Below are positions 1 to 64,000 of a DNA stretch of 64,000 bases, piece after piece. Origin of the DNA: an uncultured Clostridia bacterium. GTDB taxonomy: Bacteria; Bacillota; Clostridia; TANB77; CAG-508. Made by a program: the position numbers and the translations under genes. The stretch covers positions 1,789 to 65,788 of the forward strand of contig CALXQP010000020.1 in NCBI GenBank assembly GCA_944390695.1, read 5' to 3'. A model generated the notes under the pieces. The model did no database searches. It had not been told where the DNA came from and saw only the letters and a program-made list of their open reading frames with translations. How positions within the stretch are numbered: position 1 is the stretch's first letter; the number at the start of each line of letters is the position of its first letter.

Positions 1-250
1 ACTTTTTATAAAAGCCTCTAATAATTCCGGATTTATATTCAATGTTCCATTATAATACATTTGGCGCAAATTATTTTTCATAGCTCCTAGGTTATAACCT
101 TTATACCTTGTGTTTGCGACAATCTTTCTTCCAGTTCTAACCATATATTCAGTCATTAAGTTTAACTTTTCTTCCATACTTAATCGTTTTGATTTATAAG
201 ATTTTTTCTTACTTTTAGATGAATATTTTGAAATATTAGTATCCATTAAA
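1..250 (-). CDS. Partial CDS (N-terminal part; continues past window start): helicase-associated (HA) domain-like protein
   Basis: Antisense ATG at 248-250 with SD GGAGAGGG upstream. Translation MDTNISKYSS...NLGAMKNNLRQMYYNGTLNINPELLEAF resembles the HA-domain LG.W..QR...G.L pattern. ORF runs off the window edge. Confidence 0.35.
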
Positions 251-274
251 ACCCTCTCCTCTAGTGCAAATATT

Positions 275-850
275 TTATCTTATAATTTTACAATTTCTTT
301 TCATTCTACTTTTTCCTAAAATTTCATTATATAATTGTGATATTTTATTTACAATAAACTCATCTTCTAAAACTTTATTACTACAAGGCAATATATAACA
401 CGAATATCTAACTGTATATAAAATTATATCAAAATTCATTTTCTTAAATCCTAAATTTTCATAAAATCTAGCTCTTCTTTGCCTAGTTTGATTTTGATTT
501 TCATTATGCCCAAGACCAACTTTTTCAATTTCTATAAAAATACCATCATAATCTTTATACATTTCTTCTAATAATTTAATTGCTTTAGAACCATAGCCTT
601 TACTTTGATGGCTAGGTAAAATCGCAAAATAGTCCAAATGTATATAAAGATTAGATTCAAAACTATTTATTATAAAAAAACCTATAATTTGGTCATTATC
701 CAAAATCTTGATAAAACTAGTAATTTCCTTTTCATATAATCTCTTTAATTCACTATAAGGCTTTCTTTCCATTATAGGAAAAATCTGCTTATATTCTGGA
801 TATATTACCTTTTTAAATTCTTCTAAATCAATTTTCTTTAATTTCATCAA
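275..850 (-). CDS. GNAT family N-acetyltransferase
   Basis: 191-aa ORF. Acetyl-CoA-binding-like segment QSKGYGSKAIKLLEE and the RFYENLGFKK motif are typical of GNAT folds. Confidence 0.65.
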   Translation of the reverse strand: MMKLKKIDLEEFKKVIYPEYKQIFPIMERKPYSELKRLYEKEITSFIKILDNDQIIGFFIINSFESNLYIHLDYFAILPSHQSKGYGSKAIKLLEEMYKDYDGIFIEIEKVGLGHNENQNQTRQRRARFYENLGFKKMNFDIILYTVRYSCYILPCSNKVLEDEFIVNKISQLYNEILGKSRMKRNCKIIR

Positions 851-906
851 TCAATTTCCTTTCAATTTTTATTAATGTTAATACAAATTTCTGTATTTAT
901 TATTAA

Positions 907-2826
907 CTATAAAATTGATTTTGTTTCAATTTCTTGATTAATTTTATCTAAAAATTCTTCAATAGACATTTGACCAATATCTCCATTACTTCTTGAACGT
1001 ACACCTAAACTATTATTTTCAACCTCTTTGTCTCCAATAACTAGCATATAAGGTACTTTTTGTAATTGGGCTTCTCTAATTTTATAACCAATCTTTTCAT
1101 TTCTATCATCAAATTCTACTCTAATATTTTTGTTTTCCAAGATGTTTTGCACTTTTAAAGCATAATCTTTTTGATTATCTGTAATTGTCATAATTTTTAC
1201 TTGTACTGGTGAAAGCCAAGTTGGAAAAGCACCTGCAAAATGTTCTGTAATAATTCCTATAAATCTTTCAAAAGATCCAAATAAAGCTCTGTGAACTAAT
1301 ATTGGTGTCTTTTTATCTCCATTTTTATCAATATAAGAAAGATTAAATCTTAAAGGTAATTGGAAATCAACTTGCACTGTACCCATTTGCCATTCTCTTC
1401 CTAAACAATCTTTCATTTTAATATCAATTTTAGGACCATAAAATGCACCATCACCTTCATTAATTTTATATTGATCTTTTCCACATAATTCATCTAAAAC
1501 ATCTCTTAAATTCTTCTCTGCTTTGTTCCATAATTCAATTTCACCCATAAAATCATCTGGTCTTGTTGATAAAGTTAATTCGAAATCTAATCCAAAAATT
1601 CCATATAAATATTTTGCAATTTCAACTATATCTTTAATTTCAGAACCTAATTGCTCTTCTGTTATAAAATTATGAGAATCATCTTGTCTAAACATTCTTA
1701 CTCTAAACAATCCATTTAATTGTCCAGATTTTTCATTTCTATGAATTACATCTATATCATTAAATCTAATTGGTAAATCTTTGTAACTTCTTAATTTTGA
1801 TTGGAATAATTTTATTGCATTTGGGCAATTCATTGGTTTTAGTGCTTGTTCTCTGCCATCAGAATCTGTTAAAACAAACATATCTTCTTTATAATGATCC
1901 CAATGTCCTGATGTTTTCCATAATTCACTACTATTTAATTGTGGACCTGAAAATTCTTGATATCCTCTTTTTTGATGTTCTTTTCTCCAGAAATCAATTA
2001 AAATATTCATCATTTTAAATCCTTTTGGCATCCAATAAGCCATACCTGGAGCTGTTTCATCAAAGAAAAATAAATCTAATTCTTTTCCTAATTTTCTATG
2101 ATCTCTTTTTTTAGCTTCTTCAATCATATTAATATATTCATCTAATAAACTTGCTTTAGGGAAAGAAATTCCATATATTCTTTGTAAAGTCTCTCTATGT
2201 TCATCACCTCTCCAATAAGCACTAGAAGAATTTAAAATTTTAATTGATTTTACTTTCCCTGTACTCATTAAATGAGGTCCTGCACATAAATCTACAAACT
2301 CACCTTGTTTGTAAAAAGAAATCTCTTCACCTTCTGGCAAATCTTCAATTAATTCTACTTTATATTTTTCATTTTTTTCTTTCATGAATTTTATAGCATC
2401 TTCTCTTGGAAGTAAAAATCTTTCAATTGGTAAATCTTCTTTTATTATTTTTTTCATTTCCTCTTCTATAGCAATTTTATCTTCATCAGAAAAAGGATTT
2501 TCTACATCAAAATCATAATAAAATCCATTATCAATAGCAGGTCCTATTGCAAGTTTAATGTTAGGAAACAATCTCTTTATAGCTTGTGCCATAATATGTG
2601 AAGTTGTATGCCAATATGCTTTTTTTCCTTCTTCATCATCAAAAGTTAAAATTTCTAATTTACAATTTTCTTGTAATTCATATCTTAAATCTTTAACTTC
2701 CCCATTTACTTTTCCTGCTGTAGCAACTCTTGCAAGCCCCTCACTTATTTGTTTTGCTACTTCAATAATTTTTACACCTTTTTCTACATCTAATTTTTTT
2801 CCATCTTTCAATTCTAGTTTAATCAT
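907..2826 (-). CDS. thrS: Threonine--tRNA ligase (ThrRS)
   Basis: Start placed at MIKLELKDGKK, which is downstream of the ORF-track start. TGS/second-additional, class II core and anticodon-binding regions are recognisable. Preceded by a T-box leader. Confidence 0.95.
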   Translation of the reverse strand: MIKLELKDGKKLDVEKGVKIIEVAKQISEGLARVATAGKVNGEVKDLRYELQENCKLEILTFDDEEGKKAYWHTTSHIMAQAIKRLFPNIKLAIGPAIDNGFYYDFDVENPFSDEDKIAIEEEMKKIIKEDLPIERFLLPREDAIKFMKEKNEKYKVELIEDLPEGEEISFYKQGEFVDLCAGPHLMSTGKVKSIKILNSSSAYWRGDEHRETLQRIYGISFPKASLLDEYINMIEEAKKRDHRKLGKELDLFFFDETAPGMAYWMPKGFKMMNILIDFWRKEHQKRGYQEFSGPQLNSSELWKTSGHWDHYKEDMFVLTDSDGREQALKPMNCPNAIKLFQSKLRSYKDLPIRFNDIDVIHRNEKSGQLNGLFRVRMFRQDDSHNFITEEQLGSEIKDIVEIAKYLYGIFGLDFELTLSTRPDDFMGEIELWNKAEKNLRDVLDELCGKDQYKINEGDGAFYGPKIDIKMKDCLGREWQMGTVQVDFQLPLRFNLSYIDKNGDKKTPILVHRALFGSFERFIGIITEHFAGAFPTWLSPVQVKIMTITDNQKDYALKVQNILENKNIRVEFDDRNEKIGYKIREAQLQKVPYMLVIGDKEVENNSLGVRSRSNGDIGQMSIEEFLDKINQEIETKSIL

Positions 2827-2839
2827 AAAAAATTCCCCC

Positions 2840-3075
2840 TTAATATAATATAGTTGTAACCATATAACACAAAAACTCCTATAAGCATATATTTTATGCC
2901 TATAGGAGTGCGTACACGGTTCCATCCTAGATTTAACTCAATTTGATTTAACGCATCTTCCACGTCTAGCTTATTCACTAGATATCTAAAGAGTTAGTTT
3001 TTCAAATATGTTTTCTTAAATTAGCTCTCAACCTTTGACTAATTCTCTCTGTTAGAAACCTCTATTTTACTTTGT
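2840..3075 (-). promoter_or_regulatory. T-box riboswitch leader of thrS
   Basis: Minus-strand leader contains the Stem I AGAGA motif (ACAGAGAGAATTAGTCAAAGG), the conserved T-box sequence AATCTAGGATGGAACCGTG (consensus AAnnnGGGTGGnACCGCG) and a terminator hairpin ACTCCTATAGGCAT...ATGCTTATAGGAGT followed by a U-tract. Confidence 0.75.
2868..2907 (-). terminator. Intrinsic terminator (attenuator) of the thrS T-box
   Basis: 13-bp stem ACTCCTATAGGCA / TGCTTATAGGAGT followed by TTTTTGTG on the minus-strand transcript. Confidence 0.6.
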
Positions 3076-3078
3076 CTC

Positions 3079-3456
3079 TTATATATTTCTATATTCTTTT
3101 ACTTTTTTATATGCAAATATTGCAATTACTATTAATGCAAATATTGCTACACCTACTACTGTATTTTCTGCAAGACCAGCTTCTGGTAAATTAGTTTCAT
3201 AATTGTTAGCTGGTGGTGTTTGTTCTTCATTAGTACTTGTATTATTATTATTTTGGTTTGCATTAGTATTTGTATTATTTGTATTGTTTGTATTATTATT
3301 TGTACTATCATTAGGCTCTAATTGATCAGTTGTATCTTCAAAGAAATCAAGCCCCTCATCACTATCTGTTAAGGCAAATACATTTGTTGATACTGACATT
3401 AATACAATTCCAACTACTAAAACTAATATTAATTTAAAAATTCTTTCTTTTTTCAT
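3079..3456 (-). CDS. Small sortase-substrate-like surface protein (signal peptide, N/T-rich low-complexity region, LPEAG motif, TM helix, basic tail)
   Basis: 125 aa. The C-terminus NLPEAGLAENTVVGVAIFALIVIAIFAYKKVKEYRNI has cell-wall sorting-signal architecture. The N-terminus looks like a signal peptide. Confidence 0.55.
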   Translation of the reverse strand: MKKERIFKLILVLVVGIVLMSVSTNVFALTDSDEGLDFFEDTTDQLEPNDSTNNNTNNTNNTNTNANQNNNNTSTNEEQTPPANNYETNLPEAGLAENTVVGVAIFALIVIAIFAYKKVKEYRNI

Positions 3457-3620
3457 TTTAATACCTCTTTCTTTTATCTATAGTATTTATCCTCTCTATA
3501 TATTTATACTATATTTTTTAACTAATTGCAAGTTTTTTTATGGATTTTTTTCATTTTTTTGTTAGAATCTTATTTTTTTCATATTATTATTTTAATTTAG
3601 CTTTATTATTATCTCATAAA

Positions 3621-4712
3621 TTAAACATTAAATTTAAAAAGAACAATATCTCCATCTTGCATTATATAATCTTTTCCCTCTTGACGAACTAATCCCTTTT
3701 CTCTTGCAGCAACCATTGAACCTTCTCTTATTAAATCGTCATATGAAACAACTTCTGCTTTAATAAAACCTCTTTCAATATCAGAATGAATTTTTCCGGC
3801 AGCTTTGGGAGCTTTTGTACCTTTTTTGATTGTCCAAGCTCTTACTTCTGGCTCACCTGCAGTCAAAAATGACATTAAACCTAATAAGTCATAACTTTTT
3901 TTGATTAATTTATCTAATCCAGATTCTTCTAGTCCTAAAGCTTCTAGCATTTCAGCTTTATCTTTTTCTTCTAGTCCAGATAATTCCTCTTCTATTTTAA
4001 CACATAATGGAATTACTTCTGCATTTTCCTTTTTAGCATATTCAATTACATTTCTTACCATAGGCTCATTTTCTGCATTTCCAATTTGCTCTTCTGAAAT
4101 ATTTGCTATATATATTATTGGTTTTGCTGTTAATAAAAACATATCTTTTAACATTTCTTGTTCATCTTCGGTAAAAGACATTGCTCTTGCAGAAATTCCT
4201 TTTTCCAAATTTGCTTTTAATTTTTCAATAAAATCAATTTCAGCTTGATATTTTTTATCTGCTTTTAAATTCTTTTTAGCTTTTTCTAGTCTTTTATCTA
4301 GTGTTTCCAAATCTGCAAATATTAATTCTAAATTTATTGTTTCAATATCTCTTAATGGATTTACACTTCCATCTACATGTATAACATTTGCATCTTCAAA
4401 GCATCTTACTACTTGTACTATTGCATCTACTTCTCTTATATGTGATAAAAATTTATTTCCAAGACCTTCTCCTTGGCTCGCTCCTTTTACTAGTCCTGCA
4501 ATATCTACAAATTCCACTACTGCTTTTGTTACCTTTTGTGGTTTGTACATTTCTGCTAATTTATCTATTCTTTCATCTGGAACAGCAACAACACCCACAT
4601 TTGGCTCTATTGTACAAAATGGATAATTTGCACATTCTGCTCCTGCTTTTGTAATACTATTAAACATTGTACTTTTTCCTACATTAGGTAAACCTACTAT
4701 TCCTATCTTCAT
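3621..4712 (-). CDS. ychF: Ribosome-binding ATPase YchF (Obg-family GTPase)
   Basis: 363 aa. G1 motif GLPNVGKST, then the TGS domain. Strong family resemblance over the full length. Confidence 0.95.
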   Translation of the reverse strand: MKIGIVGLPNVGKSTMFNSITKAGAECANYPFCTIEPNVGVVAVPDERIDKLAEMYKPQKVTKAVVEFVDIAGLVKGASQGEGLGNKFLSHIREVDAIVQVVRCFEDANVIHVDGSVNPLRDIETINLELIFADLETLDKRLEKAKKNLKADKKYQAEIDFIEKLKANLEKGISARAMSFTEDEQEMLKDMFLLTAKPIIYIANISEEQIGNAENEPMVRNVIEYAKKENAEVIPLCVKIEEELSGLEEKDKAEMLEALGLEESGLDKLIKKSYDLLGLMSFLTAGEPEVRAWTIKKGTKAPKAAGKIHSDIERGFIKAEVVSYDDLIREGSMVAAREKGLVRQEGKDYIMQDGDIVLFKFNV

Positions 4713-4814
4713 TATTATGCCTCCATTTTTTGTTTGTATGTTATTTTATAACATCTACCTTTTTTTATACTATATATTTTCTTCAAAAATAATAGATAAT
4801 TTCTTACGCTATTC

Positions 4815-4889
4815 TGGCTGGGGTGGTAGGATTCGAACCTACGCATCGATGGGTCAGAGCCATCTGCCTTACCGCTTGGCTACACCCCA
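4815..4889 (-). tRNA. tRNA-Gln (anticodon CUG)
   Basis: Reverse complement reads TGGGGTGTAGCCAAGCGGTAAGGCAGATGGCTCTGACCCATCGATGCGTAGGTTCGAATCCTACCACCCCAGCCA. Acceptor stem is 7 bp, the T-loop is GGTTCGAATCC, the anticodon loop is CTCTGAC (CTG) and CCA is encoded. Resembles the Bacillus tRNA-Gln body (AGCCAAGCGGTAAGGC). Confidence 0.85.
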
Positions 4890-5036
4890 AAGTAAGTTAA
4901 TTACAGTACTTATAATACCACAGCCATCAAAAATTTGCAATATTATATTATAAGAAGTTTCGGTTTTTTTCAAAATTGCTTTTAAGTTTTCAATTGACTA
5001 TTTTTTTCAAAATCAATATATATCCTAAAAAATATT

Positions 5037-5720
5037 CTAAAATTCATATTTATCTATTTCTTTTTCATATTTTTTATATTCTGGCATAAATTTTTCTATA
5101 ATCTCAAAAAATCTTTTGCCATGTGTCTTATATTTTAAATGACAAAATTCATGCATAATTACATATTCTATTATTTCTCTCTTATATTGCATTAATTCTG
5201 GATTTATTGTTATTTTACCATTAACACATTTTCCTAAAGTATTTTTTATTTTAGAAATTTCATAATCTTCAGGAGCAAAACCTAGTATTTTTCTTGTTTT
5301 TTCCATAAAATGCTCTACTTCATTATTAGCTATTTGCTCATACATTTTCTCTATTGACATTTCTAAAATTTGTTCATTTCCTATTTTTTTATATTTATTA
5401 GGTAATATAATTTTTATATTATAATTTTTTTCTAAATTTAATTCTGGAGTTTTTATATTTTTATATTCTACTTTAATATCATAATATTTTCCAAATATTT
5501 TTACTGATTGCATATTTGGAAGATTTTGTTCATATTCTTGCATTTTATTTAAAATCCAGTTCTTTTTCTCTTGTACCATTTGTTGAATTTTATTTGCAGT
5601 AAAATACCAAGGTGCATTAACAACTACTTCACCATTTTGAACTGAAATATATACATCTTTATTTATCACCTTATTTACTGTATATGTTATTACATTATCT
5701 TTTCTTCCAAATATACTCAT
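5037..5720 (-). CDS. YgjP/DUF45-like metal-dependent hydrolase (M48/SprT-like, HExxH)
   Basis: 227 aa. C-terminal segment GKITINPELMQYKREIIEYVIMHEFCHLKYKTHGKRFFEIIEKFMPEYKK matches the DUF45 zinc-binding HExxH region. Confidence 0.65.
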   Translation of the reverse strand: MSIFGRKDNVITYTVNKVINKDVYISVQNGEVVVNAPWYFTANKIQQMVQEKKNWILNKMQEYEQNLPNMQSVKIFGKYYDIKVEYKNIKTPELNLEKNYNIKIILPNKYKKIGNEQILEMSIEKMYEQIANNEVEHFMEKTRKILGFAPEDYEISKIKNTLGKCVNGKITINPELMQYKREIIEYVIMHEFCHLKYKTHGKRFFEIIEKFMPEYKKYEKEIDKYEF

Positions 5721-5877
5721 CTTAATTTCCTCCTTATTTTTCGAATTGTTGTTCGCTTTTGTTGTTCTTATTTTATAACCTTTTTTTCATTTTGTCAATA
5801 GTTTTTCAAAATTTTTCGAACATTTTTTTGTATTTCTTTTTTTTTAATCAAATACAAGAATTTTGAAGTAAGAATTG

Positions 5878-5928
5878 TAGATTAGTAAGTTTAGTAGTGA
5901 GTTTCAAAAATACCGAAACTTAAATATT
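5878..5928. repeat. Fragment of dispersed repeat family B (terminal ...TTTCAAAAATACCGAAAC)
   Basis: Matches the terminus of the palindromic element at 33194-33540. A related fragment lies at about 4958-4990 (GAAGTTTCGGTTTTTTTCAAAA). Confidence 0.4.
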
Positions 5929-5998
5929 TTTAAATATAAAATTTTTCAGATAAGTTATATATTAACTAGACAAGTAATATATTTTATCGAGGTGTAAC

Positions 5999-7051
5999 AT
6001 GAGAAAAAATTATTTTTACATTTTTAAATTAAAACAAATTATATTGCCATCAATTCTAATACTATTTACTAGTTGTCTTGTAATCTTTTCTAATACAAAT
6101 CTATCAGCTGCAAAAAATGGGCTTATTTTATGGGCAAATTCAATAGTTCCATCATTATTTCCATTTTTCGTAGCAACTGAACTATTATCACATACAAACT
6201 TCACATATTATCTTGGCAAAATCTTAAATAAATTTATGAAACCTATTTTCAATGTACGTGGAGAAGGCAGTTTCGCACTGATTATGGGAATTATTAGTGG
6301 ATATCCAATAGGAGCCAAAATTGCAGCAAATTTTCGAAAAAATAATATATGTTCAAAAGAAGAATGTGAAAGACTTTTAAGTTTCACAAACAACTCTGGT
6401 CCATTATTTATAATTGGAACTGTTGGAATTAGTATGTTTGGAAATTCAACAATTGGCTTTCTTTTACTCATAACACATCTACTTGCATCATTTACAGTTG
6501 GAATTATTTTTAGATTTTGGAAATATCAAAAAGATTCACATATTCAAGAAAATCATACATGGTCTAACACAAATGATAATATCAGCCTTTCAAATTTAGG
6601 AGGAATCATAGGAAACAGCATTTCCAGCTCAATAAACACTATTCTTTTAATTGGTGGATTTGTAGTACTATTTTCTGTAATAATTTCAATAATGCAAGCA
6701 AGCCAATTATTACAAATATTGTCAAACAGTTTACAACATATTTTCAATTTGCTACATATCCCCTCAACATTCTGTACAGGCTTCATTTCAGGAATTCTAG
6801 AATTAACAAATGGCTTAAATATTATATGTAACATACCAGAAAAAAACTTGTCAATAAACATTATGATTGCCTCTTTTCTTCTTGGCCTAGGCGGAATATC
6901 AATATTATTACAAGTTTGGAGCACAATTGCGAAAACAGATTTATCAATAAAACCATATATTCTAGGCAAATTACTACACGCATGTTTCTCCGCATTATAC
7001 ACATTTATACTCCTAAATAATTTTGTAATATTCAATTTTAACATTATCTAA
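5999..7051 (+). CDS. ylbJ: Sporulation integral membrane protein YlbJ-like (nucleoside-recognition/Gate domain membrane protein)
   Basis: 350 aa, polytopic membrane protein. Segment GSFALIMGIISGYPIGAKIAANFRKNNICSKEECERLLSFTNNSGPLFIIGTVG resembles the YlbJ family. Confidence 0.6.
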   Translation: MRKNYFYIFKLKQIILPSILILFTSCLVIFSNTNLSAAKNGLILWANSIVPSLFPFFVATELLSHTNFTYYLGKILNKFMKPIFNVRGEGSFALIMGIISGYPIGAKIAANFRKNNICSKEECERLLSFTNNSGPLFIIGTVGISMFGNSTIGFLLLITHLLASFTVGIIFRFWKYQKDSHIQENHTWSNTNDNISLSNLGGIIGNSISSSINTILLIGGFVVLFSVIISIMQASQLLQILSNSLQHIFNLLHIPSTFCTGFISGILELTNGLNIICNIPEKNLSINIMIASFLLGLGGISILLQVWSTIAKTDLSIKPYILGKLLHACFSALYTFILLNNFVIFNFNII

Positions 7052-7059
7052 AATTTGAC

Positions 7060-7156
7060 AAAAAGAGAACCGGCACCAAATTAGCAAAACAGCCCAAACC
7101 AGCTGGCCAAGCGAAAAAGAAGCAAAAAGGCAAAAAGAGAACCGGCACCAAATTAC
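7060..7156. repeat. Dispersed intergenic repeat family A (two direct cores AAAAAGAGAACCGGCACCAAATTA separated by a GC-rich module)
   Basis: Cores at 7060-7083 and 7124-7156 flank the spacer gcaaaacagcccaaaccagctggccaagcgaaaaagaagc. Same family as the copies at 12346, 16190, 21265 and 29955. The second core supplies the TAA stop of the VanW gene. Confidence 0.7.
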
Positions 7157-7890
7157 CCTATTTTAAAAAGCTTAGCAGTAACATTAGTAGGAGAATTTTC
7201 CATCACAATTTTAATCGTATTAGAAGTATTATTTTTAAACTTAAAATCATAAGCACCATAAGAAACAGCAGCATCATTTCCATCTTGAATATATGGAACA
7301 TGCCCACTATGTTTATGTCTTTCCACAACTTCAAGTTCATGGACTTTCAAAACCGCATTATATAAAGTAGTGCTAACCTGGCAATTTCCGCCTCCAAGCC
7401 CCTGCTCTTTTTTGCCTTCTACATAAATATCTGCTTTTTCATATCCTTTATCAGTAGTAGCCTTTCCAACAACTTTCTCAAAAGAAAAAGTTTCACCTGG
7501 CGCAATTTCACAATTAGTTAATCTTTGGCAAGTTATAGTAATATTATTTTGTCTTTCTTCATCTTTATTGTATATTTTAGTAGAAAAATTAGCTATTTCA
7601 GTTTCTTTTTTAGATGAAGTCTCTTTTCCTGGTTTATTAGTAGTTGAATTATTTGATATATTATCATCTTTACCGTTTATATCAGTAGTTTTATCATCTT
7701 TTTTTTCAGCACTACCTTCATTTTTAAAATCATCTTTATTACTTGTAGTAGTGCCGCTTCTCTGAGCTTGATAATTCGAATTATTAGTTCCTTGTTCTGA
7801 ATTATTTGTACTATTCCTTGAACTAAACCACCACCAAGCACCTCCAGTAATTAATGTTAAAACTACCCCTATCACAACATATTTCTTCAT
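7153..7890 (-). CDS. VanW domain-containing protein (N-terminal TM anchor)
   Basis: 245 aa. GETFSFEKVVG...GGGNCQVSTTLYNAVLKVHELEVVERHKHSGHVPYIQDGNDAAVSYG matches VanW family conserved blocks. N-terminal hydrophobic helix. Confidence 0.75.
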   Translation of the reverse strand: MKKYVVIGVVLTLITGGAWWWFSSRNSTNNSEQGTNNSNYQAQRSGTTTSNKDDFKNEGSAEKKDDKTTDINGKDDNISNNSTTNKPGKETSSKKETEIANFSTKIYNKDEERQNNITITCQRLTNCEIAPGETFSFEKVVGKATTDKGYEKADIYVEGKKEQGLGGGNCQVSTTLYNAVLKVHELEVVERHKHSGHVPYIQDGNDAAVSYGAYDFKFKNNTSNTIKIVMENSPTNVTAKLFKIG

Positions 7891-7917
7891 TTTTTCCTCC
7901 TTTCACAACTCAATAGA

Positions 7918-10137
7918 TTATGAACTTATTTCATATGCTTTTCTCAATTTTTCTATTTTTTTAATCTGTTCATTTTCATAATCAATTTCTTGTTGTGCAT
8001 TTCTTCTATAAACATCAATTGTAAACTCTCTTTTAACTGATCCATCTTGAGAAGTTACGATAATTGTAATCTTATTATTGCCATCTACAATATTTTCATT
8101 CCCAAAAATCTCTGATTTTGCATTTTCATTTTCTGGAATAGCCAAAATATTAAGTTTAGTAATATTATGTGATACTTCTGTGCTATAATTAGTAATAGAA
8201 TTATCAAATGGCACATTAAATAAAGCATTTTCAATAGCTAGAGTCTCCAAATTCGTATTTTTAGCTTCTAAAATTGTTCCATCATTTTGAGCAGCCTCTA
8301 CCAATTTAGCATTATCTATTAATTGAGCGTCATCTACTATATCTAGGGATTGAGCACTATCTACTCTATCTACAAACTGTTCAATTATTTGTAAGCCCAA
8401 AATATGTCGTTGAATTAACAATAAATCAACTGAAGTAGGCTTATTTCCATTTTTTCTAACATTTGAAGCCTTAACAAAAATATCATCTAATTTTTGAATC
8501 TCCAAAATATGTCTTTGTAAAACCAATAAATCAACACTATTAATTTTTCCATCACCATTTGAATCTCCATATAAAATAACATTATATTCTTTCAAAACAC
8601 TTCCATTTTGTTTAAAGCGAACTTTGCAGCCTGTGCCAACCAAATCGCTCTCATTAAGCACTTTATCATTTAGATTAACTATTTCGACATCAATATTAGT
8701 AGCTGAATTAGCAGCAAGTTCAGCCTCAATTTCTTTTTTTAGATTTGAAACAGAATTTGCTTTATAATTTAAACCTGTAACTTCTGAATCTGCCCAGTTT
8801 AACTCATTCTCAGTATTTTCAAGCACTTCAGATACATATTTTTGGCTTATATAACCTATAATTCCATTTTCTAAAATGACTTTATCCCATTTGTCCCCAG
8901 ACTGCTTGCCTTTCAAAATCCTCGTCATTTTGGCTTGAATTGGAACAGTTGTTATAATTTCATATGAAGTACTTGGGCCAGTTCTTATATTTACAGTATT
9001 AGCATTACACATTACTTTTGAATTATCTTGTACAAAATCATTTTTATTTATATTTGGACTATCTGCAGGAATAGTTGGCATATTATTATAAATAGGAATA
9101 ATAAATGAAATTGACGAATCTAGCATCCCCACTTTTTGATATCCATTATAAATAGATTTTGACTCACTATATGGTGCCAAAACATTTGTCATATATTGAT
9201 GCCAAAACAAGCCATCACCATTTGTATCAATAACATCAAATTTCTGTAGATAAACTGTGTTTTGCCCAACATTTATATAACTAGAACCAATAAAAATTCC
9301 ACCACCACTAATTGCCTTATCTTTATTATTCCATGGAATTAAATATTTTCTTTTAGTAGATTCATTTGCACCTTTGCCATCTCTTGCATATCTTAAGCCA
9401 TTTTTGATTGCCCCCATTGGTTCAGCTGAACTTGTAGCACCTATATTATAAAAATTGTATAACCCTTCAAATCCACTTACTGTACCACTTATAGAACCAT
9501 GTGTCAAAAATGGTCCAACCTCTTGTTTTATGCGAGATGCTAAATGATATGAACTTACAGATGATGTTTTCGCAGCTTTTAAAATCAAATCAGAATATCT
9601 TTCACTCATAGAAATATTGTTTCCATTACTATCAAAATATGAAACTTGTTTTTGATAAAATTCTGTTCCATATAAAATTTTTTCAATTGCTAATAAATCA
9701 TTTGTATGCTCATCATAAGATAATCCTTCGAATTGAAACAATCGTACTTCATTTAAGAAATTTCTAGGATCCATGCAATATTCAACTGCCTGTTTAGAAC
9801 TATCTACCCAACCTGCATCAACTTCCACGTTATACTGTCCAGGCGTAGTATTTTTCCAAGAATCTGAATAATTTAATGGTACCAAATTTTTTCCAAATAC
9901 ATTTTCTTCTTTTATAACATAATTCCAATCCAAACCAGTATATAATGGTATAAATTTCCAATTCGGATGTTTTTTTGCAAGCTCTCTTAAATATGGCTGA
10001 TAATCACTCGGAAACTTGTCAATTCCACCAGCTGAACTTGCTCCATTTACACTAAAATACAAAAATATCAAACCACTTATTAATATAACCAAAATTGTAA
10101 TGAAAATATATTTTTTCTTTTTACCAAATCTCTTCAT
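7918..10137 (-). CDS. Multidomain cell-wall hydrolase: glucosaminidase (GH73-like) + SH3b + type-I dockerin + C-terminal Ig-like domain, N-terminal TM/signal
   Basis: 739 aa. YNFYNIGATSSAEPMG...ISGGGIFIGSSYI resembles the Glucosaminidase/GH73 fold. SH3b-like segment VNIRTGPSTSYEIITTVPIQAKMTRIL...GYISQKYV. Dockerin segments are GDSNGDGKINSVDLLVLQRHIL (canonical Ca loop D-x-N-x-D-G-x-I-N-x-x-D) and NGNKPTSVDLLLIQRHIL (degenerate). Confidence 0.7.
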   Translation of the reverse strand: MKRFGKKKKYIFITILVILISGLIFLYFSVNGASSAGGIDKFPSDYQPYLRELAKKHPNWKFIPLYTGLDWNYVIKEENVFGKNLVPLNYSDSWKNTTPGQYNVEVDAGWVDSSKQAVEYCMDPRNFLNEVRLFQFEGLSYDEHTNDLLAIEKILYGTEFYQKQVSYFDSNGNNISMSERYSDLILKAAKTSSVSSYHLASRIKQEVGPFLTHGSISGTVSGFEGLYNFYNIGATSSAEPMGAIKNGLRYARDGKGANESTKRKYLIPWNNKDKAISGGGIFIGSSYINVGQNTVYLQKFDVIDTNGDGLFWHQYMTNVLAPYSESKSIYNGYQKVGMLDSSISFIIPIYNNMPTIPADSPNINKNDFVQDNSKVMCNANTVNIRTGPSTSYEIITTVPIQAKMTRILKGKQSGDKWDKVILENGIIGYISQKYVSEVLENTENELNWADSEVTGLNYKANSVSNLKKEIEAELAANSATNIDVEIVNLNDKVLNESDLVGTGCKVRFKQNGSVLKEYNVILYGDSNGDGKINSVDLLVLQRHILEIQKLDDIFVKASNVRKNGNKPTSVDLLLIQRHILGLQIIEQFVDRVDSAQSLDIVDDAQLIDNAKLVEAAQNDGTILEAKNTNLETLAIENALFNVPFDNSITNYSTEVSHNITKLNILAIPENENAKSEIFGNENIVDGNNKITIIVTSQDGSVKREFTIDVYRRNAQQEIDYENEQIKKIEKLRKAYEISS

Positions 10138-10268
10138 TTCAGACCTCTTTACTTCACTATATTTTTCATATCTGCCTTTAAATTTTTTAATTTAACCAAA
10201 ATTTAAAACTATTTATTTCTCTATTTTTATCATATCTGCCACTTTAATTTTTTATCTTTAATAAAATT

Positions 10269-11036
10269 TCAAACTTCTTTAGCTTTCACAATAATTCTTT
10301 TTTGAGAATCTAAAGTACAAGTAATTAATGTAACTTCTCTTTCATTATAAGTTACAGGCTCAAGGCAACTAACATCTTTAGGCGAAACTTTTTCTATTGA
10401 AAAAACTTCATATTCAACCTTTCCCACATCTTTATCAGTCAAGAAAAGCTTGTCCCCAATTTTCAATTTTTTTAAATTTCTAAACATGTTTTTATTTATA
10501 AAATTATGACCTGCAATACAGCAATTTCCTATCCTATTAGGTTCAACACCCCAAAATTTAGTAACAGAAATATTTAAAGCACTAACTGAATAATTTTTTA
10601 ATACATTTGTTTCTAAATTTATAGCCGGTATTTCTAATTTTGCACAAACATCGTAACCTCTATAAGTAGCAGCAAATTCTTCTTTAGGATATTTTTTTGC
10701 AACCATCTTATTTGCCTGCGTATTTGACTCTTCATTTTTATTTTTCACTTTTTCATTATTTTCATTATTGCTTGATTCTTTATTTTCCTCATTTTTTGCA
10801 TTATTACTTGATTTATTATTTCCATTATTAGTTAAATTATTTGTAGTAAAATTTTGATCTATTTTAATAGTTTCATATTCATTTTTTCTTTCGACCTCCA
10901 TAGGTACATATCTATAATATTTTCTCACAATCCAAAAAGATAAAATTAAAATTAATATCAATATTAAATTAACAAAAATGTTTTTAGCCAAATGGTTTTT
11001 CAGCCATCTCTTATCTACTTTCATTTTCAGTCTCAT
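10269..11036 (-). CDS. Sortase (SrtA/class D-like, TLITC active site) with N-terminal TM and N/S/E/K-rich linker
   Basis: 255 aa. Catalytic His in CIAGHNF and Cys in REVTLITCT, plus conserved Arg downstream. Paralog of the sortase at 40648-41271. The true start may be the internal MKVDK. Confidence 0.8.
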   Translation of the reverse strand: MRLKMKVDKRWLKNHLAKNIFVNLILILILILSFWIVRKYYRYVPMEVERKNEYETIKIDQNFTTNNLTNNGNNKSSNNAKNEENKESSNNENNEKVKNKNEESNTQANKMVAKKYPKEEFAATYRGYDVCAKLEIPAINLETNVLKNYSVSALNISVTKFWGVEPNRIGNCCIAGHNFINKNMFRNLKKLKIGDKLFLTDKDVGKVEYEVFSIEKVSPKDVSCLEPVTYNEREVTLITCTLDSQKRIIVKAKEV

Positions 11037-11223
11037 TCCTTCATCTTTCCTTTATGTGACATACAAAATTGTAATTATTTTCAAACTTTCTCGTATATAA
11101 GCAAATAAGAAATGGAATCAATCACATTTCTTATTACTATTTTTCACTTATTGCCAAAATCTAAATTAATTAAAAAAATTGTATATCATCTGTTATTCTA
11201 AATTGATTTTAAAATTATCTATT

Positions 11224-12276
11224 TTACTTGCTTTTTACATCAAAATAAAAAATAATTCCTGCTGCACTAATTAATACGATTAAGATACCCATTAAAACGA
11301 ATATATTATTGCCTGTTTTAGGTAACTCTTCAGGTTTTTCTTCAACTTGTTGATTTCCTTCAGTTGTAGGTTGCTGATTCTCATTTTCGCTATTTCCCGG
11401 TTGATTCTCTTCAGGTTGTTCGGTTTGCTGCTCTTCTGCAACTTTAAAATTAAAAGTTTTTTCCGCAATAGTTGCATCAGAATTGTCTCTATCTATCAAT
11501 TTCAAAGTAATTGTATAATCACCAGCATCACTAAATAATGCTTTAACATTTAATTCTTGCAAAACATCTTTTCCACCAATTTTATAGCCTTGAGGATCAC
11601 CCCAACCACTTTGAATAATGTCTTGTTCTGCTGAAGTGTCTGCATTAATTCCTGTCAATTTTACACTAGCATTTGCTGGAGTTGTTGCTTCTGCAATCAA
11701 TCTTGCATGTTCATAGTAATGTCCCATTGGTGAAGAATAAGAAAGTTTCATTTCCTTTTCTTGACCTTTAACAATATCACCTGTATGAGTCAAACTTATC
11801 ACATAATCTTTGTACTCTGGCTCGACTGTCAAATTTTCAACCATAGGCATTGTAATATCATCATAAGTCTCTGAAGCATCTGCATTTGACAAACCTTCTC
11901 CTGTCACAGAAAATTCTGTTGGATTTGATGTTGTAATATCACTTTTTGCTCTAAATGTAACACTCATATTTTCTCTCGCATTAGTTCCTCCTGATGAATC
12001 ATGAAAAACCACTCTTACTTTGTCTGTAGTATCATTTGCTGTTCCACCATCAGCAGATACATATTCAAATATCTTGTTGTCATAAGCAACATCAAATGTG
12101 TATGCACCTAATTGTTTACCAAAATCAATTGTTATTTTTACTTCTTCTCCTGGTCTTACAGTTGTTTTATCAACTTTTGTACTTATAGTATCTAATGATA
12201 ATGCATAACTTTTTCCAGAAAAAATAAATATCATAAGCAATATAAAACTTAAAATTATACTAAATATCTTTTTCAC
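11224..12276 (-). CDS. LPXTG-anchored surface protein with N-terminal cohesin-like domain
   Basis: 350 aa, GTG start with SD AAGGAGG. Signal peptide. VDKTTVRPGEEVKITIDFGKQLGAYTFDVAYDNKIFEYVS matches the cohesin β-sandwich signature. C-terminal Q/E/P-rich stalk, then LPKTG + TM + KSK tail. Confidence 0.7.
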   Translation of the reverse strand: MKKIFSIILSFILLMIFIFSGKSYALSLDTISTKVDKTTVRPGEEVKITIDFGKQLGAYTFDVAYDNKIFEYVSADGGTANDTTDKVRVVFHDSSGGTNARENMSVTFRAKSDITTSNPTEFSVTGEGLSNADASETYDDITMPMVENLTVEPEYKDYVISLTHTGDIVKGQEKEMKLSYSSPMGHYYEHARLIAEATTPANASVKLTGINADTSAEQDIIQSGWGDPQGYKIGGKDVLQELNVKALFSDAGDYTITLKLIDRDNSDATIAEKTFNFKVAEEQQTEQPEENQPGNSENENQQPTTEGNQQVEEKPEELPKTGNNIFVLMGILIVLISAAGIIFYFDVKSK

Positions 12277-12345
12277 GAAATTTTCCTCCTTTTTTGTTTT
12301 ATAATCCTATTATTCCAAAATTTTAGAAAAAAATTACTAGAAAAA

Positions 12346-12513
12346 TTTGGTGCCAGTTCTCTTTTTGCCTTTTTTGCTCCGCCTCGCTTGGCTAGCCGGT
12401 TTGTGCTGTTTTGTTAATTTGGTGCCGGTTCTTTTCTTGCCTTTTTCTTCCTATCTCGCTTAGCTAGCTAGTTTGAGCCAAAATGTAAAAAAGAGAACCG
12501 GCACCAAATTAAC
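12346..12513. repeat. Dispersed intergenic repeat family A (three cores: two direct, one inverted)
   Basis: Cores at 12346-12371 and 12414-12441 (forward) and 12488-12513 (reverse). GC-rich modules gctccgcctcgcttggctagccggtttgtgctgttttg. The inverted pair can form a roughly 25-bp stem. Confidence 0.7.
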
Positions 12514-12587
12514 AAAATTGCCTATTGACAAACGCCACATAAGTGTAGTATAATTATTGATGTATAAATTTTAAAAGGAGATTAATT

Positions 12588-12752
12588 ATGTTAGCTAAGT
12601 ATTGGAAAAAAATCGGTTTTTTTATTTTAATAATCGCATGCATTTTTAATGTTATGATAAAATTTGTAAATAAAACATCTTTAAAAAGCGAACTTGAAGC
12701 TTCAGCAACATATGTAAATCAACAAGAAGAAAATAAAAATTTAGACAAATAA
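12588..12752 (+). CDS. Unannotated small membrane protein (54 aa)
   Basis: ATG preceded by AAGGAG at 8 nt spacing. MLAKYWKKIGFFILIIACIFNVMIKFVNK... has one TM helix. Not in the ORF track (below 60 aa). Confidence 0.4.
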   Translation: MLAKYWKKIGFFILIIACIFNVMIKFVNKTSLKSELEASATYVNQQEENKNLDK

Positions 12753-12826
12753 CTTGAAAAAAAATAACAAATATGTTAATATAATATTTGGCAAAATTAC
12801 TGTTTTTAGAAAGAGGTGAATTGCAC

Positions 12827-13024
12827 ATGAAAGAAGGAATACATCCAACATATAACCAAACAACAATTACATGCGCATGTGGTAATGTTTTAGAAGTTGG
12901 TTCAACAAAAAAAGATTTAAAAGTAGATGTTTGTTCAAAATGTCATCCATACTGGACAGGAAACTTAAGACTTGATACTAAAGGTGGAAGAGCAGATAGA
13001 TTCAAAAAGAAATATGGTATCTAA
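12827..13024 (+). CDS. rpmE: 50S ribosomal protein L31
   Basis: [45 protein letters not shown]... shows the L31 signature with the CxxC...CxxC zinc ribbon. Start is at the internal Met of the track ORF, with SD GAAAGAGGTG. Confidence 0.95.
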
Positions 13025-13112
13025 AAATAAAAAAAGCTTTAAGCAAAAACAAATAAGAAAAATCTTTGATTTTTCTTTATTTTGTTTTCACCCGATTTGA
13101 AGTTTCGACTGT

Positions 13113-13152
13113 AAAGCTCAATCTCAAAAAGCTAGAGATTGAGCTTTTTATT
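13113..13152 (+). terminator. Intrinsic terminator of rpmE
   Basis: 12-bp stem AAGCTCAATCTC / GAGATTGAGCTT followed by TTTTATTT. Confidence 0.7.
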
Positions 13153-13232
13153 TAATAGAAATCTACACCTTCCTATTATCTTTCAAATTAGCAAACTCAA
13201 AATTTCAACTAATTTTTTAAAATACTTACATC

Positions 13233-13646
13233 TTACACTTCAGATTTTTTATTAAACATCTCATTCAATTTTTCCATCAAATCAGGCACATAATCCAAAA
13301 GTCTATCAACACAAGAATCGTGATCTACTGGCATCAATTTCACATTTTTATCTTGAACAACTAGAAAAGCAACAGGATTAATTGAAACACCAGCACCTGC
13401 ACCGCCGCCAAAAGGCAATTTATACTCAATTTCTTCATCCTTATCTTTTTTATTATATTCTTTCACAGTCTCTCCACTAAACTCGCTTCCACCTGCTGCA
13501 AAGCCAAAAGATACCTTTGAAATAGGAATAATTGTAATTCCATTTGTAGTCTCTATTGGTTCACCAATAATTGTATTTACATCAACCATATCTTTAATAC
13601 TACCCATAGCAGTAATCATGAGATTTTCTATTGGATGTTCACTCAT
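13233..13646 (-). CDS. ytfJ: Sporulation protein YtfJ (GerW family)
   Basis: 137 aa. Conserved PISKVSFGFAAGGSEF and glycine-rich GGGAGAGVSINPVAFLVV blocks typical of YtfJ/GerW. Confidence 0.8.
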   Translation of the reverse strand: MSEHPIENLMITAMGSIKDMVDVNTIIGEPIETTNGITIIPISKVSFGFAAGGSEFSGETVKEYNKKDKDEEIEYKLPFGGGAGAGVSINPVAFLVVQDKNVKLMPVDHDSCVDRLLDYVPDLMEKLNEMFNKKSEV

Positions 13647-13719
13647 TATTTCCCCACACTCCTTAATTCTATTTAAAATATATATTTAATATGTATCAAT
13701 TTTTCATCAAATATACCTT

Positions 13720-14268
13720 TTAAACATTAATATATTTCTTTTTATAATCAATTAACCCTTTTATCAAATCTAATAATTGAAAAGATAATTCGCAATTCAA
13801 ATTAATTTTTAGAAAATTTTTATCAGAATATGCCGGAATCACCTCATATTTAGCACCTTTTACAGCAGTAGCAATTAAACTTGAAGCAATACCAACCAAA
13901 ATAGCATTAGTTGCTGCATCTTGAATTCCTATATTTACAAACAAGTTAAACTTATCATAATTTATACTTTGCAACAATTGTCTATAAATGAACTTTGCAT
14001 ATTTTTTTAAATATTTTTTTTCAAAAGTTTTAAAATCTTTTTTTTGATTTTCAAAACTAATTTTTCTAATATTCTTTCTATAAATTGGTATCTTCCACAA
14101 AATAATAATATATAAAAAAACTTTGCTATCACTATTTATTTTTTCATCCTTTGGAAGCTCAGTGTCAACCTGCAAATTTTCTACTATAATAAGTATTTTT
14201 GTTGTACAAATAATAATCAACAAAATTAATAAAAATATCAAAATAAAAAGAAAAAACAATATTATCAC
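13720..14268 (-). CDS. DUF2953-like membrane protein (YtfI-like partner of ytfJ)
   Basis: 182 aa with an N-terminal TM. Its position immediately upstream of ytfJ matches the conserved ytfI-ytfJ pair. Sequence similarity was judged from memory only. Confidence 0.45.
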   Translation of the reverse strand: MIILFFLFILIFLLILLIIICTTKILIIVENLQVDTELPKDEKINSDSKVFLYIIILWKIPIYRKNIRKISFENQKKDFKTFEKKYLKKYAKFIYRQLLQSINYDKFNLFVNIGIQDAATNAILVGIASSLIATAVKGAKYEVIPAYSDKNFLKINLNCELSFQLLDLIKGLIDYKKKYINV

Positions 14269-14299
14269 CTACTAACTCTAATATTATTTTTTCCATAAT

Positions 14300-15058
14300 T
14301 TATTGATTTAATCTATTTATTTTTTCTACTTCAATATCACCAAAAAGTTCATCCTGTTCTGTAATAACTTTATTCCTCCTTGACAATTCAAGAAGTCCAG
14401 AAAATGCTGTAACTACCTCATTTTTGTCACGTTTTTTTACAGAAAATAATTTATTAAAATTAAATTTTTTATATTTAACTAAAACTCTAAACATTTCTTT
14501 TACCTTATCTGCAACAGAAAAATTTTCAGTTAATGCAATTTTTTCTATATTTGATGCATTTTCATTAATTTTATCAGTATTTTTTCTAATTAACTCACCA
14601 TATATTTCTGGAATTAATTTAGAATCATACTCTATCTCAATACTTTGCTTTGGCAAAGAAATATTTTCAGGTCCTGCAAAAAATCTTTTAGAATTATCTA
14701 AAAAATCTTCTTTTAATTTTCTAGTTATCTCTTTATATTTTTTATATTCAATAATTCTACGTATCAATTCCTCTTCAGTAATCTCTTCTTCATCATCTTC
14801 CGCTTTTGGCAATAAATGTTTAGATTTCAAATAAAGCAAATTTGAAGACATCACCAAAAATTCACTTGTAATTTCTAAATTCATTTTTTGCATCTGAGAA
14901 ATATAATCAATATATTGATCTGTTATTTCACTAATATTTATGTCATAAATATCCATTTTATTTTTATCAATTAAGTGACATAATAAATCTAGTGGTCCTT
15001 CGAAATTATTTATTTTAATTGAATATTTTTTAGTTTCAAGTGTTAAAATATTTTGCAT
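14300..15058 (-). CDS. scpA: Segregation and condensation protein A
   Basis: 252 aa. The N-terminal FEGPLDLLCHLIDKNKMDIYDINISEITDQYIDY is the ScpA signature. Confidence 0.9.
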   Translation of the reverse strand: MQNILTLETKKYSIKINNFEGPLDLLCHLIDKNKMDIYDINISEITDQYIDYISQMQKMNLEITSEFLVMSSNLLYLKSKHLLPKAEDDEEEITEEELIRRIIEYKKYKEITRKLKEDFLDNSKRFFAGPENISLPKQSIEIEYDSKLIPEIYGELIRKNTDKINENASNIEKIALTENFSVADKVKEMFRVLVKYKKFNFNKLFSVKKRDKNEVVTAFSGLLELSRRNKVITEQDELFGDIEVEKINRLNQ

Positions 15059-15059
15059 C

Positions 15060-15518
15060 TCAGTTACATCTATATCCTTTCCTATATAAATATTGCTCTA
15101 TCTCTTCTTCTGCTGCTCCTGTTTTTTTTGCCTTAATTTTCTCTATACATTTCTGCTCATATTCTTGTAATTCCTCATAATGTTCATCAACATATTTTTC
15201 GACCAATTTTCTATCAAGACCTTTTGAAAATAATTTGTATTTAATTTCTTTAATTGACATTGTTTTCAAATTCATATATTCTCTAACTTGTCTTTCTATG
15301 AAATCATAATCATCCAAATAATTTGCTTCTTTCAAATATTCTATTATTTCTTCTAACATGTCTTCATCAATTTGACCTTTGAATTTATTTCTGACTTCTT
15401 GTTCTGTTCTTTTTTTATAAGTTATATATTTAAATACTTTCGTTTTTTGCAAATCAAATTCTTTTAATTTTTCAATATCAAATTTATTTTCACTTTCAAA
15501 ATCTTTTATAATTCTCAT
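15060..15518 (-). CDS. RecX-like regulatory protein (tentative)
   Basis: 152 aa, helical and charged. Repeated ...YLDDYDFIERQV... / ...KLFSKGLDRKLVEKYV... / ...YLYRKGY units resemble RecX three-helix repeats. Its stop abuts the scpA start. Confidence 0.35.
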   Translation of the reverse strand: MRIIKDFESENKFDIEKLKEFDLQKTKVFKYITYKKRTEQEVRNKFKGQIDEDMLEEIIEYLKEANYLDDYDFIERQVREYMNLKTMSIKEIKYKLFSKGLDRKLVEKYVDEHYEELQEYEQKCIEKIKAKKTGAAEEEIEQYLYRKGYRCN

Positions 15519-15655
15519 TTTTACCTCTTTTTCTCTTAATTATTTTATATTATTTTGACTTTTTTTGCAATATTTTTCAAGTATATTTTAATTTTAAAAA
15601 CTAATACTATCAATAGTTTTATTTTTATAAAACTAATTTTATAGGAGGTTTTACT

Positions 15656-16177
15656 ATGAGTAAGAAAATATTTTTTGCAATCGGTTTATTAATTGTCACT
15701 ATTTTTACTTTTTCTGTTACTTTTAGTTTTGCTACAGATGGTAATAATGCAAACAATATGATGAATAATGCTGCTAATAATGTTCGTAATACTGTTAATG
15801 GTGCTGAAAATGCTGTTGAAGGTGCTGTTAACAATGCCGGAAATACTTTAAAAGATTCTGCTAATAAAGCAGGTACTACTTTAAACAATGCCGGTAATGC
15901 TACTCGTAATACAGTAGATAACTTAAACAATGGTGTTAATAATGGTACCAATAATGCTTTAACTGGTACTCATTATAATACTAATGGCTATAATGCTAAT
16001 AGAACAGCTACTACTAGAACAGCTACTGCTGCTAATAATACAGGTACATTTTTAGGTATGACTTCTACAATGTGGACTTGGCTAATTTTAGCTGCTGCTG
16101 TAGTTGCTATAGTTGCTTTAGTATGGTATTATTCAAATCAAGTTTCTAATCATAGAAAATATGATGACAACGAATAA
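15656..16177 (+). CDS. Hypothetical secreted/membrane protein, N-rich low complexity, C-terminal TM
   Basis: 173 aa, SD AGGAGG. Signal peptide, degenerate NNAxNxV repeats, C-terminal WLILAAAVVAIVALVWYY helix with a charged tail. Confidence 0.5.
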   Translation: MSKKIFFAIGLLIVTIFTFSVTFSFATDGNNANNMMNNAANNVRNTVNGAENAVEGAVNNAGNTLKDSANKAGTTLNNAGNATRNTVDNLNNGVNNGTNNALTGTHYNTNGYNANRTATTRTATAANNTGTFLGMTSTMWTWLILAAAVVAIVALVWYYSNQVSNHRKYDDNE

Positions 16178-16189
16178 TTGAAAATTAAT

Positions 16190-16279
16190 TTTAGTGCCGG
16201 CTCGCTTTTTGCCCTATGGCAATTTGGTGCCGGTCCTCTTTTTGCCTTTTGTTAATTTGGTGCCGGTTCTCTTTTTGCC
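16190..16279. repeat. Dispersed intergenic repeat family A (three direct cores)
   Basis: Cores at 16190-16214, 16221-16246 and 16252-16279 (TTAATTTGGTGCCGGTTCTCTTTTTGCC). Confidence 0.7.
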
Positions 16280-16342
16280 ATTTTGGGTTGAATTAAAGAA
16301 GAGCATATGCTATAATATTTGTGAAAAGAGGTTTGGTTTTAT

Positions 16343-16804
16343 ATGAATACAAAGTTAATTGCAAAAAATCCGGTTGCATATCATAATTTTAATATAGAGG
16401 AAAAATTTGAAGCAGGAATTGTTCTAGCAGGAACAGAGATAAAATCAATAAGAGCTGGCAAAGTAAATTTAAAAGATAGTTATGCAAGTTTTAATAATGG
16501 CGAATGTTACATACATTCTATGCATATAAGTCCATATGAGCATGGAAATATTTTTAATAAAGATCCTTTGCGTGATAGAAAATTGCTTTTGAACAAAAGG
16601 GAACTTAACAAACTTTTTGGAAAAGTAAAGCAAGATGGATATAGCTTAGTCCCAATTAGTTTATATTTTAAAGGTAGTTTTGTTAAACTTGAATTAGGCC
16701 TTGGAAAAGGTAAAAAATTATATGATAAAAGACAAGATATTGCTAAAAAAGATGCTGAACGCAGAATGCAAAAAGCAATTAGAGCTGAAAGTAAAATGGT
16801 ATAA
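16343..16804 (+). CDS. smpB: SsrA-binding protein SmpB
   Basis: 153 aa. Canonical SmpB blocks ([41 protein letters not shown]). Confidence 0.95.
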
Positions 16805-16813
16805 TATGATGAA

Positions 16814-16856
16814 AATAACAAGCAGTAATACGTTATTACTACTTGTTATTTTCTTT
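16814..16856 (+). terminator. Intrinsic terminator of smpB
   Basis: Stem ATAACAAGCAGTAATA / TATTACTACTTGTTAT followed by TTTCTTTT. Confidence 0.65.
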
Positions 16857-16961
16857 TAATATATATTTTTTTATATAATAGGAAAGTTGTACTTTTTTAT
16901 TATATAAAAAGCTATTATCTCTAGCCTTTTGAGATTTTCTATTTATAGCAAAAAACTTAAA

Positions 16962-17008
16962 TCTGACAAGAACAAATTAAAGAAAATTTGAAAATTTTCT
17001 TATTTGTT
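16962..17008 (-). terminator. Probable terminator of fba
   Basis: Stem AGAACAAAT / ATTTGTTCT around an AT-rich loop. U-rich tract follows on the minus-strand transcript. Confidence 0.4.
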
Positions 17009-17012
17009 CTAA

Positions 17013-17945
17013 TTAAGCTTTATTAGCAGAGCAAAATACATCTTTTATTTTGTGTGCTACAGTTTGTTTTACAAGTTCTCTTGCAGGAGTTAAGTATTTT
17101 CTTGGATCAAATGCATTTGGTTCTTCTACAAATACTTTTCTAATTCCTCCTGTCATTGCAAGTCTTAAATCTGTGTCAACATTTATTTTAGAAACACCCG
17201 AAACACTTGCTTCATGTAAAATTTCATCAGGTACACCTTTTGCTCCTGGAATATCTCCACCATATTTATTACACATTTCTACTAGTTCAGGAATAACAGT
17301 TGATGCACCATGTAATACAATTGGTGTATTTGGTATTCTTGATTTTATTTCTTTTAGAATATCAAATCTTAATTTTGCTTCTCCTTTAAATTTGTAAGCT
17401 CCATGGCTTGTTCCAATTGCAATAGCAAGAGAGTCAACACCTGTTCTTTTAACAAATTCTTCAGCTTGCGCAGGATCTGTGTATATAGCATCTGATGCAG
17501 ATACATTTACCTCATCTTCTATTCCTGCTAATTTACCAAGTTCAGCTTCCACAACAACTCCATGAGAATGTGCATAATCTACTACTTGTTTAGTTAATCT
17601 GATATTTTCTTCAAAATCATATTTTGAACCATCAAACATTACAGATGTAAAACCATTATCAACACACATTTTGCATGTTTCAAAATCTGGACCATGGTCT
17701 AAATGTATAGCAATTGGAATATTAGGATGTTCTTCCACAGCAGCTTCTACCATTTTCATTAAATAATTTATTCTTGCATATTTTATAGCACTTGATGATG
17801 CTTGTAATATAACAGGTGAATTCTGCTCCGCAGCTGCATCTACAATTCCTTGTATAAGTTCCATATTATTTACATTAAATGCCCCTATTGCAAATCCTTC
17901 CCTCATTGACTTTTCAAACATTTCCTTTGTTGTTACTAATGCCAT
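17013..17945 (-). CDS. fba: Fructose-bisphosphate aldolase, class II
   Basis: 310 aa. Class II FBA zinc/substrate motifs (IAIHLDHG, LHGASTV) and conserved layout. Confidence 0.95.
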   Translation of the reverse strand: MALVTTKEMFEKSMREGFAIGAFNVNNMELIQGIVDAAAEQNSPVILQASSSAIKYARINYLMKMVEAAVEEHPNIPIAIHLDHGPDFETCKMCVDNGFTSVMFDGSKYDFEENIRLTKQVVDYAHSHGVVVEAELGKLAGIEDEVNVSASDAIYTDPAQAEEFVKRTGVDSLAIAIGTSHGAYKFKGEAKLRFDILKEIKSRIPNTPIVLHGASTVIPELVEMCNKYGGDIPGAKGVPDEILHEASVSGVSKINVDTDLRLAMTGGIRKVFVEEPNAFDPRKYLTPARELVKQTVAHKIKDVFCSANKA

Positions 17946-18147
17946 TTAAAATCACTCCTTTTCATTTATTGCTTTCATTTTATTTCTAATTCATTTTTTT
18001 GTCAATAATTTTGGAGTAATATTTTTCGCAATAAAAATTTTTAATATCTTTTTATTTGTGAATAAAAATTATTTTTTTCCAAATAAATTTTACTTTTTCA
18101 ATTCTTCACAATAAAAAGTTAGTTAAAATATTTTAAATTGCAAAATG

Positions 18148-18312
18148 TTATTCACAACACTCATAACTTCCACACATAGACTCATCTGCTTTTCTTGTAT
18201 TTGTATTTTGTCTAGGTAAAACTTGTATTGAATGTAAAGTACATCTTTTATTTGTACTATCTTGATATACACAACTTTCTACTGAACATTGAATTTTTTG
18301 ATTATCTTCCAT
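18148..18312 (-). CDS. DUF1540-like small Cys-rich protein (54 aa), unannotated in the ORF track
   Basis: MEDNQKIQCSVESCVYQDSTNKRCTLHSIQVLPRQNTNTRKADESMCGSYECCE. The C..C...C repeats are typical of DUF1540 small sporulation-associated proteins. Confidence 0.55.
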   Translation of the reverse strand: MEDNQKIQCSVESCVYQDSTNKRCTLHSIQVLPRQNTNTRKADESMCGSYECCE

Positions 18313-18692
18313 AATAAATTCCATTCCTTTCTAAGGACTAATAGGTAAAAACAATTTATTTTAAACTATTTTCCTTATAATATAAATTTCTGGCCTTTTT
18401 ACACTAGATGTCACATACACTATTATTCCATTTATTCTAGTTTCTATTCTCAAATATTTTTCTATTTATTATATTTTGTATAAAAAAACATTTCTTATAT
18501 TAATATATAAATACTTTCCTATTATCTTAAAAGCATTTCTCACACAAAGCATATTTTTCGATTTTTTTCATATAATAATATCATAAAATTAATAACTCAA
18601 AATATAATCAGTCAAAATATAAGGCATAATTGGTTTATAGGTAAAATCCATTTATAAAAACCTAAATATATTATAAAGGAATAAAATTTATT

Positions 18693-18974
18693 ATGGCTTC
18701 AAAAATCGTATTATTAAGTAAAGAAAATGGCGAAATATCTAATTTTTTAAATAAATTTTATAATTCAAATATCAATGTTCCAAATGTATTAACTTGGAAA
18801 AAAGAATTTACTAATCCTGTTGAAATTTCCGAATTTATTGCAGCATTTACTGATAATATGAATTCATTTAATATTAAAATGTGGATTTCGCTTGATAAAG
18901 ATGTTTTTATCAAAATCTCTAACTCTAATGCAAATAATGTTATAAAATATTTATTTGAAAGATATCCTTATTAA
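18693..18974 (+). CDS. Hypothetical protein (93 aa)
   Basis: ORF in an AT-rich island with a weak SD. No recognisable domain. Confidence 0.35.
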   Translation: MASKIVLLSKENGEISNFLNKFYNSNINVPNVLTWKKEFTNPVEISEFIAAFTDNMNSFNIKMWISLDKDVFIKISNSNANNVIKYLFERYPY

Positions 18975-18984
18975 ATTTATCCTT

Positions 18985-19105
18985 TATGTGATTTTGCTTA
19001 TTAATAATCAGCTTAAACTAGGTAATTTTAAGTGATTTTATTATTAACCATTAACTCGAATTAGGCGATTTTAAATAATTTCATTACTAACAATTAATTC
19101 GAATT
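18985..19105. repeat. Three tandem roughly 41-bp repeats (…CGAATTAGGCGATTTTAAATAATTTCATTACTAACAATTAATT…)
   Basis: Tandem units downstream of the hypothetical gene, overlapping the recN 3' end. Confidence 0.4.
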
Positions 19106-20732
19106 AGGCAATTTTATTTCTTAATTCTCTCGCATATTGTAATGTAACATCATTTACCTCTCCTGATGATATACGTGCAATTTCACACAATGCTTCTTTT
19201 TCATTTAACAATTTTACATTTGTAGAAGTTCTTTCATTTATAATGTTTTTGCTAATAAAATAATTATAATCTGCTGAAGCTGCAATGGCTGCCAAGTGTG
19301 ATATACAAAGTATTTGATGATTTTTAGAAATACTTTTTAACTTTCCTGCAACTGACTTTGCAGCCTTTCCACTAATACCTGTATCTATTTCATCAAATAT
19401 TAATATCGGCATTTTATCTGCTTCTGCTAATACTTTTTTAATAGCAAGCATTAATCTTGACATCTCGCCTCCTGACGCTATTTTCGTTAATTCATTTTCA
19501 TTTTCTCCCACATTTGTTTTTATAAATATTTCTACTTGATCTTTACCATCTTCGTAAAATTCATTTATTTTATATTCTACTTTAACATTGATTTTCGCAT
19601 TTTTCATTTCTAAATCGATTAATTCTTGATTTATTTTTTCACTTAAAATTTGTGCATTAGTTTTTCTGATTTCACTTAATTTTTCTGCAATTTCAGTCAT
19701 ATATCTTTCTATTTCTTGTAATTCTTTTCTTAATTGGTTATTATATTGTTCAACATTTTCTATTTTTTCTATTTCTTTTTCTACCTCATCTGCATATCTT
19801 AAAATTTCTTCTATATTATTTCCATATTTTCTTTTTAAATTATATATAATATCTAATCTTGTTTCTATTTCTTCCCTTTCTTGTTCATCAAAATCAAGCT
19901 CCTCACTAAAATAACTTATATCTCTTGATATTTCTTGAATTTCATAATATACATTTTTTAAATTATCTGATGATTTTTTATATTTTTCATCAATATCTTC
20001 TATCTTCTCTAATGCCCTTATTGCAGCACCTATTACATCTATCGTATTTTCTCCTATGGCCATATCTGCTTCTGCCAAATTTTTTACTATTTTTTCTGAA
20101 TTCATAAAAAATTTTCTTTTTTCCTCTAACTCTTGTTCCTCTCGTGGCTTTAATTTTGCTTCTTTTATTTCATTTAATTGATATTTTAATAAATCTAACT
20201 TTCTTTGCTTTTCTTTTTCATCTCCATAATTTTCTCTTAACTCTCTTTTTATTTCATTATATTTAACAAATTTTTCTTTGTAATCTTTTTTCAATTCTAA
20301 AATTTCGTCTCCAGAAAAATTGTCCAAATATTTTATATGTGTCTTTGAGTCTAGCAATTGTTGATTATCATTTTGGCCATGTATTTCAATATAATTACTC
20401 ATAAAATTTTTCAATTCTGCTACAGTTACTAATCTTCCATTAATTTTACACATATTTTTTCCATTTGCATAAATCTCTCTTGTAATTATTATATTTCCAT
20501 CAATTGAATTGATATCATTAGGAACATATATGCATAATTCCACATATGAATGATTTTCCCCTTTTCTAATCATCTCTTTTGAGAATCTTCCTCCACAGAT
20601 TATTCCCAAAGAATCAATTATTAATGACTTTCCTGCTCCTGTTTCTCCTGTTAACACATTCATACCATTATTAAAATCAACTTCTAAATCATCAATTATT
20701 CCTATATTTTTTATATGTAAATTTGTAATCAT
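19104..20732 (-). CDS. recN: DNA repair protein RecN
   Basis: 542 aa. Walker A GETGAGKS, long coiled-coil middle, C-terminal signature/Walker B region (ILIFDEIDTGISG). Confidence 0.9.
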   Translation of the reverse strand: MITNLHIKNIGIIDDLEVDFNNGMNVLTGETGAGKSLIIDSLGIICGGRFSKEMIRKGENHSYVELCIYVPNDINSIDGNIIITREIYANGKNMCKINGRLVTVAELKNFMSNYIEIHGQNDNQQLLDSKTHIKYLDNFSGDEILELKKDYKEKFVKYNEIKRELRENYGDEKEKQRKLDLLKYQLNEIKEAKLKPREEQELEEKRKFFMNSEKIVKNLAEADMAIGENTIDVIGAAIRALEKIEDIDEKYKKSSDNLKNVYYEIQEISRDISYFSEELDFDEQEREEIETRLDIIYNLKRKYGNNIEEILRYADEVEKEIEKIENVEQYNNQLRKELQEIERYMTEIAEKLSEIRKTNAQILSEKINQELIDLEMKNAKINVKVEYKINEFYEDGKDQVEIFIKTNVGENENELTKIASGGEMSRLMLAIKKVLAEADKMPILIFDEIDTGISGKAAKSVAGKLKSISKNHQILCISHLAAIAASADYNYFISKNIINERTSTNVKLLNEKEALCEIARISSGEVNDVTLQYARELRNKIA

Positions 20733-20795
20733 ATTAAATATTCATTCCTTTCTCACTTCGCTCAAAGACACATATAGCAATGAAATCCTTGATAT
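20733..20795 (-). promoter_or_regulatory. Conserved 5' leader element (copy 1 of 3) immediately upstream of recN
   Basis: Gene-sense TCAAGGATTTCATTGCTATATGTGTCTTTGAGCGAAGTGAGAAAGGAATGAATATTTAAT-ATG. Shares the motif TCAAGG..TTGC.AT..GTGTCTTTGA...AAGTGAGAAAGGAATG with the copies upstream of clpC and the HAD gene. Confidence 0.45.
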
Positions 20796-21039
20796 AATTT
20801 TTTAAAACTATGCATTCTAATGCAAACTTTGCTTATGGTGTATGTGTTACGCATATGTTAGACTCTTAAAATATCTATTCTAATAAAATCCGAATTTTCC
20901 GTATCTTTGTTCGTTTTTTATTATACTAAGTTTTTACTTTTTTGTCAATACTTTTTTCGAACATTTTTTCTTTTTTTGAATTTTTTCGAGATTTTAATGA
21001 AATTTTTTTGTTTTTTTTCGTTTAAGCAGAGCTCTGTAC

Positions 21040-21203
21040 TTGTATATGAAAAATGTTTTTCATATATAAGTACAAGAGGCTTATACTGTTTCCAGTATAA
21101 GCCTCTTGGAGGTACAAGCGACACCGTGGAGTATACTCCCGTGTCTTAGGATAAGAATGCCGTTCTTGCAACTAGAACACACATCCTAAAAGCAAATTTA
21201 AAT
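21040..21203 (-). ncRNA. Candidate structured small RNA / leader downstream of a consensus sigma-A promoter
   Basis: The minus-strand transcript carries four hairpins. One is UUAGGAU...AUCCUAA enclosing GUUCU-AGUUGCA-AGAAC. One is GACACGGGAGUA/UACUCCACGGUGUC. One is a perfect 16-bp stem CAAGAGGCUUAUACUG-gaaa-CAGUAUAAGCCUCUUG. One is UACUUAUAUAUGAAAAA/UUUUUCAUAUACAAGUA, followed by the palindrome CAGAGCUCUG. The region has locally elevated GC. Confidence 0.35.
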
Positions 21204-21210
21204 CATCTAC

Positions 21211-21239
21211 ATTTTACCATCATTTTACATAATTGTCAA
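21211..21239 (-). promoter_or_regulatory. Consensus sigma-A promoter (TTGACA-17-TAAAAT)
   Basis: Minus strand reads cTTGACAattatgtaaaatgatggTAAAATgtagatg. The -35 is perfect and the spacer is 17 nt. Confidence 0.5.
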
Positions 21240-21264
21240 GCACTTTTTTTACCCTTTTGGGCCA

Positions 21265-21377
21265 GAGCCAAAAAAAGCAAAAAGAGAACCGGCACCAAAT
21301 TAACAAAACGCCGCAAACTGCCTAGCTGAGCGGAACAGGGGGCAAAAAGGCAAAAAGAGAACCGGCACCAAATTAAC
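21265..21377. repeat. Dispersed intergenic repeat family A (two cores, reverse orientation)
   Basis: AAAAAGAGAACCGGCACCAAATTAAC at 21279-21304 and 21352-21377 flank gccgcaaactgcctagctgagcggaacaggggg. The uvrA TAA stop lies inside the second core. Confidence 0.7.
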
Positions 21378-24201
21378 ACAAATATTTACCCAAAAACTTG
21401 CCTGTATAGCTTCTCTCATTTTTGCAAATTTGTTCAGGAGAACCGATAGCGATAACTTCTCCGCCTGCATCGCCACCTTCAGGGCCAAGATCAATAATAT
21501 GATCACAAGTTTTAATCAAATCCAAATTATGCTCGATAACAATAATAGTATTTCCCGTATCAACAAGTCTTTGCAAAATATCGACTAGTCTGTGGACATC
21601 TGCAATGTGAAGTCCTGTAGTAGGTTCATCTAATATGTACAAAGTCTTGCCAGTAGCCCTTTTAGAAAGTTCTGTAGCAAGTTTTACACGTTGAGCCTCG
21701 CCTCCAGAAAGAGTAGTTGAAGGCTGGCCAAGTTTGATGTAGCCAAGGCCAACATCAAATAGAGTTTGAATTTTTTGTTTAATTTTAGGAATATTTTCAA
21801 AAAATTCAAGAGCCTCTTCAACAGTCATATCAAGCACATCAGCAATATTTTTACCTTTATATTTAACTTCCAAAGTCTCTCGATTATAGCGCTTGCCTTT
21901 ACACACTTCACATGGAACATAAACATCTGGTAAAAAGTGCATTTCGATTCTGTGAACACCATCACCATTACAGCTCTCACATCTACCACCAGCAACATTA
22001 AAACTAAATCTACCTTTTTCATATCCTCTAATTTTGGCCTCATTAGTTTCAGCAAAAATATCTCTAATCAAATCAAAAGCACCTGTGTAAGTTGCAGGAT
22101 TAGAACGAGGTGTACGTCCAATTGGAGATTGGTCAATATTAATTATTTTATCAATATTATCAAGACCCTTTATGGCCTTACATTTTCCAGGCTTTTCGCT
22201 TGCACCATTTAATTGTTGAGCAATATTTTTATATAAAACCTCATTTACAAGAGTACTTTTTCCAGAGCCTGAAACACCTGTAACACAAGTAAAAACTCCA
22301 AGAGGAAATTTGACACTAACATTTTTCAAATTATTTTCCGTAGCACCAACAATTTCAATACTCTTTTTATATCCTTTTCTTCTAGTTTTAGGAACATGAA
22401 TTTGTTTTCTTCCACTTAAATAATCACCTGTAATTGAGCCTTGTACCTGTTTTATTTCCTCAGCAGTCCCTTGTGCCATAACTTGACCACCATGAACACC
22501 AGCACCTGGCCCAATATCTATAATTTGATCAGCAGCATACATTGTATCTTCATCATGTTCTACAACTAGCAAAGTATTTCCCAAATCTCTTAACTTTTTC
22601 AAAGTAGCAATTAATCTATCATTATCTCTTTGATGTAGCCCGATACTTGGTTCATCTAAAATATATAAAACTCCTGTTAAACCAGAACCGATTTGAGTTG
22701 CCAAACGAATACGCTGAGCCTCGCCTCCAGAAAGAGTTCCCGCACTTCTAGATAAAGTTAAATATTCCAAGCCAACATCAACCAAAAATTGTAATCTTGA
22801 ATTGATTTCTTTTAAAATCATGTCTGCAATTATTTTTTGAGACTGAGTTAGCTCTAAATTAGAAAGAAAAGATTGCAACTGATTTATTGACATATCTGTC
22901 ATTTCATTTATATTTTTATCACCAATTTTTACACTCAAAACTTCTTTTTTCAATCTTGCGCCATTACATTCATCACAATGCATATTACTCATGTACATCT
23001 CATAAAAATCTCTCATTCCTTGAGATTTAGTCTCATTGTGACGCCTCTCAAGTGTCGGAATTACGCCCTCAAAAGGTGTTTTAAATTTTCTGATACCATA
23101 TGGTGACTCAAACTCAAAATCAATTTCTTCAGTACCTGTACCATATAAGATTTTCTCCAAAAAATCTCTTGGCAAATCTTTTATTTTCTTATTTTTTATT
23201 TCTACACTATAATGTTTTCCAATACTTTCAAAATACATTTTGGCCATAGTGTCACCTTTTTTCATAGTACTTGAGCCAAAAGCCTTTACACCATCATATA
23301 ATGTTTTAGTTTTATCTGGAATAATCAAATCTTCATCCATTTTCATCAAATAGCCTATTCCAGAGCACTTTGGACAGGCACCATATGGATTATTAAAAGA
23401 AAACATTCTTGGAGTCAATTCAGGGAAACTAAAGCCACAATCAGGACATGCATAATTGCAACTATAAAGTACAGGTTGTTTGCCAACAATATCTATTAAA
23501 ACCATATTTTCTGCATGTTTTAGAGCAACTTCGATTGATTCTGTAAGTCTACCAACAATCTCCTTTTTGATAACTAATCTATCAACAACAATTTCAATTT
23601 CATGTTTTTTATTTTTATCTAATTTAATTTCATCTGTTAAATCAAAAATCTCTCCATCAACTCTGACTCTGGCAAAACCATCTTTTTGCAAATCTTCAAA
23701 AAGCTTAGTATATTCACCTTTTCTGCTCCTAACAACAGGAGCCAAAACTTGAATTCTAGTGCCTTCTTCCAATTTCATTACATTATCGACAATCTGATCT
23801 ATTGATTGTTTCTCAATTTTTTTTCCGCAATTTGGACAATAAGGAACACCAATTCTTGCATATAATAAACGAATATAATCATATATTTCAGTTACTGTTC
23901 CAACTGTTGAACGTGGATTTTTTGAAGTTGTTTTTTGGTCAATAGAAATCGCAGGTGATAGCCCATCAATTGACTCTACATCTGGCTTTTCCATCAATCC
24001 TAAAAATTGGCGAGCGTATGATGACAAGCTCTCAACATATCTTCTTTGACCTTCTGCATATAGTGTATCAAATGCTAATGATGATTTTCCAGACCCTGAT
24101 AATCCTGTTATTACAACTAATTTATCTCTTGGAATTTCCAAATTTATATTTTTTAAATTATGTTCTTTAGCTCCTTTAATTACTATTTTGTCGTTCATCA
24201 T
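21373..24201 (-). CDS. uvrA: Excinuclease ABC subunit A
   Basis: 942 aa. Two ABC ATPase modules ([20 protein letters not shown]), zinc-finger CxxC pairs, signature LSGGE motifs. Confidence 0.97.
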
Positions 24202-24281
24202 AAATTTCCTTTCATATTTTACTATCTTTCTTCTTTATTTTTTGATATTTTACAACTTTTTCATCTTCCTAAGATTTTTTA

Positions 24282-24971
24282 CTATCTCTCCTCTTCAGCT
24301 CTTTTAGACTCTCCTAAAATAGCTTCTACTTTCTTTTTAATTTGTTTATTTATTTCAGCCATGCCGTCAGTAATTCCTGGCAAATCAGTTTTTTCACTTA
24401 CATAAGATGCTTTTTCTTTGACTTCTGTTCTACTATTTTTAGGACATACAACTAATCCATGTTCTTGGTCTTTTACATATCCCATTGCATCTAAATCATT
24501 CCTTCCATTGCCACAGTAAATAGCCATAAATAATTCTTTTCCAAAACTATCTTTATATGTTTCACACCAAGTCCTTACATATTTTGCCTTTCCATATCTT
24601 GCCATATCAAAATTCCCTTTATCAACAGGCTTTTTCAAAGCAAATATCCTATCACCTAAAAATTCTTCTGAAATCATCCCATCTTCCAAATATGCAGCTC
24701 CACATTCAATTGGCAAAATTGGATTTTTAGAATCACTTATATGATTATAACTTGCTATATTTTTGTCAATTCTCCCCATTATTTCTTCCATTTGATGTTT
24801 GTACACTGGTGAAACAAGATGTAAATGGACTTCACCTTTTGTTAATTGCTGTAATGTATCAATTTGTTTCAAAAACTCATACATGGCAGAATCATCATAT
24901 TTGCCATCTTCTTCTCTTAATATAGTCCCCTCTAAATCTGAAAATAATAAAATAACTTTTCTTTTATCCAT
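24282..24971 (-). CDS. HAD-superfamily hydrolase (Cof/IIB-like)
   Basis: 229 aa. Motif I FSDLEGTIL (DxE variant of DxD) and motif IV CGNGRNDLDAMG. Confidence 0.6.
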   Translation of the reverse strand: MDKRKVILLFSDLEGTILREEDGKYDDSAMYEFLKQIDTLQQLTKGEVHLHLVSPVYKHQMEEIMGRIDKNIASYNHISDSKNPILPIECGAAYLEDGMISEEFLGDRIFALKKPVDKGNFDMARYGKAKYVRTWCETYKDSFGKELFMAIYCGNGRNDLDAMGYVKDQEHGLVVCPKNSRTEVKEKASYVSEKTDLPGITDGMAEINKQIKKKVEAILGESKRAEEER

Positions 24972-25040
24972 AAAAATTTCATTCCTTTCTTGCTTTTCAC
25001 TTCATTCAAGGCACTTATTGCAACAAAAGCCCTGAAATAA
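24972..25040 (-). promoter_or_regulatory. Conserved 5' leader element (copy 2 of 3) upstream of the HAD hydrolase gene
   Basis: Gene-sense TTCAGGGCTTTTGTTGCAATAAGTGCCTTGAATGAAGTGAAAAGCAAGAAAGGAATGAAATTTTT-ATG. The stem TCAGGGC/GCCTTGA is retained through compensatory changes relative to the other copies. Confidence 0.45.
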
Positions 25041-25286
25041 TTTCTTTAAAATTAACTCTCCTTTTTCCAATACTACTTTAGTTTACTACATTATGTTTAT
25101 TTAGTCAAGCTCTTTCTAATTTTGAATTTTTAAAGACCAACAATTTAATTAAATCAATCAAAACTATTGACTTTACATCTATTTCACTGTATAATTTTAA
25201 TTGTATTTTTTCAATATTTTTATTATTTATTTTTTATTTCTTAAAGTATTTTCGTACTAACTTTCAAAATAAGGAGGTGAATATAT

Positions 25287-25952
25287 ATGGAAAATAATGA
25301 TAAATTAGACTTAATTTTGAATAAATTAAGCCAAAATGACGATAGAATTGATTCAATTTTAAATAAGTTAATCCAAAATGATAATAGAATTTATTTAATC
25401 TGTGAAAATTTAAATTCTATGTCTGGACAAATTGATTCCTTAAATAAGCAAATTAATTCTATGTCGAGACAAATTGATTCCTTAAATAAGCAAATTAATT
25501 CTATGTCTGAACAAATTGATTCCTTAAATAAGCAAATTAATTCTATGTCCTTAAAATTAGAAGAACATGATAAGAAATTTGATATAGTCTTCGAAAAATT
25601 AGAACAACATGATAAAGAGTTCAAGGCTATAAATCAAAAACTTGATTTTGCTTTTGAAAAATTGGAACAACATGATAAAGAGTTCAAGGCTATAAATCAA
25701 AAACTTGACTTTGCATTTGAAAAATTGGAACAACATGATAAAGAATTCAAAACTATAAATCAAAAATTTGATATAGTATTTAATGAATTAGACAAACATT
25801 CTTGCCAATTATCAAATATTAATAGAAGATTTGATTTAACATTATTAGAACTAAAAAAAGATTTTAACACTATTGAGCAAAAATATAATGAAACAGATAA
25901 AAAAGTAGAAGATAATACTTTAAGAATTTCATTCTTAGAAGATGCCATTTAA
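25287..25952 (+). CDS. Coiled-coil protein built from tandem repeats
   Basis: 221 aa, SD AAGGAGG. 14-aa units SMSxQIDSLNKQIN ×3 and 20-aa units FEKLEQHDKEFKAINQKLDFA ×3. Heptad-like pattern throughout. Confidence 0.6.
   Translation: MENNDKLDLILNKLSQNDDRIDSILNKLIQNDNRIYLICENLNSMSGQIDSLNKQINSMSRQIDSLNKQINSMSEQIDSLNKQINSMSLKLEEHDKKFDIVFEKLEQHDKEFKAINQKLDFAFEKLEQHDKEFKAINQKLDFAFEKLEQHDKEFKTINQKFDIVFNELDKHSCQLSNINRRFDLTLLELKKDFNTIEQKYNETDKKVEDNTLRISFLEDAI
25417..25790 (+). repeat. Intragenic tandem DNA repeats (3×42 bp, then about 3×60 bp)
   Basis: ctatgtc[tg]gacaaattgattccttaaataagcaaattaatt repeated at 25417, 25459 and 25501. ttgaaaaattggaacaacatgataaagagttcaaggctataaatcaaaaacttgactttgc repeated from about 25590. 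Confidence 0.7.
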
Positions 25953-25972
25953 AATACAAGAAGTAAAAAGTA

Positions 25973-26015
25973 TAAAACCCTATATTAGGTCATATGCCTT
26001 TATATAGGGTTTCAT
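25973..26015. terminator. Bidirectional intrinsic terminator between convergent genes
   Basis: Stem AAACCCTATAT / ATATAGGGTTT with flanking T/A tracts. Sits between the 25952 (+) end and the prkC (-) end. Confidence 0.55.
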
Positions 26016-26025
26016 TAATATTTAA

Positions 26026-28017
26026 TTATTCATCAATATACATTGTATTTGTACTATTCAAATCCATTGTATATGTTGAAGTCTTCCCATCTATAATAAC
26101 TTTTATTTCGATCTTTCCTTTACCTTTTACAGTAACTTTTTTCTCTGTATTATTTTCTTTTACAGTTTCATTATCTCTTGTAACTTGCTCTCCATTTACA
26201 GTAACTTTAAAAGAAACATCTTTTGGAGTATTGTCTTTTTCAACTTCATTTCCTTCTTCATCTTTAACTATTACCTTATCTTTATAATCTGTCAATTTTT
26301 TGACATTTATAATAATAGTTCCTTCTTTAGCTTCAACTAATTTATTAACTGTTATTGTAATAGTTGTTCCTTCATCAACAGTCTCTCCATCAGCAATGCT
26401 TTGTTTTAATACAACGCCATTATCTCTAGTAGTATCTTCCCCATATTCGACATTAACAACTAATCCCAAATCTTCTAAAGTCTTTTTAGCTGTAGCTTCA
26501 TCTTTTAAGAAAACAGATGAAACAACAACTTGTTTTAATCCAGTACCAATACTTACATAAACTTTAACAGTATCTCCTGCATTAACTTCTGTTTCAGGTT
26601 CTGTTTCTTGTTTAATTATAATCCCAGCCTCTACAGTTTTACTAGTTTCTTCTACAATTTCAAGTTTTATTTTAGCCTCTTTGGCAACATTTTCTGCCTC
26701 TTCTTTAGTCAAGCCTTTTAATACTGGTACTTTTGTTTTTTCAGTACCTAAACTTATTACAACCTTTACATCTGTATTTTGTCTTATTTTTCTTCCTTCA
26801 ACAAAAGTTGGATCTTGTGAAATTATTTTTCCTGCTTCATATTCTGTACTATATTGTGGTTCTTCTTCAATATAATTCAATTTATTTTCTTCTAATATTT
26901 GTTTTGCTTCTTCAATTGTTTTTCCTACTAAGTTAGGAATTGCAACTTCTTTTGGTCTTGTAGCATTAGCTATACCTATTGTTGTTCCTATACTAATAGT
27001 AAATAATAATATCAAACCTATAATTGAAGTAAGAATTTTATGATTTTTTACAAAAGCTACGAATTTGTTTTCATTATTATTTTCTTTTTTAGCAGTTTTA
27101 GAACTTCTAACCTCTTCATTTCCAAGAGTTGTAAACTTTTGAGTTGGAAAATCTCCTTGATTGTCATTATTATCGACAAAATCTCCATTTGGCTCTTTTA
27201 AAGCTCTTTTTAAATCCATTACAAAAGATGTTGCATTTTGATAACGAAGATTAGAATCTTTTCTTAATGCTTTCATAATTATATCATTAACAGCCATAGG
27301 AATATTAGGATTTACCTCAATTGGTGGCTTTGGTTCTTCCTGCATATGTTTTAGTGCTACAGATACTGGTGTATCTGCATCAAAAGGAACTTTACCTGTT
27401 AACATTTCATACATTACCACACCTAATGAATATAAATCTGATTTTTCATCAGTATATCCTCCTCTAGCATGTTCTGGTGAAAAATAATGTACAGAACCTA
27501 TTGTTGTCCCAAATGCAGTTATTGTTGAATTAGAAACAGCTTTTGCTATTCCAAAATCTGTTACTTTTGCAATACCTTCTTCTGTTATTATTATATTATG
27601 TGGTTTTATATCTCTATGTATTATATGATTTTTATGTGCAATCTCTAATGCAGATGCTATCTGTGTTGCAATATTTACTGACCATTTCCATGGTAATGGA
27701 CCTTTTTCTTCTATTATTATTTCTTTTAATGTTTTTCCTTTTATCAATTCCATAACAATATAATATAAGTTTCCATCTACACCTACATCATACACAGACA
27801 CTATATTAGGATGTGTTATACTTGCAGCTGATTGTGCTTCAACTTCAAACCTTTTTATAAATTCTTCGTCTGTTGTAAATTCATCTCTCAAAATCTTGAT
27901 TGCTACATATCTATTTAAAACATGACATTTAGCCTTATATACTGTTGCCATTCCTCCACTGCCAATTTTTTCAATAATTTCATATCTGTTTCCTAACAAT
28001 CTACCTTTTAAATCCAT
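26026..28017 (-). CDS. prkC: Ser/Thr protein kinase with PASTA domains (PrkC/Stk1 family)
   Basis: 663 aa. Kinase subdomains (GSGGMATVYKA, HRDIKPHNI, DFGIA), a TM segment, and three or four PASTA repeats. Confidence 0.95.
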   Translation of the reverse strand: MDLKGRLLGNRYEIIEKIGSGGMATVYKAKCHVLNRYVAIKILRDEFTTDEEFIKRFEVEAQSAASITHPNIVSVYDVGVDGNLYYIVMELIKGKTLKEIIIEEKGPLPWKWSVNIATQIASALEIAHKNHIIHRDIKPHNIIITEEGIAKVTDFGIAKAVSNSTITAFGTTIGSVHYFSPEHARGGYTDEKSDLYSLGVVMYEMLTGKVPFDADTPVSVALKHMQEEPKPPIEVNPNIPMAVNDIIMKALRKDSNLRYQNATSFVMDLKRALKEPNGDFVDNNDNQGDFPTQKFTTLGNEEVRSSKTAKKENNNENKFVAFVKNHKILTSIIGLILLFTISIGTTIGIANATRPKEVAIPNLVGKTIEEAKQILEENKLNYIEEEPQYSTEYEAGKIISQDPTFVEGRKIRQNTDVKVVISLGTEKTKVPVLKGLTKEEAENVAKEAKIKLEIVEETSKTVEAGIIIKQETEPETEVNAGDTVKVYVSIGTGLKQVVVSSVFLKDEATAKKTLEDLGLVVNVEYGEDTTRDNGVVLKQSIADGETVDEGTTITITVNKLVEAKEGTIIINVKKLTDYKDKVIVKDEEGNEVEKDNTPKDVSFKVTVNGEQVTRDNETVKENNTEKKVTVKGKGKIEIKVIIDGKTSTYTMDLNSTNTMYIDE

Positions 28018-28036
28018 TTTTTTCTCTCCTTATAGG

Positions 28037-28771
28037 TTATATGTTTTTAATTACTACAACTGTTATATTATCTAACCCACCATTTTCATTTGCTAAATTT
28101 ATCAGCCTGATAGGCGCTTTTTCTATATTTCCTTTTGCCATTTTAAATATTTCTTCTTGTTTTACCATATTTGTTAATCCATCTGATGCCATAAGTAAGA
28201 TATCATCTCTCAAAAAACCTTTTACTGATACATCTGGCTCAACAAATGCATTACACCCAAGTGCTTTCATAAGCATATTTTTTTTAGGATGATTTTCCGC
28301 TTCTTCTCTTGTTATTGTTCCATCTTTTACTAATTTTTGCACATAGCTATGGTCTTGAGTCAATTTTCTTATAAAATCTTTTCTTATTCTATAAATTCTA
28401 CTATCACCAATATGACCAATATATGCCTTATTATTATATATTAAACAAACTTCTAAAGTAGTACCCATTCCTTCAAGTTCTTTATCTTCTTTTGATTTTT
28501 CATATACTACCATATTTGCATATTCCATACTGCTTGCTACTAATTGTATTAAACTTTCTCTATCTTTCGGAGTTTCTTTAAAGTTGTTCTCTATATAGCT
28601 TTTAGTACATTTTATAGCTAGACTACTTGCAATCTCTCCACCTTTGTATCCACCCATGCCATCTGCTAATAAGTATAATTTGATTTCACTTAATGAATCA
28701 GATATATAGTATGAATCTTGGTTCATTTCTCTTACTTTTCCTACATCTGATTTTGCATAAGCTATTACCAT
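28037..28771 (-). CDS. stp: PP2C-family Ser/Thr phosphatase (Stp/PrpC)
   Basis: 244 aa. ADGMGG and SDGL PP2C metal-binding motifs. Immediately upstream of prkC. Confidence 0.9.
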   Translation of the reverse strand: MVIAYAKSDVGKVREMNQDSYYISDSLSEIKLYLLADGMGGYKGGEIASSLAIKCTKSYIENNFKETPKDRESLIQLVASSMEYANMVVYEKSKEDKELEGMGTTLEVCLIYNNKAYIGHIGDSRIYRIRKDFIRKLTQDHSYVQKLVKDGTITREEAENHPKKNMLMKALGCNAFVEPDVSVKGFLRDDILLMASDGLTNMVKQEEIFKMAKGNIEKAPIRLINLANENGGLDNITVVVIKNI

Positions 28772-28918
28772 TGTTTCACCTCGTATCTTTATTTTTCATT
28801 TTACGTTATATCATACTTTCACTTTTTTTTCAATCTTTTTTTAAAATTTTTAAGTTCCAGAGAAATGCTGAAAATCCCTGAAACTTAAAATTCTAAATAA
28901 AATCTTTAAACATTTTAT

Positions 28919-29938
28919 TTACAAATTCTTTCTTCTTAATTGTCCACAAGCTGCATCTATATCTGAACCTAGTTCTCTTCTTATAGTAGCAACAATACCA
29001 TGTTCATTCAAATAATCTCTGAATCTCATTATATTTTCATTTGAACTCTTAGTAAACTCACCATTTTCAATTTTATTTATTGGAATCAAATTAATATGAC
29101 ATATCATTCCTTTTAATAGCTTGCATAATCTTTTAGCATCTTCTAAATTATCATTATTATCTTTAGCTAATGCATATTCAAAAGAAATTCTTCTATTAGT
29201 TTTTTCAATATAATCTTTGCAAGCTTTTAAAAGCTCTTCAATTGGAAATGCATTATTAACAGGCATCATTTTACTTCTCTGTTCATTTGTTGTAGCATGT
29301 AAAGAAATTGAAAGGGTACATTGTATATTCTCTTCTGCCAACCTATAAATTCCAGGTACTAAACCACTTGTAGATATACTTATATGACGTGCTCCAATAT
29401 TTAAACCTTTAGGATTATTTATTATTCTAATTGCATTTACAACATTAGTATAATTATTTAAAGGCTCACCTATTCCCATAAATACTATATTTGATATGCG
29501 AATATTATTATCTCTTTCTACTGCAAGAATTTGTTCAACAATTTCTCCAGATGTTAAATTTCGTATAAAATTTATCCCTGTTGATGCACAAAATTTACAT
29601 CCCATCTTACATCCAATTTGTGATGACACACATAAACTATATCCATGATGATAACTCATTAAAACTGTTTCTATAGCATTTCCGTCTAAAACATCAAACA
29701 AATACTTTTTAGTTCCATCTGATGATTCTTGCTTTTTCAATATTTTAAAATTACACATTGTATAAATATTCTTTAATTTTTCTCTTAAATCTAATGACAG
29801 ATTTGTCATCTCATCAAAATCAGTTACCTTTGCTTCATATATCCACTTAAATACTTGCTCAGCTCTAAAAGGCTTTTCCCCTATTTTGATAAATTCCTCT
29901 TTTAAACTATCTAAATTATAATCTTTTATATTTTTCAT
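28919..29938 (-). CDS. rlmN: 23S rRNA/tRNA adenine C2-methyltransferase RlmN (radical SAM)
   Basis: 339 aa. The CKMGCKFCAS radical-SAM cluster motif and the conserved C-terminal Cys. Canonical neighbour of stp-prkC. Confidence 0.93.
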   Translation of the reverse strand: MKNIKDYNLDSLKEEFIKIGEKPFRAEQVFKWIYEAKVTDFDEMTNLSLDLREKLKNIYTMCNFKILKKQESSDGTKKYLFDVLDGNAIETVLMSYHHGYSLCVSSQIGCKMGCKFCASTGINFIRNLTSGEIVEQILAVERDNNIRISNIVFMGIGEPLNNYTNVVNAIRIINNPKGLNIGARHISISTSGLVPGIYRLAEENIQCTLSISLHATTNEQRSKMMPVNNAFPIEELLKACKDYIEKTNRRISFEYALAKDNNDNLEDAKRLCKLLKGMICHINLIPINKIENGEFTKSSNENIMRFRDYLNEHGIVATIRRELGSDIDAACGQLRRKNL

Positions 29939-29954
29939 TTTGTCTCCTCTTTTT

Positions 29955-30054
29955 TGTTAATTTGGTGCCGGTTCTCTTTTTGTCTTTTTCTCCCTGCGCC
30001 GCCCGGTTGGCTAGTTTGCGGTGTTTTGTTAATTTGGTGCCGGTTCTCTTTTTG
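29955..30054. repeat. Dispersed intergenic repeat family A (two direct cores)
   Basis: TTAATTTGGTGCCGGTTCTCTTTTTG at 29967-29992 and 30029-30054 flank tctttttctccctgcgccgcccggttggctagtttgcggtgttttg. Confidence 0.7.
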
Positions 30055-30059
30055 CCATT

Positions 30060-31289
30060 TTACTTTTTTCTTCTTAATATCCAATTCTCTTCACATCTAA
30101 TAGGCAACACCATTTTGACAACTTGCCCTTTTACACCTGGATTAACAACATCAATTTCTTCATTTGTTTCAGCATCCCATAAACCCTCTATTTTAAATTC
30201 AATTGGTTCTAGTTGGTGTGGAACTATTATTTCCATTATGTCTCCAACTTGTAATCTATTGCGTATTTCAATAATAGCTTTATCTCCGTCATATTTTAGA
30301 ACTTTACCACCAAATTGATATTTTTCATTATATTGATGTCCATCATATTCTTGAATATCTTTATTTTTTCTATCATTAAAATAAAATGTTGTTAATTCTC
30401 TTGTTTTAATTTTTTCAATTTCTTTCATGTATTTTTTTGCATCATAATTTTTTGGATCTCTTTTGTAATCATCAATTGCATTTCTATACACATTTACTAT
30501 ACTTGCAACATAATACTCTGTTTTTAAACGACCTTCTATTTTTAGACTATCTATTCCCATATCAATTATTTCAGGCAATTCATTTATTAAACATAAATCT
30601 TTTGATGAAAATATACTTGTTCCATATTCATTTGTTTCAATTGGCATAAATTCACCAGGATTATTTTTTTCTTCAGCATATAAATTATATGACCATCTAC
30701 AACTTTGTGCACAATCACCTAAATTCGCACTTCTACATGCTAAAAAATCACTTAAAAAGCATCTACCAGAAAAAGCAAAACATATTGCACCATGGATGAA
30801 TATTTCTATTTCCATATCATCTGGCTTATTTTCCATTATATATCTTAATTGCTCTTTATTCAATTCTCTTGCCATTATCATTCTTTTGGCAGCATTTTTT
30901 CGCCAGAAATTGCAATCATGTAAGCTTACTATATTTGCTTGTGTGCTTACATTTATAGCAACACTTGGTGCATATTGTTTTAAAACTTCAATTACTCCTC
31001 CATCTGCTGCAATAATACCATCTGGTTTTAATTCCTCTAATTTTTTTGCCATTTCAATTATTTCTTCATATTTCTCGTCCCAAGCAAATATATTTAATGT
31101 AACATAAATTTTTTTACCTATACTATGTGCATATTTAATTGTCTTTTCTAAATCATCATCTCCCATATCTGCTCTTGTTCTTAATGATAATGATGATGTA
31201 CCACAATATACTGCATCAGCCCCATAAAGATATGCAATTTTTGCTTTTTCATATGACCCTGCAGGTGCCAATAATTCTACTTCTTTCAT
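30060..31289 (-). CDS. Peptidase U32 family protein (collagenase-like)
   Basis: About 409 aa from MKEVELLAPAGSYEKA. Conserved U32 blocks (ELLAPAG, E..IHGA.C...SGRC.LS) and a C-terminal β-barrel extension. The start was chosen at the second ATG, which is 12 nt from SD AAAGGAA. Confidence 0.85.
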   Translation of the reverse strand: MKEVELLAPAGSYEKAKIAYLYGADAVYCGTSSLSLRTRADMGDDDLEKTIKYAHSIGKKIYVTLNIFAWDEKYEEIIEMAKKLEELKPDGIIAADGGVIEVLKQYAPSVAINVSTQANIVSLHDCNFWRKNAAKRMIMARELNKEQLRYIMENKPDDMEIEIFIHGAICFAFSGRCFLSDFLACRSANLGDCAQSCRWSYNLYAEEKNNPGEFMPIETNEYGTSIFSSKDLCLINELPEIIDMGIDSLKIEGRLKTEYYVASIVNVYRNAIDDYKRDPKNYDAKKYMKEIEKIKTRELTTFYFNDRKNKDIQEYDGHQYNEKYQFGGKVLKYDGDKAIIEIRNRLQVGDIMEIIVPHQLEPIEFKIEGLWDAETNEEIDVVNPGVKGQVVKMVLPIRCEENWILRRKK

Positions 31290-31420
31290 TTTATTAAAAA
31301 TTCCTTTCACTCATATATTTCTATTATTCAACATCTTTAGTTAACATATATATTCTATTACTTTTTCCCGATTTTTGCAAGTTTTTTGCTAAATTATTTG
31401 CCTATAGTATGGCTCCATAT

Positions 31421-31500
31421 TTCCCAATACGCAGGAATTTTGGGGTGAAAGTTATAGCTTGGAAGGCTTGGGAGGAAATTTCTAAAAAATACCGAAACTT
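31421..31500 (-). repeat. Solo arm of dispersed repeat family B
   Basis: Minus strand reads gtttcggtattttttagaaatttcctcccaagccttccaagctataactttcaccccaaaattcctgcgtattggg. This is about 80% identical to the arm of the 33194-33540 element. Confidence 0.6.
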
Positions 31501-31595
31501 AAAATTTGTTTATTGACTTTTTTTTATAGTTTTGATATTATAATATCATAATTATTACATTGTAAAATTCGTCACTAAATAGGAGGTATATACAA

Positions 31596-31862
31596 ATGTC
31601 AAAATTATTAAAAATTATTTTTATTTTAATATTAGTATTAATTATCACAGCTTCTTGTTCAAATGTATTTGCAGCTGTTGATATGAATTTAGGAAGTAAT
31701 AGTTCAACTACAGAAAATACACCTTCTTCAACATTATCTTCAACAGTTACAACTTCTGATTTTGATTTAGAATTAACTAATATTTTGTGTATTTGCCTAA
31801 TTGTTGTTGGTGTTTTACTAATTTTATTGGGAATCGCGATTTTAATAAGATTAAAAAGATAA
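31596..31862 (+). CDS. Hypothetical small secreted/membrane protein (signal peptide, S/T-rich, C-terminal TM + RLKR)
   Basis: 88 aa, SD AGGAGG. Same architecture as the 3079 and 15656 proteins. Confidence 0.5.
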   Translation: MSKLLKIIFILILVLIITASCSNVFAAVDMNLGSNSSTTENTPSSTLSSTVTTSDFDLELTNILCICLIVVGVLLILLGIAILIRLKR

Positions 31863-31867
31863 AATAA

Positions 31868-31890
31868 GAACCTAGGAAATCCCTAGGTTT
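31868..31890. terminator. Bidirectional terminator hairpin
   Basis: Stem GAACCTAGG-aaatc-CCTAGGTT followed by TTTTCTATTT. Sits between the convergent 31862 (+) and sleB (-) ends. Confidence 0.55.
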
Positions 31891-31892
31891 TT

Positions 31893-32570
31893 CTATTTAC
31901 AAAATCTATGTTTACCAATTGTAACAGTAAGAGGTCTTGACCAAATCCATTTATTAGTAGCAGTACTAGGATTAAAGTAGTATAATGCACCATATGATGG
32001 ATCCCAGCCATTTAAAGCATCTTGTGCTGCTTTTTTAGCAGTACTATCTGGAGTCAAATTTATTTGACCATCTGAAACGGCGTCAAATGCACCACTTTGG
32101 TATATTACGCCAGATATTGTATTTGGAAATTTACTACTTTTTACTCTATTCATTATAACTGCACCAACGGCAACTTGTCCAGTATATGGCTCTCCTCTAG
32201 CTTCTCCATATATTGCTCTTGCCAGCAAATTAACATTTGATGCATTATTTGTTGAACTTCCTCCTGAAGACGAATTACTTGTTATTCCCATTGCAGCTAA
32301 TGTTTTTGTACCTGCTATGCCATCTACAACAAGTCCATTTTTTTGTTGAAACTTTTTTACTGCTGACACTGTTTGAGTACCATATATTCCATCTACATTT
32401 CCATTATAATATCCCCATCTTTTTAATTTGTCCTGAATTGTTCTCACTTCTGTTCCTCTTGAACCATATTTAGATAATGCTTCAACATATCCATTTTGTA
32501 CTAATAATGTTGTTACATATGAAACAACTAATAACATTAAAATTAAAATTCCAATTATTTTTCTTCTCAT
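31893..32570 (-). CDS. sleB: Spore cortex-lytic enzyme SleB-like (PG_binding_1 + Hydrolase_2)
   Basis: 225 aa. Peptidoglycan-binding repeat LKRWGYYNGNVDGIYGTQTVSAVKKFQQKNGLVVDGIAG. SleB catalytic domain NLLARAIYGEARGEPYTGQVAVGAVIMNRV...GALYYFNP. Confidence 0.8.
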   Translation of the reverse strand: MRRKIIGILILMLLVVSYVTTLLVQNGYVEALSKYGSRGTEVRTIQDKLKRWGYYNGNVDGIYGTQTVSAVKKFQQKNGLVVDGIAGTKTLAAMGITSNSSSGGSSTNNASNVNLLARAIYGEARGEPYTGQVAVGAVIMNRVKSSKFPNTISGVIYQSGAFDAVSDGQINLTPDSTAKKAAQDALNGWDPSYGALYYFNPSTATNKWIWSRPLTVTIGKHRFCK

Positions 32571-32649
32571 AAAATCACCTTTTTATATAAAATTTATATT
32601 ATTTTATACAATTTTGGTGTTTTTATACATATTTATAAATTTATTAAAA

Positions 32650-33087
32650 TTATAAATTATTTATTGCATTACGAGCCATTTCATCACATCTATTATTAAA
32701 TTCATTATCAGCATGTCCTTTAACTTTTATAAACTCAACTTTATGTTTTTTAGTTAAATCATATAATTCTTGCCAAAGTTCTTTATTTTTAACAGGTTCT
32801 CCACTAGCAGTTTTCCAACCTTTTTTTATCCAATTATATATCCATCCTTGATTAAAAGCATTTACAGTATATGCACTATCACTATAAACCACAACTTCAC
32901 TTTCTACTTTCAAACATTTTAATGCTTCTATAACTGCTGTAATTTCCATAATATTATTAGTAGTTTGCTTCATTCCACCAGATATCTCTTTTTTAGCATC
33001 TTTGTACATAAGTATTGCTCCCCAACCTCCTGGTCCAGGATTTCCAGAACATGCACCATCTGTATAAATTATAACTTTTTTGTTCAT
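32650..33087 (-). CDS. rnhA: Ribonuclease HI
   Basis: 145 aa. The [15 protein letters not shown]-terminal motif and conserved DEDD catalytic residues. Confidence 0.9.
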
Positions 33088-33193
33088 ACTTCCTCCAGAA
33101 TAAATAATTTTATTTAATTTGTATTTTTACATATTTTGTGATAAAATTATAACAGTAATTTAAAGATTTTTCAATATAAAACAAAATTTTAGT

Positions 33194-33540
33194 TACGGTA
33201 TTTTTTTGAATTACCCTCCAAGCCTTACCAAGGTATAATTCCCACTCTAAAATCCTTGCGTTTGATTGGAGGGAAAAAATAGAAAATGTTATCTAAACAG
33301 CTGAGGGATGTTCACGGAAAATCCTGAAATATATTACTCCTCCATGGCTGAATCATGCCAAGGTCTTCGTAAACATGCTCAGCCTTTGTCGAAGTAATAT
33401 ATTTCAGGATTTGGCCGGAGTGAAAGAGGCTCAGCTGTTTAGATTACATTTCCTTTTTTTACGTAATGAGCAGCAAGGATTTTAGAGTGGGAATTATACC
33501 TTGGTAAGGCTTGGAGGGTAATTCAAAAAAATACCGTAAC
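33194..33540. repeat. Palindromic MITE-like element (repeat family B): 68-bp perfect terminal inverted repeats enclosing an imperfectly palindromic core
   Basis: The left terminus gttacggtatttttttgaattaccctccaagccttaccaaggtataattcccactctaaaatccttgc is the exact reverse complement of the right terminus at 33472-33540. Internal inverted blocks include atctaaacagctgag / ctcagctgtttagat and atcctgaaatatattact / agtaatatatttcaggat. Confidence 0.7.
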
Positions 33541-33560
33541 AAAAAAATTAGGAGGTTTTC

Positions 33561-34799
33561 ATGAGTAATGTATTAGGAATTATATCTGAATATAATCCGT
33601 TTCATAATGGACATTTATATCATTTAAATGAATCCAAAAAAATAACAAATTCAGCTTATTTAATAGCTATAATGTCTGGAAACTTTACTCAAAGAGGAGA
33701 ACCTGCACTTATTGATAAATGGACCAGAGCAAAAATGGCATTAGAAAATGGTATAGATTTAGTAATTGAATTACCAACACTTTATTCTGTCTCAAGTGCT
33801 GAAAATTTTGCAAATGGCTGTATCAAGATTTTAGATTCACTAAATATTGTTGATTATATCTCATTTGGCAGTGAATGTAATGATATTACTATTTTAGATG
33901 ATATCGCAAGTGTTTTATATGATGAACCAGCTGATTATAAAACAATGTTATCACATGAATTATCTAAAGGTGTTTCATATCCTAAAGCAAGAGAAAAAGC
34001 TCTAATGTTATATTTAAATGATATAAGAAGATTTGCAAATATCCTTTCAGAACCTAATAATATTTTAGGAATTGAATATTTAAAAGCCTTAAAAAGGCAA
34101 AATAGCACTATACAACCTGTTACAATAAAAAGAAAAGATTCTTCACATAATGATAAATCTATTTCTGATTCTTCATCAATTGTAAGTGCTTCTGCTATCC
34201 GTAATACATGTATGTCAAGTGATATTTCTTTATTACAAAATGTTATGCCAATGTCATCATTTAAGCATTTAAGTAATAATATTAAAAAAGGGCATATAGT
34301 TAAAAATATATTTTCATATGATAAAGAAATTATTTATACTTTAAGGAAAATGTCAACATCAGAAATTGCTAATTTACCAGATGTGTCTGAAGGTCTTGAA
34401 TTTGCAATTAAATCTGCGGCAAATTCTTGTAATAGTGTTATAGAATTATTATCAATGATAGATTCTAAAAGATATACAAAAACCAGAATTCAGCGTATTT
34501 TAATTTATGCTATTTTAGGAATTACAAAAAAAGATATACAAATTTCTAAAAACATAAAACCATATATTAGAATTTTAGGATTTAATAATCGCGGAAGAGG
34601 TCTTCTAAGCGAAATTTCTAAAAGAAACCGTAAATTAGAAATTATAACATCTGTTAAAAAATTTATTGACAAAAATCCTAGCAAAAACTTAACTCTTTTA
34701 ATTGAAAAAGATATTTGGGCATCTAATGTTTATACTCTTGGATTTGAATACGAATCTAAAGCCAATTTAGATTTTACTGAAAAATTAATAACATATTAA
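33561..34799 (+). CDS. tmcAL: tRNA(Met) cytidine acetate ligase TmcAL (YlbM/UPF0348 nucleotidyltransferase)
   Basis: 412 aa. N-terminal GIISEYNPFHNGHLYHL HxGH-like nucleotidyltransferase motif, conserved across the family. Confidence 0.8.
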   Translation: MSNVLGIISEYNPFHNGHLYHLNESKKITNSAYLIAIMSGNFTQRGEPALIDKWTRAKMALENGIDLVIELPTLYSVSSAENFANGCIKILDSLNIVDYISFGSECNDITILDDIASVLYDEPADYKTMLSHELSKGVSYPKAREKALMLYLNDIRRFANILSEPNNILGIEYLKALKRQNSTIQPVTIKRKDSSHNDKSISDSSSIVSASAIRNTCMSSDISLLQNVMPMSSFKHLSNNIKKGHIVKNIFSYDKEIIYTLRKMSTSEIANLPDVSEGLEFAIKSAANSCNSVIELLSMIDSKRYTKTRIQRILIYAILGITKKDIQISKNIKPYIRILGFNNRGRGLLSEISKRNRKLEIITSVKKFIDKNPSKNLTLLIEKDIWASNVYTLGFEYESKANLDFTEKLITY

Positions 34800-34819
34800 T
34801 TATAAAAGGAGGATTTTAT

Positions 34820-35305
34820 TTGAAAGGAAAACATTTTAAAAAAGAAAATTCCATTTTTCCAAAATTTTTTATTTTAATATTTTTAATATTGCTAATTATA
34901 GCTATATTAATTATGTATAAAAAATTTATATATAATAAGGAAATTGTAAACACAACAAATGGTAACATTTCTAATGAAAACAATGAACCTAAAACTATTA
35001 ATAATATAAATTCAGAAATAGATTTACACAAAACTGTAGAAAATTGTGACTTTTTAGAAATAACAGGATTAAATATCACTTCACAAGATGAATATTATTT
35101 TATAAAGACTAACATAATAAATAACTCAAATGATCTTATTAATAATTTTGTTTTAAATATTTCTATTTTTGATAATAATAATAATTTAATTACTAAATTA
35201 TCTAATCCTGTTGAAGGTATTTTGCCCGGAGAATCTTTGCAAGCCTTTGGAGTCGTAAGAGAAGATCTTTCTAAAGCTCATTCTTATAAAGTGGAAAAGA
35301 ATTAG
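34820..35305 (+). CDS. Hypothetical membrane-anchored protein
   Basis: 161 aa. TTG start 8 nt from SD AAAGGAGG. One N-terminal TM, then an N-rich extracellular region. Confidence 0.45.
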   Translation: MKGKHFKKENSIFPKFFILIFLILLIIAILIMYKKFIYNKEIVNTTNGNISNENNEPKTINNINSEIDLHKTVENCDFLEITGLNITSQDEYYFIKTNIINNSNDLINNFVLNISIFDNNNNLITKLSNPVEGILPGESLQAFGVVREDLSKAHSYKVEKN

Positions 35306-35406
35306 AATTTTTTATTCTAATTCTTTTTAATGTAATATAAAAGTTATATTTCCATATTATATTAGAAGCTACAATCGTTAATCACTATAAATGATATATT
35401 CCTATT

Positions 35407-35850
35407 TTATATAGCTACATATTCTCCTATTATTTTAATCAAATATTTATCATGTATATACTCATAAGATTTACCTGTATCTGATCCAAAATCTTTTTTT
35501 TCTATTTCTAATGATAACTGCTCTTCATTTGCATTAATAAGTACTGCTTTTCCTGTTTCTTCATAATTTTTCTTTTTACTTTCATACTCTTCTTTATCTT
35601 CGAATTGTTCAAATATTTTTACTGCATTTAAAATATTATTTTCAAAAGAATATTCTATTACTTTATTATATGCTGAATTACATTTTATTACAAGTTTCTC
35701 TCCTTCTATTGTTCTCATATTATTATTTTCAGAATTGCTTATACATTTACTTACAAAATACATTCCAAAAAATATTATAATAATCATTAGTATTATTATG
35801 ACTATTTTTATGAAATTTATATTTTTCTTTTCCTCACTGTGTTTACTCAT
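35407..35850 (-). CDS. Hypothetical membrane-anchored protein (last gene of sortase cassette 2)
   Basis: 147 aa. N-terminal TM IVIIILMIIIIFFGMYFV and a charged C-terminal domain. Confidence 0.45.
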   Translation of the reverse strand: MSKHSEEKKNINFIKIVIIILMIIIIFFGMYFVSKCISNSENNNMRTIEGEKLVIKCNSAYNKVIEYSFENNILNAVKIFEQFEDKEEYESKKKNYEETGKAVLINANEEQLSLEIEKKDFGSDTGKSYEYIHDKYLIKIIGEYVAI

Positions 35851-35873
35851 TATTTATCTCCTATACTTTAAAC

Positions 35874-35900
35874 AAAAGAACAGGTAAAACCTGTTCTTTT
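35874..35900 (-). terminator. Intrinsic terminator after the giant adhesin gene
   Basis: Stem AAAAGAACAGG-taaaa-CCTGTTCTTTT followed by U-tract TTTTGTTT on the minus transcript. Confidence 0.6.
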
Positions 35901-35911
35901 GCTCTACATAA

Positions 35912-38900
35912 TTATCTTTCTATAAAATATCTTATAATTACACTATTATCAGTAATTTTTGTTGTATTATTTTGGTCTGCATTATAAGCATTTATATCAA
36001 AAGTTAATTGTTTAGTATTTGCATTATAAGCTACATAATTATTTGGTAGAGTTGAACAACTAAATAACTCTTCTCCATTATATTCAACAACTAATTTGTT
36101 TTCTGAATTTATCACTAAATTCTTTTCTAATTGAATTGTAATTTTTCCTGAAGTTGTTGTAACTGGTTTTTGAGGATTCATCTCTTCTTCTAAGTTTCTA
36201 AATATGTCTGCTAATGATTCTGCATCTTCTGCAGTTCTAACTTTTCCATCAGAAGATATATCTCCTAGAACTTCATAAGCATCTGAATCTGGGTCAATAG
36301 CATCTGAACCAAATCCTATTGAATAGATTGTTGCACTTCTCTTATTTTCTCCATCTTTTATTTTAGTAGCAGTGTTTGTAATATTATTTTTTGAGTTATC
36401 TTCATATCCATCAGTTCTAGTTGATGTTGGGTCTCCATCTCCTAAGAATATAACAACATTACTATTATTTGGATAAGTTGCTACAAGGCCATTATTTTTA
36501 TCATATATAACATCATAAGTTTTATCTAATGCTGCTTTTATATGTGTTCCATATCCTGAAGTAGCTGTTCCAATATCAATATTTCCTATTTCTGTTATTA
36601 AATCTTGATAATTTTTATTTGTTGCTGTAGTTTGGTCATTGTTTTTACCAAAAGTTAATACTCTTGTTCCAACATATTTGTTTCTATTACTTATTGATTT
36701 TTGGTTAAATGTTACAACAGTAATAGTTGCTTTAGAATCTGGATTTTTGTATACTTCTTTAATAAATTCTTGAGCTGCTTTTTTAGCTGCTTCTAATCTT
36801 GTTCCTTGTGATACATTTTTACCCCATATACCTGTACTCCATTGTTCTTCACATCCTTCAGGACAATACTCTCCCCACCAATTATAACTATGTTCATGTG
36901 TACATTTTACAAAAGTATAAATCTTTTCATTCATACTTGAAGATAGGTCTATTACTAATACTATATTATTAGCATCTTTTCCTTGTTCTCCTGGTTTTGT
37001 TCCTACTTCTACACCACTAATTTCATTTATTTTTGTTGTTACTTTATCTGTTTTATTTTCTGGTGTAGATGATGGTGTATCATCACTTAATTTGGCTGTA
37101 TTTTCAATTGTTTTACCAATTTGATCTGCATTTATTTTAACTGTAACTGTTAAATTAGTTATTCCATTATTTGCTGGAACTTCTATATTTGACCATGTAA
37201 CTACTCCATTTGCATATATACCACCATTATCTGATCTAACATATGTTACACCTTCTGGTAATATATCTGTAACTGTCGTTACTGTTCCTCTTGCTTTTCC
37301 AGTATTTGTTAATTTTATTGTATATGTTACTTCTTCTCCAACTTTTGCAGTCTTTGGAGCTAATTTTTCTATACTAATATCTGGTTTTCCATAATATACT
37401 CTAATTATATTATTTGCTGGATCTGCTGATATTGTCAAAGGTGTTCCTTCTATTCTATCTAATTGATATCCATTTGGCATATTTGATGTATCAATATCTT
37501 CAGCATTTATTTGACTTCCTAATAATGCTTTTAGACCTTGGCTTGTTTCAAATGGTTCTGTTTCTCCATCTTTATAATATTCTACAGTATAAGAAATTTC
37601 ATCTTTTACATAATATACTTCTATTATATTATTTTCTGGATTTGATGTTATTGTTAAAGGTGTTCCTTCTATTCTATCAAGTTTATATCCTGCTGGCATA
37701 TTTGATGTATCAACATCTTCTGCATTTATTTGGCTTCCAAATAATGCTTTTAGATCTTGATTTACTTCAAATGGTTCTGCTTCTCCATCTTTATAATATT
37801 TTACTGTATATGAGAATTCATCTCTTATATAATATACTTCAATGATATTTCGAGTTGGATCTGCTGTTACTTTTAGTGGTAATCCACTTGTTTTGTCAAA
37901 CTTATATCCATCTATATTTTTATCTGTATATGTACTAATAATAGAATCAAATTCTGCTTTTAAATTATCAGTTTTACTATCATCTTGAATTCCATCATAA
38001 TAGTACTTAACAGTATAATCTATCATTGCTTTTTCATAATAGAAATTGATTTCATTTCCTTCTAATTTTACTGTTATTGTTTGTTCTGTTGGATCAACTT
38101 TGTTATATCCAGGTATTTCTATTGCACTTTCTGTTATTTCACTATTAAATACTAATCCTGTTAATTCTTTGCTTTCTGCTAATTTTGTTGTTGTATCTTT
38201 TAAATAGTAATTTACTATTCCTGTTAATCCTGTTACTGGTGTATAGTAGAAGTTTATTTCATTTCCTTCTAATCCTACTGTTATTGTTTGTTCTGTTGGG
38301 TCAACTTTTTCATATCCAGGTATTTCTATTGCACTTTCTGTTACTTGGCTATTAAATACTAATCCTGTTAATTCTTTGCTTTCTGCTAATTTTGTCGTTG
38401 TTCCTTCTAAGTAGTAATTTACTATTCCTGTTAATCCTGTTACTGGTGTATAATAGAAGTTTATTTCATTTCCTTCTAATCCTACTGTTATTGTTTGTTC
38501 TGTTGGATCAACTTTTTCATATCCAGGTATTTCTATTGCATTTTCTGTTACTGTGCTATTAAATACTAATCCTGTTAATTCTTTGCTTTCTGCTAATTTT
38601 GTTGTTGTATCTTTTAAGTAGTAATTTACTATTCCTGTTAAATCTGTTCTTGGTTCATAGTAGAAATTAATTTCATTTCCTTCTAATTCTACTGTTATTG
38701 TTTGCTCTATTGGAGCTAACTTATTATATCCAGGAATATCTATTGCACTTTCTGTTACTGTGCTATTAAATACTAATCCTGTTAATTCTTTACTTTCTGC
38801 TAATTTTGTTGTTGTGTCTTTTAAATAGTAATTTACTATTCCTGTTAAATCTGTTCTTGGTTCATAATAGAAATTGATTTCATTTCCTTCTAATTTTACT

Positions 38901-40618
38901 GTTATTGTTTGCTCTGTTGGACCAAATTTATTATATCCAGGTATTTCTATTGCACTTTCTGTTACTTGGCTATTAAATACTAATCCTGTTAATTCTTTAC
39001 TTTTTGCTAATTTTGTTGTTGTATCTTTTAAATAGTAATTTACTATTCCTGTTAAGTCTGCTCTTGGTGTCCATTTTGCATAATATGTTGTTGTTCCTGC
39101 AGGATAATTTTCTGGTAAATTTGTAACTTTTTCTCCAGTAAATTCTGGATCAGCATACCATCCGTCAAATACATATCCTGGTCTTTCTGTTGTTGGCATA
39201 TTTCTATCTGTTATTGGCTCTCCTTTTATTCCTGTAAGGTCCTCAACTTCAGAACCACCATTTTCTTCAAATACTATATAAGATTCAACTTTTGTTGTAT
39301 CTGTATTAGTATCTGTTCCACCAACATTTGCTATATTTATTATTTCACTATCAATACTTGTTACTCTAACTTTAAAGCTTCTTGTTATTGTTTCATTTGC
39401 AGCTAAAGATATTGACCATGCAACTGTATCTTTTTCTTCTGATACTATTGCATCACCTTCTGCTGACACAAATTCTGTTCCTGTTGGAACTTTGTCTGAT
39501 ATATATGTTTTTCCTTCACCATCACCTGTATTTGATACAGTTATAGTATATGTAATAATATCACCTATTCTTGCAGCTTCAATTCCTTCTGTAATTTCTT
39601 CATTATCTTGAATTCTCGTTATAACACTTGATTTATTTGCTATTATTATTGATGTTTTTGTTTCTTCTTCTCCATCATCACCAGTACTCTTTTCTCCATT
39701 TGCTATAGCTGTATTTAGAATTGTTCCTGTTAATGGAACTAATACTCCATTTTCATCTAATTTATTTTCATTAACATTTACTGTGAATCTAGCAACTACT
39801 GTTTCTCCTGCTGGAACTGTTACAACCCATTTAACACCTTCAACTACATTTTCAGAGTTAACAGTTGTTTTTGTTCCTACAACTTCATTTGCTATAACTG
39901 CATCTTCAATAGATACAAAAGTAGTGTTTTCTGGTATTTTATCTGTTATTTCAATATTTTTTACATCTACTTCACTATTATTTGTTACAGATATAACATA
40001 TGTTAAATCTTGACCAGCATATACAAAATTGTCTCCTCCAACACCTGTTATTACTGATTTTCTAACATCTAATTGTGGTTTTTCTACATCTAATACAGTT
40101 GGTTGATCAACTTTAATTGCCATTGGTTCCCACCAATCGAAAAATTGTCTTGATACTATTCTCTCAACTTCTTCATATCTTGTAATTGTTGTTTCACCAA
40201 CTTCATTTACATCTGTCCCTGTTGTTATTTCTGCATTTTCATCATCATTATTATTTTCTGTATTACCTTCGTTGTTTGCTGTATTATCATTATTTACAGC
40301 TTCATTATCTGCATTATCATTGTTTTCATTATCATTATTGTTTTCTGATTCTTCACCTTCATTTTGAACAGGTGTTTCTGGATTTTCAGTTTCATTACCT
40401 ATATTAGGATCTGTATCTGAATTATCATTATTTTCAGTTTGATCTCCATCTACAGGTCGATTTCCATCATTTTCTTGTTCTGGAGTTGTTGTTGAAGTTT
40501 GGTCTCCATCAACAGCGGCTGTCTCTCCTCTAGTGTACAAGAATACTCCTACCGATATTCCAGCAATAAACAATAATACTACTACTGTGATAATAGCAAT
40601 AATACTCTTTTTGCTCAT
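35912..40618 (-). CDS. Giant surface adhesin: N-terminal TM anchor, acidic linker, DUF11 repeat domains, Listeria-Bacteroides repeat, 5+3 MucBP-like repeats, C-terminal von Willebrand factor A (VWA) domain
   Basis: 1568 aa. The MIDAS motif VLVIDLSSSM marks the VWA domain. DUF11-like blocks YTITVSNTGDG and VTYTIKLTNTGKARG. GYVFDGWYADPEF fits the Flg_new repeat. Five roughly 93-aa and three roughly 92-aa YY-containing β-repeats. No C-terminal LPXTG. Confidence 0.8.
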   Translation of the reverse strand: MSKKSIIAIITVVVLLFIAGISVGVFLYTRGETAAVDGDQTSTTTPEQENDGNRPVDGDQTENNDNSDTDPNIGNETENPETPVQNEGEESENNNDNENNDNADNEAVNNDNTANNEGNTENNNDDENAEITTGTDVNEVGETTITRYEEVERIVSRQFFDWWEPMAIKVDQPTVLDVEKPQLDVRKSVITGVGGDNFVYAGQDLTYVISVTNNSEVDVKNIEITDKIPENTTFVSIEDAVIANEVVGTKTTVNSENVVEGVKWVVTVPAGETVVARFTVNVNENKLDENGVLVPLTGTILNTAIANGEKSTGDDGEEETKTSIIIANKSSVITRIQDNEEITEGIEAARIGDIITYTITVSNTGDGEGKTYISDKVPTGTEFVSAEGDAIVSEEKDTVAWSISLAANETITRSFKVRVTSIDSEIINIANVGGTDTNTDTTKVESYIVFEENGGSEVEDLTGIKGEPITDRNMPTTERPGYVFDGWYADPEFTGEKVTNLPENYPAGTTTYYAKWTPRADLTGIVNYYLKDTTTKLAKSKELTGLVFNSQVTESAIEIPGYNKFGPTEQTITVKLEGNEINFYYEPRTDLTGIVNYYLKDTTTKLAESKELTGLVFNSTVTESAIDIPGYNKLAPIEQTITVELEGNEINFYYEPRTDLTGIVNYYLKDTTTKLAESKELTGLVFNSTVTENAIEIPGYEKVDPTEQTITVGLEGNEINFYYTPVTGLTGIVNYYLEGTTTKLAESKELTGLVFNSQVTESAIEIPGYEKVDPTEQTITVGLEGNEINFYYTPVTGLTGIVNYYLKDTTTKLAESKELTGLVFNSEITESAIEIPGYNKVDPTEQTITVKLEGNEINFYYEKAMIDYTVKYYYDGIQDDSKTDNLKAEFDSIISTYTDKNIDGYKFDKTSGLPLKVTADPTRNIIEVYYIRDEFSYTVKYYKDGEAEPFEVNQDLKALFGSQINAEDVDTSNMPAGYKLDRIEGTPLTITSNPENNIIEVYYVKDEISYTVEYYKDGETEPFETSQGLKALLGSQINAEDIDTSNMPNGYQLDRIEGTPLTISADPANNIIRVYYGKPDISIEKLAPKTAKVGEEVTYTIKLTNTGKARGTVTTVTDILPEGVTYVRSDNGGIYANGVVTWSNIEVPANNGITNLTVTVKINADQIGKTIENTAKLSDDTPSSTPENKTDKVTTKINEISGVEVGTKPGEQGKDANNIVLVIDLSSSMNEKIYTFVKCTHEHSYNWWGEYCPEGCEEQWSTGIWGKNVSQGTRLEAAKKAAQEFIKEVYKNPDSKATITVVTFNQKSISNRNKYVGTRVLTFGKNNDQTTATNKNYQDLITEIGNIDIGTATSGYGTHIKAALDKTYDVIYDKNNGLVATYPNNSNVVIFLGDGDPTSTRTDGYEDNSKNNITNTATKIKDGENKRSATIYSIGFGSDAIDPDSDAYEVLGDISSDGKVRTAEDAESLADIFRNLEEEMNPQKPVTTTSGKITIQLEKNLVINSENKLVVEYNGEELFSCSTLPNNYVAYNANTKQLTFDINAYNADQNNTTKITDNSVIIRYFIER
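36820..39060 (-). repeat. Intragenic tandem repeats (5 × about 279 bp, then 3 × about 276 bp) encoding MucBP-like modules
   Basis: Near-identical DNA units are visible, for example ...catttccttctaatcctactgttattgtttgttctgttgg... recurring every roughly 279 bp between about 37660 and 39060. Confidence 0.75.
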
Positions 40619-40647
40619 TATTTATTCCCCCCTAAATACCAATATTA

Positions 40648-41271
40648 CTATAAAATTTCTTTAGCTTTTAATATAAGTCTTTGTTTATTTCCATTTGTAC
40701 ATGTAATTAATGTTACTTCTCTTACGAGTTCATCTTTTGCTAATAAAATATTTACATCATTAGGGTCTGTTACAAAGATATCATAAATTGAATATTGAAT
40801 TGTTTGACCTTTTAAGTCTGTTAATTCTACTATATCTCCAATTTTTAATTTTTTTGTTTTTCCAAACATTGTACCATCTCTGTTATTATGACCTGCTATT
40901 GATAAATTTCCATAATCATTTACATTTTCGCCCCAATATTTTATTATGGATAATTTCATTGGTTTTTTTGCATTTTCCGGGTCAATTTCTCCAATTTCTA
41001 ATATTGGATATTCTATATCTATTTGCGGAATTTTTACTATTCCAATCACTTTATACCCTTTATATTCTAATTGAATTTGCTCCCCTGATTCTTCTGGATT
41101 ACTAGAAAAATCTATATTACTAAAAGCAGCTACTGCTTCTTGAGTTTCTTTCTCATTTTTTTGATTACTACCATATTTATAAACTATCATGCCAATAATT
41201 ACAATTGCTGCTATTAATAACATATAAAAAATTGCTTTGTAAATTTTTAGTTCAATACTATTTTTCTTCAT
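40648..41271 (-). CDS. Sortase (TLITC active site), paralog of the 10269-11036 sortase
   Basis: 207 aa. N-terminal TM, IAGHNNR catalytic His and REVTLITCT catalytic Cys. Aligns block-for-block with the other sortase (YKGYKV/YRGYDV, KKLKIGD, I[IL]KAKE). Confidence 0.8.
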   Translation of the reverse strand: MKKNSIELKIYKAIFYMLLIAAIVIIGMIVYKYGSNQKNEKETQEAVAAFSNIDFSSNPEESGEQIQLEYKGYKVIGIVKIPQIDIEYPILEIGEIDPENAKKPMKLSIIKYWGENVNDYGNLSIAGHNNRDGTMFGKTKKLKIGDIVELTDLKGQTIQYSIYDIFVTDPNDVNILLAKDELVREVTLITCTNGNKQRLILKAKEIL

Positions 41272-42310
41272 CTTTTTTGCTTATTTTTTTCATTCTAATA
41301 AATATTACTATTACTAGAACTGCTATTATTCCTAATGCTACAAATAATGCAATACTATCATATGTTATTGGTAGTCTTGTTGTTTCTTCAGTTGCAACTT
41401 TTACTATATCTTTATTTTCTACATCTTTTTCATCAGCTGTTAAAAATTGAATATCTAATGTAGTTTCACCATTTGCAACCTTTTTTAATAATACTATGTA
41501 TCTATCATTTTCTTTAGATTCTTCTGGTTGTTTAATCATCATGTTTTCTACTTTGTTCCATTTAGCTTGATCAGCTACATTTGCTAATTTTTCATTAAAT
41601 TCTTCTACAAATTTAATTTTTTCATACATTTCCATTGAATCATATTCATTTTGAACTTTTAAAGCTAATTCTTCTAAGTTATTGTATGAATCTGTGCTTG
41701 GCAATTTAACCATTTCATACCAATATTCTGCATTTTCATCATCTAATATTTGCACATATCCTACATAAGTAGTTTCTTTAACACCTTCTACTTCTTCTTC
41801 TTTTAATTTTTCTAGAATTTCAGTATCTTGAGTATCTGCTATTTTTACTTCTATATTTGATGTTAAATTTTCTACATTTTCAATTTCTTTGCTTGTTAAA
41901 GCTTTGCTTAAATCTAATTGGATTCCTTCTAGAATTAAATTTTCATTTTCATCTTTTGCCCACATATAAATTGGTTTATTTTCTTCTAAATTTTCGTCTT
42001 TAGTTAAATTATTGTAAGTTTCTGCATCTAAAAATGCTACTTGATTTCCGTTCTCTCCCAAATCTGAGATTGAATTAATAAAAGATAAATCCATTCCATT
42101 TGGATCCGCATTTTCATTATTTGTAAATGCGTATTTAAAATTTTGTGTTGATATCCCTTTTATGTAAATTATATATCCTTGATTTGTTTCATTATTCATT
42201 GCATTTATTATAGAGATATCTTCATTTGAAGCAAAAACTGTAATTGGCATTAATGATATAAATAATATCATTACTACTATACCAACCAGTTTGGCGGTAA
42301 ATTTTTTCAT
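41258..42310 (-). CDS. Secreted acidic protein with C-terminal sorting-signal-like tail (LPITY + TM + KK); putative substrate of the adjacent sortase
   Basis: 350 aa. Signal peptide and an E/N/K-rich body. C-terminus TTRLPITYDSIALFVALGIIAVLVIVIFIRMKKISKKDEEK. Overlaps the sortase gene start by 14 nt. Confidence 0.55.
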   Translation of the reverse strand: MKKFTAKLVGIVVMILFISLMPITVFASNEDISIINAMNNETNQGYIIYIKGISTQNFKYAFTNNENADPNGMDLSFINSISDLGENGNQVAFLDAETYNNLTKDENLEENKPIYMWAKDENENLILEGIQLDLSKALTSKEIENVENLTSNIEVKIADTQDTEILEKLKEEEVEGVKETTYVGYVQILDDENAEYWYEMVKLPSTDSYNNLEELALKVQNEYDSMEMYEKIKFVEEFNEKLANVADQAKWNKVENMMIKQPEESKENDRYIVLLKKVANGETTLDIQFLTADEKDVENKDIVKVATEETTRLPITYDSIALFVALGIIAVLVIVIFIRMKKISKKDEEK

Positions 42311-42422
42311 TTATGATCCTCCCCCTCATAATTTTATTATTTTACGCGAACATTATATTACAATTTTTAAAATTTGTAAACAGTTTTTGGAAAATTTGTT
42401 TACAAAATTTACATAAAACGTA

Positions 42423-42459
42423 AAAAACAAGTTATTTTCTTGCAAAATAACTTGTTTTT
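42423..42459 (-). terminator. Intrinsic terminator of glgP
   Basis: Stem AACAAGTTATTTT / AAAATAACTTGTT followed by TTTTTTAC on the minus transcript. Confidence 0.6.
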
Positions 42460-42464
42460 ATCTT

Positions 42465-45032
42465 TTATTTTTCTATCCATTTAATTAAATCTAAATTTGC
42501 ACTTTCAAGTAGCATTTCATGTTTAGGCATAACTCTAAATGAATATCCATAATTTCCACCTGAATTCAAATCAATTTTAGTAACATAATAATATTTTCTA
42601 TTTTCTATGTCACTTCTTTCTAGCTTCATAGGAATTATTTTTACATCTTGAACGGTTCCATTATCTAAAAATTTGCCATAATAAACTTCTACACTAATAT
42701 GATTTGGATCAATATTTGGAAGAGTTACTGCACATCTTACTTCAATTTCTGAACCTGCGTCAACTGTAATATTATCAGCATTGCCTTCAATTTGTTCTAT
42801 TTGTATATCTTTCCAACTTGCATACATATTTTGCTTCCAAGCATTATATTCTGTAACTTTTTCTAAATCTTGATAATATTTTTTAGTTAAATTACATAAT
42901 GGCATATAAAGTTGATTTGTATAATCTACTAACATTCTTGAAGTACTATATTTTCCACCTGTTGAAATAATTGAATTTTTCATTATTTCCATCCATTGTC
43001 TTGAGATTCCATTTTTATCTTTATCATAATATATTGGGATTATCTTATTTTCTAATGTATAATACATACTTTCACTATCAGCTTTATCTTGTTCTTCATA
43101 AGATGAATATTCTGCATGTGTTCCTATTGTCCAACCATTTTTTTGGTTATATCCTTCTGCCCACCATCCATCTAATACACTAAAATTAATTACTCCATTT
43201 ACAGATGCTTTTTGTCCACTTGTACCAGAAGCTTCCATTGGTCTTCTAGGATTATTTAACCATACATCAACACCACTAACTAAATATCTTGAAATTTCTA
43301 TATTATAATTTTCTAATATAAATATTTTTCCTTTAAATTGTGGTTTTAATGATATCTCATGTATATATTTTATTAAATCTGCCCCCTCTTTATCTGCTGG
43401 ATGAGCTTTTCCTGCAAATATTAATTGAACAGGTTTATTTGGTGTATTTAATATTTGAGTAATTCTTTCTAAATCTTTAAAAATCAATGTAGCTCTTTTA
43501 TATGTTGCAAATCTTCTTGCAAAACCAATTGTTAATGCTTCTGGATCTAGTTTAGAGGTAATTTCATTTATTTCTTCATGTCTAACACCTTCACGTCTTA
43601 ATCTTTTTGTTATGTTTTCTTTAACTAGTGCAAGTAATTTTACTTTTCTTTCCATATGAACTTTCCATAATTTATCATCTGGAATAGTTTTTATTTTCTC
43701 CCATACAAAATTTTCATGTATATTATCTTGCCAATATGGAATTAAATATTTATTATATAATTCTTTTAGTTTTGGAGCTAACCATGTACAAGTGTGTATA
43801 CCATTTGTTACATATGTTATTGGAGATTCACTTGGTGATATATGTGGCCACACATCCGAAAATAATTCTCTTGATACTTCTCCATGTAATTTGCTTACAC
43901 CATTTTTCTTACCTGCAATTTTTAGTGCTAATATTCCCATATTAAATCCAGGTTCTAAGCCATTACATGGTTTCATTCCTAATTTTAAGAATTGTTCTCT
44001 TGTTAGCCCTAATCTTGGCCAAAAATCTTTAAAATATTTTTCAACTAAGCTTATAGGAAATATATCATTTCCTGCTGGAACAGGTGTATGTGTTGTAAAT
44101 ACTGTTTTTGATGATGCAATATCTCTTGCAACTTCAAAAGATACTTGCTGTTCTTTTATTATATTTTTAATAATTTCTAAATTTAAAAATGCAGAATGTC
44201 CTTCATTCATGTGATATACTGTAGGCTTTAATCCTAATCTTTTAAGTAGATTTACTCCTCCCATACCAAGTATAATTTCTTGCCTTATTCTCATTTCTTG
44301 GTCTCCACCATATAATTTGGCAGTTGTATCTCTATCTTCTTCATTATTTATATCTATATCTGAATCCATCAAATATAATTTAACTCTACCAACACAGATT
44401 TCCCATACTTTTAAATATATTCTTCTTTTTGGAAATTTAATATATATTATTAAATCATTTCCATCAACATCTTTTACTGTATTTATTGGTAAATCATATA
44501 AATTCAAATCTCTATATTCTGGACTTTGCATTCCATATCTATCTATTCTTTGATTAAAATATCCATTTTTATAAAATAGCCCTACTGCAACTAATGGAAT
44601 TCCTAAATCACTTGCTGATTTTAAATGATCACCTGATAAAATCCCTAAGCCACCTGAATATATTGCTATTGTCTGATCTAATCCATATTCTGCTGAAAAA
44701 TATGCAATTAAATCATTTGTATTATTAGGATACTTTTGTGAAAACCATGTAGTTTTACTATTCATATATGCATCAAAATCATCTACGATTTTATCATATT
44801 CTTTTACAAATACTATATCTTTTGATACTGCTTCTAATTTTTCTTGGTCTACTTCTTTTAAAAACTTCACAGGATTTTTGTTACAGTTCTCCCACAAATC
44901 CATATCAATCATTTTAAATAATCTTAAAAACTCTGTATTCCAAGACCACCATAAATTATTTGCAATTTCTGTTATTCTTTCAATCCTTTTTGGTAATTGT
45001 GGATTTACTGTTATTCTATTAAATAAATACAT
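42465..45032 (-). CDS. glgP: Alpha-glucan (glycogen/maltodextrin) phosphorylase, GT35, DUF3417-type N-terminus
   Basis: 855 aa. N-terminal LPKRIERITEIANNLWWSWN and the conserved PLP-lysine region typical of the alpha-glucan phosphorylase subfamily. Confidence 0.88.
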   Translation of the reverse strand: MYLFNRITVNPQLPKRIERITEIANNLWWSWNTEFLRLFKMIDMDLWENCNKNPVKFLKEVDQEKLEAVSKDIVFVKEYDKIVDDFDAYMNSKTTWFSQKYPNNTNDLIAYFSAEYGLDQTIAIYSGGLGILSGDHLKSASDLGIPLVAVGLFYKNGYFNQRIDRYGMQSPEYRDLNLYDLPINTVKDVDGNDLIIYIKFPKRRIYLKVWEICVGRVKLYLMDSDIDINNEEDRDTTAKLYGGDQEMRIRQEIILGMGGVNLLKRLGLKPTVYHMNEGHSAFLNLEIIKNIIKEQQVSFEVARDIASSKTVFTTHTPVPAGNDIFPISLVEKYFKDFWPRLGLTREQFLKLGMKPCNGLEPGFNMGILALKIAGKKNGVSKLHGEVSRELFSDVWPHISPSESPITYVTNGIHTCTWLAPKLKELYNKYLIPYWQDNIHENFVWEKIKTIPDDKLWKVHMERKVKLLALVKENITKRLRREGVRHEEINEITSKLDPEALTIGFARRFATYKRATLIFKDLERITQILNTPNKPVQLIFAGKAHPADKEGADLIKYIHEISLKPQFKGKIFILENYNIEISRYLVSGVDVWLNNPRRPMEASGTSGQKASVNGVINFSVLDGWWAEGYNQKNGWTIGTHAEYSSYEEQDKADSESMYYTLENKIIPIYYDKDKNGISRQWMEIMKNSIISTGGKYSTSRMLVDYTNQLYMPLCNLTKKYYQDLEKVTEYNAWKQNMYASWKDIQIEQIEGNADNITVDAGSEIEVRCAVTLPNIDPNHISVEVYYGKFLDNGTVQDVKIIPMKLERSDIENRKYYYVTKIDLNSGGNYGYSFRVMPKHEMLLESANLDLIKWIEK

Positions 45033-45163
45033 ATTTCTTCCTCCTAAGTTTCTTTATTTATACCTTTTACTTTTTTATACAATATAGGCATTTTTTTCTT
45101 TTTGTAATCACAATTATTATCTACTAAATTTATTTTTTTGTCAATATATTTTTAAAATTTAAG

Positions 45164-46189
45164 TTATGAACAATATGCACAAAGAATAGCCTCTAATCCT
45201 ATATTTAAATCAATAAGACCGATTTTATATTTATAGTCTAAATCTTCAAGTTCTTGAATAATTTTTCTTAATTCCACAATATCAAAGCCTTTAGCTTGTA
45301 TTTTATATTTATTAACCAAAAATAACTGGTTAGACTTCAAGTTCAAACTTGTAGCAATATCTTTATTATGTGAAATAGCAATTTTTACAAAATACAGTTT
45401 CTTAAAATGATTATAAAGAGTAATTAATATCTTTTGAATAGGTTCTTTTGAAGCAATTAAATTATATAAAACATCAATTGCCTCTTTAACCTTTTTTTGT
45501 CCTAGATTATCAGTTAAATCAAAAATAACACTTTCAATTTTTTTTGTACATAATTTATCAATATCTCGTTTTTCTATTGTACCGTTTTTACCTGCATATT
45601 CTATGAGTTTTCTTATTTCATTAATTAAATCTTGCATATTTGTACCACAACATTCAATTAAATATTGAATAACATTTTCTGAAACATTTACATCATATGC
45701 GTTACATATAGACTTCATTCTCTTAGTAATTTCAAATGGTTTTTGTTCCTCAAAATTACATATAGTTCCTATTTTTTCTATAGTATTATATATAGAGTTT
45801 TTTTCCGCTTCTTTTTCAACAAATATAAGAATTACAGAATCATTTATCATATTTATATTTTCCTTTAAATAGTCATTTAATTTTTCTTTAAATTCTTTAC
45901 TTTGTCCTTCATTTCTTCCTTTTACTTCTCTTCTAAATATTCCTGTATTTTTTGCTATAATCAATTTGTTAGGAAAGCCAAATGCAGGTGTTTCAATGTC
46001 TGGTATTAGTTCTTGAATATTAGTTTCATCTATTGTAATATAATTAATTCCCTTTACAATTTCACCAAAACTTTTTTTTATTTTATTTAATTGTTGTTCT
46101 AATAAAAAAGTTTCTTCTCCATACATTAAATAAATTCCTTTAATAAAGCCTTGATTTAGCTGTTTTTCTAATTCTTCAATTTTAACCAT
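45164..46189 (-). CDS. holA: DNA polymerase III subunit delta
   Basis: 341 aa. IYLMYGEETFLLEQ N-terminus and overall HolA layout. Confidence 0.8.
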   Translation of the reverse strand: MVKIEELEKQLNQGFIKGIYLMYGEETFLLEQQLNKIKKSFGEIVKGINYITIDETNIQELIPDIETPAFGFPNKLIIAKNTGIFRREVKGRNEGQSKEFKEKLNDYLKENINMINDSVILIFVEKEAEKNSIYNTIEKIGTICNFEEQKPFEITKRMKSICNAYDVNVSENVIQYLIECCGTNMQDLINEIRKLIEYAGKNGTIEKRDIDKLCTKKIESVIFDLTDNLGQKKVKEAIDVLYNLIASKEPIQKILITLYNHFKKLYFVKIAISHNKDIATSLNLKSNQLFLVNKYKIQAKGFDIVELRKIIQELEDLDYKYKIGLIDLNIGLEAILCAYCS

Positions 46190-46237
46190 ATCCTCACCTC
46201 TATTGTTTTAAATTTTTCTAACAAATTATTATAAATG

Positions 46238-48247
46238 CTATTTTTGTAATATAATTCTAAATACTTCAGCTACACTCCAAGCTTGAGCTACAGCTCCTTT
46301 AGGAGAAAAAGGCTTTCTAGAATCATATATTTCAGCAATACTTCCTATACATCCTCTTTCATTGATTTCTTTAGAAAATGTATTTGTAACACTTTTTACA
46401 AAATCACTTAACATAGTTTCATATTTAGTTTTATCAGCTTTTGTTTTACTAGCAGAAACTATATTTTTTAAAGAATTATAATAGGGTCCTAAAAGCCAAG
46501 TCCAAGTTATACCTTGATGATAACTAAAATCTCTTCTTGCACCATCACCTTCGTAAATTTCCACATAATTTTCTTCACCTTTTGCAAGGGATTTTAATCC
46601 ATATTTATTTAATAATTTTTTAGTTACTGTTTCAATCATTTCTTTTGCTTCATTAGATATTGGATCTAAAACTGGATATGTTAAACTCAATGCAAATAGT
46701 TGATTTGGTCTTATTTTTCCATCACCAACAACATCATATAAGCATTTTCTTCTTTTATTATAAAATTTACTTTCAAAAGAACTTTTACATTTAATTGCAA
46801 GTTTTTCATATTTTTTTGCTTTAGCTTTTTCTTTATTTTTAATCGCTAATTCTTGCATAATTTTAAGCGCATTATACCACATTGCATTAATTTCAACAGG
46901 TTTACCATTTCTAGGAGTAACTGCAATTCCAGCATATTTAGCATCCATCCATGTATTTTGAGTATACTCTGTTCCAGAAACTATAAGTCCATCTGTATCC
47001 ATATAAATATTATTATCATCTAAATCGATGCCTTTTGAATAGTTTTCAATAATATTCTCTAATTTTGGATAAATTTCACTCATTACGAATTCATAATCAC
47101 CTGTATATTCTAGATATTTTTTTACTTGCTCAAAAAATAGTAAAGATGCATCAACACTATTATATAAAGGTCTATAATCATCTTCGCTATATGTATTTGG
47201 TATTAAACCATATTTTATATCTCTTATACAATGAACTAACACTTTTTTAGCTTTATCATATTTTTTAGGAACTAAAAACAAACCTTCAAATGCAATTAAT
47301 GTATCTCTCATCCAATCTAAAAACCATGGATATCCTGCAATTGCGGAATATGTATTAAATAGTGGTCTTTTTATAATAAAATTATCAACTGCTATTAAAA
47401 ATGTTTTTATTAATTCATCTTTTTTATTATTTTCTTTACTTATAAGATCAGAGTCTATAAAAGTTTGATTTAATCTAGCAATTTCTCTTGTTATTATTGC
47501 TCTTGCGTCTAATTCTTCTATATTTTCTTCTACAGAACATACGAAAGAAATGTCTTTTTCTTCATTTGGTTCTATTTCAATTTCATATCTTCCTGGAACA
47601 CAATGATTTTCTTCTGCTTCAAAACCTCTTTTTTCTTCTTCAATATAAAACATATTATAAAATGTATCATTATAATGTTGTATATAATTTCCATCTGAAA
47701 CTGTCATATATATAGGATTTCCATTATCAATTTCAACTTCCAATTTTCTTCCATGCACTTTTTGTTTTAAATCAAATTGATGTCCTTTGTTTATTCCATG
47801 AGCATTTCTAAAATTCATTATTGGAGCCAATATTAATTTTGTATGATGATTTCCATTTTTTATTTTATAACATACACCAACTGTATTTTTAAAATGCTCC
47901 ATACATATTGCTTTTACAATTTCTACATCTTCTACTTTATATGTAAATATTGGAATATATTCTTTTTCAAAACTCTCTTGATACTTAAATCCTTGTGATA
48001 TATAGTTTTTACCAACATTTGTGAATAGATTGTGTTTCCTTCCGTCTATTTCAATACTTTCATCTAATTTAGATAATATTAATCTTCTCCTAGCTGGTGG
48101 AATTATAGGTACTACAAGTAATCCATGATATTTTCTTGTATTTGCCCCTATTATTGTAGATGAAGCAAAACCTCCTATTCCATTTGTTATTATCCATTCT
48201 TTTTCTAGTGCACTCTCTAAATTTAAATTTTCTTTTGCAAATTTCAT
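46238..48247 (-). CDS. Glycogen debranching enzyme (amylo-alpha-1,6-glucosidase, GDE_N_bis + GDE_C)
   Basis: N-terminal NGIGGFASSTIIGANTRKYHGLL and C-terminal AGYPWFLDWMRDTLIAFEGL family signatures. The start is ambiguous (MRLN at 48259 or MKFAK at 48247). The ORF-track start is a TTG. Confidence 0.8.
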   Translation of the reverse strand: MKFAKENLNLESALEKEWIITNGIGGFASSTIIGANTRKYHGLLVVPIIPPARRRLILSKLDESIEIDGRKHNLFTNVGKNYISQGFKYQESFEKEYIPIFTYKVEDVEIVKAICMEHFKNTVGVCYKIKNGNHHTKLILAPIMNFRNAHGINKGHQFDLKQKVHGRKLEVEIDNGNPIYMTVSDGNYIQHYNDTFYNMFYIEEEKRGFEAEENHCVPGRYEIEIEPNEEKDISFVCSVEENIEELDARAIITREIARLNQTFIDSDLISKENNKKDELIKTFLIAVDNFIIKRPLFNTYSAIAGYPWFLDWMRDTLIAFEGLFLVPKKYDKAKKVLVHCIRDIKYGLIPNTYSEDDYRPLYNSVDASLLFFEQVKKYLEYTGDYEFVMSEIYPKLENIIENYSKGIDLDDNNIYMDTDGLIVSGTEYTQNTWMDAKYAGIAVTPRNGKPVEINAMWYNALKIMQELAIKNKEKAKAKKYEKLAIKCKSSFESKFYNKRRKCLYDVVGDGKIRPNQLFALSLTYPVLDPISNEAKEMIETVTKKLLNKYGLKSLAKGEENYVEIYEGDGARRDFSYHQGITWTWLLGPYYNSLKNIVSASKTKADKTKYETMLSDFVKSVTNTFSKEINERGCIGSIAEIYDSRKPFSPKGAVAQAWSVAEVFRIILQK

Positions 48248-48336
48248 ATTTAATCTCATTCCCTCCTCAAGGCACAAAACTGGTTAGAAAAGAATTAAAT
48301 TTTTCAACCTTTTTTCTCCTTTATATTTTTTATTTA

Positions 48337-49824
48337 TTATGAATCTTTAATTGATTTTATTCTTTCACTATATTTAGCACTAAATTTACTTTGTTTTGTA
48401 CCCTTTTTCTTATCATTAGGATCAATTCCTTTTTTCTTTGCCTTTTTCTCTACTTTCTTTTTTTCTTTTTTTAATTTATTAATTCTTTTATCTGATTCTA
48501 ATTTAGTATGTAACATTAAATATTCAGGATCACTTTCTTTATCTTGATATTTTAAGTCATTACATATTAAGGTTATAGCTGATTCTGCAACTAAACCTGC
48601 ATCATGTCTTATTTTGCCATCAACTATTTTTGAAATATTCTTTTTTATAAATTTGATTCTCTTTATTGCTGGATCATCTATTTTTTGTTCTACTAAGTCT
48701 GCACCCTCTCTATTATATCTTTTTATATATTCTGGAATTACCTCTCCTGTATCATATATACAATAATCTATTATTCCCTCTCCACAATGTTCTATAATTG
48801 CTTTTATATGGTCAGCTACTGTATAATCATCAGTTTGACCTGGTTCAGTCATAATATTATTTATATATATTTTAATTGCTTTACTTTCTTTTATAGCTTT
48901 TGCAACACCATTTACTAATAAATTTGGAATTACATTTGTATATAAACTTCCTGGACCTATTATGATGCTATCAGCTTGTTTAATGGCTTCTAACACTCCG
49001 TGTGCAGGTTTACAATTTGACGGTTTTAAAAATACTCTATTTATTTTAGTCATCTTTTCACTAACAACTTCTGGTATTTTGTCTTTTTCTTCTATAACAT
49101 AACCATTTTCCAATTCAGCACAAATTTGCATTTCTTCTGCACTTACTGGTATTACATTTCCTACAATATTAAAAATTGAATTACTTTTTTCAATTGATAA
49201 TGTATCATTACCATTAATTTCTTTCATTGCTGTAAAATATATGTCTGAAAATTTTAAGCCTCTTAATTTGTCATTTATCATTTCATGATTTAATAATTGT
49301 TCCATTTCATTATTATTATCAGCTGAAAGTGATACAATACTATCTTTAACTTCTTCAAATGGCAACGTTGTCCCTAAAGCTCTTCTAGAATTATTTGGTG
49401 TTTTCCCATATTCTGAAACTGCAACTATTGCAGTTATATTATTTGTATATTTTTTCATTCCTGCAAGTACTGTATTTAAACCTGTTCCTCCACCTATTGC
49501 AACAATTTTAGGACCTTTGTCATATATCTTTTTATCAAAAATTAGTGAATTCACATTTACATTTTTCTTATTTTTCATCCTTTCATCTGTTACTTCAATA
49601 AAGAGCTCCATATTCCTTTTGTTTAGAAATATTAAGCCTAATACTATAAAAGTAAATCCTATAACAAATGTTATTATTACTTTTCCTGCATCTATAAACT
49701 GCATTTCTTTTTCTACTAATATTTTTGCTATTCCATAACAAGTTAATACTATACCTAGTAAAATTAAAAATATCCACCTTTTCATTTTTGACCCAGATTT
49801 CAGCCAGTGTAATATTCCTTTCAT
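48337..49824 (-). CDS. YvcK/CofD-family (UPF0052, gluconeogenesis factor-like) protein with N-terminal two-TM extension and Lys-rich C-terminal tail
   Basis: 495 aa. Core VAIGGGTGLNTVLAGMK...IIIGPGSLYTNVIPNLLV...YINNIMTEPGQTDDYTVADH matches YvcK. Extra TM helices at the N-terminus and a KKEKKKVEKKAKKKG tail. Confidence 0.7.
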   Translation of the reverse strand: MKGILHWLKSGSKMKRWIFLILLGIVLTCYGIAKILVEKEMQFIDAGKVIITFVIGFTFIVLGLIFLNKRNMELFIEVTDERMKNKKNVNVNSLIFDKKIYDKGPKIVAIGGGTGLNTVLAGMKKYTNNITAIVAVSEYGKTPNNSRRALGTTLPFEEVKDSIVSLSADNNNEMEQLLNHEMINDKLRGLKFSDIYFTAMKEINGNDTLSIEKSNSIFNIVGNVIPVSAEEMQICAELENGYVIEEKDKIPEVVSEKMTKINRVFLKPSNCKPAHGVLEAIKQADSIIIGPGSLYTNVIPNLLVNGVAKAIKESKAIKIYINNIMTEPGQTDDYTVADHIKAIIEHCGEGIIDYCIYDTGEVIPEYIKRYNREGADLVEQKIDDPAIKRIKFIKKNISKIVDGKIRHDAGLVAESAITLICNDLKYQDKESDPEYLMLHTKLESDKRINKLKKEKKKVEKKAKKKGIDPNDKKKGTKQSKFSAKYSERIKSIKDS

Positions 49825-49837
49825 TATTTATTCCTCC

Positions 49838-50731
49838 TTAAATTATTTGAATTTCTTCTTCTATTATCTTGCCAAATTTATTATATACCTCTTTTTTAGT
49901 ATATTCAATTAATTTTTTTACATCTTCTGAAGTAGCATTATCTTTATTAATAATAAAACCTGCATGTTTTTCAGAAATTTGAGCACCACCAATTTGGTAA
50001 CCTTTTAAACCACATTCATCAATAAGTTTTGCAGTTATAAAATCTGTTCCTCTTTTAAATGTACTTCCTGCACTTGGATATTCAATTGGTTGTTTTTCTT
50101 TTCTATATTCTGCATATTCTTCCATCTTGTTTTTTATTTTATCCATATTGCCTTTTTCTAACTGGATTTCTACATTTGTTATAATATAATCATTATATGA
50201 AAAGATGCTATTTCTATATTCAAACTTTGCTTGTTCATTTGTTATTTTATGAATTTCACCATCTCTATCTATATATTCTATTGACTGCACAACATCTTTC
50301 ATTTCTTTCCCATGTGCACCTGCATTCATTCTTATTGCTCCACCAATTGTTCCAGGAATTCCTGATGCAAATTCAAATCCTGCAATTCCTCGCTTTAAAC
50401 ATTTTTGTGCTAATAAGCCAAGTTTTACTCCACTTCCTACATTTACTCTCGCATTTTCAGTATCTATCTCTAAAGTATTTATTTCAATTTTTGCCACAAT
50501 TCCTTTAATTCCTTCATCTGAAACAAGTAAATTGCTCCCATTACCTATAACAGTTAATTTTATATTTTTTTCTTTCGCAAATTTTAATATATTTTTCAAT
50601 TCCTTAATTGTTTGTACTTTTATTAAATATTCTGCTGGTCCACCTATTTTAAATGATGTATATTTGCTCATAGGCTCATTTATATAAATTTTTTCCTTTG
50701 AAATTATTTGTCCAATTTCACTTATATTCAA
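49838..50731 (-). CDS. murB: UDP-N-acetylenolpyruvoylglucosamine reductase
   Basis: 297 aa. FAD-binding FKIGGPAEYL...VIGNGSNLLV and a C-terminal MurB domain. Confidence 0.95.
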   Translation of the reverse strand: MNISEIGQIISKEKIYINEPMSKYTSFKIGGPAEYLIKVQTIKELKNILKFAKEKNIKLTVIGNGSNLLVSDEGIKGIVAKIEINTLEIDTENARVNVGSGVKLGLLAQKCLKRGIAGFEFASGIPGTIGGAIRMNAGAHGKEMKDVVQSIEYIDRDGEIHKITNEQAKFEYRNSIFSYNDYIITNVEIQLEKGNMDKIKNKMEEYAEYRKEKQPIEYPSAGSTFKRGTDFITAKLIDECGLKGYQIGGAQISEKHAGFIINKDNATSEDVKKLIEYTKKEVYNKFGKIIEEEIQII

Positions 50732-50908
50732 ATATTTCCCTCCTTTATTTATATATTTTATAATAAAAGATTGTATTTTGCTATTATATTAGTTAGATAT
50801 TATCATTTTTTTCCTAAATTTACAAGAATTTTTGATAAATCTATTTGAATTTTATAAATTTTATAGTATAATATATAATGTATAATGTAAATCAAAGGAG
50901 GATTTATT

Positions 50909-51358
50909 ATGTGGCAAATATGGTTAATCATTTCAGGAGTATTTCTAATCCTAGAAATTTTTACAATAGGATTTTTAGCTTTTTGGTTAAGCATAGGTAG
51001 TTTATTGGCAATGGTCATAAGTTTTATAACAGATAGTTTAATTGTTCAAACAACAGTTTTTGTAATTTCATCAGCAATACTAATTTTTGCAACAAAACCA
51101 TTTATAAATAAATTTACTAATAAAGATACTAAACTAACAAATGTATATTCAATAGTAGGTAAAAAAGCAATTGTTATTGAAGATATTGATTGGGCAACAG
51201 GAAAAGGATTAGTTAAATCTGATGGAGAAGTCTGGTCTGCCAAAACAGATGAACAAATTAATATTCCAAAAGGTACTGAAGTTGAAATAGAAAGTATAGA
51301 TGGTGTTAAAGTTTCTGTAAAACCTATTGAAAATGAACAAACTATAACACAACATTAA
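50909..51358 (+). CDS. NfeD-family membrane protein (partner of the SPFH protein)
   Basis: 149 aa. N-terminal TM helices and a C-terminal OB-fold-like segment GKKAIVIEDIDWATGKGLVKSDGEVWSAKT. Confidence 0.75.
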   Translation: MWQIWLIISGVFLILEIFTIGFLAFWLSIGSLLAMVISFITDSLIVQTTVFVISSAILIFATKPFINKFTNKDTKLTNVYSIVGKKAIVIEDIDWATGKGLVKSDGEVWSAKTDEQINIPKGTEVEIESIDGVKVSVKPIENEQTITQH

Positions 51359-51421
51359 AATAAAATTAGTTATTAATATTAAAAATATAAAAGCAAGAAA
51401 ACTTGCAAAAAGGAGGAAAAA

Positions 51422-52321
51422 ATGACATTTTTAATTATATTACTTGTTATTATAATAATCATAGCAGTAAAATCAATCAAAGTAGTTAGACAATCTGAAG
51501 TATATATCATAGAAAGGTTAGGAAAATTTCATAAAATAGCTGATGCTGGTCTTACAATAATAATACCATTTTTCGACCATGTTAGAAGTGTTGTAAGTTT
51601 AAAACAACAAACTATGGATATACCACCACAAGGAGTTATCACTAAAGATAATGTTACAATCACAATTGACACAGTTGTATTTTATCAAATAACAGATCCT
51701 GCAAAAGCAGTTTATGAAATTCAAAATTTAAAAAAAGGTATTGAATATCTTGCAATCACAACAATTCGTGATATTGTAGGTAAAATGGATTTAGATGCAA
51801 CATTCAGTTCTCGTGATGGAATAAACTCTCAATTAAGAGTTATACTTGATGAAGCAACAGACAGATGGGGATGTAAAATAGACAGAGTTGAAATAAAAGA
51901 TATTACACCACCTGCCGATATTAGAGATGCAATGGAAAAGCAAATGAATGCAGAAAGAAATAAAAGAGCTTTAATACTTGAGGCTGAAGCACAAAAGCAA
52001 TCTGCCGTTACAATTGCTGAAGGTAAAAAGCAGGCTGCCATATTAGAAGCTGAAGCTGATAGAGAAGCTAGAATTCGTAGAGCTGCCGGTGAGGCACAAG
52101 CAATAAAATCTGTAGCAGAAGCTAAGGCAAAAGAAATCGCAATGGTTTATGATGCAATTAAAACTGCTGATCCAGATGAAAAACTTGTTCAAATTAAGTC
52201 TCTTGAAGCTCTTGAAGAAATTGCTAAAGGTGATGCTAACAAAGTATTTATTCCATTTGAAGCAACTGGTGCTTTAAGCAGTTTAGGTGCTGCAAAAGAA
52301 ATTTTTACAGAGAAAAAATAA
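51422..52321 (+). CDS. SPFH/band-7 (stomatin/QmcA-like) protein
   Basis: 299 aa. N-terminal TM, SPFH core (TKDNVTITIDTVVFYQITDPAKAVYEI), A/E-rich coiled-coil C-terminus. Confidence 0.9.
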   Translation: MTFLIILLVIIIIIAVKSIKVVRQSEVYIIERLGKFHKIADAGLTIIIPFFDHVRSVVSLKQQTMDIPPQGVITKDNVTITIDTVVFYQITDPAKAVYEIQNLKKGIEYLAITTIRDIVGKMDLDATFSSRDGINSQLRVILDEATDRWGCKIDRVEIKDITPPADIRDAMEKQMNAERNKRALILEAEAQKQSAVTIAEGKKQAAILEAEADREARIRRAAGEAQAIKSVAEAKAKEIAMVYDAIKTADPDEKLVQIKSLEALEEIAKGDANKVFIPFEATGALSSLGAAKEIFTEKK

Positions 52322-52330
52322 TAACAAAAT

Positions 52331-52382
52331 AGTACCGATTACTCCATCTACTCTATTAAAGAGCTTGAGATTAATCGGTACA
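52331..52382. terminator. Possible bidirectional terminator (10-bp stem GTACCGATTA/TAATCGGTAC, long loop)
   Basis: Inverted repeat between the convergent SPFH (+) and CDF (-) genes. The loop is unusually long. Confidence 0.3.
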
Positions 52383-52386
52383 TTAT

Positions 52387-53259
52387 TTATTTTGATTCAA
52401 AAAATGGCTCAACATGAACTATAGCTTTATAAATCTTATCTAATGCTGCAATATTTTTTTCAAGGCTATCTGCAAGTTTATGACTTTCAAAAGTAGTCAT
52501 ATTGCCATCAACTGCAATAGTTAAAAAAATCATATATTGATAACCTACAGGAGAAGAAGATAAACCTTCTACCTTTTTTATCTCTTTATATCCATTAACT
52601 AAATCTAAAATAATATCTTTAGTATTTTCATCAACAGAAACATCCATTAAAATATTAAAACTTTCCATAAAAATGCCTACACCTGTTTTACATATCCAAG
52701 CAGAAATTCCAATACCAACAATACTATCAAACCAATTTATTCCTTTTAAAGATAGCAAGATTGATATTAATGTAAAACTTGTTATAATACAGTCATTTCT
52801 ATGATCTTCCATACTAGCTTCTAATAAAATATTATTATATTTTTTTAGCATTAACCTTGTATATATAAATAAAGATAATTTTGTAATAATTGTTACTATA
52901 CAAACAGCTACTAACCACCATGAAAATATCATTTCATTTCCTACAAATAATGTTATTATTGAATCTATTGCTGTTTTTATTGAAACTAAAATCATTGAAA
53001 TAGCTATAAATAATGAAAATATATATTCAGCTTTTCCATGTCCAAAATTATGATCTTCATCTCGAGGTGCACTTGCAATCTTATTTCCTATAAATGTCAT
53101 TAATGATGCAAAAATATCACTTGCACTATTTATACTATCTGCAATCATAGATTGACTCTTACTTGCAAAACCTACAAATCCTTTTATAACTAGTAGAAAT
53201 ATATTTCCTATTATTCCAAAAGTCCCTACTTTTTTTGTAACTTTAAATCTATCTTCCAT
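52387..53259 (-). CDS. Cation diffusion facilitator family transporter
   Basis: 290 aa. Six TMs with the CDF signature ADSINSASDI...HNFGHGKAE, and a C-terminal cytoplasmic domain. Confidence 0.85.
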   Translation of the reverse strand: MEDRFKVTKKVGTFGIIGNIFLLVIKGFVGFASKSQSMIADSINSASDIFASLMTFIGNKIASAPRDEDHNFGHGKAEYIFSLFIAISMILVSIKTAIDSIITLFVGNEMIFSWWLVAVCIVTIITKLSLFIYTRLMLKKYNNILLEASMEDHRNDCIITSFTLISILLSLKGINWFDSIVGIGISAWICKTGVGIFMESFNILMDVSVDENTKDIILDLVNGYKEIKKVEGLSSSPVGYQYMIFLTIAVDGNMTTFESHKLADSLEKNIAALDKIYKAIVHVEPFFESK

Positions 53260-53595
53260 AATCTTCCCCTTTAAATTATAATTTATTTTTTCATTTGTTA
53301 ATATATTTTTTATTTATTATAATAATTCTTTCAATTATAGTTCCATTTTTATTTTTTTTCAAGTAGTTTTATAAAAATTATACTGACATTCTAAAAAACT
53401 TGCCAGTTTAGTTAAAAAGTAATATTAGTTTGAAGTAAAAACTATAATTTACTTTGCGATTTCACGAAATTAAATTTAAGAATTTGTTACATGGAAAAAT
53501 TTGCATTAGTTTCAAATTTATGTTATAATAAATGAAGCATTAATAAAATTTATATTTTATGTAGCAAAAAAATTGCCAAAAGAGGTGTAAAATAA

Positions 53596-53931
53596 ATGGC
53601 ACTATTAATAGTAATATATATATTAATATTTATAATATTTGCATTATGTGCTTATGCTGTAATGCAAATAAAATTAGCAGGAATCAATGTAAAAGACTTT
53701 TGGAGCTTTATCGAAGCAAACCAAATATTAGATAAATTATACGAATTTTCAAAAAAATACGAAAAACTAACTCCACAACAGCAAGTTGTATATTTATTAG
53801 AAGCCGAAAAAGTTTTTACTGCATTTGATAAAATACCAAATATAGTTTGGGAAGATGAATTCAAAAAATATGATGAAGTACTAAAGAAATATAAAGAAAT
53901 AAAAATAGATAGATGGGTATCAAATCAATAA
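53596..53931 (+). CDS. Hypothetical small membrane protein
   Basis: 111 aa, SD AAAGAGGTG. N-terminal TM and a helical charged C-terminus. Confidence 0.4.
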   Translation: MALLIVIYILIFIIFALCAYAVMQIKLAGINVKDFWSFIEANQILDKLYEFSKKYEKLTPQQQVVYLLEAEKVFTAFDKIPNIVWEDEFKKYDEVLKKYKEIKIDRWVSNQ

Positions 53932-53968
53932 CTTGGAAATCCAAAATTTCCAAGTTATATTTTTAATA
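53930..53968. terminator. Bidirectional terminator between the 53596 gene and clpC
   Basis: Stem ACTTGGAAA / TTTCCAAGT with T-tract TATATTTTTAAT. Overlaps the clpC stop. Confidence 0.55.
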
Positions 53969-56384
53969 TCCATTTTTCATTTTTGCGTAAATTTCCTTCT
54001 AGAATTTCCTCAGAAATTCTATCTTCTACGAGGTTTTGAATAGTTCTTCTTAAAGGTCTTGCCCCAAAATTCTTATCAAATCCTTTACTTAATATAACAT
54101 CAGTTACACTTTTATCAATTTCCACAATATATTTTTGTTCTTTTAATCTTTCTTCAACCTGTTTAAGCATAATTTGAACAATATCTTTAAGATTTTGTTC
54201 ATTTAATTTATGAAATACAATAATTTCATCAATTCTATTTACAAACTCTGGCCTTAACTCTTTTTTCAGCTCTTTTATTACTTCTTTTTTCGTTTCTTCA
54301 TATTCATTTAACTCCTGTTTCTCAAGATTCAAATTTCCTCCAAAACCTAATGATTTTTTTTCAGTAATATATCTTGCACCAAGATTAGAAGTCATAATAA
54401 TTATTGTATTTTTAAAATTAACTTCTCTTCCTTGTGAATCTGTTAATCTTCCATCTTCTAATATCTGGAGCAATAAATTCATGACATCAGGATGTGCTTT
54501 TTCTATTTCATCAAATAACACTACAGAATATGGTTTTCTCCTTATTTTTTCTGTTAGCTGACCACCATTATCAAAACCAATATAACCAGGTGGTGAACCA
54601 ATTAATTTTGACACAGAATGTGCTTCCATATATTCAGACATGTCTAATCTAATTAAAGAATTTTCATTTTCAAATAATGTTTCTGCAATCGCTTTTGAAA
54701 GTTCAGTTTTACCAACACCTGTTGGGCCTAAAAACAGAAATGAACCTATAGGTCTTTTAGGATCTTTTAATCCTACTCTACCTCTTCTAATAGCTTTTGC
54801 AACTGCTTTTACAGCTTCATCTTGTCCTATTACCCTTTCATGCAACTTTTGTTCTAAATGTTGTAACCTTTCATTCTCATCTTCTGTTATTTTTTGAACA
54901 GGTACTCCTGTCCATTTTGATATTATTTCTGCAATACTTTCTTCAGTTATTTCTGTTATATCTCTATTTTTTCTATTTTTCCACATTTTTTGTTCATTTT
55001 CAAAATCTATTTTTAATTCTTGTTCTTTATCTCTTAATAACGCTGCTTTTTCAAACTCTTGATTATATATAGCTTCTTCCTTTTCTTTAGTTACTATATC
55101 TATTTTATCTTCTAAAGCTTTTATTTCATTTGGTTCTGTGAAAATATTAATTCTGACCCCTGAAGCTGCCTCATCAATTAAATCTATAGCTTTATCAGGC
55201 AAAAATCTATCTGTTATATATCTTACAGATAATGTAACTGCTGCATTTATGGCTTCATCTGTAATTTTTACATTATGATGTGCCTCATATTTATCTCTAA
55301 TTCCCTTTATAATTTCAATTGTCTCATTTTCTGTTGGTTCTTTAACATCTACTATACTAAATCTTCTTTCTAATGCTGAATCTTTTTCTATATATTTTCT
55401 ATATTCTTCTATTGTTGTAGCTCCAATTAATTGAATTTCTCCTCTTGCTAATAAAGGTTTTAAAATATTGGCTGCATCAATTGCTCCTTCTGCAGCTCCA
55501 GCCCCAACTATTGTATGTATTTCATCAATAAATAATATCACATCACCTACTTTTTTTACTTCATTTAATGCTTTTTTTATTCTTTCTTCAAAATCTCCTC
55601 TATATTTAGCTCCAGCTACCATTCCTGATATATCTACACTTACAATTCTTTTTTCCTTTAAACTTTCAGGTACTTCTCCAATTATTATTTTTTCAGCTAA
55701 CCCTTCTATTATAGCTGTTTTTCCTACACCTGGTTCACCTATTAAACACGGATTATTCTTGGTTCTTCTTGATAATATTTGAATTATTCTTTCAATTTCT
55801 TTTTCTCTTCCAATTATATTATCAAATTTTCCCTCTTCTGCTTGTAAAGTTATATCTTCTCCAAATTGATTCAATGTTGTAGTCGCAGAATAACTTCCTC
55901 TATTTCTTGGTATCTCTTTTCCTATATCTTTATCCATTTCTTCTTCATTTATCACTTTTGCTATTTCATTATAAATTTTATAAATTTCAACATTTAAATC
56001 AACTATTATTCGTGTTGCAACGCAATCTTCTTCTTTCATTATTGCTAATAACAAATGTTCTGTTCCTATAAAATTATATCCTATTCTTTTAGCTTCTAAA
56101 TATGCATTTTCTAATACTTTTTTAGTTCTTGGTGTAAAGCCTAAAGTTTCTTTCACCTCTTGTCCTCTCCCTAATAATTCTTCTATTTTGGTCTTAATTT
56201 TTTCTTCTGTTATCCCCTTATTATTTAAAACTTTTGCTGCTATTCCTTCTCCTTCTTTTGCTAACCCATATAAAATATGTTCTGTTCCAATATAATTATG
56301 TCCTAATTCTATAGATATATCACTTGCTACTTCAATCACTTTTTTTGCTTTATTTGTAAACTTATATATCATATTAAATTCCAT
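53955..56384 (-). CDS. clpC: ATP-dependent Clp protease ATP-binding subunit ClpC
   Basis: 809 aa. Two N-terminal Clp-R repeats, the UVR/linker region, and two AAA+ modules (GEPGVGKT, GPTGVGKT). Confidence 0.95.
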   Translation of the reverse strand: MEFNMIYKFTNKAKKVIEVASDISIELGHNYIGTEHILYGLAKEGEGIAAKVLNNKGITEEKIKTKIEELLGRGQEVKETLGFTPRTKKVLENAYLEAKRIGYNFIGTEHLLLAIMKEEDCVATRIIVDLNVEIYKIYNEIAKVINEEEMDKDIGKEIPRNRGSYSATTTLNQFGEDITLQAEEGKFDNIIGREKEIERIIQILSRRTKNNPCLIGEPGVGKTAIIEGLAEKIIIGEVPESLKEKRIVSVDISGMVAGAKYRGDFEERIKKALNEVKKVGDVILFIDEIHTIVGAGAAEGAIDAANILKPLLARGEIQLIGATTIEEYRKYIEKDSALERRFSIVDVKEPTENETIEIIKGIRDKYEAHHNVKITDEAINAAVTLSVRYITDRFLPDKAIDLIDEAASGVRINIFTEPNEIKALEDKIDIVTKEKEEAIYNQEFEKAALLRDKEQELKIDFENEQKMWKNRKNRDITEITEESIAEIISKWTGVPVQKITEDENERLQHLEQKLHERVIGQDEAVKAVAKAIRRGRVGLKDPKRPIGSFLFLGPTGVGKTELSKAIAETLFENENSLIRLDMSEYMEAHSVSKLIGSPPGYIGFDNGGQLTEKIRRKPYSVVLFDEIEKAHPDVMNLLLQILEDGRLTDSQGREVNFKNTIIIMTSNLGARYITEKKSLGFGGNLNLEKQELNEYEETKKEVIKELKKELRPEFVNRIDEIIVFHKLNEQNLKDIVQIMLKQVEERLKEQKYIVEIDKSVTDVILSKGFDKNFGARPLRRTIQNLVEDRISEEILEGNLRKNEKWILKI

Positions 56385-56447
56385 TCCTTTCTCACTTTAA
56401 TCAAAGACACTCATCGCAACAAAAGCCTTGAGTTAATTTCTTTCAAA
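56385..56447 (-). promoter_or_regulatory. Conserved 5' leader element (copy 3 of 3) upstream of clpC
   Basis: Gene-sense TCAAGGCTTTTGTTGCGATGAGTGTCTTTGATTAAAGTGAGAAAGGAATGGAAT-ATG. Same motif as upstream of recN and the HAD gene. No CtsR heptad direct repeat was recognised. Confidence 0.45.
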
Positions 56448-56624
56448 CTATTTTTCCTCTTTTTTGTCTGGAGTTATTTCTTTTTTAGTCATATCAGCCA
56501 TGTCTTCTGCCTTTTTCTTTTGCTCTGGTAATGGTATCCATGCAAAATATGATGATACAAATTCTCCATATTGTGTAGCATCTTCTCCAACCTCTGGATG
56601 TGTTTGTTTTTGTTTTTTATCCAT
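56448..56624 (-). CDS. Hypothetical small protein (58 aa from MDKKQKQ)
   Basis: SD AAGGTAGGTG about 8 nt upstream of the ATG. Charged, with a W/P-containing middle (YFAWIPLPEQ). Its stop abuts the conserved clpC leader. Confidence 0.35.
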   Translation of the reverse strand: MDKKQKQTHPEVGEDATQYGEFVSSYFAWIPLPEQKKKAEDMADMTKKEITPDKKEEK

Positions 56625-56677
56625 AAAAAGCACCTACCTTTCTTATAAGGTATGTGCTTTTTTTTACTTTTTATTCA

Positions 56678-56752
56678 TTAATCTTTTATTCCGAATAATA
56701 ATTTTACTATTCCCCTTAAACATTTAGGAACTTTTTTTACAACTATAGTCAT
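56678..56752 (-). CDS. Candidate 24-aa cationic amphipathic peptide (MTIVVKKVPKCLRGIVKLLFGIKD)
   Basis: ATG 7 nt downstream of a perfect AAAGGAGG that overlaps the stop of the preceding micro-ORF. The ORF track merges it into a longer, low-complexity frame. Confidence 0.3.
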   Translation of the reverse strand: MTIVVKKVPKCLRGIVKLLFGIKD

Positions 56753-56766
56753 ATGTAGACCTCCTT

Positions 56767-56913
56767 TTAGCAGAGTAACCATAACATTCCTACTAATATT
56801 ACTATTATTCCTATTAATATTAGCCACCAAAGTGCTGGCAAAAACAATACTAGTAGTATTCCTATTCCTAATCCAATTAAACATACTCCAAATGTCTTTT
56901 TTAAGATTTTCAT
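56767..56913 (-). CDS. Candidate 48-aa double-TM micro-protein (MKILKKTFGVCLIGLGIGILLVLFLPALWWLILIGIIVILVGMLWLLC)
   Basis: ATG 7 nt downstream of SD GGAGGA. Strongly hydrophobic, with GxxxG-like GLGIG. In a different frame from the track ORF at 56678-56884. Confidence 0.4.
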   Translation of the reverse strand: MKILKKTFGVCLIGLGIGILLVLFLPALWWLILIGIIVILVGMLWLLC

Positions 56914-57007
56914 TATGATTTCCTCCAATATTTTTATTATATTATATTCTTGGAAGTTAATTATGTGAATATCAAGAATAGCTGTTTTTTTGTAAAATTA
57001 TAAGTAA

Positions 57008-57044
57008 AAAGACAGTTCTTATTTTACAAAGAACTGTCTTAAAT
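57008..57044 (-). terminator. Intrinsic terminator of hup
   Basis: Stem AAGACAGTTCTT / AAGAACTGTCTT followed by TTTTTAC on the minus transcript. Confidence 0.65.
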
Positions 57045-57071
57045 TACATATATTTATATATTTATAATTAA

Positions 57072-57347
57072 TTATCCGTTTACTAAATCTTTTAATGCTT
57101 TTCCAGCTTTGAATACTGGAGCTTTAGATGCAGGTATTTTAATTTCTTCTTTTGTTTGAGGATTTCTACCTTTTCTAGCAGCTCTTTTTCTAACTTCGAA
57201 AGAACCAAATCCAACCAATTGAACTTTGTCTCCTCCTTTTAATGCTTCTGCAATAACTTCTGTGAATGCATTAACAGCTTCCTCTGTTGCTTTTTTTGAT
57301 TCTCCTGTTTTTGCAGCAATAGCTGCTACTAATTCAGCTTTGTTCAT
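57072..57347 (-). CDS. hup: DNA-binding protein HU
   Basis: 91 aa. Canonical HU sequence including [20 protein letters not shown] and the β-arm. Confidence 0.95.
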
Positions 57348-57470
57348 TATACATTACCTCCTATAAAATTTTGTATATTATGTACTTATATCGCTGTTGT
57401 AGCAATATCTGTACTTCTTTTTATCTTATTCTCCAAAATAAAATAAAATCCCCTCTTTTTTCATAAAATT

Positions 57471-59081
57471 TTAATATATTTTTAGTTTCTCTAGCACTTT
57501 ATAGATTTTCTCTCCTTTAGGCAACATGTAGATATCTTCTTTACTATAAATTTTTAATGCAAATACTGCTGCCAAATAAATAATTACAGCAAATATTATT
57601 GATATTATTGTTGCCATATTTCCCATATTTATTCCATTTAATAGTAAGAATAATGTATATGAACAAACTCCCATTATTCCAGTAGCTAAAAATGGTTTTA
57701 CAACAAATTTATTAAATGGTAAATCTAATTTTACATATCTCTTTAAAACATTAAATACAATTATAAATGCAACCATATGGCATGCAATTGAACCTATAGC
57801 AGCACCATAAACATTTAGTTCAGGTATTGGTAATAAAATTAAGTTTAGTACTAATTTTACTAAACAGCCTATACCTAATGCTATAGCAGGTATCATAACT
57901 TTTCCAAAACCTTGCAAAGCAGCATTTATTGTTTGGTCTAATATTGAAAATATTACAGAAACTGAAATCAATTGTAATAATAATGCACCTTCATTTGCAT
58001 TTGGATATAATAGATTAAGTATAGGTTGTGCAAATATTATCATTCCTATAACACAAGGTAAACCAATTAACATAGATGTTAATAGTGAAAATGATGTTCT
58101 TTTAGTTGCTGTTTCTCTATCTTTTCTTGCATTAGCCGCTGCAATTGCAGGTACTAAAGCTGTTGCAAATGCAATATTTATTGCAAGTGGTAAATTTGTT
58201 AAAGTATCAACTTTTCCACTTAATTGTCCATATAAAGTTGTTGCAATACTTGGATCCATATATGTACTCAAAGTCTTTTTAACTGTAAATGAATCAATAT
58301 TTTTATTAAAAGATGTCATTATTGAACTTAATGTTAATGGAATTGATACCATTAATATCTTTTTTACTATTGTTTTTACATTTTCATATTTATAATTTAT
58401 AGAATGTTCAATTTCATTTCCAATTTCTTTTCTTCTTACTCTATAATATATAAATAAATATATAAAACTTGAAAAAGTTGCAAGTGTTGTTGCAACATTC
58501 GCTCCTGCTGCCATCATTTCAGTTGATGTTGATGTTACAAATGCTACAATTTCTACAATAATAATTGTTAATCCTGTTTTAAATATTTGTTCTAATGTTT
58601 GTGCTCTTGCTGTTATCTTTAATGTCCTTCTTCCATTAAAATATCCTCTAAATACAGAAGATATTGATACAAAAAATATTGCTGGTGATAAAGCTATTAA
58701 TGTTAATTCTGCTTCTGGTATTTGAATCCAATCATATGCCATTGTATGAGCTCCAAAAAACAATATCATTGTTCCCACAGCTCCAATAGCTCCGAAAGTT
58801 GCAAGTGCAACTTTGAATATTCTATTTGCTCCTCTATTATCTCCTACAGCTAATCTTTCTGATACTAATTTTGATATAGCATTTTGAACTCCAATTGAAG
58901 ATATTGTTAATAATAATGCATATATCTGATATCCGCTTGCATATATAGCATTTCCAGCATCTCCAAATCCTTCTTTATTTGTCAAATATAATGTATATAT
59001 TAATCCTAATATTTTTATAGCAATTTGTGAAAACATTATTGTTATTACACCTTGCATAAATGTTTCTTTTTTTGCTGCCAT
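57471..59081 (-). CDS. spoVB: Stage V sporulation protein B-like polysaccharide/lipid II flippase (MOP/MurJ superfamily)
   Basis: 536 aa with roughly 14 TMs. N-terminal GNAIYASGYQIYALLLTISSIGVQNAISKLVSE matches SpoVB/MurJ family conservation. Confidence 0.7.
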   Translation of the reverse strand: MAAKKETFMQGVITIMFSQIAIKILGLIYTLYLTNKEGFGDAGNAIYASGYQIYALLLTISSIGVQNAISKLVSERLAVGDNRGANRIFKVALATFGAIGAVGTMILFFGAHTMAYDWIQIPEAELTLIALSPAIFFVSISSVFRGYFNGRRTLKITARAQTLEQIFKTGLTIIIVEIVAFVTSTSTEMMAAGANVATTLATFSSFIYLFIYYRVRRKEIGNEIEHSINYKYENVKTIVKKILMVSIPLTLSSIMTSFNKNIDSFTVKKTLSTYMDPSIATTLYGQLSGKVDTLTNLPLAINIAFATALVPAIAAANARKDRETATKRTSFSLLTSMLIGLPCVIGMIIFAQPILNLLYPNANEGALLLQLISVSVIFSILDQTINAALQGFGKVMIPAIALGIGCLVKLVLNLILLPIPELNVYGAAIGSIACHMVAFIIVFNVLKRYVKLDLPFNKFVVKPFLATGIMGVCSYTLFLLLNGINMGNMATIISIIFAVIIYLAAVFALKIYSKEDIYMLPKGEKIYKVLEKLKIY

Positions 59082-59464
59082 GCCCCCTCCTATCTATAAA
59101 ATTCTATGAATTATATTTATTTTTTATATCTTTTTTGTTATATAAAATAAATTTCATTTTTGAAGAAATTATTATATATAATAATTTTTAGCTGACAATT
59201 TTGAATATTTTTACGATCACAATAATTTTTAGTTGTTACTTTTACATTCACAATAATTTTCTAATGACAATTTTGAGATAATTATATATATAATTGTAAA
59301 AATTATCAATAACTTTTGCCAAATTTCTTGACAAATTCCACTTTTTGTACTAAAATTATTAAGTATTATGTTAGAATATGATTTAAATATGAAACTTCTC
59401 CCCGGTAGTTTTAGATTTAAATTTCATATATATTAAATTTAAAAGTAGGAGGGTAAATATTACC

Positions 59465-59899
59465 ATGAATAACGTTACATATAGTGCAAAAAAAGAAACA
59501 GTTGAAAGAAAATGGTATATAATTGATGCTGCTAACAAACCACTTGGTAGAGTTGCTACTGAAGCTGCTAGATTATTAAGAGGAAAACACAAACCAACTT
59601 TCACACCAAATATTGATACAGGAGATAATGTTATAATTATCAATTGCAAAGATGTTGTATTAACAGGAAATAAAAGAAATCAAAAAATGTATAGACAACA
59701 TTCAGGTGAGATTGGAGGAATGAAAGAAACTCCAGCTTCTGTAATGCTTGAAAAAAATCCAGAAAGAGCTATGACATTAGCTATTAAAGGAATGTTACCA
59801 CACAATTCTTTAGGAAGAAAAATGGCAACAAAATTAAGAGTATTTGCTGGAAGTGAACACAATCTACAAGCACAAAAACCAGAAATATGGAATTTTTAA
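59465..59899 (+). CDS. rplM: 50S ribosomal protein L13
   Basis: 144 aa. The [35 protein letters not shown] signature. Confidence 0.95.
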
Positions 59900-59917
59900 T
59901 AAGGAGGAACTATTATA

Positions 59918-60319
59918 ATGGCTAAGTCAAATAAAATCGTATACATGGGTACAGGTAGAAGAAAAAGTTCAATAGCTAGAGTAAGATTAGTTGAAGGAAC
60001 TGGAAAAATAACAATCAACGGAAAAGATATTGAAGAATTCTTTAATTTAGAAACTTTAAAAGTTATTGTTAGACAACCATTAACAGTTACAAATACATTA
60101 GCAAAATATGATGTAATTTGTTCAGTTTATGGTGGTGGAGTTTCTGGTCAAGCTGGAGCTGTTAGACATGGAATTGCTAGAGCTTTAAATGAAGCTAACT
60201 CAGAATTCAGACCTGTTTTAAAATCAAATGGCTTATTAACAAGAGACCCACGTATGAAAGAAAGAAAAAAATATGGTATGAAAAAAGCAAGAAAAGCACC
60301 ACAATTCTCAAAAAGATAA
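59918..60319 (+). CDS. rpsI: 30S ribosomal protein S9
   Basis: 133 aa. C-terminal [27 protein letters not shown] signature. Confidence 0.95.
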
Positions 60320-60353
60320 TCTGCTTTTTTATCAAAATTTTATCAAACTTTAT

Positions 60354-60397
60354 CAAACCTCAGAAGTTTTATTCGAAACTTGTGAGGTTTTTATTTT
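60354..60397 (+). terminator. Intrinsic terminator of the rplM-rpsI operon
   Basis: Stem AACCTCAGAAGTT / AACTTGTGAGGTT followed by TTTTATTTTTGG. Confidence 0.6.
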
Positions 60398-60722
60398 TGG
60401 TTGTTCCCTCTCTGCTTTGTATCCTTTCTATCTCTTTTCTATTTCTTTTATTATATTAATGTATTATATTAATGGCTAAAAAATTTTAATCTTGAAAATA
60501 TTTTTATTTACTTATATAGAACTTAAAAATGAAAATTAAAATTAAAATTGAAATGAAAATGAAATTAAATAAAATATTAGTAATTGAATTTTTTATATTA
60601 ATATTCGATATTAATTTATTCTTCTTAAATTATTATTGATTACTAGCAGCTATGCTATGAATTAAATTTTTTTGAAAATTTAAAATTTTTGATCTAAAAT
60701 TTAAAAATATTTGACTTTTTTA

Positions 60723-63700
60723 TTAATTTTTATTGATTAAACATTTCGCAAAATTGGTATTTTGCGAAGCTATCTTCGTGAATGCTGGGCCAAGGTCTAG
60801 GGTGGTCATTGATTCTTCTCCACACATATGAAACATATAATTCATCTTTGTTACTTCACTCGTATCAAATTTATCCCCTAAGTCTAAACTTGTCATTGAT
60901 GTATATCCACAACTATAGAACATATTTGTCATATTTGTTACATTGCTTGTATCAAATTTATCTCCTAAGTCTAAACTTGTCATTGCTATAGCTCCACACC
61001 CATAGAACATATATTGCATATCCGTTACACTACTTGTATCAAAATTATCTCCTAAGTCTAAACTTGTCATTGCTGTATATCCACAACCATAAAACATATT
61101 ACTCATATCTGTTACACTATTTGTATTAAAATTAGGACCTAAATTTAAAGTTGTCATCGCTTTATTTCCACAACTATTAAACATAAAATTCATGTCTGTT
61201 ACATTGCTTGTATCAAAATTTTCTCCTAAGTCTAAACTTGTCATTGCCGTATATCCACAATTATAGAACATACTTTTCATCTCTGTTACTTGACTTGTAT
61301 CAAATTTATCCCCTAAGTCTAAACTTGTCATTGCTTTATATCCACACATAGTAAACATATAACTCATATTTGTTACATTACTTGTATCAAAATTATCTCC
61401 TAAGTCTAAACTTGTCATTGTAGAAAATCCACACTGAAAGAACATACTATCCATATTTGTTACATTACTTATATTTAGTAAATCTATGTTCACAATTACA
61501 TCTGTTGCTGTACAAGTATTAAAAAAACCTATATTTGAAAATAAACGACTTGAATCCGGATTAGCCTTTATTTCTCCTGAATCGGTTCCTATATATACTT
61601 GATATGGATTATTTCCCGTGTACCATGCCATTATTGAACCATCTTGTGTATCTGAAACATCCCATGCTGTACTATTTGCTCCTGCCGTACTATCTACAAA
61701 TGTTACTTTTTCAATGTACTGTCTCTGTAATGCTGTATTTCCTAGAAATGGACTTGTCATTGCTGTTTCTGTGTTTGTTGCTCTTAATGTTGCTTCTCTG
61801 TATATTGGGTTTATTCTTCCTAATACGCCTGAAACTGTTGTTGTCGAATTCGCATTTAGCTTAAATAGCTTTTGAGTTTGATATATATCTTCATGTGCAT
61901 ATATTGTGGTATTCGAATGACCACAATTTGTAATAAAATTTGTATGTTCAGTTGCTATATTCTTAAATTCTGGCCCTAGATCTAATACATTTAATGAACC
62001 ACTTCCGCAATAATAAAACATCTCACGCATATTTGTTACATTACTTGTGTCAAACTTGTCTCCTAGGTCTAGCATAGCTAAGTTCCCTTCACCACATCTC
62101 CAAAACATACCCTCCATATTTGTCACATTGCTTGTATCAAACTTATCTCCTAAACCGAACGATATCATTTTATATCCACAGTTACTAAACATATATCTCA
62201 TATCTGTTACTTGACTTGTATTAAACTTATCACCTAAACTAAAGCTCGTCATTTCATTCGTACCACAATTATTGAACATATATCTCATATCTGTTACATT
62301 ACTTGTATCAAAATTAGCTCCTAAGTCTAAGCTTGTCATTGCGTTCATTCCACAGAATTGAAACATACCAAGCATATTAGTTACTTTGCTAGTATCAAAA
62401 TTATCTCCTAAATCTAAATTTGTCATAGCTTCACGTCCACAATTATCAAACATAAACATCATGTTATTCACTTGACTTGTATTTAATAAATCTAGATTTA
62501 CTATTACATCTGTTGCTGTACAAGTACTTGCATAACCTATTCCATTAAATAAATAACTAGAATTTTGATTTGCTATTATCTCTCCTGAATCGGTTCCTAT
62601 ATATACTTGATATGGATTACTTCCTGTGTACCATGCCATTATTGAACCATTTTGCTCTACTGATACATCCCATGCTGTACTGTTTGCCCCTGATGTACTA
62701 TCTACAAATGTTATTTTTTCAATGTACTGTCTTTGCAATGCTGTGTTTCCTAAAAATGGACTTGTTCGTGATGTTTCTCCATTTGTTGCCATTAATGTGC
62801 CTGGCTCAGTAACTGATTCATACTCTGCAATTAATGTTGCACCTGTTGGAACCCTAATTGTTGTTGTAGAATCTTTTCCTGTTTTAAATAAACTGCTACT
62901 ATAATATATATCTTCTGATACATAAATATTGGGTGAATCACCACAATCCGTTATAAAATTACTATGACTTGATGCGATTTTGGTGAATTTGGGGCCTAAA
63001 TCTAAAGTAGTTATTCCTCCTTCTCCACAACTAGAAAACATGCTATTCATATTAGTTACTTTACTTGTGTCAAATTTATCTCCTAAGTCTAATGTTCTCA
63101 ATTCATTACCTGCAAACATCCAAAACATATAACTCATATTTGTTACTTCACTTGTATCAAATTTATCTCCTAAGTCTAATGTTTGAAGATCAGAGCATGC
63201 TTGAAAAAACATTTCACTCATATTTGTTACTTTACTTGTATCAAAATTGTTACCCAAATCTAAACTACTTCCACAGCCTAATCTATAAAACATTCTACTC
63301 ATATTTGTTACATTGCTTGTATTAAATTTGTCTCCTAAATCAAGACTCTCACAAGTAAACTCCTCAAACATAGCACTCATATTTGTTACTTTACTTGTAT
63401 CAAATTTTGAACCCAAATTAAAAGCCGTCCAGTCTTGTCCAAAATATCTAAACATGTAACTCATATTTGTTACTTTACTTGTATCAAATTTGTCTCCTAA
63501 ATCAAAATCATCTTCTACTGTTCCATATGTTCCACATTTGTCAAACATATATGCCATATCTGTTACATTACTTGTATCAAAATTAGGTCCTAGATTTAAA
63601 GTTTTTAAATCATAATATCCACATTGTTTGAACATTCCTCTCATATTTGTTACATTACTTGTATTTAGCAATTCTAAATCTATTACCATACTTGGATCAG

Positions 63701-64000
63701 CTGTAATTTCGTTGTACGGCCAATCTATATCATAAAACAAATATCTAGAATCTTGATTTGCATATATTTCACTGTCACTACCTATAGTTACATCATATAC
63801 CAAAAAAGTTGTTCCATCATCATAATCTTCTAGTCTTGTAGATTCATACCAAGCTAATATTGAACCATCTTGTGCCGCTGATACATCCCAAGCTGTATCG
63901 TCAGCATTTCGAGTACTGCTTACAAAATCTATAGATTGAACATATTTTCTCTCTATCTCACTATTTCCTAAAAAATAGCCTGTATCAAATTCATTTTTAG
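60723..64000 (-). CDS. Giant DUF285/BspA-like repeat surface protein (5' end lies beyond the window)
   Basis: Minus-strand frame is open from 60723 to the window edge. Dozens of roughly 23-aa units of the form DLGDKFDTSNVTNMSYMFYGCGY.AMTSL (DUF285 hallmark FDTS.VT.M..MF). These are interrupted by a roughly 150-200-aa module (…FLGNTALQRQYIEKITFVDSTSGANSTAWDVS…MAWYTGSNPYQVYIGTDSGEI…) present three times. Confidence 0.7.
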   Translation of the reverse strand, partial: KNEFDTGYFLGNSEIERKYVQSIDFVSSTRNADDTAWDVSAAQDGSILAWYESTRLEDYDDGTTFLVYDVTIGSDSEIYANQDSRYLFYDIDWPYNEITADPSMVIDLELLNTSNVTNMRGMFKQCGYYDLKTLNLGPNFDTSNVTDMAYMFDKCGTYGTVEDDFDLGDKFDTSKVTNMSYMFRYFGQDWTAFNLGSKFDTSKVTNMSAMFEEFTCESLDLGDKFNTSNVTNMSRMFYRLGCGSSLDLGNNFDTSKVTNMSEMFFQACSDLQTLDLGDKFDTSEVTNMSYMFWMFAGNELRTLDLGDKFDTSKVTNMNSMFSSCGEGGITTLDLGPKFTKIASSHSNFITDCGDSPNIYVSEDIYYSSSLFKTGKDSTTTIRVPTGATLIAEYESVTEPGTLMATNGETSRTSPFLGNTALQRQYIEKITFVDSTSGANSTAWDVSVEQNGSIMAWYTGSNPYQVYIGTDSGEIIANQNSSYLFNGIGYASTCTATDVIVNLDLLNTSQVNNMMFMFDNCGREAMTNLDLGDNFDTSKVTNMLGMFQFCGMNAMTSLDLGANFDTSNVTDMRYMFNNCGTNEMTSFSLGDKFNTSQVTDMRYMFSNCGYKMISFGLGDKFDTSNVTNMEGMFWRCGEGNLAMLDLGDKFDTSNVTNMREMFYYCGSGSLNVLDLGPEFKNIATEHTNFITNCGHSNTTIYAHEDIYQTQKLFKLNANSTTTVSGVLGRINPIYREATLRATNTETAMTSPFLGNTALQRQYIEKVTFVDSTAGANSTAWDVSDTQDGSIMAWYTGNNPYQVYIGTDSGEIKANPDSSRLFSNIGFFNTCTATDVIVNIDLLNISNVTNMDSMFFQCGFSTMTSLDLGDNFDTSNVTNMSYMFTMCGYKAMTSLDLGDKFDTSQVTEMKSMFYNCGYTAMTSLDLGENFDTSNVTDMNFMFNSCGNKAMTTLNLGPNFNTNSVTDMSNMFYGCGYTAMTSLDLGDNFDTSSVTDMQYMFYGCGAIAMTSLDLGDKFDTSNVTNMTNMFYSCGYTSMTSLDLGDKFDTSEVTKMNYMFHMCGEESMTTLDLGPAFTKIASQNTNFAKCLINKN
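60780..63990 (-). repeat. Macro-repeats (about 1.0-1.2 kb period, about 90% DNA identity) nested with 69-bp micro-repeats inside the DUF285 gene
   Basis: 61596-61760 versus 62604-62770 differ only at scattered positions. A third copy lies at about 63848-63985. Confidence 0.75.

Follow-up and report, generated by a model that had tools for sequence, protein, structure and literature searches.

In a window of 64,000 nucleotides of DNA from an uncultured gut Clostridia bacterium, three neighbouring genes encode a wall-anchored cohesin protein (Coh1), a sortase and a dockerin-bearing hydrolase, and we favour, with moderate confidence, the view that they form a surface module in which a wall-cutting enzyme would be tethered to the producer's own wall through cohesin-dockerin pairing with Coh1. 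The original prediction had placed four co-directional genes here, the fourth encoding a VanW-domain membrane protein, and all four open reading frames were found on the minus strand with exactly the coordinates that it gave (Table 1). Its description of the genes as having almost no intergenic space applies to the hydrolase and VanW genes, which are 27 bp apart, but not to the two other gaps, which measure 187 and 131 bp. A terminator-like hairpin just after the VanW gene was the only one detected on the minus strand in positions 6900-12900, a count not above that of shuffle controls. Across the entire 64-kb window there is a single cohesin and a single dockerin. The surroundings of the cassette are chromosomal housekeeping genes, and no plant- or starch-degrading enzymes were found among the cassette genes or the scanned neighbours. 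Genomes of the source lineage are small, with one complete chromosome measuring 1.55 Mb.

Table 1. Positions of the genes, protein domains and motifs of the cassette within the 64-kb window.
Feature	Position	Strand	Description and basis
Coh1 gene	11224..12276	minus	350 aa secreted surface protein; ORF
Cohesin module of Coh1	11827..12198	minus	residues 27-150
Second beta-sandwich domain of Coh1	11431..11826	minus	residues 151-282; alignment invariants, AF2 strands
LPKTG sortase cleavage motif	11311..11325	minus	residues 318-322 of Coh1
Sortase gene	10269..11036	minus	255 aa; Pfam Sortase
Dockerin-bearing hydrolase gene	7918..10137	minus	739 aa, exported; Pfam and phmmer
GH73-type N-acetylglucosaminidase-like domain	9043..10032	minus	residues 36-365; phmmer
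SH3b (SH3_3) wall-binding domain	8830..8997	minus	residues 381-436; Pfam, PDB matches
X module before dockerin	8578..8799	minus	residues ~447-520; conserved in relatives
Type I dockerin	8398..8571	minus	residues 523-580 of hydrolase; Pfam
Cadherin-like beta-sandwich and coiled tail	7927..8271	minus	residues 623-737 of hydrolase; BLASTP, Pfam
VanW-domain membrane protein gene	7153..7890	minus	245 aa; Pfam VanW
Terminator-like hairpin	7090..7105	minus	just after VanW; consensus match only

Coh1 comprises, in order, a signal peptide, the cohesin, a second conserved beta-domain, a stalk rich in Pro, Glu and Gln, and the LPKTG motif followed by a TM segment and a basic tail. The N-terminal cohesin, as originally called, scored above the Pfam cut-off (PF00963; 29.1 bits against 24.1, E 1.3e-6, residues 32-125), and Coh1 has 1206 homologues, with Pfam Cohesin precomputed on nearly all of those listed. 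The AF2 model, in which block-mean pLDDT was mostly >90 across both beta-domains, contains a nine-stranded jelly-roll beta-sandwich that can be superposed on solved cohesins. Its top structural matches were themselves cohesins, the nearest being the non-cellulosomal C. perfringens NagJ (2w1n) and GH33 sialidase (2vo8). Judged by profile match and predicted fold, Coh1 is a true cohesin. In the homologue alignment, the stretches ITTSNPTE and GL.N.DA of the cohesin were invariant or nearly so, and the second beta-domain carried the invariant motif GWGDxQGYKIGGKD while giving only weak PKD-like matches in the Pfam scan. The predicted C-terminal sorting signal was likewise confirmed: it passed TIGR01167 (20.9, cut-off 15.9), residues L318, P319, K320, T321 and G322 were invariant among 15 homologues, and after the motif came a hydrophobic helix, then KSK. 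The AF2 model placed an N-terminal helix at residues 2-22 and a C-terminal one at 326-349. Coh1 thus has the signal peptide, motif, hydrophobic segment and basic tail of an LPXTG substrate, and is predicted to be linked to the wall.

The sortase predicted after the cohesin gene is indeed present, with an N-terminal TM segment, a low-complexity linker and a catalytic domain with TLITC at its end (residues 236-240). It matched Pfam Sortase (PF04203) at 93.2 bits and passed the family model TIGR01076 (61.7 against 39.35), but reached none of the NCBIfam sortase class cut-offs (class C, 72.6 against 160; class E, 61 against 160; SrtD, 49.6 against 140; class D, 36 against 165). Its nearest solved chains were 4d70 (1.3e-13) and 2kw8 (2.3e-11), which we take to be C. 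perfringens SrtD and B. anthracis SrtC, both of class D. The window sortase resembles these two in being small, N-terminally anchored and encoded beside a few dedicated substrates, and differs in scoring under every class cut-off. Class D sortases go with LPxTA- or LPNTA-type motifs, unlike the LPKTG of Coh1.

The hydrolase is built from a GH73-like domain, an SH3b domain, an X module, the dockerin and a C-terminal cadherin-like domain, the last of which the original prediction had missed. Of the domains that it did name, the SH3b domain (SH3_3, Pfam 35.2 bits; PDB matches 2kq8 and 2krs) and the dockerin were recovered, and the glucosaminidase-like region was recovered by one route only: Pfam Glucosaminidase (PF01832) matched neither the full protein nor, at E up to 10, the isolated domain, but phmmer linked the domain to glucosaminidase chains solved from S. 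aureus (6fxo, 1.2e-7; 6fxp, 2e-7; 6u0o, 6.5e-7; 4pi7, 0.02). It is because of this homology that we predict the enzyme to be muralytic. In the alignments to these chains, 'hlasrikqEvg' pairs with 'ylishallEtg' and 'hqymtn' with 'hqyatd'. E206 (in RIKQEVG) and HQYMTN were invariant among 20 homologues, and E206, which aligns to the Glu of the 'LLETG' segment in 6fxp and 6u0o, both presumably SagB, is the putative catalytic Glu, a position that we assume to be that of the catalytic acid of GH73. The protein, with GH73 homology that includes this Glu but no match to the Pfam model, is therefore predicted to be a distant GH73-type peptidoglycan hydrolase; the AF2 model of its catalytic region, at pLDDT 25-35, was unusable. 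Its GH73-like family comprises 2664 clusters at 50% identity. The X module adjoins the dockerin in all relatives and was modelled by AF2 at pLDDT 70-85.

The dockerin matched Dockerin_1 (PF00404) at 36.4 bits, against a cut-off of 22.9, over model positions 1-57 of 57, and has two repeats of ~22 residues; phmmer matched it to the Xyn10B/CelS dockerins 2ccl (2.9e-7) and 1ohz. It had been described as duplicated, with one canonical and one degenerate copy, and the Ca2+ loops agree with this when D/N is required at positions 1, 3, 5, 9 and 12, as in type I dockerins: loop 1, DSNGDGKINSVD, is canonical, and loop 2, NVRKNGNKPTSVD, is degenerate, with Arg at position 3 and one residue extra, a form that is kept in relatives. 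Both dockerin helices read SVDLLxxQRHIL and were near-invariant over 28 paired loci, and together with the two conserved cohesin stretches of Coh1 they may be counted as a sign of constraint on a putative interface. The dockerin of the window hydrolase is internal, with ~150 residues after it, because the cadherin-like domain ends the protein.

A Coh1 relative was encoded in 121 species-level genomes (gut MAGs). Among 80 related genome loci, the cohesin gene had the sortase gene as its immediate neighbour in 79, and in 77 Coh1 was linked to the dockerin hydrolase; where gene order was permuted (L003/4/5/7/8/21), Coh1, sortase and hydrolase still lay together. As far as gene neighbourhoods can tell, the linkage of these three genes is real and conserved. 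The four-gene system originally proposed therefore stands for Coh1, sortase and hydrolase but not for VanW. The VanW-domain call itself was sound (Pfam, 150.1 bits), but the gene was adjacent in none of the 80 related loci, present in one of them at ~7 kb on the opposite strand, and absent downstream in L092, L093 and L094, in the first two of which the hydrolase is fused. No terminator was found in the short gap between hydrolase and VanW, and in this genome the two are probably co-transcribed; VanW is nonetheless an unrelated neighbour outside the conserved system.

On comparative evidence, the conserved unit of the lineage is a different set of four genes, encoding Coh1-LPXTG, the sortase, GH73-SH3-X-Doc and a membrane-anchored cohesin-cadherin-like protein, Coh2. 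The dockerin hydrolase was directly followed by a Coh2-type gene, encoding a signal peptide, a cohesin or cohesin-like domain, one or more cadherin-like domains and a TM anchor, in 65 of the 80 relatives, although not in the window, and most window relatives carry two anchors, Coh1 in the wall and Coh2 in the membrane. The cadherin-like domain of the window hydrolase (PF12733 Cadherin-like beta-sandwich, 32.3 bits, residues 635-712) matched the fourth gene of L001, which encodes Coh2, with a BLASTP value of 1e-38, and by this alignment shares its ancestry with the final domain of the relatives' Coh2-Cad-TM gene; its tail has no TM anchor, with the stop codon coming after ...AYEISS. The window is a derived variant in which an in-frame fusion has removed Coh2 save for its last cadherin-like domain, now on the hydrolase, and Coh1 is therefore the sole cohesin left in the cassette. 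A protein identical to the window hydrolase was independently assembled (P0121), and the fused architecture was also present in other species (P0122, P0126, L039, L068) and in L092/L093. In P0126, L039 and L068, a Coh2-type TM anchor is joined directly to the hydrolase, which argues for a physical collaboration between the hydrolase and the cohesin-bearing protein encoded next to it.

A GH73-Doc gene followed by a membrane Coh-Cad gene was found more widely, in Clostridia of 27-54% GC, and among the 150 best representatives of the GH73-like family, 40-44 had a dockerin at the C-terminus. At distant loci the next gene was cadherin-like in all nine evaluable cases (L081, L082 and 7 of 8 looked up), six of which had a cohesin or cohesin-like N-terminal domain and seven a TM helix; no sortase was present at the distant GH73-Doc + Coh-Cad loci. 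By this distribution, the GH73-Doc + Coh-Cad-TM pair is the older and wider module and Coh1 with its sortase a lineage-specific elaboration. The widespread, older partner of the hydrolase's dockerin type is Coh2, not Coh1.

In the mechanism that we propose for the window, the sortase would cut between T and G of LPKTG and join Coh1 covalently to peptidoglycan, leaving the cohesin on a stalk of ~35 residues. The Ca2+-loaded dockerin of the hydrolase would plug into this cohesin, so that the glycan-cutting enzyme would be kept on the producer's own wall instead of diffusing away, and autolysis, in daughter-cell separation and wall turnover, may thereby be spatially confined. Counting against this mechanism are the degenerate loop 2, the internal position of the dockerin, the place of Coh2 as the older partner and the lack of a PF01832 match for the catalytic domain. 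A competing reading holds that the dockerin's true partner is Coh2 only, that Coh1 is a sortase-anchored receptor for another dockerin protein or for a host or glycan ligand, and that the window dockerin is vestigial or serves as a structural Ca2+ module, with the cadherin-like fusion replacing the lost interaction. Consistent with it, the GH73-Doc + Coh-Cad-TM pair is the widespread one and is found with neither sortase nor LPXTG cohesin, and hydrolase fusions take the C-terminal part of Coh2, not Coh1. Further dockerin proteins lie close to the cassette, adjoining Coh1, in L078 and L079, and L074 retains Coh1 and sortase with no hydrolase nearby, so Coh1 may be a general anchor, not an autolysin-specific one. 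Yet the fused three-gene variants keep a well-conserved dockerin though Coh2 has been lost, which argues that a partner for the dockerin remains. Coh1 and Coh2 are moreover paralogues (hhalign 98.6%, E 7.9e-16), making a shared dockerin specificity plausible, and the Coh1-hydrolase linkage described above also counts against this reading. We regard pairing with Coh2 only as unlikely, though not negligible.

Tethering to Coh1 could also serve attack, with a surface muralytic enzyme directed at the peptidoglycan of neighbouring gut bacteria for competition or nutrient scavenging, a role that we consider quite improbable. Housekeeping autolysins are typically built from GH73 plus SH3b, the S. aureus chains to which the catalytic domain is related were deposited as autolysins (Atl, AtlE), the older membrane-anchored cohesin partner would keep the enzyme under or inside the wall of the producer itself, and a conserved neighbouring immunity gene was not found at the relatives' loci. 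In favour of an offensive role are the small genomes of the lineage, the likely placing of the cohesin at the outer surface by the stalk, and a rumen metagenome survey in which dockerins were seen on lysozyme-like modules and defence or attack was proposed (PMC6487960). That a class C-type sortase polymerises the LPKTG protein into a pilus-like fibre, the cohesin-like fold being a pilin beta-sandwich, is suggested by the top NCBIfam model of the sortase and by the adjacency of sortase and substrate genes. It is highly improbable, however, given that the class C score is far under its cut-off, that the nearest solved sortases are those taken above to be class D, that a C-terminal TM segment is lacking in the sortase, that one substrate gene stands alone with no tip or base pilin, and that a dockerin protein is conserved in the cassette. 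Origin as a prophage or phage-derived endolysin module is effectively refuted: the seven 'Bacteriophage sp.' records with 31-43% identity to the hydrolase are short scaffolds from faecal viromes, UNVERIFIED and without annotation; L081 is bacterial, since it carries ClpC-, RadA- and glycosyltransferase-like genes; no Coh1 relative was found in 2.9 million viral contigs; and the hydrolase carries an export signal at its N-terminus and lies in a chromosomal housekeeping context.

The statement in the original prediction that this arrangement had not been described as a unit was too strong in view of Ze et al. and of a remark on a GH73 enzyme in Ruminococcus bicirculans, but our literature search brought up neither an account of the operon with its sortase nor any experimental characterisation of the pairing. 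ScaE of Ruminococcus flavefaciens and Sca2/Sca5 of the R. bromii amylosomes are sortase-anchored single cohesins by which dockerin proteins are tethered to the cell, and the cohesin of Sca2 also binds dockerins on proteins that are neither amylases nor other CAZymes, e.g. peptidases. Coh1 shares with them the single cohesin, the C-terminal LPXTG, the dockerin cargo and the gut Firmicute wall. The cargo in the window, however, is a peptidoglycan hydrolase rather than a scaffoldin, a cellulase or an amylase; a compact operon unites the cohesin gene with a sortase of its own and a single cargo; the 64 kb hold one dockerin, whereas each genome of those species has dozens to hundreds; and, unlike in those systems, most window relatives have a second, membrane-anchored cohesin. 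Cellulosomes and amylosomes combine one or more multi-cohesin scaffoldins with many dockerin-bearing polysaccharide-degrading enzymes, whereas the window proteins offer a single cohesin and a peptidoglycan hydrolase as cargo; the cassette would thus act as the anchoring of a cellulosome does, without being a cellulosome. In the glycosidase/toxin complexes of C. perfringens, NagJ, NagH and NanJ are secreted host-glycan hydrolases whose cohesins and dockerins bind each other, with no wall-anchored receptor and without the producer's own wall as target, unlike what we propose here.

In Ruminococcus bicirculans, a single cohesin and a single dockerin were reported as 'associated with a GH73 enzyme' (Wegmann et al. 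2014, cited in PMC4611034), which resembles the window in joining GH73 to a lone cohesin/dockerin set in a non-cellulolytic species of gut Clostridia. This is a passing genomic remark, and the passage of the citing text that carries it names no sortase, LPXTG cohesin or second cohesin; the set is probably a case of the widespread GH73-Doc + Coh-Cad module. GH73 also appears in a table of the GH families of R. albus dockerin-containing proteins (PMC4081043). In the S. aureus SagB-SpdC system, a membrane-bound GH73 glucosaminidase is controlled by a membrane partner (bioRxiv 10.1101/2020.05.21.109470), and there, as proposed for the window, a GH73 cutter of glycan strands would be positioned by a separately encoded, dedicated envelope-anchored partner. 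The S. aureus partner is polytopic and binds the catalytic domain directly, whereas the link in the window would be a modular cohesin-dockerin one with a wall and/or membrane anchor. The window cassette is a variant of sortase-anchored cohesin-dockerin tethering, and its pairing had previously been mentioned in passing.

What sets this variant apart is a peptidoglycan hydrolase as the cargo of such sortase-anchored surface tethering. A broader idea, speculative and rather unlikely as it stands, is that cohesin-dockerin pairing is an old and widespread means by which Clostridia control a GH73 autolysin, apart from fibre degradation, and that it sets the depth at which the wall is cut. Were this true, the dockerin, with two near-identical helices that would allow a dual binding mode, would sit on Coh2-Cad-TM or, in the window's lineage, also on Coh1, and the enzyme would be passed on from membrane to outer wall, or shared out between the two. 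The wall depth at which glycan strands are cut would thereby be set, in a modular counterpart of SagB-SpdC, and the fusion variant in the window would represent a natural 'wall-only' rewiring.

The four open reading frames (ORFs) that the original prediction had joined into a single cell-wall system were confirmed in position, all on the minus strand. They encode Coh1 (the window's LPKTG-anchored cohesin protein), a sortase, a dockerin-bearing hydrolase and a VanW-domain protein. The Pfam models proposed for checking these proteins matched above their curated cut-offs with one exception. Coh1 matched Cohesin (29.1 bits; cut-off 24.1), the second ORF Sortase (93.2 bits), the hydrolase both Dockerin_1 (36.4 bits; cut-off 22.9) and SH3_3 (35.2 bits), and the fourth ORF VanW (150.1 bits), whereas Glucosaminidase (PF01832) gave no match even to the isolated catalytic domain at E <= 10. 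The predicted LPXTG anchor of Coh1 passed the NCBIfam model, and a profile search of the PDB with a Coh1 alignment returned only weak cohesin matches (E 0.03-0.1). A Cadherin-like beta-sandwich (Pfam 32.3 bits), overlooked in the prediction, forms the C-terminus of the hydrolase, so that the dockerin is internal in this protein. A second domain of Coh1 (residues 151-282) had no assignable family; its conservation at least equals that of the cohesin, with invariant SGWGD.QGYKIGGKD and YYEHARL motifs, and its role may lie in binding to the wall or to some other partner.

Positions of features in the window and in loci (L-numbers) retrieved from relatives or homologue carriers
Feature	Sequence	Position	Strand	Description
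Coh1	window	12276..11224	minus	ORF, 350 aa
Coh1 second domain	window	11431-11826		residues 151-282
Cassette sortase	window	11036..10269	minus	ORF, 255 aa
Dockerin hydrolase	window	10137..7918	minus	ORF, 739 aa
GH73-like domain	window	9043-10032		no Pfam-A match
VanW-domain protein	window	7890..7153	minus	ORF, 245 aa
Second sortase-linked surface cluster	window	35407-42310	minus	
Second sortase paralogue	window	41271..40648	minus	207 aa; 35% identical to cassette sortase; same TLITC...KAKE ending
Protein beside second sortase	window	42310..41258	minus	350 aa; no Pfam match
Surface protein	window	40618..35912	minus	1568 aa; DUF11, Listeria-Bacteroides repeat, VWA; no obvious LPXTG tail
Small ORF	window	3079-3456	minus	125 aa; ends LPEAG + hydrophobic segment + basic tail
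DUF285 protein	window	60723-63803	minus	1026 aa; eight DUF285 repeats (Pfam E 5.8e-86)
GH73-like homologue	L082	7694-8932		no Pfam-A match
Cohesin-dockerin 'adaptor'	L078	6801-7703		300 aa; signal peptide, cohesin (Pfam 40.9 bits), dockerin; directly upstream of Coh1
Dockerin protein	L079	14249-15341		long C-terminal extension without Pfam match
GtrA-like neighbourhood	L088	7023-8928		
GtrA-like neighbourhood	L090	9076-10963		
GtrA-like neighbourhood	L087	4126-4617		
Serine recombinase-like gene	L001	4409-6022		large; about 2 kb upstream of cassette; called from its sequence
VanY, SPL and Peptidase_C39 genes	L093	1550-4165		upstream of cassette

The near-absence of intergenic space claimed for the cluster holds for the last gap (27 bp) but not for the other two (187 and 131 bp, in gene order). 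No terminator-like hairpins were found between the cassette genes, and the sole such minus-strand hairpin of the scanned region lies 3' of the VanW gene. A promoter scan was uninformative (31 sites against 33.6 expected).

Of 80 loci retrieved from relatives, 79 had the sortase directly beside the cohesin gene, and in 77 the dockerin hydrolase was linked. In six genomes the order was permuted (hydrolase, fourth gene, cohesin, sortase), with the genes still together. This conserved linkage is strong evidence for functional coupling of Coh1, sortase and hydrolase, and this much of the proposed four-gene system stands. VanW, however, was present in only one of the 80 loci, about 7 kb off and on the opposite strand, and is missing from the three-gene fused cassettes of other species; we therefore rejected it as a member.

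The fourth gene in relatives instead encodes a protein of about 425 aa in which a signal peptide and an N-terminal domain precede two cadherin-like domains, with a transmembrane (TM) helix at the C-terminus. Its N-terminal domain resembles the Coh1 cohesin (pairwise E 3e-8; hhalign 98.6%, E 7.9e-16), with direct Pfam Cohesin matches in two of 20 members, and is by these comparisons a second cohesin, Coh2. This split, two-cohesin layout occurred in 65 of the 80 loci, and the accompanying hydrolase has the order GH73-SH3-(Big_2)x2-X-Doc (X, a small conserved module), ending directly after the dockerin. Residues 623-737 (of 739) of the window hydrolase match the final cadherin-like domain encoded by the fourth gene (E 1e-38), and the window protein is therefore an in-frame fusion in which both Big_2 domains, Coh2, the first of the cadherin-like domains and the TM anchor have been deleted. 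An assembly artefact was ruled out by an identical fused protein from an independent assembly (P0121) and by fused forms in other species, with the TM kept in P0126, L039 and L068 and absent from P0122. The fused versions lie in three-gene cassettes lacking Coh2.

With hydrolase residues 36-365 as query, phmmer retrieved the Atl glucosaminidase 6fxo (1.2e-7) and AtlE 4pi7 (0.02), as well as 6fxp (2e-7) and 6u0o (6.5e-7), both of which we take to be SagB. In alignments to solved GH73 chains, the invariant E206 (RIKQEVG) falls on the Glu in 'LLETG', and HQYMTN on HQYATD. The assignment to a distant GH73-type domain rests on this homology, because an AF2 model built from a 20-sequence alignment was unusable in the catalytic region (pLDDT 25-35). 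An exhaustive search placed this domain of about 330 residues in a family of 2664 clusters at 50% identity, 1451 of them below 1e-30; with no Pfam-A match for the domain in either the window or the L082 homologue, the family appears to lack a Pfam model of its own. In many metagenome-assembled genomes (MAGs) the hydrolase gene is broken into 2-4 consecutive ORFs (L024, L030, L037, L040, L041, L045, L046, L048, L053, L056, L060, L064, L066, L069, L070, L075, L076, L077, L079 and L080), which could be assembly frameshift errors or recurrent pseudogenisation of the autolysin.

In the GH73-like family, the top 150 representatives included 40 (HMM search) to 44 (loop pattern added) with a C-terminal dockerin and 69 with a cadherin-like domain. 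Genomic context was surveyed for eight distant representatives with a dockerin and for two bacterial scaffolds carrying a virome label (27-54% GC overall); nine of the ten could be evaluated, the tenth being cut short by a contig end. In all nine, the next co-directional gene encoded a cadherin-like protein, with a cohesin or cohesin-like N-terminal domain detected in six and a TM helix in seven, and no sortase or LPXTG protein was found nearby in the contexts examined. The older core of the system is thus a GH73 enzyme bearing a dockerin, paired with a membrane-anchored cohesin. The window's lineage gained the wall-anchored cohesin paralogue and its own sortase, and the window afterwards lost the membrane cohesin. 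In three distant high-GC loci (L087, L088, L090) the pair is followed by a gene for a GtrA-like membrane protein, and in L088 and L090 then by a Mur-ligase-family gene, a hint of some connection with the synthesis of wall or glycopolymers.

The cassette sortase passed general sortase models and reached no class cut-off; its closest solved relatives were 4d70 and 2kw8, presumably class D enzymes. A second sortase-linked surface cluster in the window means that the cassette sortase is not the only one in this genome, which fits a dedicated role for it. The small ORF ending in LPEAG may, from its C-terminus, encode a further sortase substrate.

The system is real and conserved, with its domain identities, cohesin fold, sorting signal, gene linkage and fusion history demonstrated. 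We propose that Coh1 would be exported, cut by the adjoining sortase at LPKT|G and joined to peptidoglycan. The hydrolase would leave the cell via an N-terminal signal or anchor and attach to the wall through SH3b, and its dockerin, with Ca2+, would dock on Coh1 and, where present, on Coh2. Docked in this way, the glycan-cutting enzyme would stay on the envelope of the cell that makes it, which would confine autolysis spatially. We judge this predicted Coh1-dockerin tether to be the probable arrangement. It is supported by the near-invariance of both dockerin helices (SVDLLxxQRHIL) across 28 paired loci, by that of cohesin stretches such as ITTSNPTE, by fusions that swap the Coh2 bridge for a covalent link to Coh2's TM anchor, and by the precedent of ScaE, Sca2 and Sca5. 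It is weakened by the degenerate second Ca2+ loop of the window dockerin and by further dockerin proteins near the cassette in L078 and L079, which show that some genomes of the lineage have a small cohesin-dockerin network rather than a single pair.

That Coh2 is the sole true partner of the dockerin would accord with the older membrane-cohesin core, but the dockerin is kept where Coh1 is the last cohesin, which favours the Coh1 tether; we regard Coh2 exclusivity as unlikely. An offensive role, which would use the same tethering machinery, seems more doubtful still. Little weight attaches to a pilus, rejected given a sortase under every class cut-off and closest to 4d70 and 2kw8, and given the cohesin fold of Coh1. 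The same holds for a phage origin. Three loci (L081, L082 and L083; MT836697.1, MT836742.1 and MT836085.1) are 'UNVERIFIED: Bacteriophage sp.' records from human faecal viromes, but the genes of L081 (for a ClpC-like ATPase and for RadA-like and glycosyltransferase-like proteins) show it plainly to be bacterial chromosome, and on L082 lie what seem to be purine-biosynthesis and other housekeeping genes; these records look like contamination of a phage collection.

The window has a GC content of about 27% and chromosomal housekeeping and sporulation neighbours (ThrRS, YchF, L31, YtfJ, ScpA, UvrA). Coh1 relatives were found in 121 species-level genomes, every one an uncultured Clostridia MAG and one a complete chromosome of 1.55 Mb; sample sources in record titles include human (Hadza, Nepal, human-gut catalogue), wild-mouse, goat-colon and 'faecipullorum'. 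The L31, YtfJ and ScpA flanks recur in few relatives only, and other genes lie upstream of the cassette in L001 and L093; the cassette seems mobile or sited in a rearranging region. The DUF285 family, named from Mycoplasma proteins, occurs here in a low-GC, small-genome Clostridia lineage.

We class the cassette under cohesin-dockerin surface tethering; its cargo is unusual, and it brings a sortase of its own. In its workings it resembles the way ruminococcal cellulosomes and amylosomes are anchored, where a dockerin docks onto one cohesin that is itself sortase-anchored. It is not a cellulosome, since it lacks both a multi-cohesin scaffoldin and enzymes for fibre or starch. The nearest functional analogue is SagB-SpdC, whose membrane partner positions a GH73 glucosaminidase (bioRxiv 10.1101/2020.05.21.109470). 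GH73 appears among the families of dockerin-containing proteins tabulated for R. albus (PMC4081043), and a rumen survey lists lysozyme-like modules bearing dockerins (PMC6487960). The core idea of the original prediction stands, but its gene list, its ranking of the cohesins and its claim of complete novelty need revision, the last since PMC4611034 (citing Wegmann 2014) already remarks on a lone cohesin/dockerin set paired with GH73 in R. bicirculans. Our literature search found no description of the sortase-containing operon or the two-anchor layout, no account of the spread of the GH73-Doc/Coh-Cad-TM module, and no experimental work on any of the three.

This small system (one cohesin, one dockerin, one sortase, one enzyme) is easily testable, offers a ready-made orthogonal pair for surface display, and presents a natural rewiring series from split genes with two anchors to fusions with and without a TM helix. 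To our knowledge, the question of how Gram-positive bacteria place their own wall-cutting enzymes has been answered in no more than a few model species. If the tether is true, uncultured gut Clostridia in large numbers (121 species-level genomes with the sortase version, and many further lineages with the membrane-cohesin one) would hold a GH73 autolysin by a cellulosome-type plug and socket. Some 'orphan' noncellulosomal cohesins and dockerins, which have puzzled the field, would thereby gain a physiological role.

Follow-up and report, generated by a model that had tools for sequence, protein, structure and literature searches.

The 640-nt gap between uvrA and recN (positions 20733–21372) in the window, by which we mean the whole 64,000-nt stretch of DNA analysed here, probably contains a small non-coding RNA gene, marked by a promoter and a run of hairpins. 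On balance we lean toward reading the minus strand from ~21239 to ~21060 (possibly ~21020) as a separate gene for a trans-acting small RNA, which would belong, as a shortened member with rearranged parts, to an undescribed family of RNAs located between uvr genes and recN in uncultured gut Clostridia. A preliminary description of this DNA had raised three possibilities, namely a small RNA, a long structured recN leader or an RNA of the adjacent repeat family, and the first of these is the best supported, as four other lineages share the promoter and the core of the RNA at this locus.

Results

The uvrA-recN gap contains a consensus-like promoter and consecutive hairpins

The gap length given in the preliminary description is correct, and relatives that keep uvrA beside recN have gaps of 113 to 1783 nt. 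The two genes and the parts of the RNA are arranged as follows.

21373–24201, minus strand: uvrA (NCBIfam equivalog model)
21211–21239, minus strand: sigma-A promoter of the RNA (promoter scan and near-identical promoters of homologues)
21146–21189, minus strand: hairpin 1 (P1), with an inner hairpin (fold)
21143–21153, minus strand: P1-P2 junction motif UAUCCUAAGAC (identical 11-mer in the homologues L021, L088 and L089)
21120–21145, minus strand: hairpin 2 (P2), GACAC-G-GGAG-UAUA-CUCC-AC-G-GUGUC (-11.7 kcal/mol)
21108–21119, minus strand: linker GCUUGUACCUCC, 12 nt, carrying the anti-Shine-Dalgarno-like heptamer UACCUCC (21114–21108)
21073–21108, minus strand: hairpin 3, CAAGAGGCUUAUACUG / CAGUAUAAGCCUCUUG with a GAAA loop, then UACUUAUAUAU (fold and model alignment)
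21034–21075, minus strand: hairpin 4, imperfect, 18 bp, UUGUACUUAUAUAUGAAAAA / UUUUUCAUAUACAAGUACAG (-16.7 kcal/mol, z = -6.5)
21027–21036, minus strand: palindrome CAGAGCTCTG = CAGAGCUCUG (read from the sequence)
20900–20971, minus strand: recN promoter region, context outside the RNA (promoter scan, 12/12 matches)
19104–20732, minus strand: recN (NCBIfam equivalog model)

The promoter scan bears out the minus-strand promoter reported earlier, with a -35 element TTGACA at 21239–21234, a 17-nt spacer and a -10 element TAAAAT at 21216–21211, giving 11 of 12 consensus matches, to which an extended -10 TG at 21219–21218 (TG-g-TAAAAT) can be added. The predicted start of the RNA lies ~7 nt past the -10 element, at ~21204–21206. 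The 25-nt promoter pattern TTGACAATTATGTNAANTNATGGTA occurs once in the window, where no occurrence would be expected even when three mismatches are allowed.

The four consecutive hairpins seen earlier downstream of this promoter are also present, and the sequence from 21000 to 21210 (minus strand) folds at -70 kcal/mol as against -38.6 ± 4.1 kcal/mol for 200 shuffled sequences (z = -7.6). The energy minimum of P1 uses the register UUAGGAU/AUCCUAA and encloses a small hairpin, GUUCU-AGUUGCA-AGAAC, while an alternative register, AGGAUG/CAUUCU, corresponds to the P1 of the homologues. The perfect 16-bp stem of the preliminary description is hairpin 3, which runs from 21108 to 21073 and by itself folds at -27.3 kcal/mol (z = -8.6); its base is overlapped by hairpin 4 for ~3 nt. 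The palindrome said to follow the hairpins was found at 21036–21027, just beyond position 21040 at which the element had been taken to begin, and its CAGAG is able to pair alternatively with CUCUUG of hairpin 3. The absence of a U-tract terminator was likewise seen here, as no site in the window copy passes the terminator scan and hairpin 3 is followed by UACUUAUAUAU; nor does any terminator-like site pass the scan between 21204 and recN. The linker heptamer, as TACCTCC, is found just 3 times in 128 kb with both strands counted. The G+C content of the element is raised, as had been noticed, at 0.35–0.40 against 0.21–0.26 for the remainder of the gap and recN, with uvrA at 0.36–0.45.

Homologous RNAs are found between a uvr gene and recN in four other lineages

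The recN loci of 80 species were fetched, and uvrA lies directly upstream in only ~10 of them. In these relatives the gap holds nothing, a dCMP-deaminase gene, small membrane proteins, a TM2-like ORF or Transposase_31 genes. The relatives found by RecN are MAGs under the names 'uncultured Clostridia bacterium' or 'Clostridium sp.', with one chromosome of 1.55 Mb, and the RecN of the window species is present in ENA gut metagenome assemblies. Searching with the window RNA by nhmmer returned the same species only, even against all recN loci, and a profile of the relatives matched the window at just the promoter (E = 0.046) and the junction and P2 (E = 4.3).

The resemblance to locus L021 was first noticed by eye, and consists of the promoter and of the identical 11-mer with a hairpin behind it; a canonical terminator comes next. 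When the loci were scanned with a promoter 13-mer, L010 and L012 emerged, which are homologous to L021 at E = 1e-12; a covariance model made from five sequences (L021, L088, L089, L010 and L012) yielded L101–L107 at ~100 bits, and a second model yielded L108 at 70 bits (E = 1e-14), with L101 and L108 left out of the models that detected them. The homologues thus obtained represent four species-level lineages besides that of the window: L021/L088/L089, L010/L012, L101–L107 and L108. L101–L107 is a common gut lineage, whose RecN cluster was seen on 342 contigs, with 389 collection blocks listed in the index. In ~590–620 kb of related loci the models gave nothing further save terminator look-alikes, and scanning one metagenome with the promoter pattern gave only two more strains of the L021 species. 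Among viral contigs the promoter pattern had 0 matches, and the 6 matches to the junction pattern were judged to be chance; the one that was read has a G+C content of 0.54 and no hairpin following.

All of these RNAs occupy the same place. The order is uvrA, RNA, recN promoter in L021 and L108, with uvrB replacing uvrA in L010 and L101, and the window has uvrA, RNA and recN promoter in this order, all on the minus strand. Almost identical promoters stand ahead of the RNAs of L021, L010/L012, L101–L107 and L108; the family promoter is TTGACAWTTATGTWAAWWKATRGTAWWMT and the window version of it TTGACAATTATGTAAAATGATGGTAAAAT, so that the promoter is nearly unchanged over five lineages while the transcribed 5' parts diverge. 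Canonical terminators are detected by the scan in L021 and L101, and in L010 a hairpin with a U-tract was read from the sequence; L108 has a strong 3' hairpin without a U-tract. Between the uvr stop codon and the element no terminator was found in L021, L010, L101 or L108, and the element may for this reason also receive uvr read-through.

Covariation supports a multi-helix RNA on the strand of uvr and recN

The full-length RNA is ~215 nt long and has eight helices. It is built from hairpin P0 at the 5' end, a closing helix of five pairs, P1 with P1a and P1b inside it, the junction, P2, a linker and the 3' hairpin. The P1b loop reads UC-UUACCUC, and the junction occurs in the variants UAUCCUAAG / UAUCCAACAG / UUUCAACAG. 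The invariant unpaired stretches are CUGUC, UGAGU and UUACCUCCU, and the 3' side of P2 (UCUAGU) is also invariant. The most conserved of the unpaired sequences is UUACCUCCU, which lies in the P1b loop and does not vary across all four other lineages.

In an alignment of 9 sequences from these four lineages, 95.9% of the pair cells are standard pairs and 18 of the 54 pairs have changed on both sides, as compared with 38–57% pairing and both sides changed in 1–3 pairs when the 3' partners were slid by 1–3 columns; none of 500 shuffles reached the observed covariation values. The independent lineages number four and the alignment was fitted to the model; against the latter limit, two of the lineages were absent from the models that detected them. 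Several pairs (columns 60/82, 144/163 and 51/130) are G.U in most or all sequences and would be A.C on the opposite strand, from which it follows that the transcribed strand is that of uvr and recN.

The window copy keeps the core of the family and lacks several helices

The core order of P1, junction, P2, linker and 3' hairpin is kept in the window copy. Two models built without the window (R1 and R2) align its P2 and 3' hairpin, while its P1 was read from the sequences, in which the counterparts are GGGAUUCU/AGAAUCCC in L021 and AGGGAA/UUCCCU in L010. The junction 11-mer TATCCTAAGAC is the same in the window and in L021, L088 and L089 at the equivalent position, and is replaced by UAUCCAACAGG, UUUCAACAGG or UUUCCACAGG in the remaining lineages. 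The model-based alignment places the window P2 on helix 7 of the family, and two of its pairs, read from the sequences, have changed in a compensatory manner: outer pair 4 is A-U in the window, C-G in L021 and A-U in L010, and an inner pair is G-C in the window, A-U in L021 and G.U in L088. Hairpin 3 begins exactly 12 nt after P2, the same spacing as that of the L021 terminator, and is aligned to the terminator helix of R1 and R2; the 16-bp hairpin is the positional counterpart of the family terminator hairpin. Hairpin 4 has no counterpart in the homologues and is unique within the window, and together with the palindrome it is specific to the window species.

P0, the closing helix, P1a and P1b with its UUACCUCCU loop are all missing from the window copy, and UACCUCC is found in the single-stranded linker instead of the P1b loop. 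In the model alignment the 5' half falls on the promoter region of the window, a forced placement with low posterior probability. The window copy scores 21.1 bits (E = 0.003–0.005) and is the sole match at E < 0.01 on both strands of the 64 kb; however, a false match to the terminator only reaches 22.6 bits in 586 kb of control loci, and membership is therefore based on position, promoter and 11-mer and not on the score. A 10-nt string in the 5' part of the window copy, UUCUAGUUGC, recurs in L108 as the 3' strand of P2, a match that hints at earlier rearrangement. Taken together, these comparisons suggest that the window copy is a shortened, rearranged variant and not a typical member of the family. 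A second sample of the window species shows no difference in the element region, but divergence there is too low for this identity to be informative.

The RNA has a patchy distribution within one clade

Absence from close relatives, which the preliminary description had held would count against the element, applies in part: the RNA is absent from the closest relatives (RecN 82–84% identical; gap short or with a Transposase_31 gene) but occurs in members of the same clade that are less closely related. The relatives closest by RecN (84%) and by UvrA (94%) have no RNA in the gap, which is short or holds Transposase_31, dCMP deaminase or a 121-aa ORF, and most lineages of the clade have no such RNA at this locus. 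A neighbour-joining RecN tree covers the window, L010/L012 and L021 as carriers (L101 and L108, obtained afterwards, are outside it); in it the carriers fall within one genus-level clade and are interspersed with lineages without the RNA at the locus. The simplest reading of this pattern would be an ancestral gene lying in an insertion hot spot, where it has time and again been lost or displaced, and in genomes that lack it at the uvr-recN locus the RNA is either dispensable or elsewhere. As all homologues were reached via recN or uvrA neighbourhoods, the association with repair genes may partly reflect the design of the search, that is, a sampling effect.

recN has its own promoter downstream of the RNA

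A second, perfect sigma-A promoter (20948–20920), absent from the preliminary description, lies 290 nt downstream of the RNA promoter, with TTGACA at 20948–20943, a 17-nt spacer and TATAAT at 20925–20920 matching the consensus at 12 of 12 positions. It gives recN a leader of its own of ~180 nt, and it is flanked by GTTCG/CGAAC elements, AGAAAAAATGTTCG at 20971–20958 and CGAACAAAGATACG at 20913–20900; the same layout of promoter and flanking elements is seen in every related locus inspected. The SOS box of Bacillus has the consensus CGAAC-N4-GTTCG, and judged against it we take AGAAAAAATGTTCG and CGAACAAAGATACG to be two imperfect, putative LexA/Cheo-box sites. The presence of its own promoter with LexA-box-like flanks suggests that recN is probably damage-regulated from there. 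The recN promoter is the downstream limit of the RNA gene.

This promoter, conserved in all relatives, intervenes between the element and recN, and the idea of a long structured recN leader is consequently not supported. Nor is a recN riboswitch, on the same ground, together with the canonical terminator that precedes the recN promoter in relatives. The best duplexes between the RNA and the recN leader were within 1 s.d. of shuffled controls in the 4 lineages tested, and recN is thus not indicated as a target.

Known families, repeats and coding sequence do not account for the element

A search of the whole window with Rfam 15 gave nothing at the gathering score, and around the element only chance-level matches (E ~1–10, far below gathering), so that no known family is assigned to the region; the lack of a riboswitch match agrees with the earlier impression that it resembles none. 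The full-length L021 and L101 homologues had no family match in Rfam above chance level either. 6S RNA was considered and rejected, as already judged from its folds, since no RF00013 or 6S-like match appears at E up to 10 in the window, L021 or L101, and the folds are multi-hairpin with ends that are not paired into a closing stem; the one exception is a Bacteroidales-1 match on the reverse strand, with E = 1.6 and 15.8 bits where gathering requires 60. A full-text literature search found no relevant description of such an RNA.

The suggestion that the RNA belongs to the adjacent repeat family did not hold, as the repeats (38 nt with a 72-nt period, at 21271–21381) share nothing with the element, which is single-copy in the window. 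A dispersed repeat or miniature mobile element was rejected because the 64-kb window, the part of this genome that was covered, holds a single copy and no further ones turned up in ~620 kb of related loci. We agree that there is no convincing ORF in the window copy, where the only candidate has 12 codons and an AGGA abutting its AUG. A small protein gene was rejected for the family as a whole: the 25–30-codon ORFs of the relatives shift frame and have no Shine-Dalgarno sequence, with indels of 1 and 2 nt between L088 and L021 inside the only candidate ORF and the shared core read in another frame in L010.

Discussion

We propose that the RNA is transcribed from its own strong housekeeping promoter with a start near 21204, and that it would be ~145 nt long if it ended after the 16-bp hairpin or ~185 nt if it continued through hairpin 4. 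Its anti-Shine-Dalgarno sequence would then pair in trans with the ribosome-binding sites of target mRNAs, and this pairing would lower their translation. C-rich small RNAs of Gram-positive bacteria pair with ribosome-binding sites, and we favour this mode of action because the invariant UUACCUCCU, which is complementary to strong ribosome-binding sites, is the only functional lead; presumably it resembles the 3' end of 16S rRNA, where we take the motif to equal seven consecutive bases. An anti-Shine-Dalgarno mechanism is our best guess, drawn from a motif of just 7–9 nt.

An unlikely account of the window copy is that it is a decaying remnant, a family gene disrupted by rearrangement and palindromic insertions in a hot spot, the hairpins of which are DNA-level palindromes (for example remnants of miniature mobile elements) and not parts of a functional RNA. 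The missing P0, P1a and P1b, the moved UACCUCC, the scrambling hinted at by the copy of the L108 P2 strand (UUCUAGUUGC), and two (near-)perfect hairpins, 3 and 4, without sequence counterparts in relatives are all consistent with such decay, as are the inverted-repeat elements, Transposase_31 genes and other unrelated inserts in the gap of relatives, and a copy with neither a U-tract terminator nor three of the family helices may be non-functional. Nevertheless, the copy retains a strong, undamaged promoter and complete P1 and P2 hairpins with compensatory changes, hairpin 3 stands exactly as far past P2 as the terminator of L021, the hairpin sequences are unique in the window, and the second sample of the species has the same sequence, although the low divergence makes this identity uninformative. 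We give still less credence to the view that the element is an upstream promoter with a structured leader for recN, in which read-through from 21204 would provide LexA-independent expression or a long regulatory 5' leader. The shared orientation, the lack of a terminator passing the scan ahead of recN and the L108 hairpin, which likewise has no U-tract, would allow it, but recN has its own perfect promoter in all relatives, a canonical terminator stands ahead of that promoter in three of the four homologous lineages, in none of the four lineages does the RNA pair with the recN leader better than shuffled controls do, and the element is set apart from recN by ~260 nt of A-rich spacer together with a promoter region with putative LexA sites.

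The separate small-RNA gene that we prefer has also to be weighed against a role as the 3' end module of a uvr mRNA, the hairpins terminating or stabilizing uvrA or uvrB transcripts and the short RNA being a processing product. The element always comes directly after a uvr gene, and with no terminator before it in L021, L010, L101 and L108 the uvr transcripts must end at its terminator; yet a near-consensus promoter that five lineages share base for base is more than a 3' UTR needs, and eight covarying helices with invariant loops exceed what a terminator requires. We regard this role as improbable in place of a small RNA, although the two are not mutually exclusive. There is, lastly, a very slim chance that the RNA binds protein as a decoy, its UUACCUCCU loop mimicking the 16S 3' tail and titrating a factor that recognizes this tail instead of pairing with mRNA. 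A multi-branched, covarying architecture with invariant loops is more elaborate than that of most base-pairing RNAs and the motif equals seven consecutive bases of the 16S 3' end; against this, no candidate partner gene is linked and the window copy keeps the heptamer only, in a different context. In a broader version that we hold to be improbable, the loop would imitate the 16S tail and compete with it or act as its decoy, either at Shine-Dalgarno sequences or towards a tail-binding factor, with the RNA kept beside excision- and recombination-repair genes. Were this so, translation control would be linked to a DNA-damage locus in small-genome gut Clostridia, and the window copy would be a minimal version reduced to the essential parts (P1, P2, heptamer and 3' hairpin).

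Under the small-RNA reading, a structured family of ~215 nt is added to uncultured small-genome gut Clostridia, a group in which we know of no characterized regulatory RNAs. The invariant anti-Shine-Dalgarno loop offers a concrete, testable hypothesis, and as a carrier lineage is widespread in public assemblies, existing human-gut metatranscriptomes are suited to a test of expression. The window copy would be an example of an RNA gene of this type that has been pared down and remodelled within an insertion hot spot.

Among known systems, 6S RNA is similar in its length, strong housekeeping promoter and abundant secondary structure, but here the ends form no closing stem, there is no central bubble, and the 3' end is a terminator hairpin. 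The SOS-linked type I toxin-antitoxin pairs tisB/istR and dinQ/agrB also have a constitutive-looking small-RNA promoter beside a promoter with putative LexA sites, and differ in that the present locus has no conserved small hydrophobic ORF on either strand and no antisense overlap, and the neighbour is recN. The small RNAs MicL and DapZ, from the 3' ends of enterobacterial mRNAs, are comparable in that the RNA described here has a promoter of its own, comes directly after uvrA or uvrB with no terminator between them (in relatives), and uses one terminator in common with the upstream mRNA; unlike theirs, its promoter is past the stop codon and not inside the coding sequence, and the sequence and host group are unrelated. 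The C-rich or anti-Shine-Dalgarno small RNAs (RsaE/RoxS, the cia-dependent csRNAs of Streptococcus and the C-rich loops of RNAIII) share with it an own promoter, a 3' hairpin and an unpaired pyrimidine-rich motif complementary to ribosome-binding sites, here UUACCUCCU in a loop and UACCUCC in the linker of the window copy. No similarity to them in sequence or model is seen, Rfam, which is expected to include them, giving no match, and the full-length form here is twice as long, with eight helices and a promoter without a known regulator site. The family is absent from Rfam 15 and is otherwise an ordinary kind of object, a small RNA gene.

Repeats in the window and the top-scoring UvrA match

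An interspersed repeat rich in G+C occurs at five sites in the window, with 1.5 to 3 copies at each and a period of about 72 nt.

7052-7161, interspersed repeat
12337-12517, interspersed repeat, inverted pair
16190-16288, interspersed repeat
21271-21381, interspersed repeat
29952-30061, interspersed repeat

In each unit a 38-nt block (TTTTGTTAATTTGGTGCCGGTTCTCTTTTTGCC) is accompanied by about 35 nt of semi-conserved sequence (CGCTnnGCTAGCnnGTTTGnGnnG); the orientation is variable, and the inverted pair at 12337-12517 gives a hairpin of -63 kcal/mol. The repeats lie immediately 3' of gene ends at four of the five sites, and one overlaps the stop codon of uvrA; no match to them was found in Rfam. 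This is the adjacent repeat family to which the preliminary description had suggested the RNA might belong, and it has no relation to the RNA.

Long in-frame tandem repeats are also contained in large open reading frames of the window, which probably encode repetitive surface or structural proteins.

25413-25862, 42- and 63-nt periods, in a 221-aa coiled-coil-like ORF, 25287-25952 (+)
38033-39160, 207-nt period, in a 1568-aa ORF, 35912-40618 (-)
60721-63676, 87-nt period, in a 1026-aa ORF, 60723-63803 (-)

The best-scoring match to UvrA was P0216, a JGI protein of 1548 aa (2168 bits, reported without BLASTP identity or coverage). The protein is about as long as UvrA and RecN combined, which may reflect a fusion or an artefact of gene calling across a short uvrA-recN gap.

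The recN leader

The 5' leader of recN in the window (20733-20913, minus strand) is about 180 nt long, compared with about 35-50 nt in relatives, and its final 75 nt are one of three copies of a sequence family within the window, all of them immediately 5' of a start codon.

20758-20823 (-), in front of recN
25001-25066, before a 229-aa HAD-like gene
56397-56462, before an 809-aa gene

The copies share AAATTAnnTCARGGnTTTnnTTGCnATnnGTGnCTT, which includes a hairpin (UCAAGGC/GUCUUUGA) and is followed by AAAGTGAGAAAGGAATG, the source of the ribosome-binding site and, in one copy, of the start codon as well. Among all loci compared, the family was not found outside the species of the window, and it may represent a mobile leader cassette or a cis-regulatory element.

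The recN promoter and its upstream region

In related loci from uncultured gut Clostridia, an insertion hot spot lies 5' of the recN promoter.

L108, 1100-1390, insert upstream of recN
L006, L008, L016, L018, L020, L023, L065, L075 and L076, inserts upstream of recN

Several unrelated non-coding elements occupy it, 200-500 nt in length and carrying long terminal inverted repeats; the arms are about 50 bp in the L108 element, and one family, marked by ATGGCACCCTTCCAC...GTGAAC...TTTCCAT, recurs in L006, L023, L075 and L076. In some lineages the site is occupied instead by Transposase_31 genes, a dCMP deaminase or small membrane proteins.

The recN promoter itself is flanked by two imperfect LexA-box-like sites, and this bracketed layout is kept in every related recN locus inspected.

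20900-20971 (-), window, both sites and promoter
2898-2965, relative L021, both sites and promoter

The downstream site, at the recN transcription start, reads CGAAC-N4-nTnnn, and the upstream site is in many relatives CGAAAAAAAGTTCG, which agrees at 13 of 14 positions with CGAAC-N4-GTTCG, the LexA consensus of Bacillus.

Follow-up and report, generated by a model that had tools for sequence, protein, structure and literature searches.

Can a protein that carries Tyr where a sortase signal is expected to carry Gly be the partner of the sortase encoded next to it, and is the gene cluster around it a repeated genetic template? Textbook sortase signals read LPXTG, with Ala, Ser and Asn as small-residue exceptions, and the protein considered here ends in LPITY. 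The window, i.e., the whole stretch of DNA that was analysed, comprises 64,000 nucleotides of a contig from an uncultured Clostridia bacterium (GCA_944390695.1, CALXQP010000020.1), and all coordinates are positions in it. The original prediction described two sortase cassettes in the window, and the second of these, cassette 2, is the subject of this study.

Organization of the locus

The four open reading frames described earlier were all present, and they are listed here with the other features of the locus.

35407-35850, minus strand: gene of a 147-aa protein with an N-terminal membrane anchor, outside the conserved core
35866..35910, minus strand: terminator-like hairpin directly after the stop codon of the giant gene
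35912-40618, minus strand: gene of the giant surface protein (1568 aa)
35912..39268, minus strand: variable cargo of the giant (residues 451-1568), with Flg_new, repeats, the third DUF11 stretch and VWA
39269..40618, minus strand: conserved N-terminal module of the giant (residues 1-450), with matches in 90-100% of 32 related giants
40648-41271, minus strand: gene of the putative dedicated sortase (207 aa), anchored in the membrane by its N-terminus
41258-42310, minus strand: gene of the putative sortase substrate (350 aa)
41261..41353, minus strand: hydrophobic segment (residues 320-338) and basic tail RMKKISKK… of the substrate
41354..41374, minus strand: sorting motif L313-P-I-T-Y317-D-S319, read directly
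just 5' of the ATG at 42310, minus strand: ribosome-binding site GAGGGGGAGG, read directly
42352..42380, minus strand: promoter-like site TTTACA-17-TATAAT, the best match of the region (11/12 positions), from a class of matches no more frequent than chance predicts in this AT-rich DNA (62 vs 54 +/- 7 expected)
42412..42462, minus strand: terminator-like hairpin of the upstream glgP (RNA fold -14.9 kcal/mol, z = -5.8), followed by a U-tract

The glgP hairpin separates cassette 2 from the upstream transcription unit. At the other end, the hairpin behind the giant gene (RNA fold -21.1 kcal/mol, z = -7.0) was equalled in stability by 0 of 200 shuffled sequences and is followed by UUUUGUUU after its stem; this is probably the end of a three-gene unit. 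The predicted 14-nt overlap of the substrate and sortase reading frames was confirmed (ATGAAGAAAAATAG) and recurs with the same length in 24 of 62 related loci, which is consistent with coupled translation, and translation of the sortase is probably coupled to that of the substrate. When Rfam was searched at the gathering threshold for a riboswitch or other RNA upstream, the sole match was one tRNA (4818-4889).

Conservation across related loci

Synteny was assessed in 67 substrate copies from the window and 65 species-level genomes. A full-length sortase (at least 180 aa) followed within 300 nt downstream in 62 of the 67 copies, three more copies had a shorter downstream reading frame that also matched sortase, and a giant protein of 1250-2823 aa was usually next after the sortase where the contig continued. 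In two database entries the substrate and sortase reading frames were fused. The sortase was more conserved than the substrate in all 61 loci compared (61/61), with mean identities of 69% and 44%, respectively. No other LPxT[YF]D protein was encoded within +/-10 kb in any locus, and the 207-aa sortase may have other substrates elsewhere in the genomes.

The search for conserved gene order, which had been proposed for four genes, thus holds for three. The 147-aa protein had no family match above a curated cut-off, and phmmer and jackhmmer searches against all reading frames of the 65 related loci found only the protein itself. Its gene also lies behind a strong terminator-like hairpin, and the proposed template of four genes found no support. 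In other clades, the giant gene is often followed by genes of small proteins that have a basic N-terminus and a single membrane segment, none of them resembling the 147-aa protein. In summary, a three-gene surface operon of substrate, sortase and giant adhesin is conserved in an uncultured low-GC gut Clostridia lineage that occurs in humans, mice and ruminants, and at present every protein of the operon is annotated as hypothetical.

The comparison with cassette 1 (7153-12276) leads to a similar division. The two sortases of the window are paralogs, as proposed, with 39% identity over 143 aa (E = 1e-29) and all four expected blocks (IAGHN, KKLKIGD, REVTLITCT, and KAKE) visible in the alignment. 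In contrast, cassette 1 encodes a Cohesin (Pfam) and LPKTG substrate with a Dockerin_1 protein as partner, its large protein is Dockerin/SH3/Cadherin-like as opposed to DUF11/VWA, and its fourth gene encodes VanW as opposed to an orphan. Substrates, large proteins and fourth genes are unrelated, so that the idea of one template present twice stands for the sortases and falls for the rest. Among relatives of cassette 1, the adjacency of substrate and sortase was the only constant.

The putative substrate and its sorting signal

The 350-aa protein begins with a signal peptide (cleavage …VFA|SNE). A beta-sandwich covers residues 30-205 and a helical hairpin residues 207-248; behind a second beta region (258-299), a disordered linker leads to the sorting signal. 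It is FN3/Ig-like and had no match to any Pfam family. Its C-terminus reads …EETTRLPITYDS-IALFVALGIIAVLVIVIFI-RMKKISKKDEEK, and the AF2 model places a helix at residues 318-349. The predicted arrangement of TTRLPITYDS, a transmembrane segment and RMKK is therefore present, and the three-part architecture of a cell-wall sorting signal, in which a pentapeptide is followed by about 15-20 hydrophobic residues and a basic tail (here LPITY, IALFVALGIIAVLVIVIFI, and RMKK), is kept across the family. An LPXTG-type signal has Gly or Ala/Ser/Asn after Thr, whereas the substrate has Tyr, encoded by TAT at 41360-41362. TIGR01167, the LPXTG anchor model, gave no match to the substrate at E <= 0.01, while it does match the cassette-1 protein (20.9 bits, cut-off 15.9).

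The substrate family comprises at least 311 clusters at 50% identity, with LP[IV]T-[Y/F/G]-[D/E]-[S/N] as consensus signal. Among 150 representatives at 50% identity, 130 signals were readable, with Y at P1' in 58, G in 45, F in 17, S in 3 and A in 3, and with D or E at P2' nearly always. Closer to the window, the best 120 homologs carried LPITYDS in 113 cases and LPITGDN in the other 7. In 75 aligned homologs L313, P314, I315, T316 and D318 were invariant and Y317 was at least 90% conserved, compared to a mean column identity of 62% for the protein. On a tree of 284 substrate cores P1' changed at least 27 times, with Y as the inferred root state, and the rare states S (TCA) and A (GCT) fall on the single-step codon path TAT>TCN>GCN>GGN. 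The position has switched between aromatic residues and Gly many times, and an aromatic P1' is usual in the family and probably its ancestral state. The atypical Tyr noted earlier is hence a real and conserved family trait, which interconverts with the canonical LPITG at the same position. Our literature search returned no paper that pairs a sortase with LPXTY, or with any of LPITY, LPVTY and LPVTF.

The putative dedicated sortase

The 207-aa protein belongs to the sortase superfamily (PF04203, 84 bits, cut-off 26.6; TIGR01076, 62 bits, cut-off 39.35) and has an intact catalytic triad, with H128 (IAGHN), C191 (LITC) and R198 each conserved in at least 95% of 61 family sortases, and a short Cys-to-Arg loop (TNGNKQ). 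It scored below every class-specific NCBIfam cut-off: for class D with 32.7 vs 165 bits (NF033746) and 51.8 vs 140 bits (NF058671, specific for LPxTATN), for class E with 44.4 vs 160, class B with 20.7 vs 153.75, class F with 16.7 vs 166 and class GN with 30 vs 158 bits. Neither the pilus-type class C model (NF033745) nor pilin substrates pointed to class C, and no class A model was among the listed matches. Since the enzyme lies under all class cut-offs, properties of a characterised class are not transferable to it. The closest solved structure was that of CpSrtD (4d70, E = 9.5e-14).

Sortase residues that track Y or G in the substrate were sought and rejected, as every discriminating column follows phylogeny; a Y-type subclade nested in the G clade (L031/L033/L038) retains the sortase residues of the G clade. 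Because no column tracks Y vs G independently of phylogeny, tolerance at P1' is read from the evolution of the substrate and not from the enzyme.

The giant surface protein

A hydrophobic segment lies at the N-terminus of the 1568-aa protein, and the C-terminus lacks a sorting signal. Matches in Pfam and NCBIfam comprised three DUF11 stretches (82.2 bits for DUF11 and 98.3 bits for TIGR01451, both above cut-off), DUF7927, Flg_new and VWA_2, in agreement with its description as a modular, adhesin-like protein that lacks LPXTG. The VWA_2 match (residues 1220-1395) is marginal (28.8 bits, cut-off 27), and a Cys/His-rich insert splits it; the MIDAS motif D-x-S-x-S was read directly as VIDLSSS. The tandem repeats are real, with 5.0 copies of 207 nt (69 aa) and 2.1-2.4 copies of 219 nt (73 aa), but the MucBP label given to them had to be abandoned, as Pfam MucBP did not match either repeat even at E <= 10. 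PDB sequence searches gave no informative match for the repeats and no relatives for the C-terminal 352 aa.

The N-terminal module consists, in this order, of the hydrophobic segment, an FL.D+G.TEA motif, an acidic/Asn-rich spacer of ~100 aa, an ETTITR…W.P segment (residues 141-165) that is conserved yet predicted to be disordered, and two Ig-like DUF11/DUF7927 domains. Its AF2 model (pLDDT 84.9) matched the Ig-like stalk domains of SspB and PrgB in Foldseek (E = 8e-9). Matches covering residues 451-1050 of the cargo came from at most 6% of the 32 related giants, and those covering the third DUF11 stretch (about 1100-1200) from up to 22%. Judged by this distribution, the VWA domain and the repeats are lineage-specific cargo.

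Proposed function of the operon

With the sequence anatomy, the motif conservation, the synteny, the catalytic triad and the operon signals observed, we consider it likely that the locus encodes a sortase dedicated to one substrate, whose sorting signal is a new natural variant, and that both genes are co-transcribed with that of a modular adhesin. The 350-aa protein would be exported by Sec, and the hydrophobic segment and basic tail at its C-terminus would retain it in the membrane. The sortase encoded next to it, which is membrane-anchored and resembles CpSrtD, would recognise LP[IV]T-[Y/F/G]-[D/E], cut the substrate, most likely after Thr, and transfer it to peptidoglycan. Such an enzyme would be tolerant at P1', where Tyr, Phe and Gly seem to interconvert freely in evolution, and its specificity would reside in LP[IV]T and an acidic P2', separating it from the other sortase of the cell (LPKTGN). 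We infer that the wall-anchored substrate works with the co-transcribed giant, whose conserved N-terminal stalk would bear species-specific adhesive cargo; this putative functional link is suggested by synteny and similar evolutionary rates.

A more specific version of this partnership, which we regard as tentative and rather unlikely, is that the 350-aa protein, anchored by the sortase, serves as a receptor in the wall and thereby keeps the giant adhesin at the surface of the cell. Here, the substrate may bind the intrinsically disordered segment [IV][GQ]ETT[IV].R.E…W.P of the giant, whose signal peptide may first be cleaved at the conserved G.TEA| site, and by analogy the pair may be a non-cellulosomal counterpart of the cohesin-dockerin pair of cassette 1.

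Alternatively, the aromatic-type members could be cut after Tyr or Phe (LPITY|D) and the Gly-type members after Thr. For the SrtA enzymes of S. pyogenes and S. pneumoniae, part or most of the cleavage of LPATY, LPATF and LPATL falls between P1' and P2', with ratios of standard to alternative cleavage of 2:1 for LPATY and 1:13 for LPATL in streptococcal SrtA (PMC10763551), and the residue after Y/F/G is almost always Asp or Glu, thus placing a conserved position at the alternative scissile bond. However, Listeria SrtA cuts LPATY almost only at the standard site (31:1; PMC10763551), and the 207-aa enzyme is CpSrtD-like and not class A. Moreover, the Gly-type orthologs offer no side chain for an S1 pocket, yet share the same LPIT and D context, and one register for the two types (T|x) is the simpler account. 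We therefore find this alternative improbable.

VWA-bearing tip adhesins occur in sortase-built pili, and the enzyme could accordingly be a pilus-type ligase that joins the substrate Thr to the conserved N-terminal module of the giant, either at a Lys or at the mature N-terminus, giving a covalent two-protein fibre instead of a wall-anchored monomer. The strict synteny of the three genes would fit such a ligase, as would the N-terminal module, which is the only conserved part of the giant and whose identity tracks that of the substrate; in addition, the cassette-1 sortase has its best class score against the class C model. Even so, we give this possibility little credence.

It is very unlikely that the motif is vestigial, with the 350-aa protein merely tail-anchored in the membrane and the neighbouring sortase serving substrates encoded elsewhere. 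The failure of TIGR01167 to recognise the C-terminus of the substrate would agree with this, as would the fact that Tyr at P1' is undocumented as a natural sortase signal in the literature. On the other hand, although the substrate evolves fast, its conservation is highest at LP[IV]T and the acidic residue behind it, orthologs have the canonical LPITG at the same position, and the substrate and sortase genes are adjacent in 62/67 copies, often with overlapping frames and in two entries as a single reading frame. Finally, a sequencing or assembly error for LPITG, which the original prediction had named as a possible refutation, can be dismissed, as TAT to GGN requires two substitutions, LPITYDS is found in 113/120 of the best homologs from independent NCBI/ENA/JGI/Logan assemblies, assemblies of NCBI, ENA and Logan contain the protein in identical form, and Y or F occupies the position in 75/130 family representatives.

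If the preferred reading of a dedicated sortase-substrate pair is correct, the sortase would have a recognition code of aromatic or Gly at P1' and acidic at P2', which could be of use as an orthogonal ligation tool. For protein engineering, the enzyme is a candidate for ligation orthogonal to the sortase tools now in use. As a natural test set the family is large: the presumed scissile Thr is usually followed by a bulky aromatic residue, which swaps repeatedly with Gly and precedes an acidic residue. For enzymology, it offers enzymes and peptides for probing how a CpSrtD-like sortase reads P1' and P2', and it lets one test whether the "alternative cleavage" seen in vitro has a counterpart in nature. 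For gut biology, the operon is a conserved surface module, in which an anchor protein and a sortase are combined with an adhesin whose stalk is constant and whose tip varies.

Comparison with known sortase systems

CpSrtD (4d70) is the best solved relative of both sortases of the window (E = 9.5e-14 and 1.3e-13). Its Cys-x6-Arg loop is equally short, its C-terminus (TCTN…R..VKAK) is similar, and its gene is clustered in an operon with a dedicated LPQTGS substrate (PMC4498605). Unlike the family described here, with LP[IV]T followed by Y/F/G and D/E, CpSrtD prefers the canonical Gly at P1', and the family has the block GTMFGK in place of N.(V/M)FRN after the catalytic His. Bacillus class D sortases use non-Gly signals, e.g., LPNTA in B. 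anthracis (PMC4498605), and resemble the present system in that they are dedicated enzymes, serve few substrates and have signals in which Thr is followed by a residue other than Gly (LPNTA, LPxTATN); however, their P1' is a small Ala, whereas here a bulky aromatic residue alternates with Gly.

The housekeeping signal LPQTXE of Lactiplantibacillus plantarum combines a variable P1' with a conserved acidic P2' (PMC3619620), the same logic as in LP[IV]T-x-[D/E]. In contrast to the class A housekeeping sortase of L. plantarum and its many substrates, we find a single substrate family paired with a single CpSrtD-like sortase encoded beside it, and P1' residues other than Y/F/G are rare. Cohesin scaffoldins of cellulosome-type systems are likewise sortase-anchored proteins encoded beside a secreted partner, and cassette 1 is of this kind; although cassette 2 has no cohesin or dockerin in Pfam, they are the model for its putative receptor/partner reading. 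In vitro, LPATY and LPATF are cut by class A sortases (PMC10763551), which shows that Tyr or Phe behind Thr can be accepted by a sortase. While those experiments used synthetic peptides and the natural substrates of the enzymes carry Gly, the aromatic residue is natural, conserved and probably ancestral in the family described here.

Gene content and limits of the second cassette

The second cassette, located in an AT-rich window (GC about 27%), consists of four minus-strand ORFs arranged head to tail at 35407-42310.

Features of the second cassette
42412-42462: hairpin and U-tract at the end of the upstream glgP (-14.9 kcal/mol, z = -5.8)
42352-42380: best-matching promoter-like site, TTTACA-17-TATAAT, downstream of the glgP hairpin
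41258-42310, minus strand: substrate, 350 aa, with a signal peptide and the C-terminus …EETTRLPITYDS, 19 hydrophobic residues and RMKKISKKDEEK
40648-41271, minus strand: sortase, 207 aa, overlapping the substrate gene by 14 nt (ATGAAGAAAAATAG)
35912-40618, minus strand: giant protein, 1568 aa, with an N-terminal hydrophobic segment and lacking a C-terminal sorting signal
35866-35910: 16-bp hairpin followed by UUUUGUUU, directly 3' of the giant-gene stop (-21.1 kcal/mol, z = -7.0)
35407-35850, minus strand: 147-aa protein with an N-terminal membrane segment

A strong ribosome-binding site is found downstream of the promoter-like site, and the 14-nt overlap of the substrate and sortase genes described in the original prediction was read directly. 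Since the 147-aa gene is located past the hairpin at 35866-35910, and no relatives of its product were found among the related loci, the conserved unit comprises three genes.

When one genome per GTDB species was scanned, 65 loci were recovered, every one from a MAG of uncultured Clostridia, Eubacteriales or Bacillota from the gut of humans, mice, goats or roe deer; two were complete chromosomes (1.55 and 1.70 Mb). For 62 of the 67 substrate copies (window copy included), a full-length sortase (195-250 aa) was encoded no more than 300 nt downstream, and three further copies were accompanied by a shorter sortase-matching ORF. The 14-nt overlap recurred in 24 of the 62 pairs, while most others showed a 1-nt overlap or a gap of 1-5 nt, and a protein of 1250-2823 aa usually came next where the contig continued. 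Flanking glgP was common to close relatives only, indicating that conservation of the cassette does not depend on what flanks it. The sortase was more conserved than the substrate in each of the 61 loci compared (mean identity to the window proteins 69% vs 44%), and metagenomic homologs reached 85-98% identity for the sortase and mostly 50-60% for the substrate.

Two database representatives of the substrate family, P0367 (540 aa) and P0384 (501 aa), carry one ORF spanning the substrate into the sortase, and may be either frameshift artefacts at the overlapping junction or real fusions. One genome (L052, 6538-10966) carries two tandem substrate-sortase pairs, ending in LPITGDS and LPITGDN, with a 551-aa protein with an N-terminal membrane segment between them.

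The LPITY sorting signal is a family trait

The substrate matched no Pfam family and was covered by no NCBIfam model. An AF2 model (pLDDT 76.6, pTM 0.65) showed beta-rich regions at residues 30-205 and 258-299, a helical hairpin at 207-248, a disordered linker containing LPIT at 298-316 and a terminal helix at 318-349.

The Tyr of the motif is encoded by TAT (41360-41362), two substitutions from every Gly codon. A search of 5.8 billion proteins yielded 222 relatives, and among the best 120 of these the C-terminus read LPITYDS plus a transmembrane segment in 113 and LPITGDN plus a transmembrane segment in seven; the atypical signal noted originally is thus a conserved feature of the family. Alignment of 75 sequences (mean column identity 62%) showed E309, T310, L313, P314, I315, T316 and D318 to be invariant and Y317 to be conserved at 90% or more.

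When 1.84 billion representatives clustered at 50% identity were searched with a profile, the family grew to at least 311 clusters (E <= 1e-3). Of the 130 signals readable in the best 150 clusters, 58 have Y after Thr (P1'), 45 have G and 17 have F; S and A occur three times each, and T, N, L and V once each. The next residue (P2') was nearly always D, or E chiefly after G, giving the consensus LP[IV]T-[Y/F/G]-[D/E]-[S/N]. On a neighbour-joining tree of 284 substrate cores stripped of the sorting signal, parsimony placed Y at the root and required at least 27 P1' changes, or 19 with Y and F merged, counts that may be inflated by tree error. A sortase tree of 62 loci independently gave the same pattern, with Y-type clades basal, a Y subclade nested inside the G clade and an A-type pair as sister of the large LPITYDS clade. 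At P1' in the loci, Y was encoded by TAT or TAC, G by GGN, A by GCT and S by TCA, and the rare states S and A fall on the single-step path TAT>TCN>GCN>GGN. Among the computational results, the strongest support for LPITY as a genuine sortase signal is that orthologs carry canonical LPITG at the homologous site.

The sortase matched PF04203 (84 bits) and TIGR01076 (62 bits), and scored far under all class-specific NCBIfam cut-offs (SrtD 51.8 vs 140, class C 45 vs 160, class E 44 vs 160, class D 33 vs 165). Its nearest solved structure was C. perfringens sortase D (CpSrtD; PDB 4d70, E = 9.5e-14), followed by class A enzymes near E = 1e-7. H128, C191 and R198 were kept across the family sortases. 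The block GTMFGK after the catalytic His was conserved and family-specific, whereas it reads KNMFRN in the sortase of the first cassette and NEVFRN in CpSrtD. No sortase column separated Y-type from G-type loci independently of phylogeny, suggesting that the enzyme may tolerate both residues at P1'.

A constant base and variable cargo in the giant protein

The 1568-aa protein contained three DUF11 stretches, DUF7927 and Flg_new, together with a marginal VWA_2 match in which the D-x-S-x-S motif is present. Tandem repeats of 207 nt (5.0 copies) and 219 nt (2.1-2.4 copies) were found, and their earlier description as MucBP-like is not supported by Pfam, as MucBP gave no match even at E <= 10. The N-terminal ~450 residues were matched in 90-100% of 32 related giant proteins, residues 451-1050 in at most 6%, and the third DUF11 stretch (about 1100-1200) peaked at 22%. 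By these matches, variable cargo is attached to a constant base in the giant protein, and the VWA domain and repeats are lineage-specific cargo. The predicted VWA/DUF11 adhesin holds for its DUF11 content and a marginal VWA_2.

The base consists of the hydrophobic segment, an FL.D+G.TEA motif, a ~100-aa Asn/Asp/Glu-rich spacer, the segment [IV][GQ]E[TS]T[IV].R.E…W.P and two beta-sandwich domains. Both domains were confident in an AF2 model (pLDDT 84.9), and the conserved segment 141-165 was predicted to be disordered. Foldseek related the domains to Ig-like stalk domains of Gram-positive adhesins, with the SspB C-terminal domain (2wza) and PrgB (8beg) as top matches (E = 8e-9), followed by Cna and FnBPA. 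Identity of the base module to the window tracks substrate identity.

Right after the hydrophobic segment, FL.D(K/R)G(S/T)TEA (residues 31-40; 40498-40527, minus strand) is conserved at the same position in the related loci L003-L067. It could be a signal-peptidase site, since T-E-A| fits the -3/-1 positions, and the supposedly N-anchored giant protein may therefore in fact be secreted. At two LPITADS-type loci, L027 (5725-12593) and L028 (9992-16133), the giant protein is a different one that bears a classical signal peptide (MKIENTLKKLLFILILIF…); in L027 a second sortase gene comes after it.

Residues 141-165 (40123-40197, minus strand) open with [GQ]ETTI.R…, and a (Q/E)ETT string is common to this segment and the stretch preceding LPIT in the substrate (QETTKLPIT; residues 308-319; 41354-41389, minus strand). 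From one clade to another the two strings change together; their match is too short for chance to be excluded.

Comparison with the first cassette and other proteins in the window

Genes of the first cassette (7153-12276, minus strand)
350-aa Cohesin-domain protein ending in canonical LPKTGNN, a transmembrane segment and KSK
255-aa sortase
739-aa protein with SH3_3, Dockerin_1 and Cadherin-like domains
VanW protein

As originally proposed, the two sortases are paralogs (39% identity over 143 aa, E = 1e-29), and CpSrtD is the best match of both. The notion of one four-gene template used twice was not supported, since the substrates are unrelated except for the sorting signal and the remaining genes have no common family. 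The identical 350-aa length of the first genes is a coincidence. Across seven metagenomic relatives of the first cassette, the one constant arrangement was a cohesin-LPKTG gene with the sortase gene next after it; the dockerin protein was adjacent in three, in varying order, and VanW in none. Judged from gene order and homology, what the cassettes share is thus a substrate gene with its own CpSrtD-like sortase directly downstream. The first cassette resembles a miniature pair of anchoring scaffoldin and dockerin protein from a gut Clostridium with a small genome.

Three further proteins were observed in the window.

3079-3456, minus strand: orphan 125-aa secreted protein with an Asn/Thr-rich low-complexity region, ending in NLPEAGLAEN, a transmembrane segment and KK (an LPxAG-type signal), with no adjoining sortase gene
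31596-31862, plus strand: secreted protein of 88 aa, rich in Ser/Thr, whose hydrophobic C-terminal segment and RLKR tail come without an LPXTG-like motif (…SDFDLELTN-ILCICLIVV…); a tail anchor or another kind of sorting signal is possible
25287-25952, plus strand: 221-aa protein with two near-perfect tandem-repeat sets, (Q/K)INSMS.QIDSLNK and FEKLEQHDKEFKAINQKLDFA, resembling a coiled coil and with no obvious link to its neighbours

Proposed mechanism and relation to known systems

In the most economical reading, the substrate would be exported and held by its C-terminal segment, after which the dedicated membrane sortase would cut it at LP[IV]T|x and link the product to peptidoglycan. The enzyme would be lax at P1' (Y, F or G) and take its specificity from LP[IV]T together with an acidic P2', which would keep its route distinct from the LPKTGN route served by the paralogous sortase. 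We infer that the anchored substrate may cooperate with the giant adhesin; by analogy, the cohesin-dockerin pair of the first cassette suggests a receptor/partner logic, in which docking would most obviously involve the disordered but conserved stretch of the giant protein.

Sortase, sorting signal and modular adhesin are all components of known kinds. New are a natural P1' at which aromatic residues and Gly are interchangeable, combined with an acidic P2', and a conserved three-gene module in an uncultured gut lineage; no mention of LPXTY-type signals was found in the literature searched. For streptococcal class A enzymes, part of the cleavage occurs behind the aromatic residue (PMC10763551), hence the alternative that the cut falls after Tyr or Phe (LPITY|D) rather than after Thr. 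The mechanism proposed here has three supporting precedents: CpSrtD is encoded together with its LPQTGS substrate (PMC4498605), the L. plantarum signal is LPQTXE (PMC3619620), and LPATY and LPATF are processed in vitro by class A sortases (PMC10763551).

What the first reader, a model, noticed from the sequence alone, without database searches (positions are those of the whole stretch)
60723..64000. Giant DUF285/BspA-like repeat protein with recent roughly 1-kb macro-duplications, truncated by the window edge
More than 3.2 kb of continuous minus-strand ORF is built from roughly 23-aa units carrying the DUF285 hallmark (FDTSNVTNMSYMF...CG), a motif I recall as Mycoplasma-associated. Roughly 300-aa super-units repeat three times. 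Each pairs about ten such repeats with a distinct roughly 150-200-aa module. DNA identity between super-units is about 90% (for example 61596-61760 versus 62604-62770). Nested repeats like this are recombination-prone and typical of variable surface antigens or adhesins. It is the most repetitive locus in the window. The gene follows the rplM-rpsI terminator and its N-terminus lies beyond the window.
Basis: seen in the sequence. Interest (0 to 1): 0.6.

Follow-up and report, generated by a model that had tools for sequence, protein, structure and literature searches.

The report
Three-domain DUF285 repeat surface protein
The window ends inside an ordinary, if large, secreted or surface protein of an uncultured gut-type Clostridia bacterium, built from three leucine-rich-repeat-like binding domains of a very common family (DUF285/PARCEL); it is real and correctly assembled, but neither giant, recently duplicated nor visibly variable between strains.

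Summary
The minus-strand frame 60723-64000 is open to the window edge. It is the 3' two thirds of a 1613-aa gene, recovered whole from a near-identical public contig. Pfam DUF285 (E 1e-89) and NCBIfam TIGR02167 'PARCEL repeat' (E 3e-81) match strongly; LRR_5 does not.

The nested structure is real but was mis-measured:
- There are 22 units of 26-31 aa (mostly 29, not 23).
- They sit in three super-units of 407, 337 and 347 aa, with 8, 6 and 8 units.
- Each super-unit is N-cap, solenoid, then C-cap. AlphaFold gives one super-unit pLDDT 95.
- About 90% DNA identity holds only for the N-cap of units 2 and 3. Whole super-units are 75-79% (nt) and 52-59% (aa) identical, with dS 0.4-0.6, so the duplication is not recent.

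The window and two further contigs from other samples give the same 1613-aa gene. None shows any difference in the repeat region. That excludes an assembly artefact and shows no length polymorphism.

The host has a cell wall and uses genetic code 11. Its ClpC is 84% identical to a Clostridia MAG protein, so it is not a Mollicute. The same N-cap occurs in 1558 protein clusters, often 2-7 times per protein.

Verdict: a new member of a known, functionally uncharacterised family, most likely a multivalent binding protein. Low interest.

The parts
60723..64000 (-). 3' 1091 codons plus stop of a 1613-aa DUF285/PARCEL-repeat protein gene. The full gene is L001 10806-15647 (-), equivalent to window coordinates 60723-65564.
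   Evidence: Open frame to the window edge. Full gene recovered from a contig with 3 mismatches in 14,083 nt of overlap, none in the gene. PF03382 E 1.2e-89. TIGR02167 E 3.1e-81.
62778..63998 (-). Super-unit 1 (aa 523-929). N-cap 63672-63998, with an 11-residue insertion relative to the other two caps. Eight repeat units of 26-31 aa at 63000-63671. C-cap plus linker at 62778-62999.
   Evidence: Landmarks and unit list. N-cap HMM hit E 2e-47. It is 51% identical to super-unit 2, no closer than external homologues.
61767..62777 (-). Super-unit 2 (aa 930-1266). N-cap 62490-62777. Six repeat units at 61980-62489. C-cap plus T/S/N-rich linker at 61767-61979.
   Evidence: AlphaFold2 model: pLDDT 95.3, pTM 0.91. 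The cap is a strand-rich region, followed by one short strand every 28-29 residues. The last 9 residues are disordered. N-cap HMM E 1e-54.
60726..61766 (-). Super-unit 3 (aa 1267-1613). N-cap 61482-61766. Eight regular 29-aa units at 60795-61481. Short 23-aa C-cap at 60726-60794, which ends the protein.
   Evidence: TRF 87-nt period, 7.4 copies, 80% matches. Unit list. N-cap 88% nt and 82% aa identical to that of super-unit 2.
60320..60722 (.). AT-rich (about 14% GC) intergenic spacer between the converging rpsI and the DUF285 gene. It contains short simple repeats.
59465..60319 (+). rplM (59465-59899) and rpsI (59918-60319), the neighbours that converge on the gene. They are context only, not part of the feature.
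   Evidence: TIGR01066 E 3e-59 and NF001099 E 2.3e-57.

Best explanation
The locus encodes a 1613-aa exported protein of an uncultured, walled, low-GC Clostridia-class bacterium. The parts, from the N-terminus, are as follows.
1. A basic-then-hydrophobic N-terminal segment (aa 1-29, ending in an AYA motif). It acts as a Sec signal or an uncleaved membrane anchor.
2. A roughly 170-aa domain that is shared with other proteins.
3. An acidic E/Q/N/T-rich spacer (aa 198-340).
4. A second unassigned region (aa 341-522).
5. Three autonomous domains joined by short flexible linkers.

Each of the three domains is a capped leucine-rich-repeat-type solenoid of the DUF285/PARCEL family. It consists of a roughly 95-aa N-cap, 6-8 rungs of about 29 aa (LDLGDxFDTSxVTxMxxMFxxCGxxxMTS) and a C-cap.

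The conserved residues build the solenoid core. Seven positions per rung (16, 17, 20, 21 and 24-26) are hypervariable and make a different exposed surface in each rung and each domain.

The most likely function is multivalent binding, that is, adhesion to a host, dietary or microbial ligand that is not yet known.

The three domains arose by internal duplication. Units 2 and 3 are each other's closest relatives; unit 1 is older or was recombined in. They have since diverged under purifying selection.

What is shown: the gene structure, family membership, predicted fold and stability across assemblies. What is inferred: the surface location, the binding function and the role of the variable positions.
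For: - Family: PF03382 scores 296.6 bits and TIGR02167 266 bits. At least 7443 homologues were found, all with PF03382. The named ones are called 'BspA family leucine-rich repeat surface protein'.
- Fold: the AF2 model of super-unit 2 has pLDDT 95.3, with one beta-strand per repeat. Foldseek matches predicted viral DUF285 proteins at E 2e-8. The top, non-significant, PDB hits are LRR ectodomains and InlB.
- Export: there is a GGAGG ribosome-binding site before the ATG. The only hydrophobic segment is aa 5-34, with a Kyte-Doolittle 19-residue mean up to 2.42.
- Variable and conserved positions are tabulated.
- Purifying selection: omega is 0.27 for the N-cap and 0.45 for the repeats.
- Internal duplication: super-unit 3 is 66% identical to super-unit 2, against at most 54% for external homologues.
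- Real and stable: the window, L001 and L021 come from different samples and have identical repeat regions.
- The architecture is common: the N-cap profile hits 1558 clusters. Of the best 147 proteins, 114 have two or more caps, and some have the same roughly 330-aa spacing.
- Functional analogy from the literature. Deleting the L. lactis DUF285/MucBP/Big_3 protein lowers adhesion to mucin and polystyrene (PMC5071367). The M. bovis DUF285 protein MbovP0145 is secreted and binds beta-actin (PMC8707762).
Against: - No ligand, expression or localisation data exist for this protein.
- No DUF285 domain has a solved structure that sequence, profile or Foldseek searches could find. The fold therefore rests on prediction.
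- There is no LPXTG motif, lipobox or recognised wall-binding domain. Retention on the cell is thus uncertain, and the protein may simply be released.
- The strand face (LDLGD) is conserved rather than variable. This is the reverse of classic ligand-binding LRRs, so where a ligand would bind is unclear.
Confidence: 0.75

Rival explanations
1. It is a size- or antigen-variable surface protein. On this view the nested repeats recombine often, changing unit or super-unit number between cells or strains to evade phage or host immunity.
For: Exact intragenic direct repeats of 42, 39 and 37 nt exist in register with the 87-nt period. This is long enough for RecA-dependent unequal exchange. Relatives carry 1-7 caps per protein, so copy number does change over evolutionary time. 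The PARCEL literature reports variants among mycoplasma lipoproteins (PMC2996958).
Against: The window and the two other assemblies from other samples give the same 1613-aa length and 0 differences in 3.3 kb of repeats. Units are only about 70% identical to one another, and dS between super-units is 0.4-0.6. No homopolymer or short-repeat phase switch or invertible element is visible upstream of the gene; the intergenic simple repeats lie downstream of its stop codon.
Confidence: 0.12
2. The repeat structure is an assembly artefact, a collapse or expansion of repeats in a short-read metagenome assembly.
For: The sequence comes from metagenome assemblies. Two contigs both end about 1 kb upstream of the gene, next to a duplicated small ORF.
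Against: The window and two independently assembled contigs from two other samples agree base for base over the repeats. The frame is intact for 1613 codons. The units are diverged (70-80%), which short reads resolve easily. The AF2 model of a super-unit is highly confident.
Confidence: 0.02
3. It is a horizontally acquired PARCEL cargo gene with no specific role in this host, part of the 'mobilome' described by Roske et al.
For: The gene has the highest GC3 (0.199) of the 33 long ORFs in the window, whose range is 0.076-0.196. The family has a punctate distribution across Firmicutes, Bacteroidota, Campylobacterota, phages and giant viruses (PMC2996958).
Against: The GC3 excess is small. No integrase, transposase or tRNA flank was seen next to the gene. 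It sits beside rplM-rpsI in all three assemblies. Omega below 0.5 indicates that the protein is maintained by selection. The dyad symmetry claimed for PARCEL DNA is not detectable here.
Confidence: 0.1

Closest known systems
DUF285 (Pfam PF03382), TIGR02167 'PARCEL repeat-containing surface protein' and PARCELs of Roske et al. 2010 (PMC2996958)
   Same: It has the same repeat signature (xDTSxVTxMxxMF). Hydrophobic positions are conserved and hydrophilic positions between them are hypervariable. The arrays are tandem, an N-terminal membrane-targeting segment is present, and the function is unassigned.
   Different: The unit is 29 aa with an LDLGD strand and a CG pair, against the canonical 25-26 aa (W-D-x-S...F-N-Q-D-I). 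The arrays are packaged into three capped domains. The predicted structure is a beta-strand-per-rung solenoid, not the amphipathic helices proposed in 2010. No dyad symmetry was detectable. The host is a walled Clostridia bacterium, not a Mollicute.
Multi-cap DUF285 proteins in metagenomic Firmicutes, for example P0127 (1131 aa, caps at 8/346/673), P0128 (1795 aa, 4 caps), and the giant frames of L002 (2282 aa and over 6140 aa)
   Same: They have the same N-cap module followed by DUF285 rungs, repeated in tandem at roughly 330-400-aa spacing.
   Different: They are below 50% identical overall. Cap numbers differ, and in the giant proteins the inter-domain regions are much longer.
BspA of Tannerella forsythia and TpLRR-type (Pfam LRR_5, PF13306) surface proteins
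   Same: They are bacterial surface solenoid repeat proteins used for adhesion. NCBI uses 'BspA family' as the product name for DUF285 homologues.
   Different: LRR_5 gives no HMM hit here. The repeat consensus and length differ. The solved LRR_5 structure 4fdw aligns poorly (TM 0.24, E 0.31).
Lactococcus lactis AJ89_07570 (DUF285 + MucBP + Big_3) and Mycoplasma bovis MbovP0145 / LppQ-type lipoproteins
   Same: They are DUF285-bearing exported proteins. These are the only family members with experimental links to adhesion or host-protein binding.
   Different: Those have one DUF285 region plus a sortase, MucBP or lipoprotein anchor. This protein has three capped regions, no lipobox and no LPXTG. 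NF045896 (Mbov_0838 family) scores 73 bits against a cut-off of 500.

Membership tests
Pfam DUF285 (PF03382) | Match to the family HMM above the gathering score | tested here: met
   296.6 bits against a cut-off of 25, E 1.2e-89, 8 stretches.
NCBIfam TIGR02167 PARCEL repeat | Match to the 26-residue repeat HMM above the cut-off, in tandem copies | tested here: met
   266.2 bits against a cut-off of 30, 16 stretches. 22 units were found by motif.
PARCEL (Roske et al. 2010) | Conserved hydrophobic positions alternating with highly variable hydrophilic positions in tandem units | tested here: met
   V12, M15, M18 and F19 are invariant. Positions 16, 17, 20, 21 and 24-26 have entropy of 2.4-3.1 bits.
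PARCEL (Roske et al. 2010) | Dyad symmetry (palindromic motif) in the repeat-coding DNA | tested here: inconclusive
   The best dyad of the 87-nt consensus has 21 of 43 pairs, against 19.8 +/- 1.3 in shuffles. Inverted 7-mers number 69, against 63.9 +/- 11.9. Only one inverted repeat was found. The original work used MEME in palindrome mode, which was not available here.
PARCEL (Roske et al. 2010) | Association with mobile elements or signs of horizontal transfer | tested here: inconclusive
   GC3 is the highest of 33 ORFs but only marginally so. No mobile-element gene is adjacent, and the rplM-rpsI synteny is fixed.
Leucine-rich-repeat-type solenoid fold | One short beta-strand per repeat stacking into a parallel sheet, with capping elements | tested here: met
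BspA / TpLRR (Pfam LRR_5, PF13306) | Match to the LRR_5 HMM | tested here: not met
   Only PF03382 was reported at E <= 0.01.
Mycoplasma PARCEL lipoproteins (LppQ, Mbov_0838 family NF045896) | Lipobox cysteine after the signal peptide, and a family HMM score above the cut-off | tested here: not met
   There is no Cys in aa 1-40. NF045896 scores 73.4 bits against a cut-off of 500. The host uses code 11 and has peptidoglycan genes.
Sortase-anchored (LPXTG) surface proteins | C-terminal LPXTG motif, hydrophobic stretch and basic tail | tested here: not met
   The protein ends ...NFAKCLINKN. The only hydrophobic segment is N-terminal.
Type IV pilin-fused DUF285 proteins (PF07963 + PF03382 homologues) | Prepilin G-F-T-L-x-E cleavage and methylation motif at the N-terminus | tested here: not met
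   The motif is absent from MLKNKLIMKKIRNIVILLMVIVIMIGAYA. PF07963 is seen only in homologues.
Size-variable surface antigens | Repeat-number polymorphism between strains or samples | tested here: not met
   The window and two other assemblies all encode 1613 aa, with 0 differences in the repeats. The sample is very small.
Diversity-generating retroelement target | A template repeat and a reverse transcriptase near a variable region with adenine-specific changes | tested here: not met
   No second copy of the variable 104-nt patch exists in the window, L001 or L021. Five of the 12 changes are synonymous. Only about 80 kb could be searched.

The most novel reading that the evidence does not exclude
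The gene's off-window N-terminal roughly 200 aa may define an undescribed surface-display or sorting module. This region includes an unusually conserved signal-anchor: the first 40 residues are about 80% identical between proteins that are otherwise only 47-56% alike. The module is shared by about 35 protein clusters whose C-terminal payloads differ (DUF285, Laminin_G_3, a PPIase domain or nothing recognisable).

On this reading, a lineage-specific module of uncultured Clostridia has had the three DUF285 domains plugged onto it. The 104-nt patch that holds all 12 differences between two otherwise identical 15.8-kb contigs would then be a gene-conversion tract exchanged between paralogous copies of this module.
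Probability: 0.2. Interest if true: 0.4.

Novelty: new member of a known kind. Interest (0 to 1): 0.15.

Why it matters
It matters little beyond annotation. The result gives a clean domain map (cap, 29-aa rungs, cap, three times) and a confident predicted fold for a family that Pfam still names after Mycoplasma and that has no solved structure found here. It also shows that the helical model proposed in 2010 is probably wrong for this variant. Tandem capped DUF285 domains prove to be a widespread architecture in gut and rumen Firmicutes, reaching proteins of over 7000 aa. That makes them reasonable candidates for adhesins in uncultured commensals, but nothing here is surprising to a specialist.

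Tried and rejected
- **Mollicute origin or code 4.** Rejected. Table 11 open frames of at least 150 codons already cover 87% of the window, while reading TGA as sense gives overlapping frames (115%). MurB, a SpoVB/MurJ-like gene and a sortase are present.
- **Assembly artefact.** Rejected.
- **LRR_5 / strict BspA membership.** No hit.
- **DGR explanation for the SNP cluster.** No template copy was found, and 5 of the 12 changes are synonymous.
- **PARCEL dyad symmetry.** Not above shuffles.
- **Species name.** The genome-contig scan found only distant relatives; the best was 46% identical, in a Clostridia MAG. The metagenome-contig scan found nothing close. Cluster look-ups carried no names. 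Only a class-level label came from a ClpC homologue.
- **Positional orthology of individual repeat units between super-units.** Only the cap-proximal first unit of each super-unit groups together. The others do not pair one to one.
- **Paralogue of the N-terminal module inside the window.** None found.
Full report
**Observation**

Translation of the minus strand from 63998 down to 60723 gives 1091 codons without a stop, ending in TAA at 60723-60725.

The ribosomal protein S9 gene next door was used to look up the same locus in public assemblies. This returned an ENA metagenome contig (L001, 27.9 kb). Its 14,083-nt overlap with the window has three mismatches, none in this gene. In L001 the gene is 4842 nt (1613 aa) and is preceded by a GGAGG ribosome-binding site. 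The window thus holds aa 523-1613.

rplM (59465-59899) and rpsI (59918-60319) are confirmed and converge on the gene across a 403-nt spacer of about 14% GC. The consensus scan found no convincing rpsI terminator.

**Family**

Pfam gives only DUF285 (PF03382, 296.6 bits, E 1.2e-89, 8 stretches). LRR_5 is not hit. NCBIfam gives TIGR02167, now named 'PARCEL repeat-containing surface protein' (266 bits, 16 stretches). The mycoplasma lipoprotein model NF045896 scores far below its cut-off.

A search with one super-unit found at least 7443 homologues, all carrying PF03382. The few that have names are called 'BspA family leucine-rich repeat surface protein', from Bacilli or Firmicutes MAGs.

**Anatomy**

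The motif [FL][DN][TI][SN]xVxxMxxMF occurs 22 times in the gene. In the window it is found only in this frame. Unit length is 26-31 aa, and 29 aa in 16 of 22 units. TRF finds 87-, 84- and 81-nt periods.

The units fall into three blocks of 8, 6 and 8. Each block is preceded by a roughly 95-aa module (FLGN...TAWDVS..DGSI.AWY...Y.V.IG...I.AN..S..LF). Each is followed by a cap that begins LGPxF(T/K)xIA.

- Super-unit 1 is aa 523-929 (window 62778-63998).
- Super-unit 2 is aa 930-1266 (61767-62777).
- Super-unit 3 is aa 1267-1613 (60726-61766). Its C-cap is cut short by the end of the protein.

AlphaFold2 on super-unit 2, with a 62-row alignment, gives pLDDT 95.3 and pTM 0.91. The model has a strand-rich N-cap, then one short strand every 28-29 residues (the LDL of each unit), and a disordered last nine residues. 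This is a capped solenoid joined to the next one by a flexible linker.

Within the 29-aa unit, L1, D2, L3, G4, D5, F7, D8, T9, S10, V12, T13, M15, M18, F19, C22, G23, M27 and T28 are conserved. Positions 16, 17, 20, 21 and 24-26 are hypervariable.

**How similar, and how old**

Those caps are 88% (nt) and 82% (aa) identical overall. Whole super-units are 75-79% (nt) and 52-59% (aa) identical. Unit cores average about 70% nt identity with no one-to-one correspondence, except for the first, cap-proximal unit of each block.

Nei-Gojobori estimates between super-units 2 and 3 are as follows:

| Region | dS | dN | omega |
|---|---|---|---|
| N-cap | 0.42 | 0.115 | 0.27 |
| Repeats 1-3 | 0.64 | 0.29 | 0.45 |

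The duplication is therefore old and the copies are under purifying selection.

In the homologue alignment, super-unit 3 is 66% identical to super-unit 2. Super-unit 1 is 51% identical, and external proteins reach at most 54%. The 2/3 duplication is thus lineage-specific. Super-unit 1 is either older or was acquired by recombination.

**Artefact or polymorphism?**

The 90% cluster of the full protein has two members, both 1613 aa. The second sits on a contig from another sample (L021).

L001 and L021 align without gaps over 15,796 nt with only 12 differences. All 12 lie in codons 32-66 of this gene, and none in the repeats. Together with the window, that makes three concordant assemblies. The repeat structure is real, and no length variation is seen.

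Exact intragenic repeats of 42, 39 and 37 nt exist. Unequal exchange is therefore possible in principle, but it was not observed.

**Host**

The host is not a Mollicute.

- Table 11 open frames of at least 150 codons cover 87% of the window.
- Neighbouring genes include MurB, a SpoVB/MurJ-type flippase, HU and ClpC.
- The window also carries a sortase.
- The only named close ClpC relative (84% identical) is from a 'Clostridia bacterium' MAG.

The species is not among the GTDB representative genomes, as far as the pattern scan could tell.

**How common is the architecture?**

A profile of the three N-caps was run against 1.84 billion representative proteins. It hit 1558 at E <= 1e-3.

Of the best 147, 114 carry 2-7 caps and the median spacing is about 400 aa. 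P0127 and P0128 have the same roughly 330-aa spacing as here. Others reach 7740 aa. A Clostridia MAG locus (L002) has two adjacent frames, of 2282 aa and over 6140 aa, with 2 and 3 caps. Tandem capped DUF285 domains are thus a recurrent, if undescribed, architecture.

**Comparison with what is known**

The repeat family was described as PARCELs (PMC2996958). That paper describes a 25-residue unit with conserved hydrophobic and variable hydrophilic positions and frequent membrane-targeting signals. It proposes horizontal spread, amphipathic helices and dyad symmetry of the coding DNA.

Here the first two features hold. The predicted structure is a beta-solenoid rather than helices. Dyad symmetry is not above shuffled controls by my simple tests. 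Evidence for transfer is limited to a marginally high GC3: 0.199, the highest of 33 ORFs, whose range is 0.076-0.196.

No solved structure of the family was found by sequence, by profile or by Foldseek. The top PDB hits are LRR proteins at non-significant E-values. Predicted viral DUF285 proteins match at E 2e-8.

Experimental hints for the family come from two proteins. One is L. lactis AJ89_07570, whose deletion reduces adhesion (PMC5071367). The other is M. bovis MbovP0145, which is secreted and binds beta-actin (PMC8707762).

**Mechanism proposed**

The protein is exported through the N-terminal signal or anchor. An acidic low-complexity spacer follows, then three independently folded solenoid domains whose variable positions present different surfaces. 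Together these suggest multivalent binding.

There is no LPXTG motif, lipobox or pilin motif. Attachment, if any, would be through the N-terminal helix or the unassigned N-terminal domain.

**Verdict**

It is wrong about recency, overall identity and the Mycoplasma link, and it is unsupported on variability. This is a new member of a known, very large family. Interest is low.

Noticed in passing
L001 15450-15553 (window-equivalent 65367-65470, beyond the window edge; codons 32-66 of the gene): All 12 nucleotide differences between two otherwise identical 15.8-kb contigs from different samples fall in this 104-nt patch. Six amino acids change and five of the differences are synonymous. Eleven of the 12 involve an A on the coding strand. 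No template-like second copy was found, so a short recombination or gene-conversion tract is the likeliest cause.
   Followed up: partly
L001 15048-15647 (aa 1-200 of the gene, off-window): The N-terminal roughly 200 aa is shared at 47-56% identity by about 35 protein clusters. It includes a nearly invariant signal-anchor (MLKNKxIxKKIRNIxILLMxIxIMxGAYxNIRxSKAENVI). The C-terminal parts of these clusters differ (DUF285, Laminin_G_3, PPIase or none). This may be a lineage-specific leader or anchoring module. No paralogue lies in the window.
   Followed up: partly
window 35912-40618 (-), with 40648-41271 (-): A second large surface protein (1568 aa; DUF11, Flg_new, DUF7927 and VWA_2 domains) lies next to a sortase gene. 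It contains the highest-scoring tandem array in the window: 207 nt x 5 at 92% (38033-39068), plus 219 nt x 2.4 (37385-37909).
   Followed up: partly
L001 16059-16256 and 16300-16557 (-), upstream of the gene: Two small paralogous ORFs (65 and 85 aa, both starting MDEEWIERIKRNERKKEK...) are 92% identical apart from a 20-aa insertion and have no family match. Two of the assemblies' contigs end about 1 kb upstream of the big gene, just beyond this pair.
   Followed up: no
L002 2-6847 and 7097-25516 (+) (CAKPLQ010000002.1, uncultured Clostridia MAG): Two adjacent open frames of 2282 aa and over 6140 aa (the second runs off the fetched locus) carry 2 and 3 copies of the same N-cap plus DUF285 module. 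These are truly giant relatives.
   Followed up: partly
homologues P0009-P0113 and the PDB profile hits: Many single-super-unit homologues of about 450-590 aa start with a type IV prepilin N-terminal domain (PF07963). DUF285 solenoids may therefore often be displayed on type IV pilus-like fibres in Firmicutes. This protein lacks that motif.
   Followed up: no
window 25291-25799 (+ strand frame 25281-25949): Tandem 42-nt and 63-nt repeats (up to 95% matches) lie inside a 223-codon frame. The repeat units look coiled-coil-like (…QIDSLNKQI…). Not examined.
   Followed up: no
window 60723-63998 compared with the rest of the window: The gene has the highest third-position GC (0.199) of the 33 open frames of at least 200 codons; the median is about 0.12. 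Its off-window 5' 600 nt reaches GC3 0.30. This is a weak hint of foreign origin.
   Followed up: partly
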